Both the position numbers and the translations under genes were made by a program. From Thermofilaceae archaeon (lineage in GTDB: Archaea; Thermoproteota; Thermoprotei; Thermofilales; Thermofilaceae): a stretch of 64,000 nt of DNA. Position 1 is the first letter of the stretch. Each line of letters opens with the position of its first letter. Below the pieces are notes generated by a model that saw only the letters and a list, made by a program, of their open reading frames with translations, did not search any database and was not told the origin of the DNA. Where the stretch lies: positions 12,079 through 76,078 of the forward strand of contig JAWCCZ010000006.1 of the NCBI GenBank assembly GCA_038861545.1, in the 5' to 3' direction. Shown one piece after another: positions 1 through 64,000 of this stretch.

Positions 1-810
1 GGTCGCCGTAGCATTCAATGTCGTGGTTTTCCCACTCGCAGTTGCGCCTACCACCATTACGCTTCTCCTGGATTCCACTACCAGCCACAGGTAAGCTGCA
101 AGCTGAACCGAGACAGTACCCAGCCTAATCAAGTCGACGATGGAGAACGGAACTTCCCTGAACTTTCTCACCGTAAACGTTCCGCCTCTCCGTGTCACTT
201 CTGATAAAGTGGCGTGGAGCCTGTACCCTTCGGGTAAAGCTCCCTCGACAATAGGTTGGGCAACCGAGATGTGCTTACCAGCTTTATGCGTAAGCCTCAC
301 TATCTCTCTCTCAAGCTCGTCCGGCGCCTGGAACACTATGTTAGTGGGTAGTGATTCATACCGGTTATGCCAAACATAAACGGGTAGCCCGATACCATCA
401 CAGGATATGTCCTCAACGTTGGGATCTCTGATCAGAACTTCCAAGCGACCGTAGCCAAGCGTGTCTCTCCTAGTATAGTAGAATATTTTATCGAAGGATT
501 CTTTGGGTATCGGCAGCTTGTACTTCTTCACAATTTGTTCTAGTCTTTCCCGAAGAACAGCCTCAGCTCCTTTCCTCCTCAGCTCGTCTAAGGCCGGCTT
601 CTGCGATCCAAAGAGTATTCTCTTAACTTCCGCGATAACAGCTTCATCCTGAGGCGTCAAAACAGGTTCGATTACTCTATACAGCATGCGTCCCGTTCGG
701 CGGTCCCTAGTGACTGCTACGTACGCGTAAGGCTGCACTACTTCATAAAGGTCGACTACGCTTTCATGTTGTGGAATAGGCGGCAAAACTTGTTCGGTTT
801 TCGAGCTCAT
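1..810 (-). CDS. Type II/IV secretion (type IV pilus/archaellum-type, TadA/FlaI/VirB11 family) ATPase, 5' part; runs off the left edge
   Basis: Not in ORF track. ATG at 810 gives MSSKTEQVLPP...; includes LGYGRLEVLIRDPNVEDISCDG and Walker A VVGATASGKTTTLNA at the window edge. Confidence 0.9.
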   Translation of the reverse strand, partial: MSSKTEQVLPPIPQHESVVDLYEVVQPYAYVAVTRDRRTGRMLYRVIEPVLTPQDEAVIAEVKRILFGSQKPALDELRRKGAEAVLRERLEQIVKKYKLPIPKESFDKIFYYTRRDTLGYGRLEVLIRDPNVEDISCDGIGLPVYVWHNRYESLPTNIVFQAPDELEREIVRLTHKAGKHISVAQPIVEGALPEGYRLHATLSEVTRRGGTFTVRKFREVPFSIVDLIRLGTVSVQLAAYLWLVVESRRSVMVVGATASGKTTTLNATAT

Positions 811-874
811 TTAAGATTTAATGAAAGATAAACACTTATAACCTTATCTTGTAACAACTAAGTAGGAATAAGCT

Positions 875-1867
875 ATGGCTACAGCTGCCCGGGAGCTGCT
901 AGACCCTAAAATAAAGAGGGAACCCCCAGTCGAGGTGCTGTACGACGCTATCTCCCAGGTAATCAGGGATGGAAAGGAGCTTTTAGCTCCAGCGGTTTCC
1001 TACACCGCAGGCGTGGTTTACGTGGACATATTGAAGGTCGTAACGAGGTACGGGGTACGCGACATCGACGTGCTTGAAAAGCTAAGCGAGCTGGGCGCGC
1101 TTGAAAAAGAGTACCACGATTCAATGGTTGAATGCCCTAAATGCGAGTCGTTCAGGCTTTTCGGGAAACTGAAGTGCCCTAACTGCGGTTCCGAGAGACT
1201 TAGGAAAATTTCGCTCGTATCTCACCTCAAGTGCGGTACTGTTAGCAATGTGGGAGAAGAGTCTAGAGCCTTCTGCTCCAGATGTGGGGAACAGCTTAAC
1301 GAGAAGAACTCAGTTATCGTAGGCAGGCTTTTCAACTGCTTAGACTGCGGCGCGAGGTTTGAAAACCCCTTGCCATCCTACCGTTGCTCGGACTGCAACT
1401 ATGGGTTTGACTACAGGGAAGCTCGCTATGTAATCCTGTACAGTTACAGGGTGAAGAGAGAAGTAGCTGCGCGCGCGGCTAAGCAGCTACTCGTAAGAGG
1501 GGCTCAGGAGGTAGTGAAAACTTACACGTTATCAGTCAATGTTTCAGCTCAAGTGACTGGCAAGAGCGGATATCAGCACCCAGTTGATTTAGTGTTAAGC
1601 GACGGTAAAGGAACAGTGTATATAGACTTAGTGCCAGACTACGCTGCATCGATGAGCGAAGCCTTGTCTGCTATAGCTAAGAGGAGCGACCTCACAGGCA
1701 AGCATGTATTGGTATCCCCGAAGAGCCTGGAAAACTCACTTCAAGCGCTAGCCATTAAAGCCGACGTGGTCACTTACTCAGATGCATCCGACATGCGGAC
1801 GAAGCTTTCCCAGCTGGTAGAAGAGGTCTTCAAAGGATCTACGCGAAGAGAGACCAGCCGGGGATAG
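875..1867 (+). CDS. TackOD1-like multi-zinc-ribbon protein with a C-terminal PD-(D/E)XK restriction-endonuclease-like domain
   Basis: Motifs CPKC, CPNC, HLKC, CSRC, CLDC, CSDC; C-terminal GKSGYQHPVDL...YID. Confidence 0.7.
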   Translation: MATAARELLDPKIKREPPVEVLYDAISQVIRDGKELLAPAVSYTAGVVYVDILKVVTRYGVRDIDVLEKLSELGALEKEYHDSMVECPKCESFRLFGKLKCPNCGSERLRKISLVSHLKCGTVSNVGEESRAFCSRCGEQLNEKNSVIVGRLFNCLDCGARFENPLPSYRCSDCNYGFDYREARYVILYSYRVKREVAARAAKQLLVRGAQEVVKTYTLSVNVSAQVTGKSGYQHPVDLVLSDGKGTVYIDLVPDYAASMSEALSAIAKRSDLTGKHVLVSPKSLENSLQALAIKADVVTYSDASDMRTKLSQLVEEVFKGSTRRETSRG

Positions 1868-1880
1868 CAGGAGCGCGAGT

Positions 1881-2759
1881 CTACCGCATTCTCCTTATCC
1901 TATACTCGCAGCACTCATCCCCTTTTGCTGCACATTTCGTTTCGTCTACTGTAATGTCATCGATTCCAGCTTTCCAGTAGCCTGCAGCTATGCCTGAGAT
2001 AAACCCTCTTACAATGGCGCCCCTTGCCCCCTTTTCATTCTTGAAAATGGAGCATTCAAAGCTGTTGTAGACTCTGGCGATGCACTCACCGCCGGTAATC
2101 TTTTCGAATTTAAGTATTCCATAACCTAACATTCTAAAAACTTCTTCAATTAATTTGAATCGTTCATCGATACTATAGGGAAGATTATCGATGTGAACTT
2201 CGTACTCTCTTTTAGCCCCGTTAAAAAATGCGCGGTAGAGCACTGCGGCAAAAGCCGGTCCGAGTTCTCTCCACCCACCTTTTAACATACCCTCAAGCAT
2301 CCCTTGATTCATGATGAAAGCCCTTTCGCCTTGGAACGTAAGCGGAAACGACCATGTATCCACAACTATACCGTTAAACAGCGGGGGAGCATAGTTAGCA
2401 TTAACCACATGCTTCCGACGCTTTAAGTTGTCCGCTAGCCTGTCAGCAAGCTTTTCCTTACCCTTTAAATCCACAGCGATTAAAACTCTGACTGGGTCGC
2501 CCGGGTTAGTAGTCGATACTTTAACTTGGAGTATTTGCAACTCTTCGCCTGAGAATACAGAAAGCAGTTCAGCCAGTATACCCACTTCTCGAAAGGCTTC
2601 AGGTTTTAGCGTAATGTTGTAGTAGTAGGGTCTAGCATCAGGTGCGAAGATTAAGCGCCCTACCTCGTAGGGTTTCCACCCCACTACCTCTTTTTCACTT
2701 GAAAAAAGACTCATGGTCTTAGGAGAAGGCTTTAGCACGTATATATAGGTTCTGCTCAA
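1881..2759 (-). CDS. ACT-like + V4R domain small-molecule-binding/regulatory protein
   Basis: N-terminal ACT-like GILAELLSVFS...ILQV; C-terminal V4R signature LGYG...SFEC...RGFISG...ETKCAAKGDECCEY. Confidence 0.8.
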   Translation of the reverse strand: MSRTYIYVLKPSPKTMSLFSSEKEVVGWKPYEVGRLIFAPDARPYYYNITLKPEAFREVGILAELLSVFSGEELQILQVKVSTTNPGDPVRVLIAVDLKGKEKLADRLADNLKRRKHVVNANYAPPLFNGIVVDTWSFPLTFQGERAFIMNQGMLEGMLKGGWRELGPAFAAVLYRAFFNGAKREYEVHIDNLPYSIDERFKLIEEVFRMLGYGILKFEKITGGECIARVYNSFECSIFKNEKGARGAIVRGFISGIAAGYWKAGIDDITVDETKCAAKGDECCEYRIRRMR

Positions 2760-2864
2760 TGAATAACTCCTCGATCTGCCTCTAATACTTTGAAATAAAC
2801 TTTGGCAGCAACTAGGTTAACGCTGTAGTTGTTCTAAAAAAGCGTTCTTTAAACCGCTACTTCT

Positions 2865-4061
2865 TTAACTTGAAGACTCCAATGTTTCCGCTACTCTATC
2901 GGCGAGTCCTCCTCCGCCGAAGCGTGCCCAAATAGCACATGTGCCTTCGCTTGAAACCATACAGGGACCGTAAGGTTTCAACGGTGTGCAAGCTCTCATA
3001 AACAGTGGGCAATCAACCGGCTTCGCGAGGCCCATAATTACTTCCGGGCATCTGCATCCATTATGCATATTTTTCTTCTCCTCTACTTTCTTTAAACCAT
3101 ACGCATCATACGCGTCATAAACTTTATAGAAGGTTTTAAGCTCGAGACCACTCGATGGTATAAAGCCTAGTCCGCGCCAGTGGGAGTCCACGACTTCAAA
3201 AACATTTTCAATTAATTTCTTCGCAAGCATGTTTCCGTTCCAAGAAACCACACGCGTGTACTCAATCCTAGCGCCAGATACCTTGTTGAGGATCATCTTC
3301 AGGAGAACTGAAATTGATATCAGTAAATCTATTGGCTCGAAGCCGGATACCACGGCTGGGAGCCTGAGATCTTTGGCCAGCTGATCCCACGGCCCCGCTC
3401 CTATTACAGCGGAAACGTGGCCTGGCGCTATAATGCCACTCACAGGGTCCAACCCATGTTCCGTAATAGTGAGAATAGCATGTCTTGCGGCAGGTGGAGT
3501 TAAACGCAATGCCGTTAACAATTTCAAGTTGTCTGGCACGGCTCCCCGGGATAGGGGGAGTGCATAGCTAGGAGCAGTAGTCTCGAAACCGATCGCGAGA
3601 AATACGGACTCTCTACCGGAAACTCTAACATGTTTTACGGCATCTAGGAAGCTGTAAACCACCTTCACGTCGCCTCCCTGAGCTTTCGCCTCAGCAAGGT
3701 TGCGCGTACCTTGAACCTGTCTCATAGCTGGCAACTTGTATGCGTCACCGAATGTGTAAACTGTGATTCCATCTAACGCTAACTTAATTGCGTTCTCAAT
3801 GCAATACGAGGGAGTTATACAAACAGGACATCCAGGTCCAGCAATGAGCTCAACATTCGGCGGCATAAGGCTTCTAACCCCATAATGGACTGTAGTCCAC
3901 TCATGTGTACCGCAGAAGTTCATTAACTTAATGGGTTTTTTCCCACGTTGCGCGAGTTCTGACGCCAGCTTGTGAAGTAGTTTGGTGACACGTTGCGCGA
4001 GTTCTTTATTCTTCAGTAGTAGATTCAAATTATTTTCTATGGGCTGCAAGTCAAACACCAC
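2865..4061 (-). CDS. hypD: [NiFe]-hydrogenase maturation protein HypD
   Basis: CGTHE, GPGCPVC, GFETT, PGHVS, GFEP and GPCMVSSEGTC motifs. Confidence 0.97.
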   Translation of the reverse strand: MVFDLQPIENNLNLLLKNKELAQRVTKLLHKLASELAQRGKKPIKLMNFCGTHEWTTVHYGVRSLMPPNVELIAGPGCPVCITPSYCIENAIKLALDGITVYTFGDAYKLPAMRQVQGTRNLAEAKAQGGDVKVVYSFLDAVKHVRVSGRESVFLAIGFETTAPSYALPLSRGAVPDNLKLLTALRLTPPAARHAILTITEHGLDPVSGIIAPGHVSAVIGAGPWDQLAKDLRLPAVVSGFEPIDLLISISVLLKMILNKVSGARIEYTRVVSWNGNMLAKKLIENVFEVVDSHWRGLGFIPSSGLELKTFYKVYDAYDAYGLKKVEEKKNMHNGCRCPEVIMGLAKPVDCPLFMRACTPLKPYGPCMVSSEGTCAIWARFGGGGLADRVAETLESSS

Positions 4062-4110
4062 CTTACTCGATGGAAGTTAACTAACAATCCTCTTTAATCC
4101 TTCTATGTTA

Positions 4111-4470
4111 CTAACAGGTTAGATGGAAAGCGCCTAAAACCCTCCTACCTTCTTCTACAAGTATATTATATAGTTCTACGGCTTTTCTTGTATCTGCTAT
4201 GTATACCTTAACTCCTTTAGCTTTGAAGTAATCAGTTACTTCTTCTAGAACCTCCATCATACCGTTATAACCTGTACCTATTACCACGTATTCAATGTCT
4301 GAGTTCTTCAATTCACCAAAGTCCTTCAACTTTAGTAGGTGTCCTTCCCCACGCCACCATGGGCTTAAAACACCTCTGGGCGTAATTATCAGATCACTGC
4401 TGTATGCTTTTCCAGCTATAACTATTTTCCCGAATTTGTACTCTTCGATACGGTGTTGCATATGGAACAT
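4111..4470 (-). CDS. Mth938-like (DUF498) protein
   Basis: YKFGKIVI, VVIGTG, C-terminal AFHLTC. Confidence 0.88.
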   Translation of the reverse strand: MFHMQHRIEEYKFGKIVIAGKAYSSDLIITPRGVLSPWWRGEGHLLKLKDFGELKNSDIEYVVIGTGYNGMMEVLEEVTDYFKAKGVKVYIADTRKAVELYNILVEEGRRVLGAFHLTC

Positions 4471-4484
4471 TTTGTAACTATGGT

Positions 4485-5171
4485 TTAAACTTTGCTTTCA
4501 GAAAGCCTTGCCGCGTCTATAGCCCCCCTCAGTAGCATATACGCCCTTATAGCATCCTCTCTTTGCACAATAAAGAGCGTGTCCGTGTGAGTAGAGATAA
4601 GCTGAGTGATGTTAACCCCATGAAACCCTAGTAGAGTAGCCAAGTAGGCTATCACTCCAGGTGTGGTTATTATATCGGGAGGACTTACCAACACCACAGC
4701 AGCTTGATCCCTGTATACGGCTTCGATCCACTGACGTTCTAGCTCGCTTAACATGCTGTCTATATAGTCGTCATCCGTAACAATTGTAAGTGTTCGAATC
4801 CCTTGAGTAAGTTGAAAAAGACGAGCTTTCGGTGCCGTACTCAGTGCTTTAGAAAGCAAGGTTAGCGGGTCTATCCCCCTTAAAGTCAAAAGCCCTACAT
4901 CGTCTATCAGCGAGGCGGTGCTTTCCCTAATAACTTTAAGCACGTCTACACTACTTACTCGTGCAGTAAACTGATCATGAAATCTTAAAATAGCCATTTT
5001 TACCGCTGCCTCGCTCACTTTTCTGCCCAGTTTATTCTCAACTTCTTTTTTCAACAGACGCGCTAAAGCTGAATAATTAACGATTTGCATTTCTAGTGAA
5101 GCCAAAATAAGCGGTTTGGATAAAAGTAGCTCTTGAACTACTCGGCTAACATTCCCATATTCCCACTGCAT
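4485..5171 (-). CDS. Archaeal ACT-domain regulator, probably of amino-acid metabolism
   Basis: IVNYSALAR...AVKMAILR N-terminus; C-terminal ACT TPGVIAYL...GVNITQLIS; divergent from the amino-acid ABC operon. Confidence 0.8.
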   Translation of the reverse strand: MQWEYGNVSRVVQELLLSKPLILASLEMQIVNYSALARLLKKEVENKLGRKVSEAAVKMAILRFHDQFTARVSSVDVLKVIRESTASLIDDVGLLTLRGIDPLTLLSKALSTAPKARLFQLTQGIRTLTIVTDDDYIDSMLSELERQWIEAVYRDQAAVVLVSPPDIITTPGVIAYLATLLGFHGVNITQLISTHTDTLFIVQREDAIRAYMLLRGAIDAARLSESKV

Positions 5172-5320
5172 GTTAAGAAAAGTAATTTAAGAAGTATTTT
5201 AGCTATACTATGTACCATTAATTTAAAATTTGTTTTATTTGTAACAAAAATGGTTTAACACATCACTGACTATATCATAATGAATTTTTAGCAATACACC
5301 GAAGCCCTCTTTGATAGGAA

Positions 5321-6139
5321 ATGGTTTCGAAAAACATTTTATGGATTTTAGTAGCCTTTATAGCGGGTTTAGCTGTTGGTTACTTTTTACCAATGCTTGT
5401 TCAGCAAGGAGGTGAGCAGTATGTTCAAAAAATTAAGCAGAGAGGAGTCCTTATAATGGGTACTTCTGCTGATTGGCCACCTTTCGAGTACGTGGACAAA
5501 GCTGGGAACGTTGTGGGAATAGATGCGGAGATCGCGAAAAGAATAGCTCAGGAGCTTGGAGTGAGGTTAGAGGTTAAGGATATGAAGTTTGCTGCGCTTA
5601 TTGAAGCTCTAAAAGGAGGGCAAGTAGATATTGTATTAGCCGATATGACTCCCACGGCGGAGCGGGGTAAACAGGTAGATTTCTCCATACCTTACTACTT
5701 CAGCAAAGGTAATGCAGTAATTGTGTTGGAGAGTCGTTTAGGTGAGTTTAAAGGTATTAACGACTTTCATGGGAAAAAAGTTGGCGTGCAGTTAGGTACA
5801 ATTCAAGAGGAGTGGGCTAACGATAACTTAGGTGGTAAGGCTGAGGTAATTCCGTATGATAGAGTGTACCCAGAGATGGTTATGGCGCTTCAAAGAGGAG
5901 ACATTGATGCTATAATTGTCGGAGATATCATGGCAGACGCTGTGATGCATAAGGTTTCAGGCCTGGAGTTAGCTTTTTACGCTGGAGGTACTAGAATTGG
6001 TGCGGCTGTAGCTGTGCCTAAAGGCGCTGATGATCTACTTTACGTGGTTAACAGTGTAATCGAAAATATGCTAGAGAGTGGCGAGATGGAGGCGCTGCTA
6101 CAAACAGAAGTTTCAAAGTGGCTTGAAGCTGGCGGCTGA
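5321..6139 (+). CDS. Polar amino-acid ABC transporter substrate-binding protein (SBP family 3)
   Basis: N-terminal TM; GTSADWPPFEY, GIDAEIA, VGVQLGT. Confidence 0.93.
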   Translation: MVSKNILWILVAFIAGLAVGYFLPMLVQQGGEQYVQKIKQRGVLIMGTSADWPPFEYVDKAGNVVGIDAEIAKRIAQELGVRLEVKDMKFAALIEALKGGQVDIVLADMTPTAERGKQVDFSIPYYFSKGNAVIVLESRLGEFKGINDFHGKKVGVQLGTIQEEWANDNLGGKAEVIPYDRVYPEMVMALQRGDIDAIIVGDIMADAVMHKVSGLELAFYAGGTRIGAAVAVPKGADDLLYVVNSVIENMLESGEMEALLQTEVSKWLEAGG

Positions 6140-6157
6140 GGTAAAGGGATGATGTAA

Positions 6158-6829
6158 ATGGAGCCTTTGTTCTTCATCTTAGGTATAATACCAGATCTGA
6201 TTAGGGGCTTATGGATTACTCTTCAGATTAGCCTGATTTCTTTTGCTTTAGGAATCATGCTTGCAATCGTCCTAGCTCCTGTGAGGGTTTTCGCACCTGA
6301 GCCAGCTCCTTTAATCATAAGAGGGTATGTTGAAGCTTTCAGGGGGACACCTCTGCTTGTGCAGCTATTGCTTATATATTTCGGTCTTCCATCTCTAGGA
6401 ATCAAGCTCGACGCTTACGCTGCATGTGTGCTAGCTTTGGGTTTAAACAGCGCCGCCTATCAAGCGGAAATTTTCAGGGGTGCAATGAAAAGCATTCCGG
6501 AAACACAGTTCCTTGCGGCTGAATCGCTCGGCTTTAGTGAAGGTCAGACTTATAGATATGTTGTGCTTCCACAGGCGCTCAGGGTAGCGACTCCAGCGCT
6601 TGTAAACGAGCTAGTAACATTGGTCAAAGAGAGTTCTTTAGCATCTGTCATAGGTGTGGTGGAGCTCACGAGAAGGGGGGAGTATCTAGTCGCTTATACA
6701 TTTAGAGCCCTAGAGGTTTACATGGCGGTCGCGCTAGTATACCTAGTTGTTTGCGCACTTGCATCACAGGCAGTTAAACAGCTTGAATCAAAGTTTAGGA
6801 TACCGGGTTACGAGAAGGTGGTAGCATGA
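6158..6829 (+). CDS. Polar amino-acid ABC transporter permease
   Basis: FRGTPLLVQL, AAYQAEIFRG, LVKESSL. Confidence 0.95.
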   Translation: MEPLFFILGIIPDLIRGLWITLQISLISFALGIMLAIVLAPVRVFAPEPAPLIIRGYVEAFRGTPLLVQLLLIYFGLPSLGIKLDAYAACVLALGLNSAAYQAEIFRGAMKSIPETQFLAAESLGFSEGQTYRYVVLPQALRVATPALVNELVTLVKESSLASVIGVVELTRRGEYLVAYTFRALEVYMAVALVYLVVCALASQAVKQLESKFRIPGYEKVVA

Positions 6830-7581
6830 ATGACTTTCTACTGAAAGTTGAGGAGCTTAGAGCCGGCTACGATGGCCTTGAGGTGCTGAAAGGCGTCAAT
6901 CTCAATTTAAGTAGAAGTGAGAAAGTGGTGGTAATGGGACCTAGCGGCTCCGGGAAAAGTACTCTATTAAAGTGCATAGTAAGACTGGTTGAACCTTGGG
7001 GTGGCAGGATCTTCCTTGATGGAGACGAAGTGACCTGCAAGCAGGTCGACCTGAGAAGGATTAGGGCTAAAACCGGTTTCGTTTTTCAGCAATATAACCT
7101 GTTCCCACATATGACCGTATTGAAGAACTTAACTTTACCCTTAGAAATCGTAAAGAAAATGTCGAGGTCGGAAGCCGAGAGTAAAGCGATGTATATGCTG
7201 AAAGCTTTCGGGCTTGAAGAGTTTGCTGATAAATACCCGCTTCAACTGAGCGGTGGTCAGCAACAAAGAGTTGCAATTGCTAGGGCGCTGGTGATGGAGC
7301 CAGTTCTTCTCTTGCTCGATGAACCGACTTCAGCTTTAGATCCAGAGCTCAGACAGGAAGTTTTGGATACTCTATTAGAAGTGGCGAGGCAAGGGAGGTC
7401 CATGCTTATAGTGACTCACGAGCTGGATTTTGCCGAAGCGGCTGCTGATAGGTTAATTTTAATGGATAACGGGTTAGTAGTGGAAGAGGGTGATCCGTGG
7501 GAGCTGCTTCATACACCTAGAAGCGATAGAGCCCGTAGATTCTTAGTTAAGATCGCTAAGAGCGCTCAATCAGCTGCTTAA
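6826..7581 (+). CDS. Polar amino-acid ABC transporter ATP-binding protein
   Basis: GPSGSGKST, LSGGQQQR, LLDEPTSALDPE; ATGA overlap with the permease. Confidence 0.95.
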   Translation: MNDFLLKVEELRAGYDGLEVLKGVNLNLSRSEKVVVMGPSGSGKSTLLKCIVRLVEPWGGRIFLDGDEVTCKQVDLRRIRAKTGFVFQQYNLFPHMTVLKNLTLPLEIVKKMSRSEAESKAMYMLKAFGLEEFADKYPLQLSGGQQQRVAIARALVMEPVLLLLDEPTSALDPELRQEVLDTLLEVARQGRSMLIVTHELDFAEAAADRLILMDNGLVVEEGDPWELLHTPRSDRARRFLVKIAKSAQSAA

Positions 7582-7981
7582 TTTTGCTCAGGTACCTAGC
7601 AATCTTCACTGTTTCCGGCTCTATTTCCCAAACTTTCCCTCCCTCAATAACTAGGTGTTTTCTCGGAAAGCCTCCCACGATTTTGTCTACTTCCTCCACA
7701 GCTAGGTGAAGTTGTAAACAGTGGGGGCTTCCATCTACTGTTAACACAGAAACATTTTCGAGCTGAATCCTAGAGGCTATGGAAGCCAGCTTTAGCGCGA
7801 CAACATTGAACTGGTATTCTTCCATGCAAACAGCAAGGGGAACCCGATTCTCCGCGTATTTCTCATAGATCTGAGGATACTCGTCTCGTATACATGTTCC
7901 ATATATAAGCAGGCGTTTGCTTTCCCTAAGCTCCTTACAGGCAACATTGACATCGAGCAGCTTTCTATATGGGCCCTTCAC
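7556..7981 (-). CDS. Conserved Cys-containing protein, possibly Fe-S binding
   Basis: YGTC, AVCME and VDGSPHC cysteine motifs; coupled to the upstream ORF by an ATGA-type overlap. Confidence 0.5.
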   Translation of the reverse strand: MKGPYRKLLDVNVACKELRESKRLLIYGTCIRDEYPQIYEKYAENRVPLAVCMEEYQFNVVALKLASIASRIQLENVSVLTVDGSPHCLQLHLAVEEVDKIVGGFPRKHLVIEGGKVWEIEPETVKIARYLSKIKQLIERS

Positions 7982-8433
7982 TGTACTTCCTCACTGTAAC
8001 TATCTATGATCGTTTTCACCTTATCGAGGAGCGGCGCAAGATCCTCCGCTTCGGCTTTCTCCAGCTCGTGTAAAAGTGTTCTTAACTCGTCCCTGTAGTG
8101 GCTGGATATACTTTCCCCCTTATCGATCAGCGTGGCTATCATTCTTCTAGCTAAACAGCTGGCCTCATCCTTTGTCGCTGATGCTAGTCTTGCCTTCCAA
8201 TCGCTCCAGATCTTTACTTTACTCTCATCCAAGTTAACCGATAAAAGGGCATACTCTTTGACAGCTACTACCAGCTCGTTACCTAGGACGTAAGTGTATA
8301 CAAGGTTTGGGGCTTCCGTGGTAAGCCTCCTTAAAGCGTTAAGCAAGCTTTCTTCTCTTAGAGTAGCTGCAAGGACGCGCGCGTCTTCAAGCGTCGGCCT
8401 GATCGCCTCTATACCGGTGACGGATCGTTCCAC
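7978..8433 (-). CDS. Hypothetical protein
   Basis: 151-aa ORF with plausible composition; TATA-like TTTAAT about 21 nt upstream. Confidence 0.6.
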   Translation of the reverse strand: MERSVTGIEAIRPTLEDARVLAATLREESLLNALRRLTTEAPNLVYTYVLGNELVVAVKEYALLSVNLDESKVKIWSDWKARLASATKDEASCLARRMIATLIDKGESISSHYRDELRTLLHELEKAEAEDLAPLLDKVKTIIDSYSEEVQ

Positions 8434-8625
8434 ATGGTTGGCGTGAAAAACTCATTAAATAATTTTCCGGTAAATTTAACGACTCAAACACCAGTTAGTA
8501 ACGCAATTTGTCAAGATTTGTTGGCTTTCATTAAAGAATTGTATAGTTACAAGGTATAGAGTAACGGGCTACAGATACTGTTGAGACAGTGGGAAAGAGG
8601 GTGAAACTTTCAAGCTTATGAGTTT

Positions 8626-9633
8626 TTATAGTATTTTTCCTCTAACCTCATATCCTTTACTGCAAAGCTCTGCGACGCCTTTCTTCAACGCCTCCCTTAG
8701 TTCAGCAGCCTTTTCCTCCGGTAGGGAATCATAGGTGAATGTCCACGCGCCCCACTCGATTCCGGCTGCATACTTCAGCTTATCTTTATCTCGGTGTAGA
8801 GGGTAGAACTCGAGATGTAAATGATAATACTCAGCGTTCAGCTTGCAAGGCTTTTGGTGGAAAATTAACATATAGGGGAGGCTGAAACTGAATAAATTGT
8901 TATACATGGCCGTAGTAACCTTAAGTATATCAGCAAGGAGAAATACTTCCCATTCGTTTAACTCTGTTAAAGAGCTTACATGCCTATTCGGGTAGACGTG
9001 TACCTCATAAGGCCACATCGCAAAGAAGGGGAGAAAAGCCGTGAAGCTGTCATTTGCGTATAGAAGTCTAACTCCCTCCCCCTTTTCAAGCTCGAGAATC
9101 CTACATAAAAGACAACCTCCCTTCTTCTCCCAGTAACGCTTCATGTTCTTAACCTCTTGCTGAACTCGTGGAGGAATGAAAGGTAACGCGTAAACTTGGC
9201 TGTGAGGATGAGTAAGCGATACTCCAATAACTTCACCCTTATTTCGGAAAGGTATAACGTATTGAATTTCGGGGTCGCTGCAGAGTTCTTTAGTTACCCG
9301 AGATAATTCTTGAATGTATTTAACTATGTTTTCAAAGGGTATATCGCTTAAATCACCTTCATGTTGCGATGTTTCGATGATTACTTTACAGTAACCGTAG
9401 CCAGCTTTTACCTTATATAAATCGTTGCTTCCTCTTGAAGTCTTAGCATTCATCCTTAAGGCTGGGAATCTATTGTCAAGCGTTAGCACATCCCAGCCGT
9501 AACCTGTTTCTGGCGCCCCAGGGCAGAATGGGCATCCACCGCTGCGCCACGGCCTTCCCTTTCTCTTGCTAGAGACAACGATCCACGCCCCTAGGAGAGG
9601 ATTCCAACGAAGCTCATTATATGTTTCTTCCAT
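8626..9633 (-). CDS. galT: Galactose-1-phosphate uridylyltransferase
   Basis: ELRWNPL, CPFCPG, NRFPAL, GVSLTHPHSQ (HPH). Start moved from 9684 to ATG 9633 (MEETYNELRW). Confidence 0.95.
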   Translation of the reverse strand: MEETYNELRWNPLLGAWIVVSSKRKGRPWRSGGCPFCPGAPETGYGWDVLTLDNRFPALRMNAKTSRGSNDLYKVKAGYGYCKVIIETSQHEGDLSDIPFENIVKYIQELSRVTKELCSDPEIQYVIPFRNKGEVIGVSLTHPHSQVYALPFIPPRVQQEVKNMKRYWEKKGGCLLCRILELEKGEGVRLLYANDSFTAFLPFFAMWPYEVHVYPNRHVSSLTELNEWEVFLLADILKVTTAMYNNLFSFSLPYMLIFHQKPCKLNAEYYHLHLEFYPLHRDKDKLKYAAGIEWGAWTFTYDSLPEEKAAELREALKKGVAELCSKGYEVRGKIL

Positions 9634-9685
9634 CGAGAAACCCCGACCTGAGGCAAAGATAAATGTGTCCATATTGGTTCTCATC

Positions 9686-9925
9686 CTAGAGTCCTGCTAT
9701 ACTGTCTAGTGGGAAGTTTTCCTTCTCAGGATCACAGATAAGCCAGTGTTTTTCTGTGTTGAACGAACCTTCCAGTAAAACCTTTCTCAGGGCTGAGAAA
9801 TACTTCTTTTCAGCAACGGTTATGCTATGCTTCGAGTTTATTACTGAAACTACCACTTCCACGGCAAATAGAACTATTCTAGAAGAAGCATACTGGTCAA
9901 CAGGGTCTTCCCTAGCCCCTATCAT
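9686..9925 (-). CDS. Hypothetical protein; the frame stays open upstream to 10105 with no further ATG/GTG/TTG
   Basis: 79-aa ORF in the track; manual translation shows no stop until TAA at 10106-10108. Confidence 0.3.
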   Translation of the reverse strand: MIGAREDPVDQYASSRIVLFAVEVVVSVINSKHSITVAEKKYFSALRKVLLEGSFNTEKHWLICDPEKENFPLDSIAGL

Positions 9926-10211
9926 GGCATTGCGATGCCTTGCATCGTAAATAAGGGTTAGATGGATTGGTACCCTAAGACCCAGGGATACTAGTTCCGA
10001 TAAAAACCGAGAGTATCTATCTGAATGGAGTTCTAATGCGTGGAAAAATGTAATCGTTTTCTTTACTCTAGTGTCTTCCAGAAACGATAGAAAAACCTTA
10101 AACCTTTACTGTCAATAAAGAAAGATTCGCCATAACGTATATTGTTAACAGCCTTTTTCAACTATTTATTTTTAATTCCTCGCTTGGTTATTGTTTTTCC
10201 ATCGTAGTAAT

Positions 10212-11078
10212 TTACCCTAGAATATAGGCTAGAAAGAGGACTGATACTATAAGCAGGATGGCTGAAAAAAAGGTAGGCTTATCGTTAATGATGATCTCGT
10301 GTGGATGTTCTCCTACGCCTTTCTCTAAGGCTAGAGTGTAGCGTAAGAGGAAAAATGCCATTACGGGAACTGTGGGAATAAGCCTTCGACCAAGTGGTAC
10401 CTCAGCACAGTAAACCGCGTAAGTTACGATGGTCATAGCCGTTGTCATGCTTAAAGCTTGGTCTAACCACTGGATACTGTATTCTTTTAGGCTCTCTCTT
10501 GCTTTAACACCGGATAACATGTGCTCCGCCTTTCTCTTACTGAGAGCTAAAAATAGAGCTAAGAAGAAGAAACCGGTGACGAGCCAGGGGGAGACCTCAA
10601 TTTCAAGTAGGAAAGCTCCGGAGACAACTCTTAGCAAATAGTTTAACGCGATAGCCGTGACATCTACTACTGCTATGTGTTTCAAAGCAAAGCTGTACAC
10701 ATAAGATAAAGTTATGTAAGCTGCGATGCAGAGAGCAAATACGTAGTCAAGGAAATAAGCTGTTGCTAGAGAAAATATAGCGAGGGCAGCAGATAATATA
10801 GCCGCTTCTCTGACACTTATGCGCCCAGAAGGTAAAGGCCTTTCCTTTTTCCTCGGGTGCAGCTTGTCTCGTTGAAGATCCATGATATCGTTAAATGCGT
10901 ATACGGAACTCGCTGCAGTGGAAAGAGTAAGGAAACCTATAGCTAGAAGAGGATATATACGCAAGTCTACGAGCTTAAGTGAAAAAACAGCTGGAATTGC
11001 AATCATCAAATTTTTATACCATTGCTCGATGCGAATTAAATCCAGGTACGCGCGCATTTTTTTCGAGATGACCCGCAT
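10212..11078 (-). CDS. UbiA-family prenyltransferase, decaprenyl-phosphate phosphoribosyltransferase-like
   Basis: QWYKN, YAFNDIMD...DKLHPRKKERPLPSG, YSFALKH, LLRVVSG, LSKRKAE. Confidence 0.88.
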   Translation of the reverse strand: MRVISKKMRAYLDLIRIEQWYKNLMIAIPAVFSLKLVDLRIYPLLAIGFLTLSTAASSVYAFNDIMDLQRDKLHPRKKERPLPSGRISVREAAILSAALAIFSLATAYFLDYVFALCIAAYITLSYVYSFALKHIAVVDVTAIALNYLLRVVSGAFLLEIEVSPWLVTGFFFLALFLALSKRKAEHMLSGVKARESLKEYSIQWLDQALSMTTAMTIVTYAVYCAEVPLGRRLIPTVPVMAFFLLRYTLALEKGVGEHPHEIIINDKPTFFSAILLIVSVLFLAYILG

Positions 11079-11084
11079 TCCCCT

Positions 11085-14012
11085 TCACGCTACTCTAACT
11101 AAGATAGCCGGTCTAGCCGGAAGTGCTATCTTACTAGAAGGTAACTTAACCTCTGACTCGTTTGCGACCACAACCTTGACGCCGAGTTCTCTTTCGTAAA
11201 ACACAGCTGCCGACTCCAGAGCCTTACGCTCTAACTCCGGTTTGATTAATAGTTGAATAACTTTAGGGTTCCTGACTATAGTTTCAATTAACTTACCGGC
11301 TTGCCCGCGAAGCTGTGGGTCCAGCGTATTAATTGCTATTTTGAGAGCATTTCTCAGGTCGAGACCTTTACGCATCTCTTCTGCCGCCGTTAAAAGGAAT
11401 TTGAATTTCCATTCGGCGGCGATAGCTATTAACACTTCCTTAGGTGTATCCCGGATCAGCTTTAGAACCTCTTTTATATCATCAAGCACGCTTTTCACAA
11501 TTTCTTCAGCTGTTTCCACCTCGAGTTTAATGTATTCGTTTCTAGCTTCAGGCCAATTAGCCGTACTAATAAACCCTCTCTTACCCAGCTTCTCCCATAT
11601 TTCTTCGCATATGTGAGGCACTATCGGCGCTAGCAGAAGGGTTTGCTTCTCAATAAACTCGTTTAGTAAGTCCCTATTCGGTTCACCGCACCTGCGTAGG
11701 TACCATCGGAACTGCTCTTGCAGATTAAAGAACCCTTTCACCAATGCATCTTTAAAATCTCCTTCCTCTATTTCAATCTCTACGTCTTTTATGATTCGGT
11801 GGAGAACACTTCTGAACCACTCATCAATAGGTAGCCACGTTTCCCTACCCTTACCATAGTTTTTGGTTGCGTACTCGTACCAGCCTATTAGGAGATCTAC
11901 GGCTCGATCAGCTACTTCCGGCTCGAAGTTTGCATCATCGAGGCTTGAGTTACCTGCGTAAGCTTCTGCGAACCGTGTAGCGTCAGCACCCCACCATTCT
12001 AAAGCTTCTCTAAGTAGGATGAAGTTGCCGGCAGATTTCGACATTTTCTCACCAGCTACAGTAACCCAGCCGTTTACCCCAATACCTCGCGGCCACATTT
12101 CTGGCGGGAATATTGCCACATGGTGGAATATGAAAAATATAAGGTGGTTTGGTAATAGATCCTTTCCAGACATCCTCATGTCTACGGGGTACCAGTAAAG
12201 GAACTCATCTCTAATCTTCTTCAGCAGGTCTTCAGCGATTCCAATCTTAGCTGCCACTTTCCCCGGATCGCCTTGACCGAAAAATACGTAGTCAAAGAAA
12301 GAATCTTCAATCCTGTCTAATCGAATGCCGTATTCTTCTGGATGCTGAAGGTACTTAGCCAGAACATAATACGCCATGTAGAGTGTTGAGTCACTCAGTG
12401 ATTCGAGTACCCATTCAGGATCCCAGGGAAGCGGGGTTCCTAATTCTCCTCGGTGTGTGCAAGCCCAGTCGTCGTACCAATCAACTTGGCTGTGAAGATA
12501 ACTTTTGATGGAGTCGGGTAGCAAGTTCATCCTATTGATGCAGTCATGAGCTAGTTTCTTCCATTGAGGGTCACTATACTTTAGGAACCACTGGTCCTCA
12601 ACTCTTTTAACATGTGTTCTAGCACCGCAGCGGCAATATACAGGCTGGGGTAGCGTGTAATGCCTTACAGCTGCACCGATCGATACTAACCAGTCAATAA
12701 CCTCTTCCTTTACCTCGGCTACTGTTTTACCAGCCCACTTACCGAACATTTCCTTCAGAACACCTTGGTAGTACTCCTTAGAGTAGATTTCACGGGTAGC
12801 TTCTTCAAGCTTCTCGCGATCAAACTGGTTCGAAACACCTAAACGTTCAACCACGGTTTTCGCTGGAATATTTCCATACCCCTCTAGTAATATAATGCTG
12901 ACGGGCTGCACGTTATTAACTAGCTTAGGATCTACCCTGACTTGCGAAGGTAATCCCCGCTTAAGGTCCTCGAGCGCCACGTAATCAAATGGAGCATGGG
13001 CTGGAACGGACATCACTACTCCTGTACCAATGTCGGGTTCGACGAAGAACGCTGGTAAAACTGGCAAACACCAACCGGTAACCGGATTAATAACTTCTCG
13101 CCCGATTAGCTCTGAACCCATAACCTTATCGATTATAGCTACACTATGTCCTTGGTCCCGCAACTCATGGAATCCATAGCTCCCAAGCACCCAGCGTTCC
13201 CCATCAACTTCGGCTACAAGGTATTCGGAATCGGGCTTCACCCATATGTTTACAGCCCCGTATACGGTTTCTGGTCTATAGGTAAGGCATGGGTAAACGA
13301 ACCCATCTTCTCCCTTGAATTTTACTATAATCACTTTTTCGGGTCCTATACCAGCATACTCATCAGGTCTATCATGGTCTCCGACTACTTTCTCTTCTTT
13401 CGGGCACCAAACAACTGGGTGGATACCCTTGGCAATTAACCCTTTTTTAAGTAGTTGCCTATACTGCCATTGCACGAACTTACTGTAGGGCGGGTTAAGG
13501 TAGGTGGTGTGAAATTCTCTCCTCCAGTCGATCGATAAGCCATATTTTTCGAAGTCTATTTTCCACTCTTTACAGAAGAAGTGTACCCAATGTTCTGGGT
13601 TCGCGAACTTCGGTATCTCACTCTCAGGAATGCCCATAGACTTAAGTATGGAGATCTGCTTTCCATCTCCCTCCCTGATTCTCAGTGCTGCCGCGACTAT
13701 CGGACTCCCAGTGGCATGCCATCCTTGGGGAAAAAGCACGTTGAAACCTTTCATCCTCTTGTAGCGGGCCATAATATCATTCCTTAGCACGGTATACGCG
13801 CTTCCTAAGTGGGGATAAGCGTTAACGTAGGGGTAGGGGAAAGTTATGAAGAACTTTTGGTGTTTGGGATCAGGTTCAGGTTCAAAAAGCTTTGCCTCTT
13901 TCCACTTCCTCTGCCACTTTTCCTCTATCGACCTGAAGAACTGTACGCGCTCCTTTTCCGCGCGCGGCTTAATTGATCTTCCTTCTGAGGATTGAGCAAT
14001 AAATCTCCCCAC
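11085..14012 (-). CDS. leuS: Leucine--tRNA ligase (archaeal type)
   Basis: PYPYVNAYPHLGS (HIGH variant), GTGVVMSVPAHAPFDY editing domain, SGKDL, KMSKS. Confidence 0.97.
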   Translation of the reverse strand: MGRFIAQSSEGRSIKPRAEKERVQFFRSIEEKWQRKWKEAKLFEPEPDPKHQKFFITFPYPYVNAYPHLGSAYTVLRNDIMARYKRMKGFNVLFPQGWHATGSPIVAAALRIREGDGKQISILKSMGIPESEIPKFANPEHWVHFFCKEWKIDFEKYGLSIDWRREFHTTYLNPPYSKFVQWQYRQLLKKGLIAKGIHPVVWCPKEEKVVGDHDRPDEYAGIGPEKVIIVKFKGEDGFVYPCLTYRPETVYGAVNIWVKPDSEYLVAEVDGERWVLGSYGFHELRDQGHSVAIIDKVMGSELIGREVINPVTGWCLPVLPAFFVEPDIGTGVVMSVPAHAPFDYVALEDLKRGLPSQVRVDPKLVNNVQPVSIILLEGYGNIPAKTVVERLGVSNQFDREKLEEATREIYSKEYYQGVLKEMFGKWAGKTVAEVKEEVIDWLVSIGAAVRHYTLPQPVYCRCGARTHVKRVEDQWFLKYSDPQWKKLAHDCINRMNLLPDSIKSYLHSQVDWYDDWACTHRGELGTPLPWDPEWVLESLSDSTLYMAYYVLAKYLQHPEEYGIRLDRIEDSFFDYVFFGQGDPGKVAAKIGIAEDLLKKIRDEFLYWYPVDMRMSGKDLLPNHLIFFIFHHVAIFPPEMWPRGIGVNGWVTVAGEKMSKSAGNFILLREALEWWGADATRFAEAYAGNSSLDDANFEPEVADRAVDLLIGWYEYATKNYGKGRETWLPIDEWFRSVLHRIIKDVEIEIEEGDFKDALVKGFFNLQEQFRWYLRRCGEPNRDLLNEFIEKQTLLLAPIVPHICEEIWEKLGKRGFISTANWPEARNEYIKLEVETAEEIVKSVLDDIKEVLKLIRDTPKEVLIAIAAEWKFKFLLTAAEEMRKGLDLRNALKIAINTLDPQLRGQAGKLIETIVRNPKVIQLLIKPELERKALESAAVFYERELGVKVVVANESEVKLPSSKIALPARPAILVRVA

Positions 14013-14035
14013 GCACCCCTTAAGGACGCTTTCGT

Positions 14036-15130
14036 TTAAACTTTTTCTAAACTTTTGCTAGCTTTGCGAGCAGCCTTGTAGACGGCTAGTATATTTTCCA
14101 GAGGCGTGCCAGGTTGAATGTCATGAGTAGGGGAAAGGACGAAGCCTGTGGGTCCGAGCAGATTAAGCCTCTCCAACACGAGTTTCTCTATTTCGTTAGA
14201 GTTACTGAATAGAAGAGTTGTCTGGACGCTCATCGTCCCATGCAATGTTAGCAAATCGCCATATGTTTTCTTCAGCTTGTAAGGGTCCATACATTCTGGC
14301 TGTACGGGATCCAGAATATCAACATGAATTTCGATTAGGTCTGGGATTATTGGTTCAATCCATCCATCGCTATGGAACATAAAGTATGCTCCGCGCTTGT
14401 GGCAAAGATCGACTAGCTCGACGTATTTCGGTTTCAAGAATAGTCTCCACTTTTCAGGCGATATCATCATGCCTTTTTGCATGCCTACATCGTCTCCATC
14501 GTAGATCACGTCTACGCCGGCGTCGCACAACACTTTAGCCTCTACCATTCTGATTCTGTGAAGATGGTTTAGTATTTTTTCGAAGGTTACGGGATCCCTG
14601 TACATCATCTTCATTGCCTCGTTGAAGCCGGTAAGTTGCCAGGCATTTTCCCATAAATGTTCAACCCCCGCTACGAGGCAGTAGTCTGCATGAAGTTTTC
14701 TAGCACGCGAAGCTACCTCGAACGTTGCTTCTTCATCGACGTATGGCCAGTTATACTCCTCTACTGAGATGTGTTGGAGCGGATGCCTAAGGTAAGTGTA
14801 TGTATAAGTATGATCCGGAGCCCAGATGGTTTCCACTCCCCAAATGTTGGCCCGAAGCTCGTACTCTCCTATACGGCCGAGGGCATATGTGGGCCCGTAT
14901 ACCCACTCGCTAGCCAGCTTTACATACTTGGGTGGAGCGAGACCACCAGCCAATATTGGTCCAGTACTTCGGAAATCTATGTCTAAAGCTCTTAATAATT
15001 GCTCGTAGTCTTTAACTTGTAAAGCTTCCATTAATGAGTTAAGCGGCTCTGGTCTACACTTGAAGTTTAATGGTACCCGGTCAAGCTGCTCATGCTCAAA
15101 ACATCTTATACATCTTTCCCTCGAGTTCAC
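14036..15130 (-). CDS. Uroporphyrinogen decarboxylase (URO-D/MtaA-CmuA) superfamily protein
   Basis: NSRER...DRVP start, GDDVG.Q, MISP, FHSDG, PVQPECMD, SPTHDIQ. Start moved to GTG 15130, which removes the overlap with thg1. Confidence 0.88.
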   Translation of the reverse strand: MNSRERCIRCFEHEQLDRVPLNFKCRPEPLNSLMEALQVKDYEQLLRALDIDFRSTGPILAGGLAPPKYVKLASEWVYGPTYALGRIGEYELRANIWGVETIWAPDHTYTYTYLRHPLQHISVEEYNWPYVDEEATFEVASRARKLHADYCLVAGVEHLWENAWQLTGFNEAMKMMYRDPVTFEKILNHLHRIRMVEAKVLCDAGVDVIYDGDDVGMQKGMMISPEKWRLFLKPKYVELVDLCHKRGAYFMFHSDGWIEPIIPDLIEIHVDILDPVQPECMDPYKLKKTYGDLLTLHGTMSVQTTLLFSNSNEIEKLVLERLNLLGPTGFVLSPTHDIQPGTPLENILAVYKAARKASKSLEKV

Positions 15131-15182
15131 GGTCGTTCCACGGGCGCCCGGATCTAAGCTTTGCGCGTGTTCTAGTGTAAGC

Positions 15183-15896
15183 TCACTTATAGAGCTCCGG
15201 TGCCCTGTAAGCTTCAATAGCTTCAAGGAGAACCCAGGGCCCATCGTTCCAGTCGAGTGATCTAATGCCTCTTTTAGCTACCCAGTAAAGGCTTGTACCA
15301 CCCCACTCCCAAAGCGGGTGGTCAATAACCCGCACTCCATTCTCCTCGAGTAGCCTGACCTGCTGGCGAAGGTTTGTATTCTCCCTAGGTTTAACGTTAA
15401 GTAGTTTTAACGAACGCCCAACAAAGTTGTTGAAAGCGATTCGAGCCCGATACAATATGTATCGCTTGGCATCATCGATATCTATCAAGGGTACTACCCT
15501 AGCGTCGAAAAATAGGCGTCTTCCAATAACTTCGGAAGCGTTAACGGAAAGGATGGATGCTGAAATGCTCACGACTTTTTGCACCCGACCAGCGTAGGGT
15601 AGCGAGGGGCCTAAGAACAGGATGTTAACTTCATCGCTAACGGTGTACGCACAGCTAGCGGAAAGCCTATTGACAACTTGAGAGGTCCCGGCTATAAGGG
15701 CTTCATGAACTCTTCTATCTCTCGGTTCCTGAAACCCTGACAACACTTTGCTAAACCCGACACCATCTAAACGGATAGCGAATGGCAGCCTAAGTCTGGC
15801 ATCTAACTTCTGTTCACGTTCCCTGTAGTCACCCTCTAACTCATTTACCTGTAGCTGCAGAAGTTGTTCTAAAGCTTCTTCCAATTGGAATGCCAT
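15183..15896 (-). CDS. thg1: tRNA(His) guanylyltransferase Thg1-like protein (3'-5' polymerase family)
   Basis: IRLDGVGFS, YTVSDEVNI, GRVQK, FDARV. Confidence 0.9.
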   Translation of the reverse strand: MAFQLEEALEQLLQLQVNELEGDYREREQKLDARLRLPFAIRLDGVGFSKVLSGFQEPRDRRVHEALIAGTSQVVNRLSASCAYTVSDEVNILFLGPSLPYAGRVQKVVSISASILSVNASEVIGRRLFFDARVVPLIDIDDAKRYILYRARIAFNNFVGRSLKLLNVKPRENTNLRQQVRLLEENGVRVIDHPLWEWGGTSLYWVAKRGIRSLDWNDGPWVLLEAIEAYRAPELYK

Positions 15897-15941
15897 AACT
15901 GTCCCCGGTAACCCATTTTTACCTCTTTACAGGTTTTATCT

Positions 15942-16952
15942 TTGATGGAGGGACTAGGGGTAGCGATTATCGGTTGTGGTTTCATTGGCGACGTACACTT
16001 TAAGGCATGGAGCAAAGTTAAAGGTGCCCGGATCACGGCCGCCGTCGATTTAATCGGAGGTAGAGCAAAAAAAGCCGCTGAAACTTATGGAGCATCGCAT
16101 TGGTTCACAGATTACACTAAAGTACTAGAGATGAAGGAAGTCGATATTATAGATGTGTGCACTCCAACGTATACTCACGCCGAGATTGTTGTGAACGCGG
16201 CTAAGAGTGGAAAGCATATCCTCTGTGAGAAGCCAATCGCGCTCCGCCTTAGTGATTCAGATGATATGATCAAAGCAGCCCGAAAAGCTGGGGTGAAGCT
16301 CATGGTAGCCCACTGCCTTAGGTTCTGGCCTGAGTACGTTGAAACTAAACGCCTAGTTGAAGGTGAGGCGATAGGAGAGCCGAGAATCGCCAGGGCTTAC
16401 AGGCTTTCCTCTTTCCCGGAGTGGGCGCCGTGGCATAAAGATCGCAGGCTCAGCGGGGGCGTCTTCGTCGACATGAGTATTCATGATGTTGATTTCCTCC
16501 GCTGGGTGATAGGCGAGGTAAAGGAGGTGTTCGCTAGAGGTGGAACCCTGAAGACTGCAGACTCTACATCCCATGACTTTACGCACGCAATTCTCAGATT
16601 CAAAAATGAGACGATCGCATACGTAGAGGGGTCATGGATGCAACCGGCAGCTTTTCCGTTTACCACCTACTTGGAGATTGTGGGGACCCACGGCATGCTT
16701 ACTGTTGACAACCAATCAACAGCGGCTTTAAAAGTGTACAGGTCCAGTGGATCACCAGCCGCGTATATTCCCTTTGAAGAGAACGCCTACGACAAGGAAG
16801 TGAAGCACTTCTACGAGTGTGTAGTAAAGGATCTTGAACCCGCTGTGCCAGGCGAAGAGGCTAGGAAAACCCTTGAGGTAACTTTAGCTGCTGTCAAATC
16901 AGTAGATGAGGGCAAGCCGATCAAGCTACCCTTGGAGGGTGAGGTACTATGA
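15942..16952 (+). CDS. Gfo/Idh/MocA family NAD(P)-dependent oxidoreductase
   Basis: IIGCGFIG, CEKP, GGVFVDMSIHDVD. Confidence 0.93.
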   Translation: MMEGLGVAIIGCGFIGDVHFKAWSKVKGARITAAVDLIGGRAKKAAETYGASHWFTDYTKVLEMKEVDIIDVCTPTYTHAEIVVNAAKSGKHILCEKPIALRLSDSDDMIKAARKAGVKLMVAHCLRFWPEYVETKRLVEGEAIGEPRIARAYRLSSFPEWAPWHKDRRLSGGVFVDMSIHDVDFLRWVIGEVKEVFARGGTLKTADSTSHDFTHAILRFKNETIAYVEGSWMQPAAFPFTTYLEIVGTHGMLTVDNQSTAALKVYRSSGSPAAYIPFEENAYDKEVKHFYECVVKDLEPAVPGEEARKTLEVTLAAVKSVDEGKPIKLPLEGEVL

Positions 16953-17965
16953 GGAAGCTGAAGTTCGCAATTCTCTCATTCGCACACGTTCACGCATGGA
17001 GCTACGCTAGAGTACTGAAAAGCCTGGAGGAAGCTGAACTCGTCGCAATCTATGATGACGATCCAGAAAGGCTAAAGAGAGCGGCGGAGACTTACAGGGT
17101 AAAGGATCTCTACAGCGACTACCAACGGCTCCTGAAGCGGGAAGATATAGATGCAGTAATTATTGCTTCTGAGAATGCTAAGCATGCTGAGTTAGCGATA
17201 GCCGCAGCGGAGGCTGGGAAACATATGATTGTCGAGAAACCACTGGCCACGACGCTTAAGGATGCGGAAAGAATGATTAGAGCAGCTGAGAAAGCAGGGG
17301 TGAAGCTGCAGCAGGCCTTCGTGATGAGGTACCACGACGTCACGGTTATGGTGAAGAATATAATAGAACAGGGTGCAGTGGGTAGAATCTTAGCTATAAC
17401 GACGACTAACCACGGCAAGTTCCCGGATCTCTGGTTCGATGACCCCAAGCTTGCTGGTGGAGGGGCGGTAATGGATCATGTAGTCCATACCGCTGATCTA
17501 ATACGCTGGTACACAGGAAAGGAGGTTGATGAAGTGTACGCTGTCATCGGGAGGAATATCAGACCTCAGCTGAGGTCTGAAGATTGCGCGCTGATTTCAC
17601 TGAAGTTCGAGAGCGGCGCGATAGGGAGCATTGACTGCAGCTGGTCGCGGCCAGATACATTCTACACATGGGGTGACGTGTTTCTCGCTATCCATGGAAC
17701 TGATGGTTTCATCTTTGTAGACGCCTTCAGACCCTGCATTAATGTAGTAATCGAGGGTAAACCGCTTGCATGGCACTACTATGGTCCCGATGCCGACTAC
17801 AACATGATTAGAGACTTCGTTTATGCTGTTCAGGAAGATCGACCGCCGAGAGCAACAGGATACGACGGGTATAAAGCGCTCGAAGTTTCAATCGCAGCTT
17901 ATGAATCAGCCCGCAAGGGTTTGCCGGTGAAACTACCTTTACAGAATAGCAAAGCGAGCGGCTAG
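16949..17965 (+). CDS. Gfo/Idh/MocA family oxidoreductase with an atypical nucleotide-binding loop
   Basis: ILSFAHVHA, VEKP, GGAVMDHVVHTAD; ATGA overlap with the upstream paralog. Confidence 0.92.
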   Translation: MRKLKFAILSFAHVHAWSYARVLKSLEEAELVAIYDDDPERLKRAAETYRVKDLYSDYQRLLKREDIDAVIIASENAKHAELAIAAAEAGKHMIVEKPLATTLKDAERMIRAAEKAGVKLQQAFVMRYHDVTVMVKNIIEQGAVGRILAITTTNHGKFPDLWFDDPKLAGGGAVMDHVVHTADLIRWYTGKEVDEVYAVIGRNIRPQLRSEDCALISLKFESGAIGSIDCSWSRPDTFYTWGDVFLAIHGTDGFIFVDAFRPCINVVIEGKPLAWHYYGPDADYNMIRDFVYAVQEDRPPRATGYDGYKALEVSIAAYESARKGLPVKLPLQNSKASG

Positions 17966-18084
17966 ACATAGAAGATAAAGGCTGTCATAATGTTTACTAC
18001 CTTCTACTTCGTTATTAAAGTTGAGCTAGTGGCTTCTCTTTTATAAAACCAGGTCCTAAACGCCTCATACCAGAGATTACATTT

Positions 18085-18496
18085 TCTTTCCTCGGGGCTC
18101 TCATTATCCCTAGTTTAGCAGCTTGTATCCTAGGCCTTATTATCGTAGGAAGCTAGGGGTAGTTCCCCGCGCGCTGCTACCGCTAGAATTATTTTGTCGT
18201 TAAAGTGTGAAAGGGAAAGTTCTTTTTCGACAAGTGTGTTGAGCGCCTACTTTACATCATTTATCTCCTTCATAATAAGAAGGTTTTTCATCAGTCATGT
18301 ATCCGAACACTTTCTCGTATACTATCCTAGTATCGACGAATAGGCCTTTTAGGAACTCTACATACTTAAAAACCACAATCATGGGGATAAGCCAGCGATT
18401 GAGCATATCTAGCAGGCTAACGGTGTTCCTGTGGTATAATGAGTCCTTGAAGGTATCGTAAATTAACATGATTGTATCGATTACAGCTTCATGCAA
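18085..18496 (-). pseudogene. vapC: PIN-domain (VapC-type) toxin pseudogene; end approximate
   Basis: AVIDT.MLIYD start; after a frameshift and a TAG at 18247-18249 it continues FNDKIILAVA...LPLASYD; a second frameshift gives RIQAAKLGI. Confidence 0.8.
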
Positions 18497-18716
18497 GTGC
18501 TTCGCCTAACCCTTTAACTATTAACACTTTAATCTCATCTCGGGTGAGCATTCTACCAGTTGTTAGCTTCTTCCTATCTCTCTTGATTTTTCCATAATGA
18601 TTCTCCCGCTCTCATTTAGGTATACTTCCAAGTAATCTCCAACTTGAATACCAACGCTATCACGGACATCCTTTAGAAGTGTAACTTAATAACTTATAGT
18701 AACTTTAACGCTCCAT
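18489..18716 (-). pseudogene. vapB: AbrB/MazE-type antitoxin pseudogene
   Basis: VKVTISY*VTLLKDVRDSVGIQVGDYLEVYL...RIIMEK with TAA at 18686-18688 and frameshifts; its stop overlaps the toxin start. Confidence 0.78.
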
Positions 18717-18830
18717 TAGTATGAATTAACCTCTACTTTTTTTAGTTTTCTCGGTAATTTTTCTCTGAAGCGTAAACTGCACGCAAAACTAAATTCTAAG
18801 AGTACAAAAAGAGGTGCTCTTATCCTTAAA

Positions 18831-20087
18831 TTACCAATGGTCTATCAGCCATATATGCATCAGTTTAGGGGGAAACAATTCTTTAAGTAGGCGCAGGATC
18901 CTTTTAGCAGGCACATCAGCCTTCACGATAGAGTTCAGTAGGAGCTTCTCTGCGCTTGAACAACCAAAGAGGAATTTATTGAAAGTTTCCGGATCTAGGT
19001 CCACTACTGCACCCACAGAGTTCCCGCCCTTTTCTGCTTCTCCCTCTTTCACTGATATAGTAACAGACTCACTACGGTACTTTAGTTTAAGTGTTAGCCC
19101 ATCCAGAAAGGCAGTTTTACATGTAAATATGTTTTCAAGAACTGCCTTGAAGTTTAAAATTTCACACATGAATACTCCGCCGCCTCCCTGTGCGCGGAAA
19201 CGACTGAATAATCGGGCGTAATCGGCTCCCGGGATTTTTGGGGCACGTATGTATCGCGCCCCCTCTTCAGATGCACGTTTCACGATATATGTGTAAAGTG
19301 CTTGAAGCGCATCGGTTCGCCCTGGTAAAGCTATTAGTTCTGCTATACCAAAGCCTTCGGGATCCCATGGTACTTTAGCTGCCACAGCGTAGCCAATTAC
19401 TTCATCCCCCTCTTCCGCTACGGCAAAATTTCTTGGACTGCGCGGCAGGTAAAAGAAGCTATGGTATGCGGTACGTGCAAACATTTTCTCTCTGTACTCA
19501 GACTCAGATCTTATAGGCCACCCGGTGTAGAGGCTACCCGAAGTCTCATACACTTTTCTTACATGTTCGACGTCACGCTCTTCTGCTTCCCTCACCTCGA
19601 TCCAACGAACTTCTCGCATGTTTTCTTGAGCGTCCCAGATAGGGGCGATCCACCAACTGTCGAGACAGATATCAACATAACCTAATCTCCTATAGATCCT
19701 TTGTGGACTGCTTGCATAGCCTGTGAACAGAGCTGTAAGCGGGAATCCCTTTTGCTTGTAATCCTCCATCACATAGCTTAATAGTCTGGATGCGTAACCC
19801 TTACCTCTATACTCAGGATCTGTTGATACATTAGCTATTCCAGCTGTCTTCAAAATCCCAGCAGATGTACGCAGCCTTTTCTCGACTACTTGAACGTGAG
19901 AAATCGGTTTTCCATCGATTTCGAGTAGATAAGCCCCTTCAAGCTTAAACCCCTCATTTAACTTAGCCAGTTCTAGCCATTTAGAGCTATCGAGCCCGTA
20001 ACTGTTATATGTTCCGAAACACTTCCTAAGGAGATTAGCTATAGTTTCTTCATCACCAGGCCTGTAGGTTCTAATACTCTCTGTCAC
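18831..20087 (-). CDS. Eis-like tandem GNAT acetyltransferase with a C-terminal SCP2-like domain
   Basis: GIANVSTDPEYRGKGYAS, IYRRLGY, second GNAT fold, about 420-aa Eis architecture. Confidence 0.85.
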   Translation of the reverse strand: MTESIRTYRPGDEETIANLLRKCFGTYNSYGLDSSKWLELAKLNEGFKLEGAYLLEIDGKPISHVQVVEKRLRTSAGILKTAGIANVSTDPEYRGKGYASRLLSYVMEDYKQKGFPLTALFTGYASSPQRIYRRLGYVDICLDSWWIAPIWDAQENMREVRWIEVREAEERDVEHVRKVYETSGSLYTGWPIRSESEYREKMFARTAYHSFFYLPRSPRNFAVAEEGDEVIGYAVAAKVPWDPEGFGIAELIALPGRTDALQALYTYIVKRASEEGARYIRAPKIPGADYARLFSRFRAQGGGGVFMCEILNFKAVLENIFTCKTAFLDGLTLKLKYRSESVTISVKEGEAEKGGNSVGAVVDLDPETFNKFLFGCSSAEKLLLNSIVKADVPAKRILRLLKELFPPKLMHIWLIDHW

Positions 20088-20174
20088 GAATTTTTTAAAA
20101 ATATCCTAGTAATTATTACTACCGACGCTTAAATCATGACGCGTAGTGGAAGGGCGCGTAAGCTGCTGGGAAGG

Positions 20175-20180
20175 TTTAAA
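20175..20180 (+). promoter_or_regulatory. TATA box of the C/D sRNA
   Basis: GAAGG-TTTAAA about 21 nt upstream of the predicted sRNA 5' end. Confidence 0.6.
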
Positions 20181-20200
20181 GGGCTACCAGCTACTTTACC

Positions 20201-20258
20201 GCGGGCAGTGACGTAAAACGCCTTTCTGAGGTTGATGAACGGAAGTACCTCTGAGCCC
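20201..20258 (+). ncRNA. C/D-box methylation-guide sRNA
   Basis: Terminal stem GGGC/GCCC; box C variant GTGACGT 20208-14; D' CTGA 20226-29; C' TTGATGA 20232-38; D CTGA 20251-54; guides of 11 and 12 nt; own TATA box. Confidence 0.85.
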
Positions 20259-20286
20259 ATCATTTAGAAAGCCTTGTACCAATCTA

Positions 20287-21135
20287 TCAACTTGTCAAAA
20301 TTCTTTTCAAAGCTTTTAGGTTGTCGCGAGCTGCTTTTATCCCGTCCTCAGGGTATGTGGGCTTATCGAGGTCTGGGTAAAACTCGGGCGGGCATTCAAC
20401 GTTAAGGAAACTATCATACCCAGCTTCTTTCAACAGCTTGATAACATTCGGCCAGTCAATGCTACCTTTACCAACGTGGCGGAAGCCTCTGATGCCGCCA
20501 ATATTTAAATCAAAATCCTTAACGTGGACCATCGCGATCCGACCCTTAAGCAACCGGATCCAGTGTTCATGGTACCCTAAGGCTACCAGGTTTCCTACAT
20601 CGAGGTAAGCTTGAACATAATCCGATTCTATTTCATCAATGAACCTTCGAAACTCGAAGGGGCTATACAAGAATTTATTCCAGACATTTTCAACCCCGAT
20701 AATTACACCAAGGTCTTCAGCAATTTCTGCGGCTTTTCTAAGAGAAATCTTCGCGTTATCGTACAGCGCCTCATAAGGTACGTCAGGTCTAGCTACACCT
20801 GGTACGACGAGGAGAACATCCGAGTCTAGATCCCTGGCTAACTCTAATCCCATTCTAACGTAATCCAGCCCGATCCCCCTTTCCCTTTCATCAAGAGAGC
20901 CCAAGTTGTACTTCCAGAACACACCGGTGGCAACACTCGGGATCTTAAGGCCTACCTCCTTAATCTTAAGGCGTTCCTCCCCAGCTATGGAACGGGGGTT
21001 TAGTAGACCATCATCAAATATCACCTCTACACCTTCGTAGCCTAATTCTTTGGTCACGTTAACAGCCCAGACGAGATCAGGCCTAGCCTTATATCCGAAC
21101 CCAAGCAAAGTCCACAAATTTAAGCCAGTTTTCAC
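20287..21135 (-). CDS. Xylose-isomerase-like TIM barrel (sugar phosphate isomerase/epimerase)
   Basis: LVVPG, GVENVWNKFL, YLDVGN, VHVKDF, GKGSIDW, LNVE metal-ligand pattern. Confidence 0.9.
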   Translation of the reverse strand: MKTGLNLWTLLGFGYKARPDLVWAVNVTKELGYEGVEVIFDDGLLNPRSIAGEERLKIKEVGLKIPSVATGVFWKYNLGSLDERERGIGLDYVRMGLELARDLDSDVLLVVPGVARPDVPYEALYDNAKISLRKAAEIAEDLGVIIGVENVWNKFLYSPFEFRRFIDEIESDYVQAYLDVGNLVALGYHEHWIRLLKGRIAMVHVKDFDLNIGGIRGFRHVGKGSIDWPNVIKLLKEAGYDSFLNVECPPEFYPDLDKPTYPEDGIKAARDNLKALKRILTS

Positions 21136-21277
21136 ACAGTTAAGTTGAAAGCAATGGTTAAAAGCTATTACGGTCCTCTAGTTATTACATTAGAAGCGCT
21201 CACTTAAATTAATAGTTTTTGAAAAGTTACCTGGAAGAAAATATACTTATGGATAAAACACTAAAATCTTTCTTATC

Positions 21278-22768
21278 TTAACCCTCTTTTGCTTTACCTT
21301 TTTTTCTAAGTATTAAAATCGCCCCAGCCACTATCACTACGGCAGCCACTGCTATAGCTATCTGAGTAAAGGAAATTCCGCCTCCAGTTCCCGGTACCGT
21401 TATCTCGACTTGCGGTTTAAGACCAGCTGTTTCTAATGGTGGGATTACTGCGCCGGTGAACCAAAGCCCTTGATATTCTGGGTACCTGGGCCAGGAATTC
21501 ACCTGTATAAGTAGTTCTTTATCACTTCTTAACTTATGTATTCCAGGTAATGTGAAGAGGTATGGAGCATCTGCTCTAACCTTTACTGTCATTGTATCAT
21601 CAATTAAAACCGTAGCATCCTCTTTTGAGTAAAAGTATACTTCTAAACTTGCATTTGAAGGAAACTGTACAAGGATATCCTCGTTTGGTTTCAGTGTATA
21701 GAACATTGTTGATCGCGGGTAACCGCAGTACCAGCCTCCACCCATTCCTGCATTCTCAATCTCTATGCTTCCGTTATGCATAAACCAGATTGAAACTGGC
21801 TTTTCGCTGACTAATGCTATAGCGTAGGCGTTTGGTCTAAGCATTATGCCTGAGCCGCCAGGAATGTTAAAGTCGTCAATCTTAGTACCGGTTTCTAGAT
21901 CATAAAGCGTTACCTTTGTATTCTCTATAGACAGAACCTTAAACCCGTAATCTCTGACTTTATCCCATCCCCACTCTATTGCTTTGAAAGCCCTAGTAAG
22001 GTAGAATTTCCCTTGGAAGCCACCTTCAACTGAGGGGATCACGAAGCTTGTCGTCTCATAGGTTCCTATTCCAGGTATAGCCCCGGACATGACCATTATA
22101 TTCCCAGTAGACTTGATTCTATAAGCTCTGAAAGGAGCAAGTGTAGTATATTTATATTCGTTAGCTTTAAGTTTTAAAGATGTTGTTTGTCCATCATCTC
22201 TTTCAATAGTTACCTCTGCAGGCTCGACGGCCAGTATTGTGTAGTCGGTGGCCGTCAGAGACCCCTGTAGAGCCACAAATACGAATTCCTTGCCCACATA
22301 TATCCCCTCAACGCTGTAGTAAAAACTATGAACCGTTGGCGGTAAAATTGGAAGCGGGAACTTAGGGGTCTGGTTGTAGTTCACCAGCTGAACCGTAACA
22401 GGCTTACTTGCTACGACTTTGAAGATAGTGTTGTTTTTAAGCAGCAAATACAATGGTTCTAAGCTTTTCAACGTAGCTTTTGCGATTAATTGGTTATACG
22501 TTAGATTATAGACCTCAACTTGTACTCCATCTTCTCCGGATACAATCGTTAAAAGCGATAAAGTGACTGGGCTGTTATATACAACCCAATCGTAAGGGGT
22601 CTGGCATGCAGGTTGTGACTGCCAATCCGCTGGCCTGTATTGCCATATTTTAGCCGGCACTTTACCGTAATAGGTATATACCGGCTGTCCATGGGAAATA
22701 TAAGCGTATACGAAGAATATAGTTAAAAAAACCAAATAATAAGATGCAAAGTATCTTCTTTTTATCAT
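21278..22768 (-). CDS. Secreted, C-terminally membrane-anchored beta-rich surface protein, IgGFc-binding-like repeats
   Basis: Signal peptide; four repeats ending KVVASKPVTV / RIKSTGNIMV / ALVSEKPVSI / KLRSDKELLI; TM plus RKKGK tail. Confidence 0.65.
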   Translation of the reverse strand: MIKRRYFASYYLVFLTIFFVYAYISHGQPVYTYYGKVPAKIWQYRPADWQSQPACQTPYDWVVYNSPVTLSLLTIVSGEDGVQVEVYNLTYNQLIAKATLKSLEPLYLLLKNNTIFKVVASKPVTVQLVNYNQTPKFPLPILPPTVHSFYYSVEGIYVGKEFVFVALQGSLTATDYTILAVEPAEVTIERDDGQTTSLKLKANEYKYTTLAPFRAYRIKSTGNIMVMSGAIPGIGTYETTSFVIPSVEGGFQGKFYLTRAFKAIEWGWDKVRDYGFKVLSIENTKVTLYDLETGTKIDDFNIPGGSGIMLRPNAYAIALVSEKPVSIWFMHNGSIEIENAGMGGGWYCGYPRSTMFYTLKPNEDILVQFPSNASLEVYFYSKEDATVLIDDTMTVKVRADAPYLFTLPGIHKLRSDKELLIQVNSWPRYPEYQGLWFTGAVIPPLETAGLKPQVEITVPGTGGGISFTQIAIAVAAVVIVAGAILILRKKGKAKEG

Positions 22769-22853
22769 GGGAATTTTTACCCTAAGAGTTCTTTTTAAAG
22801 GTTATGGTTTTATTACAACAAATCTTAAATACTTCGCTTTTTAATGAACCCTT

Positions 22854-24863
22854 ATGGGCACAGAAACGAAAAGTGAAGTAAAAACTGCATTAAAACCGTC
22901 TCTCTGGGCCGGTTTAGCAGTCTTTTCCCTGGTAATGAGCCTTATTGGAGTGCTTACTGCCCCCTTCGGTCCTAGCTGGATGTTCTCGATGGTTATCGGT
23001 ACATTTACTGCACCTATCGTCGTTCTCTTCATATTCCTTTTGCTTTCAAGAGTTACCGGTATTTCAGCATCGCCGCAGACTTTAGCATTACTTTATGCCG
23101 CGGCTTCTATGTCCATAGCCTTCTGCTACAGTATGATACCGTACGGTATAATACACAATGCGGCCGCCCTCCGGATGAACCAGTATAATTGGCATCCGAC
23201 GAATTGGGCTGTTCCAAATTACTGGGTTTTCGGTCCAATAGTTTCTGATCCAGCGGAAATGACTCCAATTACTACGGGAGGCCCAGTCCCATTGGATAAA
23301 TGGACACCATTCCTAACATGGTGGATCACATACACAATACTATGGCTACTATTCTTCACAGGCTGGATAGGGCTACTATATGATAGGTGGATAGAGGTAG
23401 AGAGGCTGCCTTACCCTGCCTCATTAACTGGTACTATGCAGATCGAGCTAATATCCAGTAAAGGTAAAGACCCAAGAATCAAGTACTTTATGCTTGGTGT
23501 TTTACTCGGAGCGATAACAATAATTCCAATCATAGCTACTTATCTAAACCCTGCGATCCCCGATATTTACGGCTGGACTAGAGAACCATTCTTACCATGG
23601 TTCTTAGGTACAATGGACTTCTCCAGATCACCGCTTGGTGCCGCTATACCTGTGATAGCATTCTTACCTGTTAACCCAATGATCTATTCGCTATTCTACC
23701 TAATGCCGACGAAAACCCTGTTTACGATCTGGGCATTCTCATTATTCGGCATAATGATACCGAGCCAAATTGCGTTTTACATGGGATACTACAGCGACTT
23801 ACCAACAATGGCGAACAGATTCCACGCATTCATGAACGGAGCACCATTCCGATGGAACGGATGGTGGATAGGCGTCTACTTCGGCTTATTCCTGATATGG
23901 TTTGCGCTGAACATCAGGTACATGAGAGATATCTTTATGAGAGATGCTCCGGAGCGAGCGCTCCCCGGCAAGCTCGGTACTGTAATGATTATAGGTTCAA
24001 CAGCAGCGCTTATCGCAATGCTTATCGTAGCCGGAGCCAACCCAATAGGGGCTCCCTTGATAGTTTTGACAATGTGGTTGCTGTTTATGTCCTCTGCAAG
24101 AGTTCTAGGTAATGCTAGCCTAGTTGGAACAGCTTGGGGCTTCCCGATAGATTGGACTCACCTTCCTAGCTTAGTTAAGTACCTTTACATACCGGATCCC
24201 GGCTACATTACAGCACCAGATGGATCACAAGTTAGACCACCAGAAATGGTAGCAACTCTATGGCTAGCAAACAGATGGACCGGCGAACTAATGGCCGAGA
24301 ATAATACTAACTTCGGTATGGCTTTTGCTATCCCGCTATGCTATAAGGTTGGCTTTGACACCAAAACTCACCCAAGAGATATTACGAAGGTAATTCTAAC
24401 TTCAGGTATAATTTCGGCCGTGGTCGGTTACACGGTTGGTCTATGGTTCAGCTATGCCGCAGGTACAAATAACACTAGGATGGGGATGTTCGACGCTTGG
24501 TGGCACTGGGTATTTGGAGCTCCGTGGAGCAAAGTTGAAGAACAGTTTATAGCTGAGCCGTTATTACCTTACATAGCTGCTGGCTTCATACTGATACTTT
24601 TAATCAGCTTCCTCAACTTCCGCTTCGTCTGGTGGCCACTAGACCCCGTCGGCGTAGCGATGGCTTTCGGTGCTTCTGGAACTGGTTGGATAATACCGGC
24701 TTTCGTAGCATGGATAGTGAAAAGGCTCATATACCGTATTGGCGGTGCAAAGCTTGATGAGAGTACAGTTACGCCGATAGTGGTAGGATTCCTTGTCGGC
24801 TACTGGGTAATGGTTTTCATCGGCGGAATAGGTTCAATGATACAGTTCTTCTTACCGAAGTAA
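22854..24863 (+). CDS. DUF6785/DUF6784 OPT-like polytopic transporter
   Basis: Many TM segments; WIEVERLPYP; C-terminal RFVWWPLDPVG and AWIVKRLIYRIGG. Confidence 0.75.
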   Translation: MGTETKSEVKTALKPSLWAGLAVFSLVMSLIGVLTAPFGPSWMFSMVIGTFTAPIVVLFIFLLLSRVTGISASPQTLALLYAAASMSIAFCYSMIPYGIIHNAAALRMNQYNWHPTNWAVPNYWVFGPIVSDPAEMTPITTGGPVPLDKWTPFLTWWITYTILWLLFFTGWIGLLYDRWIEVERLPYPASLTGTMQIELISSKGKDPRIKYFMLGVLLGAITIIPIIATYLNPAIPDIYGWTREPFLPWFLGTMDFSRSPLGAAIPVIAFLPVNPMIYSLFYLMPTKTLFTIWAFSLFGIMIPSQIAFYMGYYSDLPTMANRFHAFMNGAPFRWNGWWIGVYFGLFLIWFALNIRYMRDIFMRDAPERALPGKLGTVMIIGSTAALIAMLIVAGANPIGAPLIVLTMWLLFMSSARVLGNASLVGTAWGFPIDWTHLPSLVKYLYIPDPGYITAPDGSQVRPPEMVATLWLANRWTGELMAENNTNFGMAFAIPLCYKVGFDTKTHPRDITKVILTSGIISAVVGYTVGLWFSYAAGTNNTRMGMFDAWWHWVFGAPWSKVEEQFIAEPLLPYIAAGFILILLISFLNFRFVWWPLDPVGVAMAFGASGTGWIIPAFVAWIVKRLIYRIGGAKLDESTVTPIVVGFLVGYWVMVFIGGIGSMIQFFLPK

Positions 24864-25088
24864 ACTAAAGTAAACTATCTATTTTTTATAAAGTTTCTAG
24901 TTCAGAAATAATTAAATTCTAACAATTTTAGTTTTTCTAAGACAAAGTGAAGAAAAATAATAATAATTTATATTATTGCTGAATTTTATTAACTTTTGAT
25001 AGTCTATGATGAAAAGAAGTTTCTCTTCTTTTAAACATTTTATGAAGCAAGCTATATAAGGAGGTAACCTACACCAAACCGATTAGAA

Positions 25089-28000
25089 ATGTCAATTCGA
25101 AAAGCTCCGAGTTTGCTGCTTATTTTCCTGCTAGTAGTGTCTACGCTAACGTTGCCGGCTTATCTAGTAGGTGCTCAACCAAGTAGTATTCCAATTTCCG
25201 AACTCGTCGGGCTGGTTAAACTCGATGAAATACTTCAACATACTAAGTATTTTTCTAATTTAGATTCGAGAGTCACAGGCTACGATGGTTTTTATCAAGC
25301 GGCTGAATATATCAAGGAATATTGGAGTGGTCTTGGGTTTACTGTCAGAGAAGAGCCTTTTGATGTTGCTATTCCTATAGTGAAGGATGCCAGTATATCC
25401 GTTGACGTACCTGGAGCGGGTTTGGTAAAATACTCTGCCTACCCTTTATGGCCAAATCACGTTAACCCTTGTCCATACGTTAGTCCGGTTTCGGGAGATA
25501 AACTGGTTTACGCTGGTAAAGGGGGGTTAGAAGACTTTGACGGAGTAGACGTAGAGGGGGCATTTGTTTTGGTCGAATTCAATAACAGATGGTACTGGAA
25601 GTACGCCGCTATGTTTAAGGCTAAAGGAGTAATTTTCATCGAGCCGGACGATACAAGCGTTACTGAAGCTCTGCAGAAGGTTCTTAGTGTACCTGTAAAC
25701 TTCCCCAGACTTTTTGTAAGTAAAAATGTAGGCGCCGAGCTTAAAGAACTTTTAAAAAAGCATAGCGAGCTCAAAGTATGGGTCAACTCAGAGGTAGAAT
25801 GGGAGAGAAGGAGAGTAGCCAATATTATAGCTACTATTGAAGGTACTAACCCCGATTTAAAGGACGAAGTGGCTGTCGTAGGAGCTTACTACGATTCCTG
25901 GTCTATAACACCTCAACTCTCCCCTGGAGCTACAGATGCAATCGGAATAAGCTTCCTTCTCGAGCTATCCCGCCTCCTGAAAGAACGCCCTGCGCGAAGG
26001 ACTGTTTGGTTAGTGGCATTTGCTGGCCACTACCAAGCGCTAGCTGGGGCTAGAGAGTTCGTTGATAGTCATTTTGGCGAATTAGGGAGTAAAGTAAAAA
26101 TGATGATAACGTTAGATCTTGCTAGTGATAGCGACGTTGTTGCAGCTTACGCTGCTGGAGCAATGTATGGCTATAACCGGCCTAGAGACATCCTGCCACA
26201 ATACGATAGCTGGATGAACAGCATCGTAAGCTTGGCTAGAAATATCGAAAATATAACTGGGGAGCCGGCACGCCTTATAGATGGTGTCCGCTGGACCTGG
26301 CCTCCATGGGCTGTCAGCTCGCCGCCTTTCGAGCCTTTTCTAAGGTACTTTGAAGCTGAGGTATTCACTAAAGCCTGCTATGGAGGTGGGCTTGCTTTCG
26401 TAACTACCAACGCGCTCCGGAAATACCAGTGGACATTCATGGATACCTTCGAGAAGTTACGCTTGGAAAATCTGCGTAGACAATTAATTGTTTTAGCTCC
26501 AGTGATTTATCATTCACTGGACATGGAAAGAATACCTTATTCGCTTTACCCAAGGAGAATAGGAGCCGTTGATCATGGACTGGTGTCGGTCACGCTGCAG
26601 CTCGGTAAGTATAATAAAACTACTAACATGTTTGACGACTATGCTCACAAGGATGCTTTAATCTTTGTTTCAGTTAGCCCGATAATGAGTGGAGCAGCTG
26701 GAATTTTAGCAGTTGGTTTTCAGCCTGCCGCCGCCGTAGGTTCATCTCAGAGTATCACTGTCCAAGGTGCAACCGTAGGTTTATTTGCAGCTTCATCCCC
26801 CGTTAGTGGAACTACAGTCACAGCCGCATCAATAAATACACCGGTAGGGTTCACGTTAATCCTCAAACCGGATGAAACTGGCAGGGTTGAGCTGAAAAGT
26901 ATAATGCCTTTAACCGCCGTTGATGCTCAAGCCTACGTAGTTGACTCAAGGACAGGCGAGGTGCTGAGCGCGACCGACACGGGTCCTTTCGGCACCGGTG
27001 TGTTTAGGCTTGGCGGGCTCTTCGGTGCAGCTGGCGCAATCGCGGCACCGTTGCTTTCACCGATGATGGGCGGACTCGGCTACTTAGCGGAAGCAGGCGC
27101 CTATGCGAGAGCTTTCACAGTACAGGTGCCCCGCGGCCACAGGTATATTCCACTGTTTAATTGCTCTTCAATCGTCTTCATAGGCTTTTATGATCCGCTT
27201 TTGTTGTACGGTCCCCAAGGTTTATCTTTTGAGCCACTCAGCTTTATCTCACACAGCTATCTTGTTTGGAGAGATGTTTTAACAACCTGGCCCGAGGCTA
27301 TGGCTTTTGTAGAACCAGAAGTACCTGTTGAAGTATTGATTAGAAGTCAAGGAAGAGTTATAGCAGTTCTCAATAATGCTAGCGAAGCGAATCCGAATGG
27401 CCAGGGATATACTCTGCCTTGGGGTAAGACACTGGTGCTCACAGCGGTTGATGCTGTATTGAACACGTACCGGTTAGCTGAATACAGAGGGGGTTTCCTA
27501 GAGAGTAGGATGACAAGCAGTCCAAGGATGCTTCTTTACTTGGATACTATGAGAAAATACTTAGTTGCAGCTAAAAGTGCTCTAGATAAAGGCAGTAAAA
27601 GTATTTTTGTGAAATATGTTTTAGCGGCTTGGCAATTTGTTATCGGGTCCTACGATTCCACGATTTCCCTGCTTTTTGATGTTTCTCAAACTGCGGTCTT
27701 TTTCTTCTTCCTCTCGATAGCCTTCGCGCTTTTAGCCAGCAGGTTCATGGGTAGAATGGTTTCCGGAAAGAAGCAGACCCTTTATACTTTAGTTGTGTTG
27801 ATAACCGCTAACGCGGCAGTAGCTTTTGTACACCCCGGTTACACGATTTCAAATAATGTTTGGATGCTTGTAAGCGGTGTCTCTGTCATCCTCTTCTTGG
27901 CACTCGTCCTATACACGGTTAGCGACGAGTTCAACACAGCTATATCCGAACTGAGTACGTCCATACTTGGATTCCATAGAGCTGATGTGAGAAGGGGATC

Positions 28001-29711
28001 TATACTTCCCTCGGCAATCTCCATGGGTATAGAGAATCTTAAGAAACGTCCACTGAGAACCGCATTAACGCTAACCACAATAACAATCACGGTTATGGCC
28101 CTCGTGCTCTTTACCACAGTTAACGTGTCACTTTTCTTCTATAATAGGAATCTCGGCCCAGCTCCCTACACAGGAGTTTTGGTAAGGCGTCCATTCCAGC
28201 AGCTCTACATGCCTATGCATGAAATATATCTGAAAATATTACCAGGCATGCTAAGTAACAGTAACGCGTTATTTGAGGCACATCCTAGGGCATGGCTATA
28301 CCCTGCTGGGCAGAGTTTATTCCTAACTTGGGGGCCCAACGGGTCGGGTATAAGGTGTATGTTGGCGTTAACGCCGGAAGAATCCAAGTCTCTTGAACGC
28401 GCTCTAGATGGTTATTACTTTACTCCTGCTTCTACTTACTCGGTTATTATGACAAAATCGCTGGCCGAGAGGCTCAGCGCAATACTCGGCTATCCAGTCG
28501 GTCTAGGAAGTGAAATAAACATTTACGGTATCAACATGACTGTAGTAGGGCTACTTGATAAACAGATAGCGTCTGCGGTTCTCGCCAGGGATTTAGATGG
28601 ATCACCTATAACGCCGCCTGATCCGATAGCCACTGGTTTAGCTGCTACTTACTCACCCTTGGATTTAGATACAGTGATTATTATCCCATATAGCTTCGCA
28701 CTTCAGTACCTAAACGCTCAACCGAACGTTATGAGAGTAAGTACAGAATCCCGAATCGACAAAGAATATATGCTGGCTAAAGCATACGAAATAGCCACGT
28801 TCCTACCCTTTGATATCTCGTACGGCGTTAAGGATGATACAGCGCAACTTATAGCTAAAAGAGATATCTATGCTATGGGCGGCTTTGAGAACGTCGCAGT
28901 TCCCCTAGTTCTTTCGGCGTTAACGATGCTTATAACGATGCTGGGCGCGGTATACGAAAGACGTAGGGAAATACACACACTTGCAACCGTTGGCGCAGCA
29001 CCTGGGCACATAGATATCATATTTGTTATGGAGGGAGCCACGCTAGCGTTCTTAGGTGCCTACCTCGGCTACATAGTGGGCGCTAGCGCATTATTCGCTG
29101 TGTGGAACCTGCGCGCTTTCCCACCGGGCTTAGTGCCCAATGTCTCATCTGGAGTGGTAATTGTAGTTATAGGGGTTATAATGATTACCGTGATTCTCTC
29201 GACTCTCTATCCAGCATCTAGAGCTTCGAGGTTAGCTACTCCATCATTGTTAAGGTCTTGGGCTATTGAGACTAAGCCTAGAGCTGGTAGCTGGCAGGTG
29301 AGGATGCCGTTTATGGCTACACGTGACGAAGCTATAGGGTTGCTCGTGTTTATCAGTGAGTACCTCGAAGCTTACAGCTCTGAACGGGAAAGGTCCAGGG
29401 TTTTCATGCTTTTATCTCCACCTCAGCTAGGGAAAGATGATAAAGGTTACACGTTGAGTGCAAGGCTTCACATGGCGCCTTTCGACGCAGGAATAATACA
29501 GGATATGAATATATTCGCTAGAATCACCCAAGCGGATAGGTACCTGTTTGATGTCGTGCTAAGGAGGCAGCAGGGTCCTGAATCCTTATGGGTAACTACA
29601 AGTAGAGCTCTCATAGGCGAGCTTCGTAAGCAGTTCCTTGCTTGGAGGGCGTTGCCTCCAGCCGAAAAGGAAAAGTATGTCAAGAAGGGAGCGACCGCGG
29701 GACTGAGGTGA
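25089..29711 (+). CDS. Fusion of a PA/M28 peptidase-like ectodomain to a MacB/FtsX-type ABC permease (1540 aa)
   Basis: Signal peptide; SRVTGYDG, PA insert, GAYYDS, PGATD, AGHYQ, TLDL; extra TM helices; NLKKRPLRTALTL (MacB TM1); AVYERRREIHTLATVG and LYPASRAS (FtsX domain). Confidence 0.85.
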   Translation: MSIRKAPSLLLIFLLVVSTLTLPAYLVGAQPSSIPISELVGLVKLDEILQHTKYFSNLDSRVTGYDGFYQAAEYIKEYWSGLGFTVREEPFDVAIPIVKDASISVDVPGAGLVKYSAYPLWPNHVNPCPYVSPVSGDKLVYAGKGGLEDFDGVDVEGAFVLVEFNNRWYWKYAAMFKAKGVIFIEPDDTSVTEALQKVLSVPVNFPRLFVSKNVGAELKELLKKHSELKVWVNSEVEWERRRVANIIATIEGTNPDLKDEVAVVGAYYDSWSITPQLSPGATDAIGISFLLELSRLLKERPARRTVWLVAFAGHYQALAGAREFVDSHFGELGSKVKMMITLDLASDSDVVAAYAAGAMYGYNRPRDILPQYDSWMNSIVSLARNIENITGEPARLIDGVRWTWPPWAVSSPPFEPFLRYFEAEVFTKACYGGGLAFVTTNALRKYQWTFMDTFEKLRLENLRRQLIVLAPVIYHSLDMERIPYSLYPRRIGAVDHGLVSVTLQLGKYNKTTNMFDDYAHKDALIFVSVSPIMSGAAGILAVGFQPAAAVGSSQSITVQGATVGLFAASSPVSGTTVTAASINTPVGFTLILKPDETGRVELKSIMPLTAVDAQAYVVDSRTGEVLSATDTGPFGTGVFRLGGLFGAAGAIAAPLLSPMMGGLGYLAEAGAYARAFTVQVPRGHRYIPLFNCSSIVFIGFYDPLLLYGPQGLSFEPLSFISHSYLVWRDVLTTWPEAMAFVEPEVPVEVLIRSQGRVIAVLNNASEANPNGQGYTLPWGKTLVLTAVDAVLNTYRLAEYRGGFLESRMTSSPRMLLYLDTMRKYLVAAKSALDKGSKSIFVKYVLAAWQFVIGSYDSTISLLFDVSQTAVFFFFLSIAFALLASRFMGRMVSGKKQTLYTLVVLITANAAVAFVHPGYTISNNVWMLVSGVSVILFLALVLYTVSDEFNTAISELSTSILGFHRADVRRGSILPSAISMGIENLKKRPLRTALTLTTITITVMALVLFTTVNVSLFFYNRNLGPAPYTGVLVRRPFQQLYMPMHEIYLKILPGMLSNSNALFEAHPRAWLYPAGQSLFLTWGPNGSGIRCMLALTPEESKSLERALDGYYFTPASTYSVIMTKSLAERLSAILGYPVGLGSEINIYGINMTVVGLLDKQIASAVLARDLDGSPITPPDPIATGLAATYSPLDLDTVIIIPYSFALQYLNAQPNVMRVSTESRIDKEYMLAKAYEIATFLPFDISYGVKDDTAQLIAKRDIYAMGGFENVAVPLVLSALTMLITMLGAVYERRREIHTLATVGAAPGHIDIIFVMEGATLAFLGAYLGYIVGASALFAVWNLRAFPPGLVPNVSSGVVIVVIGVIMITVILSTLYPASRASRLATPSLLRSWAIETKPRAGSWQVRMPFMATRDEAIGLLVFISEYLEAYSSERERSRVFMLLSPPQLGKDDKGYTLSARLHMAPFDAGIIQDMNIFARITQADRYLFDVVLRRQQGPESLWVTTSRALIGELRKQFLAWRALPPAEKEKYVKKGATAGLR

Positions 29712-29717
29712 AATGGA

Positions 29718-31607
29718 ATGTCTTTAAGTATTAAGGAAGGCGGAAAGATGCTCTCCTGGCGTGTTATCCTAATATACTTGTTTATAGTAGTTGTTTTACA
29801 CCCCGTTTTGATTTACAATTGGCTTACAAGCGGTCTCTGGGGCGTAGCAGGATTAAACGCTTGGGCAATTATACTGATCTTAGTCTGGTTAACAGCGAGA
29901 ACTGGTTCGCCGTTAACGAAGGGCGAGATCTTTGCATTAAGGATGATAGACTCAGCAGGCTTGATGTACACTGGCTACTATTTCGCTTACATGCTTCGAA
30001 ACATGTACTTCGCTAACTCCGAGATAGCTAAATTGTTTGGCCTCCAAGAGGAGGTTCCACCGTTCTTCGCACCTATCAAAGAGGACTTCATTCGAGTATC
30101 TATATTTAGAACGTTTTTCGATAAAGCATGGCTTCAGCCGATATTCTCTACCATCATAATACCTTTTGCTCTAGTCGTAACTGCGAACTACATACTCGGG
30201 CTAATATCCTATAGCATCTACGTCAGGGAGGAGCGGCTAGCGTTTCCATGGGCATCGTGGGACGCTAGAATGATGATCGCGTTCGGAGAGCGAGAGCCGA
30301 CTAGGATTCGAACAATCTCCTTGGCAATAATCGTCGGCGCGCTGTACGGTTTCATGACCAGCGGTTTATCGACTATCTTCAGATATCCGCTCGTCCCCCG
30401 TATGATGGTTGACTTCACGAGCTTGGTGGAAAATGTGATGCCTGGAGCAGCTTTCGCTTTCACAACGGACTTCATGAGCTACGTAGTCGGTTTTATTCTT
30501 CCGGTCAGGTATACTGTTCTTCAACTCGCTGCCTCCGCAGCAATATCGGTGCTCGGTAACTACTATGTAACAATTAACGATTTATGGCCAGCTGAGGCTA
30601 AATGGCAACCGGGTAGAGGTATACTCTGGAACTTTAACATGTCAACCGTTTACTTCTGGAACAGCTTTACGCTGGGCTGGGGTCTCGCAGCAGCTCTGCT
30701 CCCATTAATAATCAGATATAAAGTAGTAGCCCGTGCATTCTCTGGTATCACTAAAGGACTTTCGGGTAGTACCGGTATCAAGTGGCTGGACTCTAAGTAC
30801 CTTCTAGCCTCTTACTTGCTGATAACATTGCTGTCAATAGCATTTGTGGAGTCGCTGGCACCAGGTTTTCCAATACATATACTCCTCCTATTCACTGTGG
30901 GAATTTCGCTACTTATCACTCTGCTACAGACACATGCAGCCGGTATTCTAACGACAGTGAATATTCCCTATCTTCGTGAAGCTTTAATATACTTCAGCGG
31001 TTATAGGGCATTAAGTATCTGGTTTGTCTCCTCCGATGCAATGCTATTCACAGGAGGCTCGGGAGTTGCGCAGCAACTATTACAAGCTACAATGGTTGGA
31101 GTAGATGTAAGAGAGTACACTAAGGCTTACTTCATGCTGTCGCTCTTGGGGCTGGTAGGTAGCTTCGCCTTCGTCTCGCTTTTCTGGTATCTCTTCCCCA
31201 TACCCGGACATGCTTATCCGTATACTCTATCAGGATGGCCAGTTGAATCGATGAACTTCTGGCGCTGGCAGTCCTGGCTTTGGACAGGTTACCTTTTCCG
31301 GAGAAACTGGATGATAATGGGCTTCGGGCTCTCAACGGCAATGTACTTTATCTCTGACTTCCTATTGCATGATTTCTCTCTGCCTGTAGCGTTCATGAGC
31401 GGCATGCTGCTACCAATACATACGGCTTTAGCATACTTTGCTGGTTCACTAATCTCGAATTTCATAGCAAAGTATGCAGGGGAGCAATGGTGGAATGAGA
31501 ATAGAGGGTACATAGCTATGGGTTTATGGCTCGGTGATAGTATAGTCTCGGCTTTCCTAATGTTAATGCAGCTGCTCAGTAGGTCCATCTGGTTACTGCC
31601 GTATTAA
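29718..31607 (+). CDS. OPT-like polytopic peptide/small-molecule transporter
   Basis: Many TM segments; YVREERLAFP motif paralleling ERLPYP in 22854..24863; 6 nt downstream of the fusion gene. Confidence 0.7.
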   Translation: MSLSIKEGGKMLSWRVILIYLFIVVVLHPVLIYNWLTSGLWGVAGLNAWAIILILVWLTARTGSPLTKGEIFALRMIDSAGLMYTGYYFAYMLRNMYFANSEIAKLFGLQEEVPPFFAPIKEDFIRVSIFRTFFDKAWLQPIFSTIIIPFALVVTANYILGLISYSIYVREERLAFPWASWDARMMIAFGEREPTRIRTISLAIIVGALYGFMTSGLSTIFRYPLVPRMMVDFTSLVENVMPGAAFAFTTDFMSYVVGFILPVRYTVLQLAASAAISVLGNYYVTINDLWPAEAKWQPGRGILWNFNMSTVYFWNSFTLGWGLAAALLPLIIRYKVVARAFSGITKGLSGSTGIKWLDSKYLLASYLLITLLSIAFVESLAPGFPIHILLLFTVGISLLITLLQTHAAGILTTVNIPYLREALIYFSGYRALSIWFVSSDAMLFTGGSGVAQQLLQATMVGVDVREYTKAYFMLSLLGLVGSFAFVSLFWYLFPIPGHAYPYTLSGWPVESMNFWRWQSWLWTGYLFRRNWMIMGFGLSTAMYFISDFLLHDFSLPVAFMSGMLLPIHTALAYFAGSLISNFIAKYAGEQWWNENRGYIAMGLWLGDSIVSAFLMLMQLLSRSIWLLPY

Positions 31608-31634
31608 AGAGCTCACCTTCAACTATTTTTCAAA

Positions 31635-32444
31635 TTATTCTGAAGAACGTTTAGCTACTGCTAACGTGGAACCAGTTACTAAAAGTGCTACTCCAGTAAC
31701 TGAAAACATGGACACGATTAGCGATTTAACGATCTCCCTCCTATCGGGTCGCAGGGCTCCAACAAAGAACAAAGCTACTTCTTGTGAGAGAGTCGTTAAT
31801 ACTGCAACTCCTATAGTTACACATCCGACTAGTAGAAGAACAGCTACCAGTTCAGACTTAGGCGTAACTCCCTCAAGACATTCCTTGATTATATCCTGAG
31901 GTACAAGATTGGGAATAGACTTGGCTAAAGCCTTTAAAACTGGTGGAACAACAAGTAACTGGAAGGGTAGCATAGTCGAGAACCACCAGATGGTTAACCC
32001 AACGCTAAGCCCAGGTAAAAGCTCAATCGGCACGACACCTATAGTTGCTTGGTATAGAATGTAGAGAACCGCACATAAGGCGTTCCCGACACCTAGCGCT
32101 AACGTCGACGCTGCTATGAATCTCGGCCATCGAAACCTTCCCTGAAGCAATTTTCCGAATAGGTAAAAGGCTAAGAAGTTTGAAGGTACTGCAGCCACTA
32201 AGCTCGGAATGTATAATGTAGCATGCTTTATTGAATCCGCGATCAACGTACCAATGGCTGCGCTCAACCCTCCGACAACCGGCCCTAAAAGCAATGCAAA
32301 AATGCTTGGAATAATTACCGCTGGCCTAAATTGACCCAAACCCCAAGGGCTCTGGATATAGGCTGTTGCGTATGAGCCCACGAAGTACAGAGCAGCTCCT
32401 AGGCTCGTAAACGCGACGAGTTTTGAAGGGGTTCGCGTTTTCAC
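31635..32444 (-). CDS. ECF transporter S component (QueT-like) with two extra C-terminal TM helices
   Basis: AALY, QFRPAVIIP, GPVVGG..AAIGTLIAD. Confidence 0.75.
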   Translation of the reverse strand: MKTRTPSKLVAFTSLGAALYFVGSYATAYIQSPWGLGQFRPAVIIPSIFALLLGPVVGGLSAAIGTLIADSIKHATLYIPSLVAAVPSNFLAFYLFGKLLQGRFRWPRFIAASTLALGVGNALCAVLYILYQATIGVVPIELLPGLSVGLTIWWFSTMLPFQLLVVPPVLKALAKSIPNLVPQDIIKECLEGVTPKSELVAVLLLVGCVTIGVAVLTTLSQEVALFFVGALRPDRREIVKSLIVSMFSVTGVALLVTGSTLAVAKRSSE

Positions 32445-32517
32445 GAAATAGCCTGCTAAAAATCGCTTTTAACACTGCTGTTTAATCATTTAAACAGTTA
32501 AAACTAAAAAGGGTTAT

Positions 32518-33267
32518 CTAAGCTTGAAGTGTACAAAGGGCTTTTAAAACACCTTTAGCGGCTTTTAGTTCGAGTTCCTTTCTTTTTTCCGCTCCTGCTT
32601 CCATGAACTCGCCGGTTGCAAGATTATCTATAACGATTAACGCTGCTCCCACCTTTAACCCTTTTAGCCTAGCTACTGTAAATATTGTGGCACACTCCAT
32701 TTCAACCGCTAAAGCCCCCATCCCACTCCATAAAGGTAGATTAGCTTCCTCGGCGTGGAAGGCATCGCTGGACGCTACAATTCCTCTGTGCACATTTAAC
32801 TTCTCCTCTTTAAGAGCTCTTTCAAGTTCTAGCACCACCTCTGGGTCCGCCACTGCAGGGTAGAAGACGCCTGGGGCATACATCGCCACTGTGCCCCCCG
32901 GGTTATGCATAGCGCCGAGCGCTACCACGGTATCACCTAGGTTCACCTCACTTGTAAGACCTCCGCATGTTCCAAGCCTAACGATTAGCTTCGCGCCTAG
33001 CATTTTGAGTTCCTCGACGACGATTGCAGCTGACGGCCCACCAATACCGTGCGTAGCTACAGTAATCAAGTTATCTTTGAAGAAACCGGTATATGTGTTA
33101 AAACCCCTATGAAGATTCACTGCACTAGCGTTACTCAACAATTCCCGAGCTATCAGGTCCGCGCGCCCTGGGTCGCCAACCACTAAAACTTTTTCTGAAA
33201 TTTCCCCTGGTTTAGCCAGTATATGGTATGGTTTCTTCGCAAGTATGTGCTTAGACTGTTTCAGCAT
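32518..33267 (-). CDS. Nucleoside phosphorylase (PNP/UDP hexameric family)
   Basis: VGDPGRA, THGIGGPS, RLGTCG, SSDAF, AVEMECA. Confidence 0.93.
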   Translation of the reverse strand: MLKQSKHILAKKPYHILAKPGEISEKVLVVGDPGRADLIARELLSNASAVNLHRGFNTYTGFFKDNLITVATHGIGGPSAAIVVEELKMLGAKLIVRLGTCGGLTSEVNLGDTVVALGAMHNPGGTVAMYAPGVFYPAVADPEVVLELERALKEEKLNVHRGIVASSDAFHAEEANLPLWSGMGALAVEMECATIFTVARLKGLKVGAALIVIDNLATGEFMEAGAEKRKELELKAAKGVLKALCTLQA

Positions 33268-33354
33268 AGTTTTCCTACTAAAACTAATTTTTAGCGTTTT
33301 CCTCGGTTAGTAGAAGTGTACTGCCTGAGGTATAGAATTATCCGAGCAATTGAC

Positions 33355-34197
33355 TTAGAGTTTTGCTAGAAGGTTTTCTAGAAACATATACGAGGTTGTT
33401 ACTTCTCTATCCAGATCGCTGCACTCAAGTTCTCTGCTGAATCCCTCTGTAACCAAGTAACCCTCGTAGTGTATACGTTTGAGTTTTCTAAGTATAGTGG
33501 AAATGTCAACCCCTATGCTCTTATTCCAGTATTCGTTTGCAGGATCGACTAGATGCACAAGTTTAATCCAATCCCTACAAGCATCTATATGCTCTTCTAA
33601 TGACTCGCGATTTGGTCTCGCATGGACGTTACTGACTTCAAGGCATAAACCCACGCTATCAGATCCCACGGTCTCTAAAAAGTTCAAGATACTTTCCGAG
33701 GAAGTGAAGAAAATATTGACGAACTCAATGGCTAATTGGACTCCGCTTTCTTCGGCTAAGCGAGCGCTTTTACTGACAAGTTCTAAGGTCCAGCGATAGG
33801 CTTTTTCGCTAGGGACGCCGAACACGGGTAATGGGCTAATTCCATACATTACAGTGTCCCCCTCAAGGTAATGAGCTAGATGAATAGCATTTTTCAAGCG
33901 TTTAAACGCAAGCACCCTATCTGCTTCAGTGGGTAAAAGCTCTAAGCCGGGAGCGAACGTGGGGATCGTTATTCCTGAAGCTTTCAGGTTTAAGTGTTCT
34001 AAAAGCTCTTTAAGCTGTTTCTTTTCTCTCTCCGACATAGCTGAAGGCCAGAACTCTAACGGATACTCGCATAGGTCAACAGCTCTGTAATAGTTTTTCA
34101 CTATCCTCTTCAGGATTTCGACCAGCGTGAAGTTAAAGGTTCTTCCAGGCCATTCATAGCATTTCCAGAAAACCCTAGTCATTATGGAAATTTTCAT
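33355..34197 (-). CDS. Xylose-isomerase-like TIM barrel with divergent metal ligands
   Basis: LAIEFVN, GLCLEVSNV, VHLVD, YEGYLVTE; ATGA overlap with the dehydrogenase. Confidence 0.75.
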   Translation of the reverse strand: MKISIMTRVFWKCYEWPGRTFNFTLVEILKRIVKNYYRAVDLCEYPLEFWPSAMSEREKKQLKELLEHLNLKASGITIPTFAPGLELLPTEADRVLAFKRLKNAIHLAHYLEGDTVMYGISPLPVFGVPSEKAYRWTLELVSKSARLAEESGVQLAIEFVNIFFTSSESILNFLETVGSDSVGLCLEVSNVHARPNRESLEEHIDACRDWIKLVHLVDPANEYWNKSIGVDISTILRKLKRIHYEGYLVTEGFSRELECSDLDREVTTSYMFLENLLAKL

Positions 34198-35282
34198 CCA
34201 TCCACCTCAGTCAGCTTGAACAGTGGATTGTAATCAATCTTCAGCGGCAGGGTTACAGTTTCTCTTAAACGGGCTGATTCAAAGATAGCCATTAAAACTT
34301 CTAAAGTTTTACGAGCTTGAAACCCGCTAGATAATGGCTGTCTGTCTTCTTCAACGCTTTTCACCAAATCTTTTATAATTTCAACGAAGGGGTCACTTTG
34401 AGGTATTAACGGAGTTTCCCATTTATCCATGCCTTTCCCCCAGTACCTAAGCCTCGGTTCATTCCATTCTCCTACCTCCAGTGTTCCATTGCTACCAGCC
34501 ACGTAAAAGGAGCAATATGGGATTCCCCGGTTCCACCAGTTTATTCTCTTAGCTCTGCCAAGATTCTTGAACACACTTTCGCTACTAAAACCGAACTGGC
34601 CTAGGGGGACTTGAGTACCTGTTATTTGCGAAGTCTCGACGAATACTTTGACACCATTGCTAAGTTTAAGGTAGCCGATAGCGGCATCTTCAACTAGGTG
34701 CCCATACCTCCTACGTTTCTCATAGAGGTCAACTTGTCCTATAACCCACTCGGCATTCGAGTCACCGGCCAGGAAAAACGCGAGGTCCACTAGATGCGTC
34801 CCGTCGCTCAACATGTCGCCCACGGCTGCTCCATGAATAAAAGTCACTTCTCCGATGACGCCTGAAGCCAGCAATTTTCTAGCTAAAATATATTCACCTG
34901 AGTAACGTCTGATGTGAGCTACGGCAAGCTTCGACCTAGCCCTTTCACAGGCACTAATCATAGTATCTGCATCTTTAAGTGTAAGGGCTATAGGCTTCTC
35001 GCATAAAATTCCATTTACTCCAGACTCGGCTGCTGCAACGGTTATTTCACAGTGCAAGGATGGCCATGTGCAGACGCTTACCAGATCGAGATCTTCTTTT
35101 TTAAGCATCTCCATGTAATCTGTATATGTTCGCTCAACACGATACGTTTCCTTAAATTTATAGAGCTTAGTTACATCAATATCGCATGAAGCTGTTATCT
35201 TCATACCTAACTCAAGGTAAGCTCTAGCGTGGGCTGCAGCAATGTTTCCCGTTCCGATGATCCCTACATGATACTCATACAT
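34194..35282 (-). CDS. Gfo/Idh/MocA family oxidoreductase
   Basis: IIGTGNIA, CEKP, DGTHLVD. Confidence 0.92.
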   Translation of the reverse strand: MYEYHVGIIGTGNIAAAHARAYLELGMKITASCDIDVTKLYKFKETYRVERTYTDYMEMLKKEDLDLVSVCTWPSLHCEITVAAAESGVNGILCEKPIALTLKDADTMISACERARSKLAVAHIRRYSGEYILARKLLASGVIGEVTFIHGAAVGDMLSDGTHLVDLAFFLAGDSNAEWVIGQVDLYEKRRRYGHLVEDAAIGYLKLSNGVKVFVETSQITGTQVPLGQFGFSSESVFKNLGRAKRINWWNRGIPYCSFYVAGSNGTLEVGEWNEPRLRYWGKGMDKWETPLIPQSDPFVEIIKDLVKSVEEDRQPLSSGFQARKTLEVLMAIFESARLRETVTLPLKIDYNPLFKLTEVDG

Positions 35283-35437
35283 GCAACCTGCATAGAAACG
35301 CTAATATTTAATGCTACTTTAGTCCACAAAACATTCTCCGAAGATCTTGAAATTGGATAGACCTTTTACTCCACATAGAACATGGGTCGATTAATTTAAG
35401 TAAAACTTAAAATGACAGTGAGACGCACTTTTCCTCC

Positions 35438-36514
35438 GTGAGGCTTAAGTCACTGTTTACATCGCTTGCTTTATTTGCGTCTCTGCTCACCGTTTCTGCA
35501 CAACCTGTTAAATGGGTAACCTATGGGGAAGCACTTAACTTAGCTGTTAAAGAGTGGAAGCCTATATACATTTACTTTTTCTCTGATAGATGTCCTTACT
35601 GCAGTATGATGGAGGATACTTTTTCTAATCAAAGTGTGATGAAGGTATTAAGCACGGGTTTTGTAGCTGTGCGGGTAAACATTGCAGAGCAGCCTGACTT
35701 AGCTTCAACATACGGTATTCCTGGAACTCCTTCCCATGTATTCCTTTATCCCAACGGTAGCTTAATTGGGGGAGTCGCTGGCTATAGAGATCCCGAGAGT
35801 TTTCTCGCAATACTTCATAAGGTTTTGAGCATAATTGGGCCGGCTAGCAGCAGTAGTGAAGCCAGAAGTTCTCCTTCACATGATTCAGAAATGTTAAGCG
35901 CGTTTGCATCTTTCACTTTAGGGTTAATTACACCTCTTACTCCATGCATACTTCCGATGCTACCAGTAGTGCATTTAATATCATCGAAAAGCGGGCGAAA
36001 AGGAATACTTCTTTTCTCACTGGGTTTTATGTTCACCTACAGCATCCTAGGTATAATAGCCAGCGGTTTTCTTTTATTTATTAGAAACACGATTGAACCA
36101 GCTGTTCACTTTCTCTTACTCTTATCCGGTTTAGTTTTAACTGTGAACCAGGCAAATAAGCTGTTTTCAGCTTTACTAGGTTTTTTAACAAATAGGCTTG
36201 CAGGAATAGTGCGTAGCAGGAGCACTTTAATCCTAGGCGGGTTAAGTGTATTTCTTTGGGGGCCATGTTTAGCCCCTATGGCTGGGGCTGCTCTCGCCAC
36301 CGCGGTTATCGTAGCCAGTCCTGTTTTCGTTTACCTGTCTACGGTGCTTTTCGCCCTCGGTTTCTCTACTATGCTGTATATTTTATTGATTGCAATGAAG
36401 AAAGCTCGAGGCTTAGCTACTAAGCGGCGGGCTTTAAAGAGCTTCGAGAAACTGTTAGGTTCCATTATGGTATTTTCAGCTCTTCTCTACTTTAGCGGTC
36501 TAATTAAGTTTTAA
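35438..36514 (+). CDS. Extracellular thioredoxin (CPYC) fused to a CcdA/DsbD-beta membrane domain
   Basis: Signal peptide, CPYC, GTP cis-Pro, TPCILPMLP and WGPCLAP. Confidence 0.88.
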   Translation: MRLKSLFTSLALFASLLTVSAQPVKWVTYGEALNLAVKEWKPIYIYFFSDRCPYCSMMEDTFSNQSVMKVLSTGFVAVRVNIAEQPDLASTYGIPGTPSHVFLYPNGSLIGGVAGYRDPESFLAILHKVLSIIGPASSSSEARSSPSHDSEMLSAFASFTLGLITPLTPCILPMLPVVHLISSKSGRKGILLFSLGFMFTYSILGIIASGFLLFIRNTIEPAVHFLLLLSGLVLTVNQANKLFSALLGFLTNRLAGIVRSRSTLILGGLSVFLWGPCLAPMAGAALATAVIVASPVFVYLSTVLFALGFSTMLYILLIAMKKARGLATKRRALKSFEKLLGSIMVFSALLYFSGLIKF

Positions 36515-36595
36515 CCTTAAATAATTCACCATGATACTTAACCGAACTATCCGGTACTAGAAGGGTTTATTTTCCAGTTTCTCTTAATTTAGTTT

Positions 36596-37135
36596 ATGAG
36601 GGAAGTTAAAACATTCTACCTCTTGCTTCATCCTAGGCCAGCTTACATTATAGGAAGCGGGAGATTCGGCGAGCGCGTAAACGTTATGGCTGCCTCGTGG
36701 GTTGTTCCGGCAGCTGAAGAGCCCCCATTAGTGGTCATATCGATAGGTGTTGACAGTCTTACTCACAAGTTAATCGAAACCTTCGGCGAGTTCACGGTGA
36801 ATATAGTATCCATGGAGATGCTGGGTCAGCTGTATTATGTTGGAAGGATAAGTGGACATAAGGAGGATAAAACTAAGCTTGTGAAAGTGGTTAAAGGGGA
36901 AAAGGTTTCAGCGCCGGTTGTAGATGGAGCCGTAGGCATAATTGAGTGTAAAGTGTATAGCAAAGCGAAAGCTGAAGATGTGACAATTTTTATCGGAGAA
37001 GTTCTGACTGCAAGGGCTGATGAGAGGTTTTTCGATGATCGGAAAGGTTGGGATTTCAAAGAGATTGATCTTCCTCTGCATAACTGGGGTCGCGGTTTTT
37101 ACGGAGTAGGTGCATTCAGAATGGCTAAAAGCTAG
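36596..37135 (+). CDS. Flavin reductase-like (DIM6/NTAB, flavoredoxin) protein
   Basis: HPRP, NVMAASW, EFTVN, IECKV, IFIGEV. Confidence 0.9.
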   Translation: MREVKTFYLLLHPRPAYIIGSGRFGERVNVMAASWVVPAAEEPPLVVISIGVDSLTHKLIETFGEFTVNIVSMEMLGQLYYVGRISGHKEDKTKLVKVVKGEKVSAPVVDGAVGIIECKVYSKAKAEDVTIFIGEVLTARADERFFDDRKGWDFKEIDLPLHNWGRGFYGVGAFRMAKS

Positions 37136-37217
37136 GTAAATATTTTCTAACAATTTAAATGAATGTTTATTCCACCTTTTTACACTAAACCAATCAGTTC
37201 CTATTAGTGCTGGGTTA

Positions 37218-37460
37218 TTAGTCTTCCTCTTCTTCCTCTTCCTCGTAAAATTCTAATCTTTCCCGGGTTGCCTCTTCCTCCTCTGGATGCTTACGTAGGT
37301 GTTCTATTAAGGATGCTTTACTTTCGAATTTCTTCCAACACTTCGGACAAACTAGGTAGTAGGGACCTCCCGGCGTATGCCAGGAAGCTATATGAGCTTG
37401 CATGTCTTCTTCGTAATAGAATAGAGCTCCACATTCAGGACATTCCCTCAATCCACTCAT
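37218..37460 (-). CDS. Small protein with two C2H2 zinc fingers and an acidic tail
   Basis: CPECGALF...HIASWH; CPKCWKKF...LIEHLRKH; poly-Glu C-terminus. Confidence 0.8.
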   Translation of the reverse strand: MSGLRECPECGALFYYEEDMQAHIASWHTPGGPYYLVCPKCWKKFESKASLIEHLRKHPEEEEATRERLEFYEEEEEEED

Positions 37461-37589
37461 AAGCCCTTAATCATATTACCTTTATACAGGCTTCGGTTGC
37501 ATTTAATACAAATCTGCCTGTATCTCAAACTAGCTAGTTTTAACTTGAATTCATAAATGGCGAGTAAATTATTTTTAAAATACGGGATT

Positions 37590-38627
37590 TTACGACTGGT
37601 ATTCCTCCAGAGAAAGATCGACTGTAGCTTCAAGTATATCCATTGAATAGTCGCAAACTCTTCTTAAGCTGTCCGCAATAAGCCTTATAATCATGTGCCG
37701 CCTAGCATCGCAAGGTTCTTCAAGTATCTTGCTTATGAATCTTCGTTCGGTTTCAATTAGCTTTGGCGGGTACTCGTCCAGCAGAGATAAAGCCCTAGCG
37801 CGGTCTCTAGTTGTGAAGCAACGTATTGAGTTAGTAAAAACTTCTTTAGCTAGCTTTGTCATTAGGTCTAGCTCGTTTTCAAGACCTTTAATTGACACAT
37901 GAGCTTCGATTAAAGACTCGGTATTAGCTGCTATCTTCTGGGCATGATCAGCGGCTCTTTCAATGCTCTTTCCAGTGATCGCGTACTCTATCGCCTCTTC
38001 AAGGCTTCTTAACCCAATCTCCTTTATGCTGACAAACCCTCTAACGCTAGCGTTAAGTTGTCTAAGCAAGTATAAGTGTAGTTTATCCACAAAGTCATCC
38101 CGCTCAACCACGTCCTTTAACAACTTAGTATCACTTGAGAACAAACCCTCCATTGAGTCGCTAATCATACCACCTGCTATTTGCCCCATTCTTTGGATTA
38201 CCACGTTAACTGGAAGTTCTTCCACGTTAACTAGTACCTGGAGAACTATCGTTTGCTCATTTTCTTCGAGGAGTTCAACTCCAATCATTTTATTGGCTAC
38301 AACTTTCCTTACAATGTCTCGGTACTCGATAGCATCGTCGGGGAAAAATATTTCTACAATCTTGTAGCCAGCTAGGTAGCGAGCCATAAGCTCCCTTATG
38401 AATGAATCTTTGCTTGTATCTCTCTCCACGCTCAACTTTATCACAGGCTTTTTCATCCTTTGAAAAGTGGGTGGGAGGATTCGTAGTGACCCGTCCGGCT
38501 CGAATGAGATGGAGACTGGTATACCCTGCTGAAGGCCAACCCGTTTGGCCCAGCCCTTAGGGAGCGACACAACGTACGTGGATTTACCAATCACTTGTAT
38601 CCTGCGTACTACTTCTCTAGTCTCCAC
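37590..38627 (-). CDS. phoU: Phosphate uptake regulator (AbrB + 2x PhoU)
   Basis: RRIQVIGKSTYVVSLPKGW, YLAGY, RDDFVDKL, IERAADHA. Confidence 0.92.
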   Translation of the reverse strand: METREVVRRIQVIGKSTYVVSLPKGWAKRVGLQQGIPVSISFEPDGSLRILPPTFQRMKKPVIKLSVERDTSKDSFIRELMARYLAGYKIVEIFFPDDAIEYRDIVRKVVANKMIGVELLEENEQTIVLQVLVNVEELPVNVVIQRMGQIAGGMISDSMEGLFSSDTKLLKDVVERDDFVDKLHLYLLRQLNASVRGFVSIKEIGLRSLEEAIEYAITGKSIERAADHAQKIAANTESLIEAHVSIKGLENELDLMTKLAKEVFTNSIRCFTTRDRARALSLLDEYPPKLIETERRFISKILEEPCDARRHMIIRLIADSLRRVCDYSMDILEATVDLSLEEYQS

Positions 38628-38650
38628 CTTTTAATCACCTTTCGTAAGCC

Positions 38651-38687
38651 CCTTATAGAATCCTTTAAAAACTTATACCACCTATAT
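38651..38687 (-). promoter_or_regulatory. Candidate pho-box-like direct repeats at about 10-bp phase upstream of phoU
   Basis: Plus strand CCTTATA 38651, CCTTTA 38662, CTTATA 38672, CCTATA 38681. Confidence 0.35.
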
Positions 38688-38724
38688 AAAAACTACTTAG
38701 AATACTTGCAAGCTATTATAGCTA

Positions 38725-39225
38725 TTAACTTACACTGCTTCTCAGTTTATTGAAACCCACGATAAGCGTGCCATTTAGGCCTGCCCCCTCCAGCAGTTGT
38801 AATAAGTAAATGTGGGCAAGAGGTGACGGTGATGCAACTATACAGTCTTCAACTATTGAATCCAGTTCGGGTATCCTCAAAGGTAATATAACTACTATGT
38901 GTTCGCCCCTGGAATCTTTTAAAGCCTCGTGTCGAACTTCCAACCCCCGCTCGGTAATAAATCCAATTTCTCTCCCACCAATTTTTAAAACCGCGTAAGG
39001 TCCGGGAGGCCAATTAAAGCCAGGAGACGTAAGCGCAGCAAAAACCTTTCTCCTCTTCAAGCATTCTTCTACGCCAATATTAACCGGTTTACCTAAAAAA
39101 CTCGTAAATTGGGAGTAGTTTAACTCGAGTTCTTTAATCCTGTTCCTCTCTTCACAGTTCAATTCCTTGACTTTAAGCACTCCTCGCCAGCTTAAAGTTT
39201 TTAATAGAGTTTCCTCGAATCTCAC
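38725..39225 (-). CDS. Hypothetical protein, coupled to the upstream dehydrogenase
   Basis: 166-aa ORF with a GTGA overlap with the gene ending at 39222. Confidence 0.65.
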   Translation of the reverse strand: MRFEETLLKTLSWRGVLKVKELNCEERNRIKELELNYSQFTSFLGKPVNIGVEECLKRRKVFAALTSPGFNWPPGPYAVLKIGGREIGFITERGLEVRHEALKDSRGEHIVVILPLRIPELDSIVEDCIVASPSPLAHIYLLQLLEGAGLNGTLIVGFNKLRSSVS

Positions 39226-40229
39226 AGTTTAACTGTTCCCCCTTTAAGGCTTGATTTAATTACAGCTTCTATTATTCGTGTATTTTCAATGCCTTCTTCA
39301 GCCTTAATTAATGGGGCTGCTCGACCTGATACACACTCGATAAAATGTTCATCAGCTTTGCGGAGGAATCCCGTCACTGTTCCTCGAAGCTTGTAAAACT
39401 TAGCTACGTGCGGATACGCTAATTTATCTTTAGATGTAACCGTTAATCCCTCTGATTCCGCGTTTATGTGAACTGTGCCTTCACTACCTACAAGCTCCAG
39501 CTTAAAGTCGAATATTGAGGGTGAGGATTCGGGTAGCACCCATCCGCTTTCGAGAAGAGCAAACCCCTCTTCATCAAATTTGAGCAAAGCACCTACAGCA
39601 TCTGGGGTGTTCAGATCCGATAAAACTTTGCACACGCTTACAGCATACACTTCGCACACTTTCCTTCTAAAATACCAGCATGCAAGGTCTGCCGTGTGGC
39701 TCATCAGGAAATATGCAACATTAGTTTGAGAGGCCCAAGAAAGCATTCTCTTAGGCACGTATATAGTATCACTCAGCCTAATGTAGGCATATAAGGGTGA
39801 ACCAATCTCGCCTCTTTCCAGAAGTTCTTTAATGTACATAAATGGTGGATTAAAGCGGTTCTCGAAATTCACCATCAGGATAAGGTCCCTGCGCCTAGAT
39901 TCAGCACACATTAGCTCAGCATCGTTAGATTTAGTAGCCATAGGCTTTTCAACAAATACATGTTTTCCAGCTTTCAGCGCCTCCAGCACGGGTTCAAGAT
40001 GCAGGTGATCAGGCGTAGCTACGATGACAGCTTCAACTTCAGGGTCTTCACATAATTCTTTGACATTGGTATAATACCTTGGGATTTTATATTCATCGGC
40101 TATACTTTTAGCTTTCTCTGCGTTAATGTCGGCTACAGCTACAAGCTCAGCGCCTTGTATGCTTTTCAATGCTTCTACATGCAGAATGCCCTGGTTTCCC
40201 AAGCCTACTATACCAATCTTTACCCTCAT
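39222..40229 (-). CDS. Gfo/Idh/MocA family oxidoreductase
   Basis: IGIVGLGNQG, VEKP, ENRFNP, SHTAD. Start moved to ATG 40229 (MRVKIGIVG) because the longer ORF overlaps an sRNA. Confidence 0.92.
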   Translation of the reverse strand: MRVKIGIVGLGNQGILHVEALKSIQGAELVAVADINAEKAKSIADEYKIPRYYTNVKELCEDPEVEAVIVATPDHLHLEPVLEALKAGKHVFVEKPMATKSNDAELMCAESRRRDLILMVNFENRFNPPFMYIKELLERGEIGSPLYAYIRLSDTIYVPKRMLSWASQTNVAYFLMSHTADLACWYFRRKVCEVYAVSVCKVLSDLNTPDAVGALLKFDEEGFALLESGWVLPESSPSIFDFKLELVGSEGTVHINAESEGLTVTSKDKLAYPHVAKFYKLRGTVTGFLRKADEHFIECVSGRAAPLIKAEEGIENTRIIEAVIKSSLKGGTVKL

Positions 40230-40286
40230 AGCTTGCGGACTTAAAGCTGGAGAGGTAGATAATAGTAGCGCACGGCTAGGAGAGTA

Positions 40287-40353
40287 GAGGTCAGTTTTCC
40301 TAGCCCCTCTCACTCTCACTTAGAGTCGAGAGTTCCAGCGTTCATCACTCCCC
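40287..40353 (-). ncRNA. C/D-box methylation-guide sRNA
   Basis: Box C GTGATGA 40348-42; 12-nt guide; D' TCGA 40329-26; C'-like GTGAGA; 13-nt guide; D CTGA 40294-91; terminal GGGG/CCTC; TATA TTATAT 40378-73. Confidence 0.75.
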
Positions 40354-40505
40354 GGTTAAGTACCCTGCTGGAATATAACAGTTTAGCTTACTTGACTGTA
40401 GGTTGCCACTGAAAAATATTATCTCTGATTAAGCCTCTCATTTTCCTTGCGCTCTCCTTCTCGCAGAAGATTTTTATTCTTAGCCGAGCATTAACACAGG
40501 GTTTT

Positions 40506-41210
40506 ATGTCGCAAGTCATCTGGACAGGAAAGCCTTACATGAGGAAGACCGTTGTGAAATTCGCGACCTTGTTCATCGTGCTTACGTTGTTTTTATTCCC
40601 CCTGTTTATTGTAATGCCATTCGCTTTCCTGGCTTGGATTTTAGGTTTGGCAATTCTCTTCCCATTTTACTACTATTACAAGAGCTCTTTTACCTACTAC
40701 ATTACAGACAAATCGGTTAGGATCGAGCAAGAATGGAGTTTTGGTAGCTACTCTAGAGAAGTAACTTTTGACCAGATCAGAGACGTTCATGTTTTTCAAG
40801 GCGTCTTAGCAAGGGTTTTTAACTGCGGATCCGTAGCCTTCGTTACATCAGCGGGCCTCGAAGTCGCTTACGCCTACAGCGGCGTAGGAACTGGAAGAGT
40901 TGGACCGGGTGTAGGTGTTGGCCAGGCTCAACCCCAAGTAGTTAAAGGAAGGAAAAACATGTTTTGGGACATACATTCACCCAATCAGGTTGGGGCGATG
41001 ATTAGTGAGAAGCTGGCTGAATGGAGGGAAGTTGTACAGCAACGAAGAATAGCTGCTTCTATGGAGAAAATGACTGGAGCGGCTACGCCCCAACGGGTTC
41101 AGCCTGCGCATATTTTAGATGAACTTGAAAGATTGAAGAGGTTACTAGACGAGGGCGCTATAACTAAGGAGGAGTATGAAAAACTGAAGAAGAAACTCTT
41201 AGAAGATTAA
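40506..41210 (+). CDS. Membrane protein with a bacterial PH (bPH_2) domain and C-terminal SHOCT
   Basis: Two TM helices, YYITDK, QGVLARVFNCGSV, ELERLKRLLDEGAITKEEYEKLKKKLL. Confidence 0.85.
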   Translation: MSQVIWTGKPYMRKTVVKFATLFIVLTLFLFPLFIVMPFAFLAWILGLAILFPFYYYYKSSFTYYITDKSVRIEQEWSFGSYSREVTFDQIRDVHVFQGVLARVFNCGSVAFVTSAGLEVAYAYSGVGTGRVGPGVGVGQAQPQVVKGRKNMFWDIHSPNQVGAMISEKLAEWREVVQQRRIAASMEKMTGAATPQRVQPAHILDELERLKRLLDEGAITKEEYEKLKKKLLED

Positions 41211-41241
41211 GAATCGGCGTATATCCTCTAGTCAGGGTTAG

Positions 41242-41263
41242 AACAGCTTTTCCAAAAGCTGTT
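41242..41263. promoter_or_regulatory. Perfect 10-2-10 inverted repeat overlapping the BRE/TATA of the SDR gene; candidate operator
   Basis: AACAGCTTTT-CC-AAAAGCTGTT, overlapping TTTAAG 41262-67. Confidence 0.55.
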
Positions 41264-41288
41264 TAAGTACCTTTAGATATCTTTTCGT

Positions 41289-42194
41289 GTGGGCAGGTTC
41301 GAGAACAAAGTAGCTATAGTAACTGGAGGGGCTAGGGGAATTGGAGCAGCGATAGCTTACAGGTTGGGATCCGAGGGTGCGAAGGTGGTTCTCTTCGATT
41401 TAGACGCAGAAGCTGGTACAAAGAGGTTGGAAATGCTCAGGAGTAAAGGGGTTAGAGGAATCTACGTGCAAGGAGATGTAGCTAGGGAATCCGACGTTAG
41501 CCGGTGCGTTAGAACCGCTGTGGAAATTTTCGGGCGAATCGATATTTTAGTGAACAACGCCGGCATAGGCTTCTCGGGAAAGCCTTTATTCCAGCAAACG
41601 TTAGGGGAGTGGGAGAGGATTATTTCAGTTAACTTAACTGGTCCGTACATTTTTTCGAAGTATTCAGCTAAGGTAATGGCAGAGCTCGGGGGTGGGGTAA
41701 TAATCAACATTGCAAGCACCCGGGCGCTGCAATCAGAGCCTAACACTGAACCTTACTCCGCATCAAAAGGTGGTTTAGTAGCTTTAACTCACTCTCTAGC
41801 GGTGAGCTTAACTAAGTACAGGATAAGAGTTGTTGCAATTTCACCCGGGTGGGTTGACACCAGCTACTGGCAAATCCCGCCAAAAGAGCCCTCGCTTACC
41901 GAGCTAGATCACGAACAGCATTTAACCGGTAGAGTGGGTAGACCTGAGGACATAGCCTCGCTCGTAGCTTTTCTGGCTTCAGATGAAGCTAGCTGGATCA
42001 CTGGTGTAAACTTTATCATTGACGGAGGGATGACGGTGAAAATGCTATACTTAGACGATACCGTAATCGCAGACGCTGCTGCCACGCTGACTGGCGATTC
42101 CGATTTCGCCAAGCTCTTAAAACTGCTTCTGTCAGGGGATCCAAATACTCAGGCGAAAGCCAAGGAGGTTATGAAGAGTGTGCTGGAGAGCTAA
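41289..42194 (+). CDS. SDR family oxidoreductase with a C-terminal extension
   Basis: TGGARGIG, NNAG, YSASK, ISPGW, DGG. Confidence 0.93.
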   Translation: MGRFENKVAIVTGGARGIGAAIAYRLGSEGAKVVLFDLDAEAGTKRLEMLRSKGVRGIYVQGDVARESDVSRCVRTAVEIFGRIDILVNNAGIGFSGKPLFQQTLGEWERIISVNLTGPYIFSKYSAKVMAELGGGVIINIASTRALQSEPNTEPYSASKGGLVALTHSLAVSLTKYRIRVVAISPGWVDTSYWQIPPKEPSLTELDHEQHLTGRVGRPEDIASLVAFLASDEASWITGVNFIIDGGMTVKMLYLDDTVIADAAATLTGDSDFAKLLKLLLSGDPNTQAKAKEVMKSVLES

Positions 42195-43248
42195 CGTTAA
42201 TCCTTCGGTACTTATTGGCCGCGTCGTACAGCGCAATTATATTCCCCAGAGGAGTGCTAGGCAATATTGTATGGCTCGGCCTTAAGGTATAGCCCGTAGG
42301 TCCTAGTACATTGAATACGTACTTTACTTCAGCTGTCACCTCGCCAGGCGATTTCCAGGGTAAACTTTGCACGCCAATACCTCCCTCAAAGCTTAACTGA
42401 TCGCCGTAGAGCCTCTTTATGCGCGCTATATCCATTGCTTCAGGCTGTAAGGGTTCCAGGACATCTACTCCAATTTCTACTAAGTCCGGGATTATGGGCT
42501 CGATCCATCCGTCGCTATGAAAATGGAAGAACGCACCATGCTTATGGACCGTTCTTGCTAGTTTCTCGTAGCGCGGCTTTAGAAAGCGCCTCCACAACTC
42601 GGGGGAAATCATCATTGTGGTTTGTGTACCCACGTCATCTCCGCTGTACACCTGGTCTACCCCAGCCTCGGCCAGTAGAGCGGCTTGCCGCTCCGCGATG
42701 CCGAAAAGCCTGTCAAGCACGGACTCGACTTTCCACGGCTCTAGGAGCATCAACCGGAAGATCTTGTTATAGCCGAAAAGAGCACACGCTGTCTCGAAAG
42801 GTTGAAGCACGGCACCGACAACGCAGTAATCCTCAAAGCTTTGCCTAAATTCCTCGACCACCTTTACGTCCTCCTCTTTGAGTTCAGGGTACTCGTACTC
42901 ATAGGTTTCCACAAGCTCTAGTGGATGCTCGGCATGCATGCTAGTTCGGCCGTCACTTGAAAACCTATACACTACGCCGAAAGAATCCCTATACAGACGC
43001 CTACCATTGTTATCCCTAAACCAGCCCTCGTACGAGCTCACCAGCCCTATTCCAAGCCAGCTAATGTTAGGTAGAAACCCTCTGTAGTCAATATTCAATC
43101 TCCTCAGTAGGCGCTCGATATGGTCTACACCCAACGTTGATGAAAGCTCCTCCAAAGGCTCGGGTGATTCAATCCAAATGTTCAATGGAACCATGTCCAA
43201 TTCTTCTCTCCTAACGGCTCTGTAGCAGCGTTCCCTAGGGGTGAGCAT
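42169..43248 (-). CDS. URO-D superfamily protein (second paralog)
   Basis: TPRER...DMVP, GDDVGTQ, MISP, FHSDG, PLQPEAMD, RPSH. Start likely ATG 43248. Confidence 0.88.
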   Translation of the reverse strand: MLTPRERCYRAVRREELDMVPLNIWIESPEPLEELSSTLGVDHIERLLRRLNIDYRGFLPNISWLGIGLVSSYEGWFRDNNGRRLYRDSFGVVYRFSSDGRTSMHAEHPLELVETYEYEYPELKEEDVKVVEEFRQSFEDYCVVGAVLQPFETACALFGYNKIFRLMLLEPWKVESVLDRLFGIAERQAALLAEAGVDQVYSGDDVGTQTTMMISPELWRRFLKPRYEKLARTVHKHGAFFHFHSDGWIEPIIPDLVEIGVDVLEPLQPEAMDIARIKRLYGDQLSFEGGIGVQSLPWKSPGEVTAEVKYVFNVLGPTGYTLRPSHTILPSTPLGNIIALYDAANKYRRINVSSPAHSS

Positions 43249-43391
43249 GGCTATCGATAAGTTCAAGGACTCTCTAGTTAATAGATTTGCCTCCTCTACA
43301 TTTACTATAGATAGCCTGAAACTTTGGATACCAGTTTAGAACCGCAATGCATAAATGGTTCCTTCGTTAACTAAAAACAAGGCGTGGAGAT

Positions 43392-43799
43392 ATGTCTATA
43401 GCTAGAAGCCAGTTAATAGGTAAAAAAGTTTACAACCCTGATGGGAGTTTTGTCGGCGACGTTACGGATATAGGGCTCGCAGTAGGGGAAAGTCAAATCT
43501 CACTCGTGGTTGCTACTGCCGCTGGAACCACTATCAACATACCTTGGAACAACGTTTCCGCAGCCAAAGATATAATTCTGCTCAAAGAAACTGTGGAAGT
43601 TCCTCAACCCACCATGATACCCTCAGTCACCCCCGTTACCACTACACAGTTTTCTCAGCCCGCCCAATCTAAGACTGGCTTAAAATTGCCTTTTAAACGT
43701 GAAAAAGAGCAGATGATGTGCCCTACATGCGGTCAGCCAGCTACTTGGATACCCCAGTACCAGCGCTGGTACTGTTACAACTGCCAGAAATATCTATAA
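43392..43799 (+). CDS. PRC-barrel protein with a Pro/Thr linker and C-terminal zinc ribbon
   Basis: LIGKKVYNPDGSFVGDVTDI...IPW...DIILL; CPTC...WIPQYQRWYCYNC. Confidence 0.85.
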   Translation: MSIARSQLIGKKVYNPDGSFVGDVTDIGLAVGESQISLVVATAAGTTINIPWNNVSAAKDIILLKETVEVPQPTMIPSVTPVTTTQFSQPAQSKTGLKLPFKREKEQMMCPTCGQPATWIPQYQRWYCYNCQKYL

Positions 43800-44050
43800 A
43801 AATTAGGATTGTTTTTTAAAAGGATTAAAACACTTTTCGATTACCTGTGCCTCTCTCTTCTCGGAAAGCATTATGCTTAATCTAGTTCTTTAGGCATAGT
43901 TATCCGTGTCATCGCGGGCAGCATTTTGCACTTCCGGATGAACATAGCGTTTCTCTAGCACGGTAACTTGCACAACTTTCTCCCGTAGTGTCGATACCAG
44001 GCAGTTGCGCTGTCGAAAGACTAATATGGCTGCCCTAAGAGGACAACCGC

Positions 44051-44929
44051 ATGGAAAAGAGGGTTCTGGGGAGAACCGGGTATCGGGTTACGATCCTGAC
44101 AATCGGTGGAGCGGGGCCCGGTTTCACGCCTTTCGTAGAAGAGGGTATCAAAGCCTTCGAAATGGCAGTCGAGAGGGGCTTAAACATGGTTGATATAGCA
44201 CCCAGCTACAGCGAGGCTGAAGTTAGGCTTGGCCCACTGATAAGCAAGTATAGGGATAGACTTGTGATCGCTGAAAAGACTATGGAAAGAACGAGGGAAG
44301 GCGCTTGGGGAGAGCTAAAGCAGTCGCTTATCCGGCTTGGCGTTAAAAACTTTGATATCTACCAGTTTCACGCTGTCAGCTCACTAGAGGAGCTCGATAA
44401 GATTTTCGAGAGGGGAGGTGCAGTGGAAGCTTTTACTGAAGCTAGGGATCAGGGGCTCATCAAGTTCATTGGGATCACAGTCCACAACGACATGAGGATT
44501 GTGCTCAAAGCTCTCAACCGCTTCGATTTTGATACTATTCTCATACCGGTTAACGTGGCGAGCATGATACACCCCACGCCGGAAAATGATTTTCGACCAG
44601 TGCTTAAAGTTGCTGTGGAGAGGGATATCGGGATAATCGCGATGAAAGCTATTGCGAAAAGAAGATGGCCTGGCGAACGGAGGCTAATCGGCGATAGGCA
44701 GTTTACGTCTTGGTACGAGCCGCTAGAAGAACAAGCGGATATTGATAAAGCTGTTTGGTTCACTTTATCTCAAGAAGGCGTTGCTACTTATACGATGTCT
44801 TCTGAAGTGAGGCTATGGTCTAAGATAATAAGCTCTGGAGAAAGATTCAGGGGACTCAGTGAAAAAGAGCAATCAAACATTGCTGAATATTTCAGCCAAA
44901 AAGGCGTAAAACCGCTCTTCCCGGAGTAA
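44051..44929 (+). CDS. Aldo/keto reductase
   Basis: KRVLGRTG, DIAPSY, SLIRLG..FDIYQFH, IGITVH, IIAMK. Confidence 0.9.
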   Translation: MEKRVLGRTGYRVTILTIGGAGPGFTPFVEEGIKAFEMAVERGLNMVDIAPSYSEAEVRLGPLISKYRDRLVIAEKTMERTREGAWGELKQSLIRLGVKNFDIYQFHAVSSLEELDKIFERGGAVEAFTEARDQGLIKFIGITVHNDMRIVLKALNRFDFDTILIPVNVASMIHPTPENDFRPVLKVAVERDIGIIAMKAIAKRRWPGERRLIGDRQFTSWYEPLEEQADIDKAVWFTLSQEGVATYTMSSEVRLWSKIISSGERFRGLSEKEQSNIAEYFSQKGVKPLFPE

Positions 44930-45088
44930 CGTTTTTACATTCGTTAACTTGGGCGAGCGTTACAGGTAACTTTTCCTCTCTGTTACTCGATCCTATGCTG
45001 ATGACTTAACATCCAAAACGTGCATGTATGACAGAAGGCTTCGCCAGTGTAGTAGTTAAATTAAAATGGAGGGGAGAAATACTGACGC

Positions 45089-46045
45089 ATGGGTGTAATT
45101 AGAACGGTTCTTGGCGATATTACACCCGATAAACTTGGTATGGCTTTAACTCATGAGCATGTGATCTGTGATTTTATCGGTGCGGATAAAGTTGACAGGT
45201 CTAGGTACAGCCGAACCGAGGTTTTCGAGATCATGTTTCCATACTTGGCGGAAATTAAACAGTTAGGTGTGAGCGGGTTTATAGACTGTACTCCAGCTTT
45301 TATCGGGCGGGATCCCCTGCTGCTATCTGAATTATCGAAAGCTATTGGGTTACACATTTTAACAAATACTGGCTTGTATAAGGAGCCTTTTTTACCCAGA
45401 TATGCTTTCGAGTATAGCGCCGATCAATTAGCTGAGATTTGGGCACTCGAGATAGAGGAGGGAGTAGAAAACGAAATAGTTAGAGCTCGAAGCAGTGCAG
45501 TAGAGAGATTCCCTCTGAAAGCTGGTTTCATAAAAATTGCTGTTAATCCAGGCCATATAGTCCCAATACAAGAGAAGATAATACGGGCAGCATCTCGATG
45601 CAGTTTGTCCACAGGGGCAACTATAGTTTGTCACACAGCGAATGGAACAGCCGCCATTGAATTGCTCAAAATCGCAGAGGAGGAAGGACTCGACGCTAGC
45701 AAGCTAGTTGTAGCTCACAGTGACGCTATAGATGAGTGGAGTTATCATCTAAGAATTTTTCAGCTGGGAGCTTGGGTATCTTATGATGGAATCAGTAAGG
45801 AGACTGTTCAAAGAACCCTTAAGCTACTTGGTCTCGTAGTTGACAATGGTTTCGAAGATCAACTCCTTTTATCTCAGGATGCTGGTTGGTACAATGTTGG
45901 TCAACCCAAGGGTGGGACAATAAGGGGCTATTCATTTATAATAAAGGAATTTATCCCTATATTTATCGAAAAAGGCTTCAGCCACAGCTTAGTGCAAAAG
46001 ATTCTAGTCAACAACCCGGCACGGGCATTTCAAATACCGGTTTAA
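45089..46045 (+). CDS. Phosphotriesterase/lactonase-like amidohydrolase
   Basis: IRTVLG, THEH, DCTP...GRD, CHT, AHSD, LSQD, NPAR. Confidence 0.92.
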   Translation: MGVIRTVLGDITPDKLGMALTHEHVICDFIGADKVDRSRYSRTEVFEIMFPYLAEIKQLGVSGFIDCTPAFIGRDPLLLSELSKAIGLHILTNTGLYKEPFLPRYAFEYSADQLAEIWALEIEEGVENEIVRARSSAVERFPLKAGFIKIAVNPGHIVPIQEKIIRAASRCSLSTGATIVCHTANGTAAIELLKIAEEEGLDASKLVVAHSDAIDEWSYHLRIFQLGAWVSYDGISKETVQRTLKLLGLVVDNGFEDQLLLSQDAGWYNVGQPKGGTIRGYSFIIKEFIPIFIEKGFSHSLVQKILVNNPARAFQIPV

Positions 46046-46132
46046 TTATTACGTAATCTTCGCTAAACTTAGGGTGTCTTATTCTTCACTAAAATAAGAA
46101 AGATTAATATGTAGGAAGAAGTTCCTAGCTTT

Positions 46133-46663
46133 GTGACAAGCGGATCAACCATCCGGCTAACTTCGAGTTTGCTTGAAAAACTTCTTATAGTAGTGCTGCT
46201 TATATGGGCTATCTCCGCTAGTAGTTTAGCAGCTTATAACTACCTAAGAGCTGAAAAGCTGGCATCTGAAGTTTCCCATCTCACTACTGTGCTGAGTACA
46301 ACCGAGTCGGAATTACATGATCTGAGGATGCGTATAGTAATTGTAAATATAGGTATCGATTATGGCAATGGTACGGTTAAATGGTTTAATGTAACTCCTT
46401 TATCTAAGGGAGCAACTGTACTGAAAGCGTTACTGGCTGTTGCCAGCCGTGTCGAATACACGTATGGTCCTTGGGGGGCTTATGTAACCTCAGTTAACGG
46501 TGTAAAAGAGGAAATCATTGCTTCTAATGAAGGCTACTCGTGGCTCTGGTATATATACGATAAGGAGAAGGGTGTATGGATCCCAGGTCCTGTGGCTTCT
46601 GACCAGTACGAGCTACCTGACGGGTCTTCCGTTAAGTGGATATATGAACACTGGAAATTTTAA
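46133..46663 (+). CDS. Membrane-anchored DUF4430 (transcobalamin C-terminal-like) protein
   Basis: TM plus coiled coil; IDYGNGT, GAYVTSVNGV, WLWYI, PVASDQYELPDG.VKW. Confidence 0.8.
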   Translation: MTSGSTIRLTSSLLEKLLIVVLLIWAISASSLAAYNYLRAEKLASEVSHLTTVLSTTESELHDLRMRIVIVNIGIDYGNGTVKWFNVTPLSKGATVLKALLAVASRVEYTYGPWGAYVTSVNGVKEEIIASNEGYSWLWYIYDKEKGVWIPGPVASDQYELPDGSSVKWIYEHWKF

Positions 46664-47235
46664 TGTGGCTTAAAGTGAACCGTAAAGAGTTGAAGATTGC
46701 TTTTCTTTTAACGTTAAGCAGCGGGGTTAAGGGGAGGTATACCCTGCGTGATGAACTTGGAGTTAGAGAAGGTATACTTAAGGGGCTGTACGAAGAGTTG
46801 AAGAGAGAAGGTTTAATTGAAGTTCATAGAGGAGGTGCTCGGATTAGTGCAAAGGGGCGTGAAGCTCTAGCTTTAATGCTGCGTGAATGCGGTGTAATGG
46901 ATGCTAGGATTCTTGAGGAGGTTAATGCATGGGGGGAGCAGCTACGAGGCGTTGCAGCGGCCCTAATCAGCGATGTAAGGAATATAGTGAAAGCTCGGGA
47001 TGTTGTGGTAAGAGCTGGAGCAGCAATGGCCTTAATCGTAAAGGTTAAGGACGGACACATGTACCTACCAGCTGTCGAAGACTACGATATTAAGGAGCAT
47101 TTACCGGCCGTTTACGAGATCCTGGCTTCGATGCCACGTACCGCTGCGTACATCGTGGCTCTATCGGAGAAAATTTACCCTTGTATACTGGGAGTTCTTA
47201 GACTTGGAGAGTTAGTTTCAAAAGGCTTTGTTTGA
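46663..47235 (+). CDS. Winged-helix putative transcriptional regulator (DUF4443-like)
   Basis: GRYTLRDELGVREG...LKREGLIEVHRGG; RDVVVRAGA. Confidence 0.65.
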   Translation: MWLKVNRKELKIAFLLTLSSGVKGRYTLRDELGVREGILKGLYEELKREGLIEVHRGGARISAKGREALALMLRECGVMDARILEEVNAWGEQLRGVAAALISDVRNIVKARDVVVRAGAAMALIVKVKDGHMYLPAVEDYDIKEHLPAVYEILASMPRTAAYIVALSEKIYPCILGVLRLGELVSKGFV

Positions 47236-47947
47236 CATACCTACTATGGGTCATAAACTCGGGCTCGAAAAGCTGACACTGCTAACCGTGTTCATGCTCA
47301 TTTCGTGTGTAGCGGCGCAGCCGGTGGCGTTAACCAGCGGAGATACCCCCTTAAGCGGGGCAATAGTGGATGTGGAGAAGCTTGATGGCACTAGATTAAG
47401 GCTCACCGCTGGACCCGATGGGACAGTGACTGTGATGGAGGTTCCGCTAGGGATCCTGAAGGTTAAGGTAGTTAGCTGGAAGAACGTTCCCGTAAACTAT
47501 GAGTGTGTAACCACCCCCGAAAATAGGACCATCACCGTCAAGGGTATAAACCGCGTTGTAGTAACTGTAACTGGGTCTAGGGGTCAGGGGTTGCCCGGAG
47601 CTCTCGTGAAAGTATTTTACGGGGGCTTAGAAGTGGAATCCGGGTTGACCGACGATTCAGGGGTTTACCGAACCTTGCTCCCCTCCGCAAGCTATGTAAT
47701 AAGAGTTGAGTACAATGGGGCAGCTACAGAGAGGAGCGTGGAATTGAGAGACTATCTTGAAGTAAAAATCCCATTGGATGTATTCACTGTTATAGGGAAC
47801 TACCCTATTTCATCGAGCGAATTCATGGGGATTATGGCCTTTGTAATAACGCTTGTATTTACGATCTTCGTCATAGCCTACGAGTACGTACAGTGGCGGA
47901 AGAGGAAAACAATTAGCGCCGTAGTTAAGGCAGGTGAGGTTAGATAG
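47228..47947 (+). CDS. Membrane-anchored protein with two carboxypeptidase-regulatory-like beta domains
   Basis: Signal peptide, PLSGAIV / GLPGALV...TDDSG repeats, C-terminal TM plus RKRK. Confidence 0.72.
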   Translation: MFDIPTMGHKLGLEKLTLLTVFMLISCVAAQPVALTSGDTPLSGAIVDVEKLDGTRLRLTAGPDGTVTVMEVPLGILKVKVVSWKNVPVNYECVTTPENRTITVKGINRVVVTVTGSRGQGLPGALVKVFYGGLEVESGLTDDSGVYRTLLPSASYVIRVEYNGAATERSVELRDYLEVKIPLDVFTVIGNYPISSSEFMGIMAFVITLVFTIFVIAYEYVQWRKRKTISAVVKAGEVR

Positions 47948-47960
47948 ATTTCCTAGCTAA

Positions 47961-48569
47961 CTATGATTCCCTCGTTAGCCTAACCGTTTGAAGCCTCCTC
48001 TCCACTTGGCTGGCTATCAATTTAGCTGGGATAAAGGAGAACAGCGTGTGGATACAGTTATAAGTAGTCACTAGAACCAGAGTTAGCACAATTACGTCTG
48101 TCCACTCGCTAACTCCTATGCCAGCGGCGTTCAGCAAAAACTTTGAGTAATCAAGCCAGCTCGGGAAAAGGAAGCTTAGCAAGATGTAATTGGCGAGGGC
48201 CATAATGAAAGACCTTAAACCCATACCTAGGAGAAGAGCTAGCCAAAGTTTAGTGGATTTAGAGCGTAAACCCCAGTGCATACCGAATAGCATAGATAAA
48301 ACCGCCGTGAACTTCATGGTCGGTCCTAGGGGGTCACCCCCTCTCGAGAGTAGACCGAAGTAGTGTAATAGTGCGCAAAAGTAACTCCATTTCGGGGCAA
48401 CCAGCATAAAGGTTAGTAGTGAGGGAATCTCTGCAAAGTCGAGCTTGAGGAACGTCAAGGGATAAAAGGGTAACTCTACTCTTAGCGATGAGATAATCAA
48501 CGCCGATGCGGACATGAGTGCGGTGAATGCTATTGCTTGACTTTTACGAGGTTGCGTGTCCACTGGCAC
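47961..48569 (-). CDS. ECF transporter S component (RibU/PanT-like)
   Basis: TALMSA, FLKLDFAEIPSLL, RSFIMALANY; own TATA TTTAAG upstream. Confidence 0.82.
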   Translation of the reverse strand: MPVDTQPRKSQAIAFTALMSASALIISSLRVELPFYPLTFLKLDFAEIPSLLTFMLVAPKWSYFCALLHYFGLLSRGGDPLGPTMKFTAVLSMLFGMHWGLRSKSTKLWLALLLGMGLRSFIMALANYILLSFLFPSWLDYSKFLLNAAGIGVSEWTDVIVLTLVLVTTYNCIHTLFSFIPAKLIASQVERRLQTVRLTRES

Positions 48570-49133
48570 ACCAATTGAAACATCGGCTTAAAGGTTACGT
48601 CAAAAAAGCTTAACTCTTTAAACTTTTTGTCCCTTCAAGCCCAACGGCATTATCAAGTAATCTATCGCCTACTCGGGTTAGGAACAAATTGATGCTGGCT
48701 TCTTGGTTCCATCTAGCTCTTTACTCAATTCACGTGGCTCCGGGGCTCTGTGGTAAGTCTGAGATCACCTACTTTCAACGGTAAACCGAGAGAGCTGGCA
48801 AGCCCGAGTACATGGCTCTGATTTTCGGTCTAATATAATCTCGTAAAGCATTGGGCTTCCGCCCGAAAATGCTAAACTTAGTTCTCTATATTAAGCGTAA
48901 GCTTCGCAAACTAATCGAGCAAGTGGATAAACTTTAGAGATCAGCTGCATGCATTTGAGCCAGACTTTTCGCGCCCACTAGGCGTGGATTACGATGGAAG
49001 TACTCCTCCATAGTCCCCCTTAAACCTGTTTTTCCTTTTCCAAGCAAGTTAACAGTTCCACCGTGGCTAGCGAGTGTCTGCAAAGAGTGTGGAAGGCTTG
49101 GCAAAGAATACGTGGTAGAGCGTTCAGCTAACG

Positions 49134-49937
49134 TTACTGGATGGATTTACTGCGCGCTATCATTTTAGCAACTTCTTCCGGTGTAGGGGCGCAGTCCTCT
49201 AGCCTAGAAGCCAGTACCTGAAGTTGAGTTGGTACGAAACCGTGCCCGGTTAAGAATTTAATGTCTCTCAACACCTCTCTAGAGGGGCCGTCACGCACTA
49301 CAGATCCGTTTTCGAGGGCTACGATTCTTTTAGTGAAACGGGCGAGGAGGTCTGTATCGTGAGATACGACAATGATGGAGTTTCCCTGCCTATTCAGCTT
49401 TATAAGCGTGTTGAATAGCGCTGCGCACCTTGCATAGTCTAAACCAGTTGTCGGCTCGTCTAGTATAATAACCTCAGGCTCTAAGGCTAGAACGCACGCT
49501 ATTGCAAGCCTATGCTTTTCGCCGAAGCTAAGCGCATGCGGCGAGGATTCTAGCGGTTTATTAAGATCAACGTTTTTGAGTGCGCGTAACACTCTCTCCT
49601 CTACCTCTTTTTTCTCATATCCGAAGTTCCTCAAAGCAAAAGCTACCTCATCATAGATCGTGGAGGAGAAGAGCATCATATCAGGGTTCTGGAATATATA
49701 GCCGACTTTCCTGGCCAGCTCTGAGACTGAGATGTCTCTAGTATCGAGACCGTCTACGAGCACTCTTCCTTTAGTGGGTTTAAGTATTCCCGCAGCGAGC
49801 TTAACTAAGGTGGTTTTACCAGCGCCACTGTGGCCTATTATTCCGATGCTCTCCCCCCTCCCGACTTTCAACGTGACTCCCTTTACTGCTGTTGGGCCAC
49901 CCGGGTAAGTATAGCTTACATTCTCGATTTCTATCAT
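49134..49937 (-). CDS. ecfA: ECF transporter ATPase (EcfA')
   Basis: GHSGAGKTT, FQNPD, LSFGEKHR, LDEPTTGLD. Confidence 0.92.
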   Translation of the reverse strand: MIEIENVSYTYPGGPTAVKGVTLKVGRGESIGIIGHSGAGKTTLVKLAAGILKPTKGRVLVDGLDTRDISVSELARKVGYIFQNPDMMLFSSTIYDEVAFALRNFGYEKKEVEERVLRALKNVDLNKPLESSPHALSFGEKHRLAIACVLALEPEVIILDEPTTGLDYARCAALFNTLIKLNRQGNSIIVVSHDTDLLARFTKRIVALENGSVVRDGPSREVLRDIKFLTGHGFVPTQLQVLASRLEDCAPTPEEVAKMIARSKSIQ

Positions 49938-50773
49938 AGGCCATACACCCGTAATGCATCGTTTAATCGCACTGGAATGGGCGTCTTTATCCCGGCTCTC
50001 CTTAACTCATAAGCTACTTCACTGGCTCCAGGAGGTCTTACACCATACTTCTCAATTTCCTCAACTCTACTGAAAAGTTCCTCCGGTTCTCCCTCCAACA
50101 CTATGCTACCCTCATGCATGACCGAGATACGGTCTGCGACTTCAACCGCCCACTCAACCTTATGTTCAGCTGCTACTATCGTTAAACCGTGCTCTCTCTT
50201 CAGGAGGGATACCGTGTCCAACACTAGCTGGGTTCCTCTATGATCTAGCATTGAGGTTGGTTCGTCCAGAAGCAGTACTTTAGGTCTCATCGTTAAAACG
50301 CTAGCTATAGCTAACAGTTGCTTTTCCCCTCCGGAGAGAGATTGCGGGTTCTTAGTCAGATACCTGCTTAAATCTAACGCGTTAACAACCCATTCAACTC
50401 TTTCGATAACCTCATCTTTAGGTAACCCTATGTTTTCTGGTATCATTGAGAGTTCTTCGTAAACTGACTGGGCTATAACTTGCATCTCCGGGTTTTGAAA
50501 CACGATACCTACTTGGCCTATCAACCCCTTATATCCATCTTCAACAACATTGATACCCTCAACCAAGATTTCGCCTTTCACTACTCCTGGTATAACCCAT
50601 GGAAGTAAACCGGCCACAACGTAAAGTAATGTGCTCTTACCGCAACCACTTGGTCCCATTAACACTAACATTTCGCCTTTCCTAACTCCCAATGTAATAT
50701 TTCTCAATATCCAGTCTGCAGATATAGCGTACCTAGCATGTAAGTTTTTCAAGTGTACGGAAATATCCCCCAT
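49934..50773 (-). CDS. ecfA: ECF transporter ATPase (EcfA)
   Basis: GPSGCGKST, FQNPE, LSGGEKQ, LDEPTSMLD. Confidence 0.92.
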   Translation of the reverse strand: MGDISVHLKNLHARYAISADWILRNITLGVRKGEMLVLMGPSGCGKSTLLYVVAGLLPWVIPGVVKGEILVEGINVVEDGYKGLIGQVGIVFQNPEMQVIAQSVYEELSMIPENIGLPKDEVIERVEWVVNALDLSRYLTKNPQSLSGGEKQLLAIASVLTMRPKVLLLDEPTSMLDHRGTQLVLDTVSLLKREHGLTIVAAEHKVEWAVEVADRISVMHEGSIVLEGEPEELFSRVEEIEKYGVRPPGASEVAYELRRAGIKTPIPVRLNDALRVYGL

Positions 50774-51534
50774 AGAGCCACACCTCCATAGAAAAGTATC
50801 GAGAAGATCAGAAAAATACTATCTCTTTTAGTCCATTTAGGTTCAAAAACATATGTCCTTTTCCCATAACCGGCATACCTTGAAGCGAGTACCATACCGA
50901 GATCCCATATATCGCTGAGAAGCCTAGCTATGAGGGGAACGATTACTGGAACATGTTTCCTGAGACGTTCTAGTGGTCCACCCCTATCTAATGCTAAACC
51001 ACGGGTTTTCTGAACTTCAATCACTTCTCTAGTGGATTTGACTATAGATGGAAGCATGCTTAAGGAGATGGTAAAGGCTAAGGAAAGTTTGTGTGGCAAC
51101 CTCAGCTTATCTAGGACCCACATCACATGGTACGGCTTCGTTGAAGTGAAGAATACGGCGAATGCAAGCACAGGGCAGATTATAAGGAAAAACTTGCCTA
51201 TAGCAACTGAGACCCCTATATCTGTGAGTTGAAGTATACCTACTTCAAAGATGACTTTACCGTGCGAGCTGTACATGCCAGCCCATACCAAAGTAACAGC
51301 AATCAAAAATGCTAACATGTTGAATATTAGAAGCGCGGCGAATCCTGCGCCAATTCCAGAGAGCGCGAGGGCTACAACAGCGGATATGAAAACAGGTGTT
51401 CCTTTAATACCGTTAAACTGTGTCGCCATCGAAGCCACCAGTACCAGAAAGGTCCAGAGAAGCTTAGCCCTTGGATCAAGCCTATGGAAAAAAGTATCTT
51501 TAGAGACGTATAAACCTGTAAGCACTTCAACCAC
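50749..51534 (-). CDS. ecfT: ECF transporter transmembrane component T
   Basis: HRLDPRAKL, QKTRG and LASR coupling motifs. Confidence 0.92.
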   Translation of the reverse strand: MVEVLTGLYVSKDTFFHRLDPRAKLLWTFLVLVASMATQFNGIKGTPVFISAVVALALSGIGAGFAALLIFNMLAFLIAVTLVWAGMYSSHGKVIFEVGILQLTDIGVSVAIGKFFLIICPVLAFAVFFTSTKPYHVMWVLDKLRLPHKLSLAFTISLSMLPSIVKSTREVIEVQKTRGLALDRGGPLERLRKHVPVIVPLIARLLSDIWDLGMVLASRYAGYGKRTYVFEPKWTKRDSIFLIFSILFYGGVALWGIFPYT

Positions 51535-51568
51535 CGGATGGTAAAAAATAAACTTAGCTAACTTTAGC

Positions 51569-52432
51569 TTAGAGTGGCCTTACCCTATCTCTCCAGTATA
51601 ACCCCCTGCCTTTAACCATGGGGAACAACACTCTTCCAAGTAATGGTGAGAGTACTGCGTTAACAGTAACATTGTTTAGAAGTATTGTCGGTGCTATTAT
51701 TCCCCAGGTAACGAAAAGCGGTAAACCCACTATGCTTTCAGCGAAGTCTAACCACCAGCAGATATAAATCGCGCTGTAAAAAGCTTGGACAATTACGCCC
51801 CACAGGTAGAATTCACCTATCGAAGAGGCGCTTGCAAAGCTATGATCTCTAACCATTTTATAGGGCAGATAAGCGATGAGGAAGTTACCGATGAAACCAC
51901 CAAATGAGCCTATACCGAAGAAACCGCCAATAATATCGGCGATAAGGTTCCCAAAAGCTACACCTAAGCAACCGGGGATCCCGAAAAACATACCGAAAAT
52001 CGGAGCCAGTGAATTAGCTGGTCTTAGCCAGGTAAAGCCGGGAACTATAACGATTGGGGCAGTCGCTGCAAGCAGACCACCGTATACAGCAGCGCTCAGA
52101 GCTGCAAGCGCAATATCGATAACCCCCCAACTAGATACTCCCATCCTATTCCTGGAAACCCCCTTTTTAGTGAGAGTGAAACCAACCAGCTCTAGAGCAA
52201 AGAGTAGGGTCCCAAAAATCCAAAGTACTGCTCCGATAGCGAAGACACTATCATGAAATCCCAGAAAAGCCTGCGATATCGCGAATGCTCCCCAAGGGTT
52301 CTCGGGATTAGTTGTCAATGCCAGCCAGAAGGCGTAAATCAGCCCAGCGGCTATTAATAGCCCGGTAATCACGACTAACACGTAAAGCGCCTTAAGTGAA
52401 CCCGCAGTTTTTACAACTTTTTCTCCGCTCAC
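51569..52432 (-). CDS. ECF transporter S component (QueT/QrtT-like) with an N-terminal extension
   Basis: AALSAAVY, TWLRPAN, FGNLIAD, GGFIGNF; first gene of the S-T-A-A' operon. Confidence 0.82.
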   Translation of the reverse strand: MSGEKVVKTAGSLKALYVLVVITGLLIAAGLIYAFWLALTTNPENPWGAFAISQAFLGFHDSVFAIGAVLWIFGTLLFALELVGFTLTKKGVSRNRMGVSSWGVIDIALAALSAAVYGGLLAATAPIVIVPGFTWLRPANSLAPIFGMFFGIPGCLGVAFGNLIADIIGGFFGIGSFGGFIGNFLIAYLPYKMVRDHSFASASSIGEFYLWGVIVQAFYSAIYICWWLDFAESIVGLPLFVTWGIIAPTILLNNVTVNAVLSPLLGRVLFPMVKGRGLYWRDRVRPL

Positions 52433-52440
52433 GGGGGATC

Positions 52441-52458
52441 TATAAACAGTAGTTTATA
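52441..52458. promoter_or_regulatory. Perfect 7-4-7 palindrome across the ECF operon promoter; candidate operator
   Basis: TATAAAC-AGTA-GTTTATA, 9-26 nt upstream of the GTG at 52432. Confidence 0.45.
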
Positions 52459-52600
52459 TTTTTTTATCTTGGAATTGGTAATTGTAAAATAACTTACTAG
52501 TTCTTTTTCTTTGTATGAAGACTCAAATTTAACATATTTATGATAAATAATAAGCATACCCTTCCCGAAGAGCTTTTAACTTACTCTTTTTAGTCTGCTG

Positions 52601-53068
52601 ATGCTAGGACCTGGAGATTTGAATGCATTTTTAAAGGGTCGAAGAGTTAAGTACGAGCTAGTCAAGGTGCTAAAAGCAGCTACTTCAATAGAAGCCGCGA
52701 GGAGTCTCGGTGTTGATCTAAGCTTTATAGCTAAAACTGTGGTGATGCTGACCGATACAGGGTACCCGATTTTAGTAGTTATACGTGCTGATAAGCGCGT
52801 TAACCTGGGAGAGCTTGCGCGACTTCTAGGGTTAAATAAGCTTAGATTAGCTACTGGGAGCGAAGTCGCTGAAATAACAGGTTATGCTCCAGGCGGAGTG
52901 CCTCCGCTAGCTCATGCAAGAAAACTTCCAGTTTACTTGGATAAGGAGTTACTTGAGCTAGAGTACGTTTACACAGGAGGGGGCGATGATAAGCATCTTC
53001 TACGCATCTCGCCCGCTGACATTGTTAAAATGGCTGAGGCAACTGTTGTAAATATTCCTAAAAAGTAG
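52601..53068 (+). CDS. YbaK/EbsC aminoacyl-tRNA deacylase family protein
   Basis: IAKTVV, RLAT, TGYAPGGVPP, YTGGG. Confidence 0.92.
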   Translation: MLGPGDLNAFLKGRRVKYELVKVLKAATSIEAARSLGVDLSFIAKTVVMLTDTGYPILVVIRADKRVNLGELARLLGLNKLRLATGSEVAEITGYAPGGVPPLAHARKLPVYLDKELLELEYVYTGGGDDKHLLRISPADIVKMAEATVVNIPKK

Positions 53069-53331
53069 GCTTGAATTAAACACTGGTCTTTTAACAATTT
53101 GATAATGAGACGTGCACATATTTGCTTTGAGCTGGCTGAATAGCTGTTCATGAATACGAACAAAGTTTCTATTACTATTACCGCATTGGAAGGAGCCTGA
53201 TAACCAATCAAGACTAGCTTCAAAGTATAAACATGAGTAAAGTATCTAAGCCAGCTAGTTCAATAAATTTTAAGTTTAACTTTTTGTTTTAATCCTAACA
53301 CATGCTTGGTAATTTGTACGAGAAAAGCTGT

Positions 53332-53800
53332 ATGAGCGGCAGCGTCTATACATTAGGGCATAACAACAGGCTGTTTAAAGAGTTCATTGAATTGCCTCTA
53401 CAGTACGGCATAGAATTGCTTATAGATATTCGAAGATAGTCTAAGTCATCAAGTTTCAGCACTTCAATAGGGAGGTTCTAGAAGAAGCTTTGAAAGAGTG
53501 AAAATCAACTGTGTTTGGCTTGGAGAGTTGCTTGGCAGATACAGAAAGGAGGGTTATAAAAACTACATGTAGATCAGCGAGTTCGAACATGGCTTAGCTT
53601 TGCTCATAGAGCTTGTACGGAAAAAGAGATCTGCTATTATATGTAGCGAGAAACCGTGGTTTAAATGTCATCGAATGTTCATCACTGGTAAGCTGCTGAC
53701 TTGTAGCTGGGAAGTCATTCATATAATTGATACGAAACGTGTGTATAGGCATAAACGGTTAGAAGAGTTAAATGTAAACCGGGAGATCAGGGTTGTCTAG
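53332..53800 (+). pseudogene. DUF488 family pseudogene
   Basis: MSGSVYTLGHNNR...LIDIRR*, FNRE.L, WLGELLG.YR, CSEKPWFKCHR...HII; stops at 53437, 53499 and 53570 plus frameshifts. Confidence 0.88.
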
Positions 53801-54466
53801 AAATATGCATGAAGTACTAGGTTCATAATGCATGGATACTGCTTTCACTGTTACTCCTGCCTCAGCGGCTTTGGCTAGGAGAAGAGGTATCTCCGGATCT
53901 CCTTTTTCATACGGTTTAAATGCTTTCACGTCCGGTAAAGCGGCTATAAACACTATAAGTGCTTTCCCGCCTTTCTTAACATATTCGGAAATCTCGCTTA
54001 AATGCCGCCTTCCGCGCATCGTTGGACAATCGGGGTACATAGCGTAGAAACCATCTCTTAAAACAGCGCTTTTCACCTCGACGAACATGCGGTATGAGCC
54101 GCATTTGAGTAGGTAATCGAGTCTCGAAGAACTGAGTTTTGGCGCTCTAGTTATGATTCGACAAGCAGCCCATGGGATGAGCTTTCGGTTTAAAGCTTTT
54201 TCAAAAGCTTGCATTTGGAAGCCGGTATCAATTAAGGCGGCTTTTCCACGATCTTCCACCGCGATTAACTTAAACTTAGTTACTCCCTCATACTTGGGCA
54301 AGCAGTACCCTATTCTGCCATGGATTAAGTAATCGGTGAGCCTACCCGTGTTAGTAATATGCGCTAAGGCGTGTTCTTCTTTCACCAATACCTCAACTAC
54401 AAACCTATTCCTTCTTTCCAATATTTTACATTTAATAGGTTCGGGAAGTTCAATTAAAGGTATCAC
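53768..54466 (-). CDS. sfsA: DNA/RNA nuclease SfsA
   Basis: RRNRF, AHITNTGRL, SRLDYLL, VEVKS, YPDCPTMRGRRHL. Start moved to GTG 54466, which removes the overlap with the radical SAM gene. Confidence 0.93.
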   Translation of the reverse strand: MIPLIELPEPIKCKILERRNRFVVEVLVKEEHALAHITNTGRLTDYLIHGRIGYCLPKYEGVTKFKLIAVEDRGKAALIDTGFQMQAFEKALNRKLIPWAACRIITRAPKLSSSRLDYLLKCGSYRMFVEVKSAVLRDGFYAMYPDCPTMRGRRHLSEISEYVKKGGKALIVFIAALPDVKAFKPYEKGDPEIPLLLAKAAEAGVTVKAVSMHYEPSTSCIFLDNPDLPVYI

Positions 54467-54517
54467 ATGGATGTATGTTAACTTTAGGTTTAAGAGCATA
54501 TACCCTTTTACCCAGCA

Positions 54518-55423
54518 ATGAGTTATATCCGGCCTTTCGACCCGTGGCGGAAGGGAAGCCTTTGCACCTGTCCTTTTAAGTACACCGTGAACCCTTACAC
54601 GGGTTGCAGCCACGCCTGCCTCTACTGCTACGCGTCGAGCTACATACGCAGGTTTTTCCAGCCTAGACCTAAAGTGGGTTTTCTAAGGCGATCATTTAAC
54701 GACTTGAAACGTTTACCACCTATCTCTATCATCAATATATCGAGTAGCAGCGATCCGTATCAGCCGTGCGAGCTCGAATACCAGTATACGCGCCACCTTC
54801 TGGAAGTCATTGCAGGAAAACATATAGTTGAGGTTGTTACTAAATCTGACCTAGTAGTAAGGGATATTGATTTGTTGAAGAGAGGGTTCAGCATAGTCTC
54901 AGTTACCTTAACGACGCTTGATGAAAGCTTAGCCGCTAGGCTTGAGCCAGGGGCGCCGCCATCTAAGCGTAGAATCGAAGCCATGGGTAAGCTATCGCGG
55001 GCTGGAATACCGGTTGTCTTGAGGCTTGACCCTTTAATACCGGGCCTTACCGACTCTCCTGATTCCATAAGAGAGGTTATCGAAGAGGCTGTATCGTCTG
55101 GGGTTAGCCATGTAGTCAGCAGTATATACAAAGTTAAGCCAGATAACCTGCGAAGGGTTATTGAGGTATTTCCGGAAATACTCCCTAGGATTAGGGAGTT
55201 ATACTTTAAGCATGGTGAACGGATCCACGGTTACTTATACTCAGAAAGATCATACCGTTTTAAAACCCTGAAAGTAGTTAGAGAAGAAGCGCATCGCCAT
55301 GGATTAACTTTCGCCTCCTGCAGAGAAGGTTTCCCAGAACTCTCTGATCCTGGGGTTTCATGCGACGGCACATATCTAACTCACGCTAGTAGTAGTTTTC
55401 AGCATACTTTGCGTAGTTATTAA
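54518..55423 (+). CDS. Spore photoproduct lyase-like radical SAM protein (COG1533)
   Basis: NPYTGCSHACLYCYA, SDPYQP.E, TKS...RD, LEPGAPP, PLIPGLTD. Confidence 0.9.
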   Translation: MSYIRPFDPWRKGSLCTCPFKYTVNPYTGCSHACLYCYASSYIRRFFQPRPKVGFLRRSFNDLKRLPPISIINISSSSDPYQPCELEYQYTRHLLEVIAGKHIVEVVTKSDLVVRDIDLLKRGFSIVSVTLTTLDESLAARLEPGAPPSKRRIEAMGKLSRAGIPVVLRLDPLIPGLTDSPDSIREVIEEAVSSGVSHVVSSIYKVKPDNLRRVIEVFPEILPRIRELYFKHGERIHGYLYSERSYRFKTLKVVREEAHRHGLTFASCREGFPELSDPGVSCDGTYLTHASSSFQHTLRSY

Positions 55424-55460
55424 CACGAAACTTATAATAGGGTAGAGGAATATTAGTTCG

Positions 55461-56648
55461 ATGAATTCAAAGCTGGGCCTTCTAGCGCTTTTATTGGTAG
55501 CTTTAATATATCTACCTTTGTTATCAGGCGCCCCTCCCCTGCAGGGATTAATAGTTATCGAGTACGGGATGAGCGGATGCCCATACTGTGTAGCTCAAAA
55601 AGCCGTGCTTGAGGGTTTATGGGAGGAGGGTAAGCTTTACTTTGTTTACGTGGAATTAATGGGTAACGAGACAAATGCCCTCGAGTACTCCACCTTGTAT
55701 ACCATATTGGTAGGCGACAACTTGCGTGTACCCTTCCTCGTGCTTCTTATAGACGGTGAAGTGAAAGCGGTACTTGTCGGCTACTGTAACTCCACTCAGC
55801 TTCTCGGTATAGCTGGGAACGCGACAAAATCCACGGGTATACTGGTTGTTTCAGGTTCTGGTGTTAGAGAAGTTGTAAATGACACAACCATAACTGAGGT
55901 TCAGCGAATCATTGGTTCTAGGCTTAAAGGTGTTTCCCCCTCTGTTTTTCTTCCACCCTTAACTTTACGTCAAGCTTTAGCGTTACTGGTGCCGCTCGCA
56001 GTCGCTAGTAGTATGAACCCCTGTACCTTTACCCTTTATGCTGCGTTAGTTGCAACGGTGCTAGTAGGTGGGAGGAGAAAGGCGCTTACTGTCGCGCTTG
56101 CCTTTATAGTTGGGGTTTTTGTGTGCTACTACTTAGTTGGCGTGGGTTTAGTAACGGCTACGTTATCCTCCCCTAGGATTTTAGTAAAAATATTTTCAGT
56201 GCTCGGCGTGGCGCTAGGAGTTTACTCTATGGTTAAAAGTTTGAGGCCAGGGGTTAAATTACCTATACCTGAAACAGTGAAAAGGATGCTGGAGATACCG
56301 CAGGACTTAACGACAAGCGCGGTTTACGGAGTTGCTGGTCCTTTAGGGGCTACCGGATTAGGCGTGTTATTCGGACTAGTTTTCTTTCCCTGCTCGGGTG
56401 CTCCGTACCTGGTTTTCACAACTATCCTTTCCCGCCTTTCTACCCACCAAGTTAGATACATTCTCTTGTTACTTTACAACGCTATAGCAGTGCTCCCCTT
56501 AATAGGAGTTGCCCTAGTGCTGATTTTAACGGGGTCAGCTACCGAGAGTGTCGGTAGGCTGCGCGGACCCAGAGTTGCAAGGGCTTTACAATTGTCTTCG
56601 GGTGTTCTTCTCACGTCGATTAGCGTTTATATTCTCTTAACTCTTTAG
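55461..56648 (+). CDS. Glutaredoxin/thioredoxin (CPYC)-CcdA fusion, tandem paralog 1
   Basis: Signal peptide, GCPYC, VP, SMNPC, FPCSGAPY. Confidence 0.85.
   Translation: MNSKLGLLALLLVALIYLPLLSGAPPLQGLIVIEYGMSGCPYCVAQKAVLEGLWEEGKLYFVYVELMGNETNALEYSTLYTILVGDNLRVPFLVLLIDGEVKAVLVGYCNSTQLLGIAGNATKSTGILVVSGSGVREVVNDTTITEVQRIIGSRLKGVSPSVFLPPLTLRQALALLVPLAVASSMNPCTFTLYAALVATVLVGGRRKALTVALAFIVGVFVCYYLVGVGLVTATLSSPRILVKIFSVLGVALGVYSMVKSLRPGVKLPIPETVKRMLEIPQDLTTSAVYGVAGPLGATGLGVLFGLVFFPCSGAPYLVFTTILSRLSTHQVRYILLLLYNAIAVLPLIGVALVLILTGSATESVGRLRGPRVARALQLSSGVLLTSISVYILLTL
55558..55687 (+). repeat. 130-nt near-identical tract, copy 1 (copy 2 at 56803-56932)
   Basis: 25-nt and 74-nt identical blocks flanking a diverged 22-nt island. 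Confidence 0.95.
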
Positions 56649-56705
56649 AGATAAAAATTACTGCATGGTACGTATACTTAAATACCCAAGGTATTCCTTA
56701 TTCTG

Positions 56706-57923
56706 GTGCGTTCAACCATGGTTCAGAAAATAGTGTTTACAGCGTTTCTTGCATTTTCTCTACTGTACGTCACCGTTGCTTTTCCACAGCATGTAGTCAT
56801 AGTCGAGTACGGGATGAGCGGATGCCCCCATTGCGTTGAGCAGAAGGCTGTGCTTGAGGGTTTATGGGAGGAGGGTAAGCTTTACTTTGTTTACGTGGAA
56901 TTAATGGGTAACGAGACAAATGCTCTCGAGTATGTAACTCTTTATGATATTCTTGGTTTATATGATCTTGAAGGGGATTATTATGTCCCGTTACTCGTGA
57001 TAACAGTTGATGACAACGTTAAAGGTATAACAGTTGGTTACCATAACACAAGCCAGCTATTGTACCTTATAGATCAATCAACTAGGGCTCCTTGCTTGAA
57101 AGTATGGTCTAGCTCAGGCACGGTAGAAATAACAAATGAGACAATAATACTCTACGTTCAGCAGATTCTAGGCAATAGGCTAAGCTTCACTTCAACTACC
57201 GAATCGCCCGGAAAGCCTACAGGTTCACATGAAACTCCAGCTCAAAAACAACTTTCGCCGATTGAGGCTCTTTCAATACTTATTCCCTTAGCAGCTTCGG
57301 ATAGCGTAAACCCCTGCACTTTTGCTGTTTACACTACGCTTCTTACAACAGTGCTCGTGTTAGGTGGAGCACGAAAGATGCTAGCATCAGCTTTAGCGTT
57401 TATAACAGCGGTTTTTACATGTTATTACATTCTCGGTGTAGGCTTAGTCACTGCTACAACTATGCTCCCCGCTTGGTTTATAAAGGTATTAGCTGCGTTA
57501 GGCTTAGTTGCTGGAATCTACTCTATAGCTGTAAGTCTGAGGGGTGATTTTAAGTCGCCTATCCCAGATAAACTGAAAAGAGTTACGGAAAGCGCGCTTT
57601 TCAAAGTCGCCGGCCCTCTCGGAGCAGCTGGTTTAGGAGCGCTTTGCAGTTTCACTCTTTTACCGTGTTCCAGTGGGCCTTACATAGTATTCGCCGGTGT
57701 TTTATCAAGGATTCCAACTTTCATGCTCAGGTACTTGCTCTTAGCAGTTTACAACTTGATATTCGTCACACCGCTGGTAGCTCTAGCTGTCGTTATTTCA
57801 GTTTTTAGGGTTAAAGCTCGAAGACTGAAACAACTGCGTGACGAAAGAACTCTAACAGTTATGGAGCTGGCAGGTGGCGTCTTGTTAGCTTCGATTTGTG
57901 CTTGGATCTTAGTGACTTTCTAG
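56706..57923 (+). CDS. Glutaredoxin/thioredoxin (CPHC)-CcdA fusion, tandem paralog 2
   Basis: Signal peptide, GCPHC, VP, DSVNPC, LPCSSGPY. Confidence 0.87.
   Translation: MRSTMVQKIVFTAFLAFSLLYVTVAFPQHVVIVEYGMSGCPHCVEQKAVLEGLWEEGKLYFVYVELMGNETNALEYVTLYDILGLYDLEGDYYVPLLVITVDDNVKGITVGYHNTSQLLYLIDQSTRAPCLKVWSSSGTVEITNETIILYVQQILGNRLSFTSTTESPGKPTGSHETPAQKQLSPIEALSILIPLAASDSVNPCTFAVYTTLLTTVLVLGGARKMLASALAFITAVFTCYYILGVGLVTATTMLPAWFIKVLAALGLVAGIYSIAVSLRGDFKSPIPDKLKRVTESALFKVAGPLGAAGLGALCSFTLLPCSSGPYIVFAGVLSRIPTFMLRYLLLAVYNLIFVTPLVALAVVISVFRVKARRLKQLRDERTLTVMELAGGVLLASICAWILVTF
56803..56932 (+). repeat. 130-nt near-identical tract, copy 2
   Basis: Aligns to 55558-55687 without gaps. Confidence 0.95.
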
Positions 57924-57972
57924 AACCCACCACCGTTATTGTTAAGTTCCGCTGAATGCTTTTTAACTAGGT

Positions 57973-58707
57973 GTGAAATTGAGGGACCTCTCAAATGCTC
58001 TACAACGTTATGCAAGACAAATTTCCTTTTGGGGGCTTGAATCTCAGGAGAAGCTGGCGTCTTCAACTGTTCTTGTTGCAGGGCTTGGAGGTTTAGGGTC
58101 TGCAGTTACACTGTACTTAGTAGCCGCCGGCGTTGGCAGGCTGATACTAGTGGACAGCGATAGCGTATCGCTCAGCGACCTCAATAGGCAGGTGCTTCAT
58201 TGGACGAGAGATATTGGCAGGATGAAAGTGGACTCAGCTGCAGAGAAGCTGCACGAACTAAATCCTGGAGTTGAAATCGAGCGCATGAAAGCCAGCTTTA
58301 AACCTACCTCTAAGATGAGGGAGTTGGTTAGAGCCTCTGCCGTTGTAGTCGACTGTCTGGATAACTGGAAGAGCAGGTTAGCGCTGAATGAGGTATGCGT
58401 AAAACTCGGTAAATCTCTCGTACATGCATCAATCGAAGGTATGCAGGGACACTTAACTGTAGTGGCGCCTGGAACACCATGTCTAAAATGCATTTTTAAA
58501 AACCCGCCGGACAAGGCCTCTGTCCCCGTAATAGCCCCCATAGCCGGGATTCTTGGCGCAGCTGAAGCCCTTGAAACGTTAAAGCTGATTACGGGATATG
58601 GAAAACCGCTTACAGGTAAATTGCTAGTTTACGACGGTTTCTCAAACACTGTTGAAGTATTTGAAGCAGAGAAAAGGTTTAACTGCCCAGTATGTAGCCG
58701 AAGGTAG
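57973..58707 (+). CDS. ThiF/MoeB/HesA family E1-like adenylyltransferase
   Basis: RYARQ, GLGGLG, SDLNRQ, CLDN, CLKC, CPVC. Confidence 0.93.
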   Translation: MKLRDLSNALQRYARQISFWGLESQEKLASSTVLVAGLGGLGSAVTLYLVAAGVGRLILVDSDSVSLSDLNRQVLHWTRDIGRMKVDSAAEKLHELNPGVEIERMKASFKPTSKMRELVRASAVVVDCLDNWKSRLALNEVCVKLGKSLVHASIEGMQGHLTVVAPGTPCLKCIFKNPPDKASVPVIAPIAGILGAAEALETLKLITGYGKPLTGKLLVYDGFSNTVEVFEAEKRFNCPVCSRR

Positions 58708-58827
58708 ACACGCACGCTAAAGTGGGAAAGCGCCTAAGTGTACCAGAGCCTTTGCTAGCTTTCCTAGCGAAGTTCGCTACTTTTCTCTAGGGAAAAACTG
58801 TTATCTGGTAGTGTACCTACATAGCCC

Positions 58828-59421
58828 GTGGTGACAAAAGCTACGGTTCTCGATGCTTCGAAGAATTTGGCGAAGTTAGCACTAGGTGAGAGTTTCAGTC
58901 ACGGTTACCCTCATGTGGTGAGAGTTCTGCGCTACGCACGCCTAATTGCAAACGAGGTTACGAACGTAGACGTGCTGCTGCTGGAGCTCACAGTATACCT
59001 TCACGACGTGGGTAGAGCTTTAGGGGAGCCGCACGCTTACTATTCAGCTCTGATAGCGAAGGCTTTCTTAGAGGAGTTTAACATGGATTCCAACTTCTTG
59101 GAACTAGTAGCTAACGCTATCGAGTACCACAGTTTCAGCTACGCTAAGCTGAATAAGGTAGAACCAAAAAGTGTAGAAGCAATGATCCTAAGTGACGCTG
59201 ATAAGCTGGACGCTTTAGGCGTAGTGGGTTTCCTAAGGGCTTTCCACCACGGTTGGGAGAAAGGGCGAAGCCTAGAGGAAACGCTGCTCCATTTTGACGA
59301 GAAGTTATTCAGGCTAAAAGAATTGCTGCACTACGAATGCTCAAGGAAGATAGCGGAAAAGTTGGAGCAGAGGATGCAGACAATTTTGGTTTGGCTCGAA
59401 GAAGAGATTCATACTTTATAA
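58828..59421 (+). CDS. HD-domain phosphohydrolase
   Basis: SHGYPHVVRV, LHDVG, YHSFS, DADKLDALG. Confidence 0.92.
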   Translation: MVTKATVLDASKNLAKLALGESFSHGYPHVVRVLRYARLIANEVTNVDVLLLELTVYLHDVGRALGEPHAYYSALIAKAFLEEFNMDSNFLELVANAIEYHSFSYAKLNKVEPKSVEAMILSDADKLDALGVVGFLRAFHHGWEKGRSLEETLLHFDEKLFRLKELLHYECSRKIAEKLEQRMQTILVWLEEEIHTL

Positions 59422-59474
59422 CCAGTTTTTCTCAGCGGATAAAGTAAAAAATATTTTTGAGTCAGACCCCTTTC

Positions 59475-60509
59475 TTATTTCCTATGCTTCAGTAGCACGA
59501 TTGCTGCCAGTGCAATCACTACTATTACTGCTATGATTATGATTGCAAGCTCTATCGGGAAGCCTGGAGCGGGCGCCTCAGGCGGTGTCGGCGGTGACGG
59601 TTGCTCGGGCGGCGCCGCACCGACGGATAGGTCAACCTCTATCGGTTTACCAGTAAGAGAGGCGGCCGAACAGTCAAAAGCCTCGTTCGGCATGTAGTCA
59701 GCCCAGTCGCATGCACCGAAAGCTTCGCCAGGGTCACCGGGTCTCTGCGGCTCGAAAACGTGAGGCCACGTGCCCCAGTTCCCAGTTGGTTCTCCCGGCT
59801 TCGCTGTCGCAATAAAGACGTAGACTTTGCCTAGCTTTGTCCCCAGCTTATCTTCTAGGAATGCTCGGCTTATCCTTATCTCGAAGGCGTTATGCTGAAG
59901 GTCTACACCAAAGCTTCCAATATCTCCGCTTACGGACGTGCCGGACCAGTCGGCCCATTGTAACCACGGTGATCCGTAACCACCTTCAACGGAGCAGCCA
60001 GCATCGAACTGCACGTTGAAGTGCCAAGCATAGTTTTCAAAGCTCATTTCAGCGGCAGCCGCGGCGCCTGATTGGGAGGCAGCTTTGCTATCGGGTATGT
60101 GAAAATAGATATGGTATTGGCTTATATTTGGATACGTGGCACACTGGTCACCAATACATTTCTGGCTAACCAAACACCATTCGGGGTAGAGTTGGACGAC
60201 ATCGAGCCTTATGTAGATATAGTTTTCATCAGCATAAAAGTATATGGCTTTTAGATCCCTACACTTATCGTTAGCCTCGACCTTATCTTGGGGCTCTGCC
60301 GTGGAACCCACCCCCACTATGGAGTAGTCCTTTGACCAAGCCATAGTGTCGCCGACTTCGTCAGTATACGCTGGGTTAATGCCAGCGGCATCCCAATCGC
60401 TTATATCACCGTCTATGTTAATTTCCGGCTTAGTCAGCACAGTGTAAGCAGTTAATAGGCAAACTAGAATCACCGCGAAAAGTAGTCCGGTAGTTTTCCT
60501 AGCCTTCAC
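59475..60509 (-). CDS. Secreted, Cys-rich DOMON/CBM9-like surface protein with a Pro-rich linker and PGF(P)-TM anchor
   Basis: Signal peptide, INIDGDISDW, DLKAIYFYADENYIYIRLD, FEIRI, PPEQPSPPTPPEAPAPGFP-TM-KHRK. Confidence 0.65.
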   Translation of the reverse strand: MKARKTTGLLFAVILVCLLTAYTVLTKPEINIDGDISDWDAAGINPAYTDEVGDTMAWSKDYSIVGVGSTAEPQDKVEANDKCRDLKAIYFYADENYIYIRLDVVQLYPEWCLVSQKCIGDQCATYPNISQYHIYFHIPDSKAASQSGAAAAAEMSFENYAWHFNVQFDAGCSVEGGYGSPWLQWADWSGTSVSGDIGSFGVDLQHNAFEIRISRAFLEDKLGTKLGKVYVFIATAKPGEPTGNWGTWPHVFEPQRPGDPGEAFGACDWADYMPNEAFDCSAASLTGKPIEVDLSVGAAPPEQPSPPTPPEAPAPGFPIELAIIIIAVIVVIALAAIVLLKHRK

Positions 60510-60619
60510 GGATGTTATGGGATTTTATAAATATTTAAGTGTTGCTCAGCAATTAAATATATAGGAAACTCCTCAAAGTCGGTAGTTTGCTTTATAAAGT
60601 GCCGCGAGTTCAGCTCGTC

Positions 60620-61315
60620 GTGCCGCCTCAAGAACCTTGGAGACTTCCGGTGCCTTGGATGCTTCACATAGCTTTTCCTCTCCTAGTAGTAGAGCTTGCA
60701 GGGCTCGTAGCACTGCTGGTTTTATGTCTCTACCTCTTCAAAGCGTACCGTGTTACTTCCTCAAGACTTTTCGCCTACTTTTTCCTAGGTTTCACTGTAC
60801 TAGGCGCGGGCGAGATAGCACGCTCAATCTTGCTTCTAGCGGCCGCGTTGTCAAGAGCCCGGCTCTTGATAGAGTTTTTCCTTATTCATGTAGCCGGAGG
60901 GCTCCCCCAGCTCTGTGAGACAATAGCCTTAATTCTAATAGCCTTGGGATATGCCAGAGAAATCACCGGAAAGGCCTCTGAACTTGCTTTCATTATTCCA
61001 GGAGCAGGTAAAGAAATAATAATTCAAATTTTACCTAGAGATTTACGGGGGCCGCTATTTTTCGCCGCATCAGCTGTAAATATGGTTCTGCTAACCTTTA
61101 TCACGATAAGCTCTTTCGCAGTATACTCCCATTCTAGGAAGGACGTTGCTCTGCTACCAGCCGTCGCGTTTTTACTGATGCTCCTATCAAACATGATCCT
61201 TATTCCATCTCTACTGATGCTCAACGAGCTGTTATTCCTGTTGTCCAAGCTTTTCCACCTGGCAGGCTTGCTTTCGCTGCTAGCGTTAACCTTTAAGGTG
61301 ATTGGCACGCAATGA
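60620..61315 (+). CDS. 6-7 TM membrane protein, putative sensor
   Basis: Hydrophobic helices with FKAYRVT...FFLGF. Start moved to GTG 60620, 21 nt after TTTATAAA 60591-98; overlaps the wHTH gene. Confidence 0.6.
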   Translation: MPPQEPWRLPVPWMLHIAFPLLVVELAGLVALLVLCLYLFKAYRVTSSRLFAYFFLGFTVLGAGEIARSILLLAAALSRARLLIEFFLIHVAGGLPQLCETIALILIALGYAREITGKASELAFIIPGAGKEIIIQILPRDLRGPLFFAASAVNMVLLTFITISSFAVYSHSRKDVALLPAVAFLLMLLSNMILIPSLLMLNELLFLLSKLFHLAGLLSLLALTFKVIGTQ

Positions 61316-61581
61316 GAAGGCGCTCCAAGCTCAGGATACTAGCGGATATTATACAAACTGTCGAAAAAGGCGAGTCTAACGTAACCAAGATTATGCTGGA
61401 GGCCAACCTGCCGTACACTAGGCTCACAAGATACTTAGAGGAGCTAGAGGGGAAAGGCATGCTGGTAAGAGTCGAGGAAGGGCGCGAAGTCAAGTACAGG
61501 TTGACGAGAAAGGGTAGAGAGTTCCTTAAGGAGTTTAGAAGACTGCAAGCTATTGCCGAAGCCTTCGGCGTAGAGGTTTAA
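61312..61581 (+). CDS. Winged helix-turn-helix regulator (COG3432-like)
   Basis: RRRSKLRILADI, TKIMLEANL, YRLTRKGREFL. Confidence 0.9.
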   Translation: MRRRSKLRILADIIQTVEKGESNVTKIMLEANLPYTRLTRYLEELEGKGMLVRVEEGREVKYRLTRKGREFLKEFRRLQAIAEAFGVEV

Positions 61582-61644
61582 GCTTAAACATCGATGGACT
61601 ATAGGTTCATAAACATCTTAAAATCTATTCACTTGGGTAAGTTC

Positions 61645-63405
61645 ATGAAAGCCGCAGAGATATGGAAAAGCTTGATAATTTCCTTATTAGTCACAACTCT
61701 TTTACCACAGGTTTTCTGTGAAATCAAAGCTAGTGGAGGGATAGCTGGGGTAACCGGAATTATCGTAGATCCTGAAGGGAATCCAATTCCAGGGGTAAAG
61801 GTTGTAGCTTACGGTTCAGGCAATTTAGTCGCAACTCAGGCTTACAGTACAGCGCAAGGTGGGTTTTACTTACAGTTACCCACAGACACCAGCAACACCT
61901 ATACACTGAAATTCAGCAAACCAGGCTACGTAGAGAAAACAATCACAATTACAGTTAGCAAGGACACGCTCTCGGCAAGCATAGGCGAAGTAATGCTCGA
62001 TTACAGCATAGCGATTTCCATGCCAATAATATCGGTTCAAATCCCCGTGTTAGGCTCGGTAACTTTGCCTGTATCCATAGCTAATAGGGGCTCGGCCCCG
62101 GAAGAGGTTTCATTAACAGTTATGGATCCATGTGGCTTGAATGCCAGCTTTTACTCCGGTAGCTTTCAAGTGAGCACCTTAAGGCTAAATCCAAGCGACT
62201 CTCAGAGCTTAACTCTAGAGATTAAAGCTCCTTTCACAGCCCCTCCAAGCTGCACCCTAAGGGTTCTCTTTAACGGAACAATTCCGAGAGAGAAAACCGT
62301 AGACGTAACTGTGAAGAAAACCAGTCTAAACCTGATCTCCGCCCAATTGACTTCCATCCAATGCACACCCGGTTCAGTTATCCAGCTGCCACTGAGTATA
62401 ACTAACGCGCTAAAGGAGAGCATTAAGGCTAAGGTATTAATCGATCTACCTGACGATTGGAAGGCTAGCGTCTCAAGCTCAACCGGTGGTTTAATCGGGG
62501 AAGTGTACTTACAACCGAATAACGCTCTCCAGGCTACCTTGCAAATTAACGTGCCTAGGGAAACCCTGCCTAAAACCTATACTGTAACCGTAGTTTTAGA
62601 TGGTATTCAACCCATGCTGCGTGACTCATTTACGCTGAGCATTGTTGTCACGAGCGGCTCACCGCTAATTCGTTTAACTCCTTTAACTCCGCATGTAGAC
62701 ACGTATGCTGGTAAGAGCGGTAGCTTCAGGTTCGAGCTAGTTAACTTAGGGGATGCTGACTGCCTAGTAGGGTTTAACGTAACAGGACTGCCGGAGGGTT
62801 ACAGGTGGACTATAACTGATCTTCAGGGTAATGCGGTATCGCAAGTTTACCTAAAGGCCGGAGGCAGTTCTGAGTTAAGCCTATCTGTTAGCGTGCCACC
62901 GTTAGCGGAGCCCAGTGTAGCCACTTTCGTATTGAAAGCCTTCACGAAGGAGTCTAACGATGAGGCGGCTCTTAGTTTAGGTGTGCTCGGAAGATACGAG
63001 CTCAGCTTTGTAACGCAAAGCTTCTATTTAGAGATGAACCCTGGATCCAGCGAAGTGTTTAACGTTCAAGTCAAGAACACTGGTTATAGTTTATTGACCA
63101 ATGTTGCTCTCAGCTTGGTAAGCACGCCTAGCGGTTTTTCAGTGGATGTTAACCCTACTCGTATACTTTTACTGAAACCAGGTGAAACTGCTACTTTCAC
63201 TGTAAGTTTAGCAGCAGATGCCACGGTCGACACCGGCGATTATTACTTATCTTTCATGGTTAAAACCGATCAAACAGATGCGCTAAGCCGAGATTTGCAT
63301 GTATACGTTAAACCGACGAGCAGCATAGTTTATATCGCCCTAGCTGTAATTACTATTTTAATGGCTGTAGTGATAATAGTGTATAGGAGATTCGGCAGAA
63401 GGTGA
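61645..63405 (+). CDS. COG1470-type surface protein: carboxypeptidase-regulatory-like plus NEW3 (Ig-like) domains, C-terminal TM
   Basis: DPEGNPIPGVKV, PGY, repeated N.G / LP.GW / LKPGE motifs, TM plus RRFGRR; start likely ATG 61645. Confidence 0.82.
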   Translation: MKAAEIWKSLIISLLVTTLLPQVFCEIKASGGIAGVTGIIVDPEGNPIPGVKVVAYGSGNLVATQAYSTAQGGFYLQLPTDTSNTYTLKFSKPGYVEKTITITVSKDTLSASIGEVMLDYSIAISMPIISVQIPVLGSVTLPVSIANRGSAPEEVSLTVMDPCGLNASFYSGSFQVSTLRLNPSDSQSLTLEIKAPFTAPPSCTLRVLFNGTIPREKTVDVTVKKTSLNLISAQLTSIQCTPGSVIQLPLSITNALKESIKAKVLIDLPDDWKASVSSSTGGLIGEVYLQPNNALQATLQINVPRETLPKTYTVTVVLDGIQPMLRDSFTLSIVVTSGSPLIRLTPLTPHVDTYAGKSGSFRFELVNLGDADCLVGFNVTGLPEGYRWTITDLQGNAVSQVYLKAGGSSELSLSVSVPPLAEPSVATFVLKAFTKESNDEAALSLGVLGRYELSFVTQSFYLEMNPGSSEVFNVQVKNTGYSLLTNVALSLVSTPSGFSVDVNPTRILLLKPGETATFTVSLAADATVDTGDYYLSFMVKTDQTDALSRDLHVYVKPTSSIVYIALAVITILMAVVIIVYRRFGRR

Positions 63406-63410
63406 GAACT

Positions 63411-64000
63411 ATGGTAGAGTACGTAGTTGAAACAGAGGGGCTAGTAAAAATTTATCGCGATAGATCTGGTGAAGTTAAAGCGCTTGACGGCGTTGATATG
63501 AAGGTTCCCCAAGGTGTTATGTTCGGACTTTTTGGCCCGAACGGTAGCGGGAAAACCACTCTAATATCTATACTAGTAGGCCTACAGCTTCCCACGAGCG
63601 GCACAGCTAGGGTGCTGGGTTTCGATTGTATACGTGAATCAATAGAAATTAGAAAACGGCTTGGACTACTTCCCGAAAACTACGGGTTCTATGAATACAT
63701 GACAGCTTACGAGAATCTTGAGTACTTTGGGAGGCTAGATGGTATAGCTGAAAACGAGCTCAAACAGAAAATACGCGAAGTCCTTGAAATAGTTGGGTTA
63801 AACGAGTGGGCTAACGCGAAGGTGAAAGGTTTTTCAAGGGGTATGACTCAAAGGCTTGCCCTAGCGCAGGCTTTACTAAAGGATCCACTTTTACTCATAC
63901 TGGACGAGCCGACGTTAGGATTGGATCCGCAGGGTACCGCCATGTTCAAGGACCTTATGGAAAAACTCGTTAAAAACGGGAAAACAGTCCTTATATCCAC
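63411..64000 (+). CDS. ABC-2-type transporter ATP-binding protein, 5' part; runs off the right edge
   Basis: Not in ORF track. MVEYVVETEGLVKIY, GPNGSGKTT, FSRGMTQR, LDEPTLGLDP. Confidence 0.93.
   Translation, partial: MVEYVVETEGLVKIYRDRSGEVKALDGVDMKVPQGVMFGLFGPNGSGKTTLISILVGLQLPTSGTARVLGFDCIRESIEIRKRLGLLPENYGFYEYMTAYENLEYFGRLDGIAENELKQKIREVLEIVGLNEWANAKVKGFSRGMTQRLALAQALLKDPLLLILDEPTLGLDPQGTAMFKDLMEKLVKNGKTVLIS

Follow-up and report, generated by a model that had tools for sequence, protein, structure and literature searches.

Three neighbouring genes of a Thermofilaceae archaeon, P0002, P0003 and P0004, form a conserved core unit in which a fusion of M28-like/PA and MacB/FtsX parts (P0003) is accompanied by two polytopic proteins. 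Consisting of a giant MacB/FtsX protein and two distant OPT relatives, the unit points to an undescribed kind of envelope machine, which probably serves nutrient uptake. In current annotation its genes go by the names 'M28 family peptidase', 'ABC-type antimicrobial peptide transport system permease' or 'hypothetical', and a literature search found no paper on a module of this fusion with OPT-like proteins. According to the prevailing view, type VII ABC systems never import and always come with their own ATPase, and OPT carriers act alone. If the pairing holds true, it would mean that ATP-driven mechanical work is coupled to the fold of a secondary carrier in a new way. Such pairs occur in several archaeal classes as well as in bacteria, and in archaea six or more presumably substrate-specific copies apparently depend on one motor.

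The locus lies in a window of 64,000 nucleotides, the whole stretch of DNA that was analysed, and its four large open reading frames (ORFs) are present exactly where the initial annotation had placed them. In the ORF list, P0001 occupies positions 21278–22768 of the minus strand (496 aa), while P0002 (22854–24863, 669 aa), P0003 (25089–29711, 1540 aa) and P0004 (29718–31607, 629 aa) lie on the plus strand. As read from the sequence, a divergent intergenic region of 85 nt (22769–22853) separates P0001 from P0002, and an AT-rich spacer of 225 nt (24864–25088) lies between P0002 and P0003. The P0003 stop and the P0004 start are 6 nt apart. The distances of 85 and 6 nt had both been given correctly, and the earlier domain calls also hold by Pfam and fold comparison. 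TATA-like AT-rich boxes are located about 25–30 nt upstream of both start codons within the 85-nt region, namely TTTAAAAAG on the minus strand, 24–32 nt upstream of the P0001 ATG, and CTTAAATAC, 21–30 nt upstream of the P0002 ATG. This region is therefore a putative promoter for both divergent genes. An oligo-T run follows the P0002 stop within the 225-nt spacer, and TATATAAGG is found 27–37 nt upstream of the P0003 ATG. P0003 and P0004 probably constitute a transcription unit separate from P0002, with transcript boundaries deduced from the DNA sequence.

The clustering of the module genes goes far beyond chance. The fusion/P0004 pair occurs in six copies in the 1.6-Mb genome, with a P0004-family gene adjoining the fusion at all six loci, and the six modules of about 6.5 kb each account for about 2.4% of the genome. 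Of 20 other genomes sampled from different families, 18 have the two genes side by side, and so do all three bacterial or distant loci, Armatimonadota among them. A P0002-like member of the DUF6785 family is found at four of the six own loci and at 18 of the 20 others. The proposal that the membrane genes represent a conserved unit is thus borne out. The ectodomains of the fusion paralogs within the genome are divergent, sharing only 28–40% identity.

P0001 had also been counted as part of the unit, making it one of four genes; this does not hold, as the gene accompanies a single sub-clade of modules. It is predicted to be a type I membrane-anchored surface protein with an N-terminal signal/anchor, an ectodomain of about 440 aa and a C-terminal TM followed by a basic tail (TM segments 7–25 and 469–487), and it has no match in Pfam or NCBIfam. 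Of its earlier description as a TM-anchored beta-repeat protein, the anchor stands, whereas the sequence does not bear out the repeat: the best internal local score of 39 is within the range of shuffled sequences (33.6 ± 3.5, maximum 40). The family is present at two of the six module loci of the genome. A homolog stands beside the DUF6785 gene at the second own locus (HHalign 99.7%, E 4e-25), and otherwise this arrangement is seen only in the orthologous loci L023 and L025; a third paralog (C1:322036) stands alone. P0001 is accordingly an accessory specific to one sub-clade and not a core component, and it may serve there as an additional surface binding protein.

The two polytopic proteins were assigned to the OPT superfamily along different routes. 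P0002 matches DUF6785 (PF20581; 33.6 bits, cut-off 25) and DUF6784 (PF20580; 44.3 bits, cut-off 26.4). P0004 has no Pfam match at E ≤ 0.1, OPT included. Its paralog in the same genome (C1:473728–475716) matches OPT (PF03169) with 39.1 bits (cut-off 25.8), and its ortholog P0009 carries a precomputed PF03169 match. Since its own match is absent whereas those of the paralog and the ortholog are present, P0004 is best regarded as a distant branch of the OPT superfamily rather than a clear member. Over its whole length, the profile of the P0004 family can be aligned to that of DUF6785 (HHalign 99.6%, E 6.9e-24; control 1.5%), which indicates that P0002 and P0004 are full-length homologs and that P0002 is the second OPT-superfamily paralog of the module. 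The OPT-like nature claimed for both proteins is thereby supported. A sequence-based search of the P0004 profile against solved structures found none. The P0004 family comprises 1,218 clusters at 50% identity among 1.84 billion representatives. Characterised OPT/Yellow-Stripe-like carriers (TC 2.A.67, PF03169) such as HvYS1 are likewise polytopic and of about 630–670 aa (PMC9691689; PMC3061005). However, they work alone as proton symporters, whereas their relatives P0002 and P0004 are genomically locked to an ABC-type permease.

The extracellular part of P0003 starts with a signal peptide and a PA/M28-fold domain having a non-canonical metal site (residues 1–494; 25089–26570, plus strand). Residues 245–354 match Peptidase_M28 (PF04389) with 51.8 bits in Pfam, and the PDB sequence matches of the ectodomain are the PA-containing aminopeptidases 2ek8 and 6hc6. 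In the M28-like site, the Zn-ligand His is replaced by Tyr267 and the catalytic Glu-Glu by His314-Tyr315. The catalytic Glu position is occupied by His in 84 of the 93 P0003 homologs, the bridging Asp is variable, and canonical M28 residues are retained only in two non-fusion M28 proteins of the set. Judging from these alignments, the catalytic Glu-Glu is absent from the domain family-wide, in agreement with the initial reading of a pseudo-peptidase. The former metal site is itself conserved, with Asp269 invariant (93/93) and a G-H-[YFW]-Q motif that includes the His mentioned above. This conservation would suit a re-tooled hydrolase switched by ATP-driven mechanotransmission, the products of which are imported by the OPT-like proteins; FtsEX, which switches EnvC/amidases, and YbbAP, which partners TesA, are models and also precedents for type VII systems paired with hydrolases (PMC7668044, PMC12646458). 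Such a regulated surface enzyme is nevertheless very unlikely, as three canonical M28 metal/catalytic positions are lost or variable, and the conservation could equally mean a binding pocket. In an AlphaFold2 model (40 sequences, pLDDT 81, pTM 0.81), the following residues 495–868 (26571–27692, plus strand) fold into two beta-sandwiches and a stalk of three helices that runs into the membrane. Structural matches of this region are only of generic adhesin, pilin and CBM-like type (TM 0.2–0.26), and helical matches are non-specific.

The membrane part of P0003 (residues 869–1393; 27693–29267, plus strand) combines three additional TM helices and an elbow helix with a 4-TM FtsX domain of the MacB/LolCE type, which has a periplasmic core domain and a conserved helix for NBD coupling. 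Residues 1273–1382 match FtsX (PF02687) with 45.2 bits (cut-off 25.5); the match to MacB_PCD (22.3 bits) is under its cut-off, and this call was confirmed by fold. The best Foldseek matches of a structure model of this region (pLDDT 80) are LolE, MacB, Spr0694-0695, YtrEF, YbbAP, HrtB, BceB and FtsX, with E down to 5e-10. VIA-align gave a Z of 16.3 with YtrF and of 12.3 with the MacB periplasmic domain on its own (182 residues aligned at an rmsd of 3.5). By fold comparison, the periplasmic core domain sits between TM1 and TM2. The cytoplasmic coupling helix between TM2 and TM3 reads ERRREIHTLATVGAAPGHI (residues 1290–1308), and its motif ERxxEIxxxxxxGxxP is conserved in at least 80% of 42 P0003 homologs. 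The protein ends in a strongly conserved, family-specific cytoplasmic alpha/beta domain (residues 1394–1540; 29268–29711, plus strand), which has invariant and near-invariant alignment columns and a conserved LRKQFLxWRxL helix at its end. This domain has no Pfam and no Atlas match, and its structural matches to helix-grip/START/AHSA1 and KA1-like folds are borderline (Z 8–9.3, 100–117 residues aligned).

P0003 therefore has the same FtsX fold, the same placement of the periplasmic core domain and the same coupling helix as the type VII ABC systems LolCDE-LolA, MacAB-TolC, FtsEX-EnvC, YbbAP-TesA, HrtBA, BceAB and YtrEF. Its ectodomain also recalls the extracytoplasmic hydrolase-fold partners of YbbAP-TesA and FtsEX-EnvC (PMC12646458, PMC7668044). 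Unlike these systems, the P0003 permease has an N-terminal ectodomain of about 840 aa, three additional TM helices and, at its C-terminus, a novel cytoplasmic domain. Moreover, in contrast to every described type VII system, the obligate partners of the module are polytopic proteins with a putative OPT fold.

No ABC ATPase adjoins the module at any of the six own loci, and most archaeal loci likewise lack one. In bacterial operons, the genes that come after the pair encode a protein of 311–347 aa, a PqqD-like protein, a small FtsX and an ATPase. Orthologs of these genes lie elsewhere in the archaeal genome and co-vary with the module, a candidate motor that the earlier reading had overlooked. 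The candidates are a minimal FtsX of 238 aa without a periplasmic domain (C3:19994–20710), the MacB-type ATPase adjoining it (C3:20764–21492), an orphan ATPase copy (C5:60848–61594) and a PqqD-like protein (C4:224641–225045); a cytoplasmic protein of 321 aa (C5:2653–3618) is a probable further component. The bacterial ATPases are 64–71% identical to the two ATPases on C3 and C5, but only 42–44% identical to the other MacB-type ATPase of the archaeon. Identities are 39% for the small FtsX and 31% for the PqqD-like protein, and the 321-aa protein aligns with the 311/347-aa family at HHalign 96% (E 4.5e-9). Thus, the apparently missing ATPase of the module is probably encoded in trans as part of a shared set of small genes.

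A phyletic profile of 300 genomes, 54 of them P0004-positive, points in the same direction. A strong ortholog of the small FtsX is present in 51 of the 54, a divergent ortholog lies next to the module in a further two, and the PqqD-like gene is found in 53. As genomes sharing these features are related, such genome-level counts overstate the association; at the family level, both genes occur in all 14 P0004-positive families, compared with the small FtsX in four and the PqqD-like gene in two of the other 34. Additionally, 4 of 20 archaeal loci have the same ATPase type at a distance of 2–5 kb from the module, and one archaeal family has the PqqD-like and small FtsX genes side by side. As 13 genomes carry the small FtsX without a P0004 match, the candidate motor is not restricted to this module. 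These 13 genomes, the missing ATPase neighbours and five further large FtsX proteins of the genome that also have no neighbouring ATPase would agree with a fusion that has lost ATP coupling and acts as a binding or gating partner of two proton-driven OPT-type carriers, the co-varying small genes being a separate system. Such an ATPase-independent scaffold is quite unlikely, given the retained coupling-helix motif, the bacterial operons, the high ATPase identity across domains and the near-perfect co-variation. The same evidence, together with the MacB/LolE fold, supports the trans motor.

The small FtsX and the FtsX domain of the fusion would then form a heterodimer driven by two ATPase copies, mirroring LolC/LolE/LolD with its two different FtsX subunits and one ATPase gene. 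In contrast to other type VII ABC systems, a periplasmic domain is missing from the second FtsX subunit, and the archaeal motor genes are unlinked and apparently common to six or more permeases. In group II ECF transporters, one ATPase/scaffold set is encoded once and several substrate-specific membrane modules elsewhere. Only this logic is alike; there is no homology, and folds, topology and coupling differ, the sharing itself being a proposal for the module. With this trans parts list of ATPase, minimal FtsX, PqqD-like and 321-aa proteins, the system becomes testable. A PqqD/RRE-like peptide-binding protein of the cytoplasm, together with a C-terminal domain that resembles helix-grip folds and possibly binds lipid, would suit an outward-acting machine equally well.

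The whole explanation, favoured tentatively and at somewhat less than an even chance, is that the genome encodes six interchangeable front ends, each specific for a substrate, of a type VII (MacB/LolCDE-class) ABC machine for oligomer uptake with a shared motor in trans, and that P0002, P0003 and P0004 make up one of them. Each front end would consist of the giant permease subunit, bearing its re-tooled M28/PA domain, two beta-sandwiches and stalk outside the cell, and of one or two OPT-fold proteins; the small FtsX, MacB-type ATPase(s), PqqD-like protein and probably the 321-aa protein would be supplied from elsewhere. ATP-driven movement of the ectodomain may capture or release an extracellular oligomer, which the OPT-fold partners would then move across the membrane. 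The domain architecture, homologies, gene linkage and phyletic co-variation are observed, and from these we infer physical assembly, motor sharing, transport direction and substrate.

Import is suggested because every characterised OPT carrier takes up its substrate (PMC3061005, PMC9691689), the module has expanded into paralogs whose ectodomains diverge, TrmB and glycoside hydrolase genes occur as neighbours in other genomes, and Gfo/Idh/MocA genes lie near modules. Against uptake, the characterised type VII ABC systems include no importer, and all of them work outward or inside the envelope (PMC12646458, PMC8333309, PMC7668044). An outward-acting module would extract or present a membrane-embedded or cytoplasm-delivered molecule (a lipid-linked glycan, lipid, hydrophobic compound or peptide), like LolCDE, YbbAP-TesA, HrtBA and BceAB, with the OPT-fold proteins as exit or flipping path and the ectodomain passing the product to the surface or S-layer. 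This would agree with the nearest structural matches of P0003 (LolE/LolC, MacB, YtrF, YbbP, HrtB), with the helix-grip/START-like leads of its conserved C-terminal domain, with the heterogeneous module neighbourhoods and with a co-varying core component, the cytoplasmic PqqD/RRE-like protein, whose fold family is known to bind peptides. It is considered unlikely, since the START-like match is borderline, the OPT family is known for import, and 6–8 divergent paralogs per genome with TrmB and glycoside hydrolases argue for nutrient specificity rather than housekeeping envelope biogenesis. A hybrid primary/secondary transporter, in which a shared, ATP-driven type VII mechanotransmission engine of minimal FtsX, ATPase and PqqD-like adaptor serves many interchangeable giant receptor-permeases that each gate or feed their own OPT-fold carrier, is a rather doubtful prospect. 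If true, it would be the first importer with a MacB fold, and archaea and bacteria would have in it a counterpart of SBP-dependent uptake.

Oligomer uptake is the best guess from genomic context, which is mixed. At the studied locus, this context would fit a substrate such as a glycoside or modified sugar, and a peptide is equally possible. The studied locus does lie in a sugar-type catabolic island, as first described: 4 of the 15 Gfo/Idh/MocA genes of the genome and two xylose-isomerase-like TIM barrels are within about 24 kb. Seven of the 15 are no more than about 12 kb away from a module, and four of these seven surround the studied locus. The other five own loci have mixed neighbours (URO-D-like, MttB-like, HAD, P-type ATPase, MFS, PhoU, ADK), which are neither sugar- nor peptide-specific, and the pooled tally of neighbours includes sugar and peptide enzymes together. 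The initial analogy with a polysaccharide-utilisation locus (PUL) is therefore weak in this genome. Bacteroidota PULs (SusC/SusD) are likewise multi-copy, uptake-type membrane modules with variable anchored surface proteins. Unlike them, the module has no TonB-dependent transporter, SusD or outer membrane; neither SusC nor SusD families occur among the Pfam matches of the window and the module neighbours. CAZyme linkage is inconsistent and mostly absent in this genome, and CAZymes flank modules only in some other genomes, where TrmB regulators and GH130, GH106, GH10, GH4 and GH42 genes stand beside them, so that glycoside hydrolases and sugar regulators accompany the module there as in a PUL.

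The four envelope genes lie exactly where the initial annotation had placed them: P0001 (an anchored surface protein of 496 aa; 21278-22768, minus strand), P0002 (a DUF6785/6784 protein of 669 aa; 22854-24863, plus strand), P0003 (an M28-like/MacB-FtsX fusion of 1540 aa; 25089-29711, plus strand) and P0004 (an OPT-like protein of 629 aa; 29718-31607, plus strand), each as an open reading frame. Its measurements also hold: P0001 and P0002 diverge from an 85-nt spacer, where each ATG is preceded, as read from the sequence, by a TATA-like box some 25-30 nt upstream, and 6 nt separate the P0003 stop from the P0004 start. The spacer between P0002 and P0003 is AT-rich, spans 225 nt and features an oligo-T run after the P0002 stop as well as the box TATATAAGG, read in the sequence upstream of P0003. 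Pfam matches P0002 to both DUF6785 and DUF6784, and P0003 to Peptidase_M28, MacB_PCD (sub-threshold) and FtsX, in agreement with the proposed identities of the two proteins. P0001 and P0004 have no Pfam match, and NCBIfam adds partial LolC/E and FtsX matches only. Homologs carry names that put the host in the Thermofilaceae. In public annotation, the module proteins are named 'M28 family peptidase', 'ABC-type antimicrobial peptide transport system permease subunit' or 'hypothetical', and a literature search returned no mention of DUF6785, orphan FtsX permeases, or the combination of FtsX, OPT and PqqD.

The core module comprises P0002, the fusion and P0004. The last two form a pair with six copies in the 1.63-Mb host genome, adjacent each time, and four of these loci also have a DUF6785 gene. 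Among 20 loci from 20 genomes, picked solely on the best P0004 match, 18 have a full-length fusion of 1467-1696 aa no further than about 2.5 kb away, and the remaining two, from one genus, have an FtsX protein of 1057-1072 aa in its place; the DUF6785 gene is likewise found in 18/20. The same triad was found in Bathyarchaeia and on further contigs, and the fusion family reaches Baldrarchaeia, Nitrososphaerota and bacteria, with a P0004-family gene directly after the fusion at three bacterial or distant loci (HMM E 1e-79 to 1e-114). The co-occurrence implied by a joint machine is borne out for these membrane genes. At module locus 5, the DUF6785 paralog (G000:C1:247503-248795; L048:13456-15564) is split by one in-frame TGA into ORFs of 173 and 490 aa, which may reflect a pseudogene, a sequencing error or read-through. 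Additionally, a fragment at G000:C8:21899-22348, 66 % identical to P0002 residues 2-150, runs off the contig end and may be what is left of a closely related seventh module, cut off by a break in the assembly.

P0001, which had been counted as part of a four-gene machine, is outside this core. Own locus 2 (HHalign 99.7 %) and the orthologous loci L023 and L025 are the only ones where a homolog of it adjoins the DUF6785 gene. The repeat ascribed to it was not found at sequence level, and the clusters returned by an Atlas look-up are all unnamed and archaeal, with lengths of about 485-490 aa. Other loci encode unrelated proteins sharing its architecture of signal and C-terminal anchor; own locus 2 excepted, they were rejected as remote homologs (probability <= 8 %). 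A 603-aa protein anchored at its N-terminus and, by a TM segment, at its C-terminus (window 61594-63405) is P0001-like in architecture and unrelated in sequence. Orthologous modules of two other genomes (L019:3002-5599, 12270-15396 and 17353-19275; L027:6793-9886 and 11881-13794) encode a TrmB regulator alongside three to four surface proteins that have a C-terminal anchor and no annotation; the surface proteins include a tandem paralog pair (29 % identical) and one with a weak DUF4861 match. Near a stand-alone P0001 paralog (G000:C1:322036-325596; L050:8037-11597) lie a xylose-isomerase-like TIM-barrel gene and, about 1.3 kb away, a gene for a 254-aa ABC ATPase that is 36-40 % identical to MacB-type ATPases.

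The fusion protein combines an altered peptidase fold with a permease. Residues 1-494 comprise a signal peptide and a PA-containing M28 fold, in which Tyr267 replaces the first zinc-ligand His and His314-Tyr315 replace the catalytic/ligand Glu-Glu. In a set of 93 homologs that extends to bacteria, 84 have His at the position of the catalytic Glu, the position of the bridging Asp varies, and the canonical residue set is kept by two sequences only, both non-fusion M28 peptidases. Because metal-ligand and catalytic residues are replaced across homologs, the domain is, as judged from sequence, a pseudo-peptidase or a re-tooled site; the initial annotation had opted for the former, and the loss of Glu-Glu holds family-wide while the latter stays as its alternative. 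That the whole module serves as a regulated, re-tooled hydrolase seems quite improbable. The model of residues 495-868 (pLDDT 81, pTM 0.81) shows two beta-sandwiches plus a stalk of three helices, with generic adhesin, pilin and CBM-like structural matches only; the hydrophobic stretches 524-542 and 638-656 were rejected as TM helices, since the model has beta-sandwich or disordered loops there. In the model of residues 855-1540 (pLDDT 80), three extra TM helices are followed by an elbow helix, a 4-TM FtsX bundle with a periplasmic core domain, and a C-terminal domain. The best fold matches are LolE/LolC, MacB, Spr0694-0695, YtrF, YbbP, HrtB, BceB and FtsX. The C-terminal domain (147 aa) is modelled as cytoplasmic and alpha/beta and is strongly conserved; Atlas gave no usable match for it, and borderline helix-grip/START/AHSA1 or KA1-like matches (Z 8-9.3) are a possible lead rather than an assignment.

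The coupling-helix signature is kept throughout the fusion family, which argues that the fusion still communicates with an ABC ATPase. None adjoins any of the six own loci, and a scaffold working independently of an ATPase is considered unlikely. Within the window, the ATPases at 6826-7581 and about 49.1-50.8 kb were rejected as the motor, since the first reaches only about 40 % identity to MacB-type ATPases and none of them adjoins the module. Bacterial operons continue past the pair with a 311-347 aa protein, a PqqD-like protein, a 227-aa FtsX and an ABC ATPase, and the host has a counterpart of each. ATPases within a range of 64-71 % identity to those of the bacterial operons are encoded at C3:20764-21492 and, as an orphan copy, at C5:60848-61594; the third MacB-type ATPase of the host reaches 42-44 % only. 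Adjoining the C3 ATPase is a minimal FtsX (C3:19994-20710; 238 aa, four-TM, without periplasmic domain), to which the bacterial small FtsX is 39 % identical. The PqqD-like protein (C4:224641-225045) is 31 % identical to its bacterial-operon counterpart, and a 321-aa protein (C5:2653-3618) is a remote homolog of the 311/347-aa protein (HHalign 96 %, E 4.5e-9).

In a sample of 300 genomes from the phylum, 54 have a P0004 match. Of these 54, 51 have a small-FtsX ortholog that is strong and full-length, two more have a divergent one beside the module, and 53 have a PqqD-like gene. Both genes are found in each of the 14 families with P0004, against 4/34 (small FtsX) and 2/34 (PqqD-like) of the families without P0004; the family-level Fisher values (p 6e-9 and 2e-10, respectively) are generous, as families are related. 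Furthermore, at 4/20 archaeal loci a motor-type ATPase is encoded at a distance of 2-5 kb from the module, and the PqqD and small FtsX genes adjoin in one archaeal family. Two closed genomes of 1.6 Mb in the sample, G046 and G198, encode the motor genes close to the module. From the bacterial operons, their archaeal counterparts, the phyletic profile and this occasional proximity, we infer that the window genes form a front end and that its motor, which would be common to several modules, is encoded in trans, elsewhere in the genome. By analogy, the sharing would resemble that of ECF transporters, and the subunit arrangement could be LolC/LolE/LolD-like. Five further large FtsX proteins of 714-1090 aa (C1:255369-257513, C1:389820-393092, C1:412737-415562, C1:134902-138156 and C4:120563-123589), without an adjoining ABC ATPase, may also depend on this motor. 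One of them is encoded at a distance of 2.8 kb from module locus 2, and in L023 and L025 relatives of 1009-1064 aa come directly after the orthologous module. Downstream of the orphan ATPase, a 179-aa THUMP-domain protein starts after 2 nt (both genes at G000:C5:60848-62135; L055:4849-6133), which is unusual company for a transporter ATPase.

The OPT-like nature proposed for both polytopic proteins gains support from profile comparisons, by which P0002 and P0004 appear to be paralogs within the OPT superfamily. A P0004 paralog of the host scores 39.1 bits against OPT PF03169, above the curated cut-off, and one ortholog has a precomputed PF03169 match. The P0004-family profile, built from 45 sequences, aligns with the DUF6785-family profile over 553 columns (HHalign 99.6 %, E 6.9e-24), compared with 1.5 % for the membrane part of the fusion as control, and both families share the motif E-[RK]-L-x-[FY]-P at about residues 170-185. 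With 1,218 clusters at 50 % identity among 1.84 billion representatives (E <= 1e-3), the P0004 family is small, and a comparison of its profile with solved structures gave no meaningful match. A search for longer proteins in which P0004 is joined to an FtsX protein returned no such form, which is weak evidence. A complex prediction of P0004 with the fusion membrane domain, entered as two chains and without the periplasmic domain, scored 0.01 (mark 0.32), which speaks neither for nor against an interaction.

Physical assembly, motor sharing, transport direction and substrate are what we infer here, and an uptake system, by analogy with OPT carriers, which are importers (PMC3061005, PMC9691689), is given a slightly less than even chance. 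Counted in its favour are the paralog expansion with divergent ectodomains, the TrmB regulators and GH130/GH106/GH10/GH4/GH42 genes beside modules in other genomes, and the island of four Gfo/Idh/MocA and two xylose-isomerase-like TIM-barrel genes around the module in the window. The proposed analogy with a polysaccharide-utilisation locus is weak in the host genome: the window locus has this sugar-type island, but the genes beside the other five own loci have no tie to sugars, and a consistent context of this kind was rejected for the host. Pooled neighbour tallies also hold peptidases (M19, M55, PmbA/TldD) and NamZ. A machine acting outward is a less probable reading, at perhaps one chance in a few; every characterised type VII system works outward or inside the envelope (PMC12646458, PMC8333309, PMC7668044), the PqqD-like component is cytoplasmic, and the C-terminal domain of P0003 may be helix-grip-like. 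URO-D-like (methyltransferase-type) genes flank the window locus twice (14036-15244 and 42169-43266) and module locus 2 (L045:6181-7269), and a non-canonical MttB-like gene flanks module locus 3 (L046:5709-7133), a possible recurrent tie to methyl-group metabolism. AbrB/MazE-type and PhoU-domain regulators lie near two of the six module loci (window 37590-38627 and L048:5236-6201).
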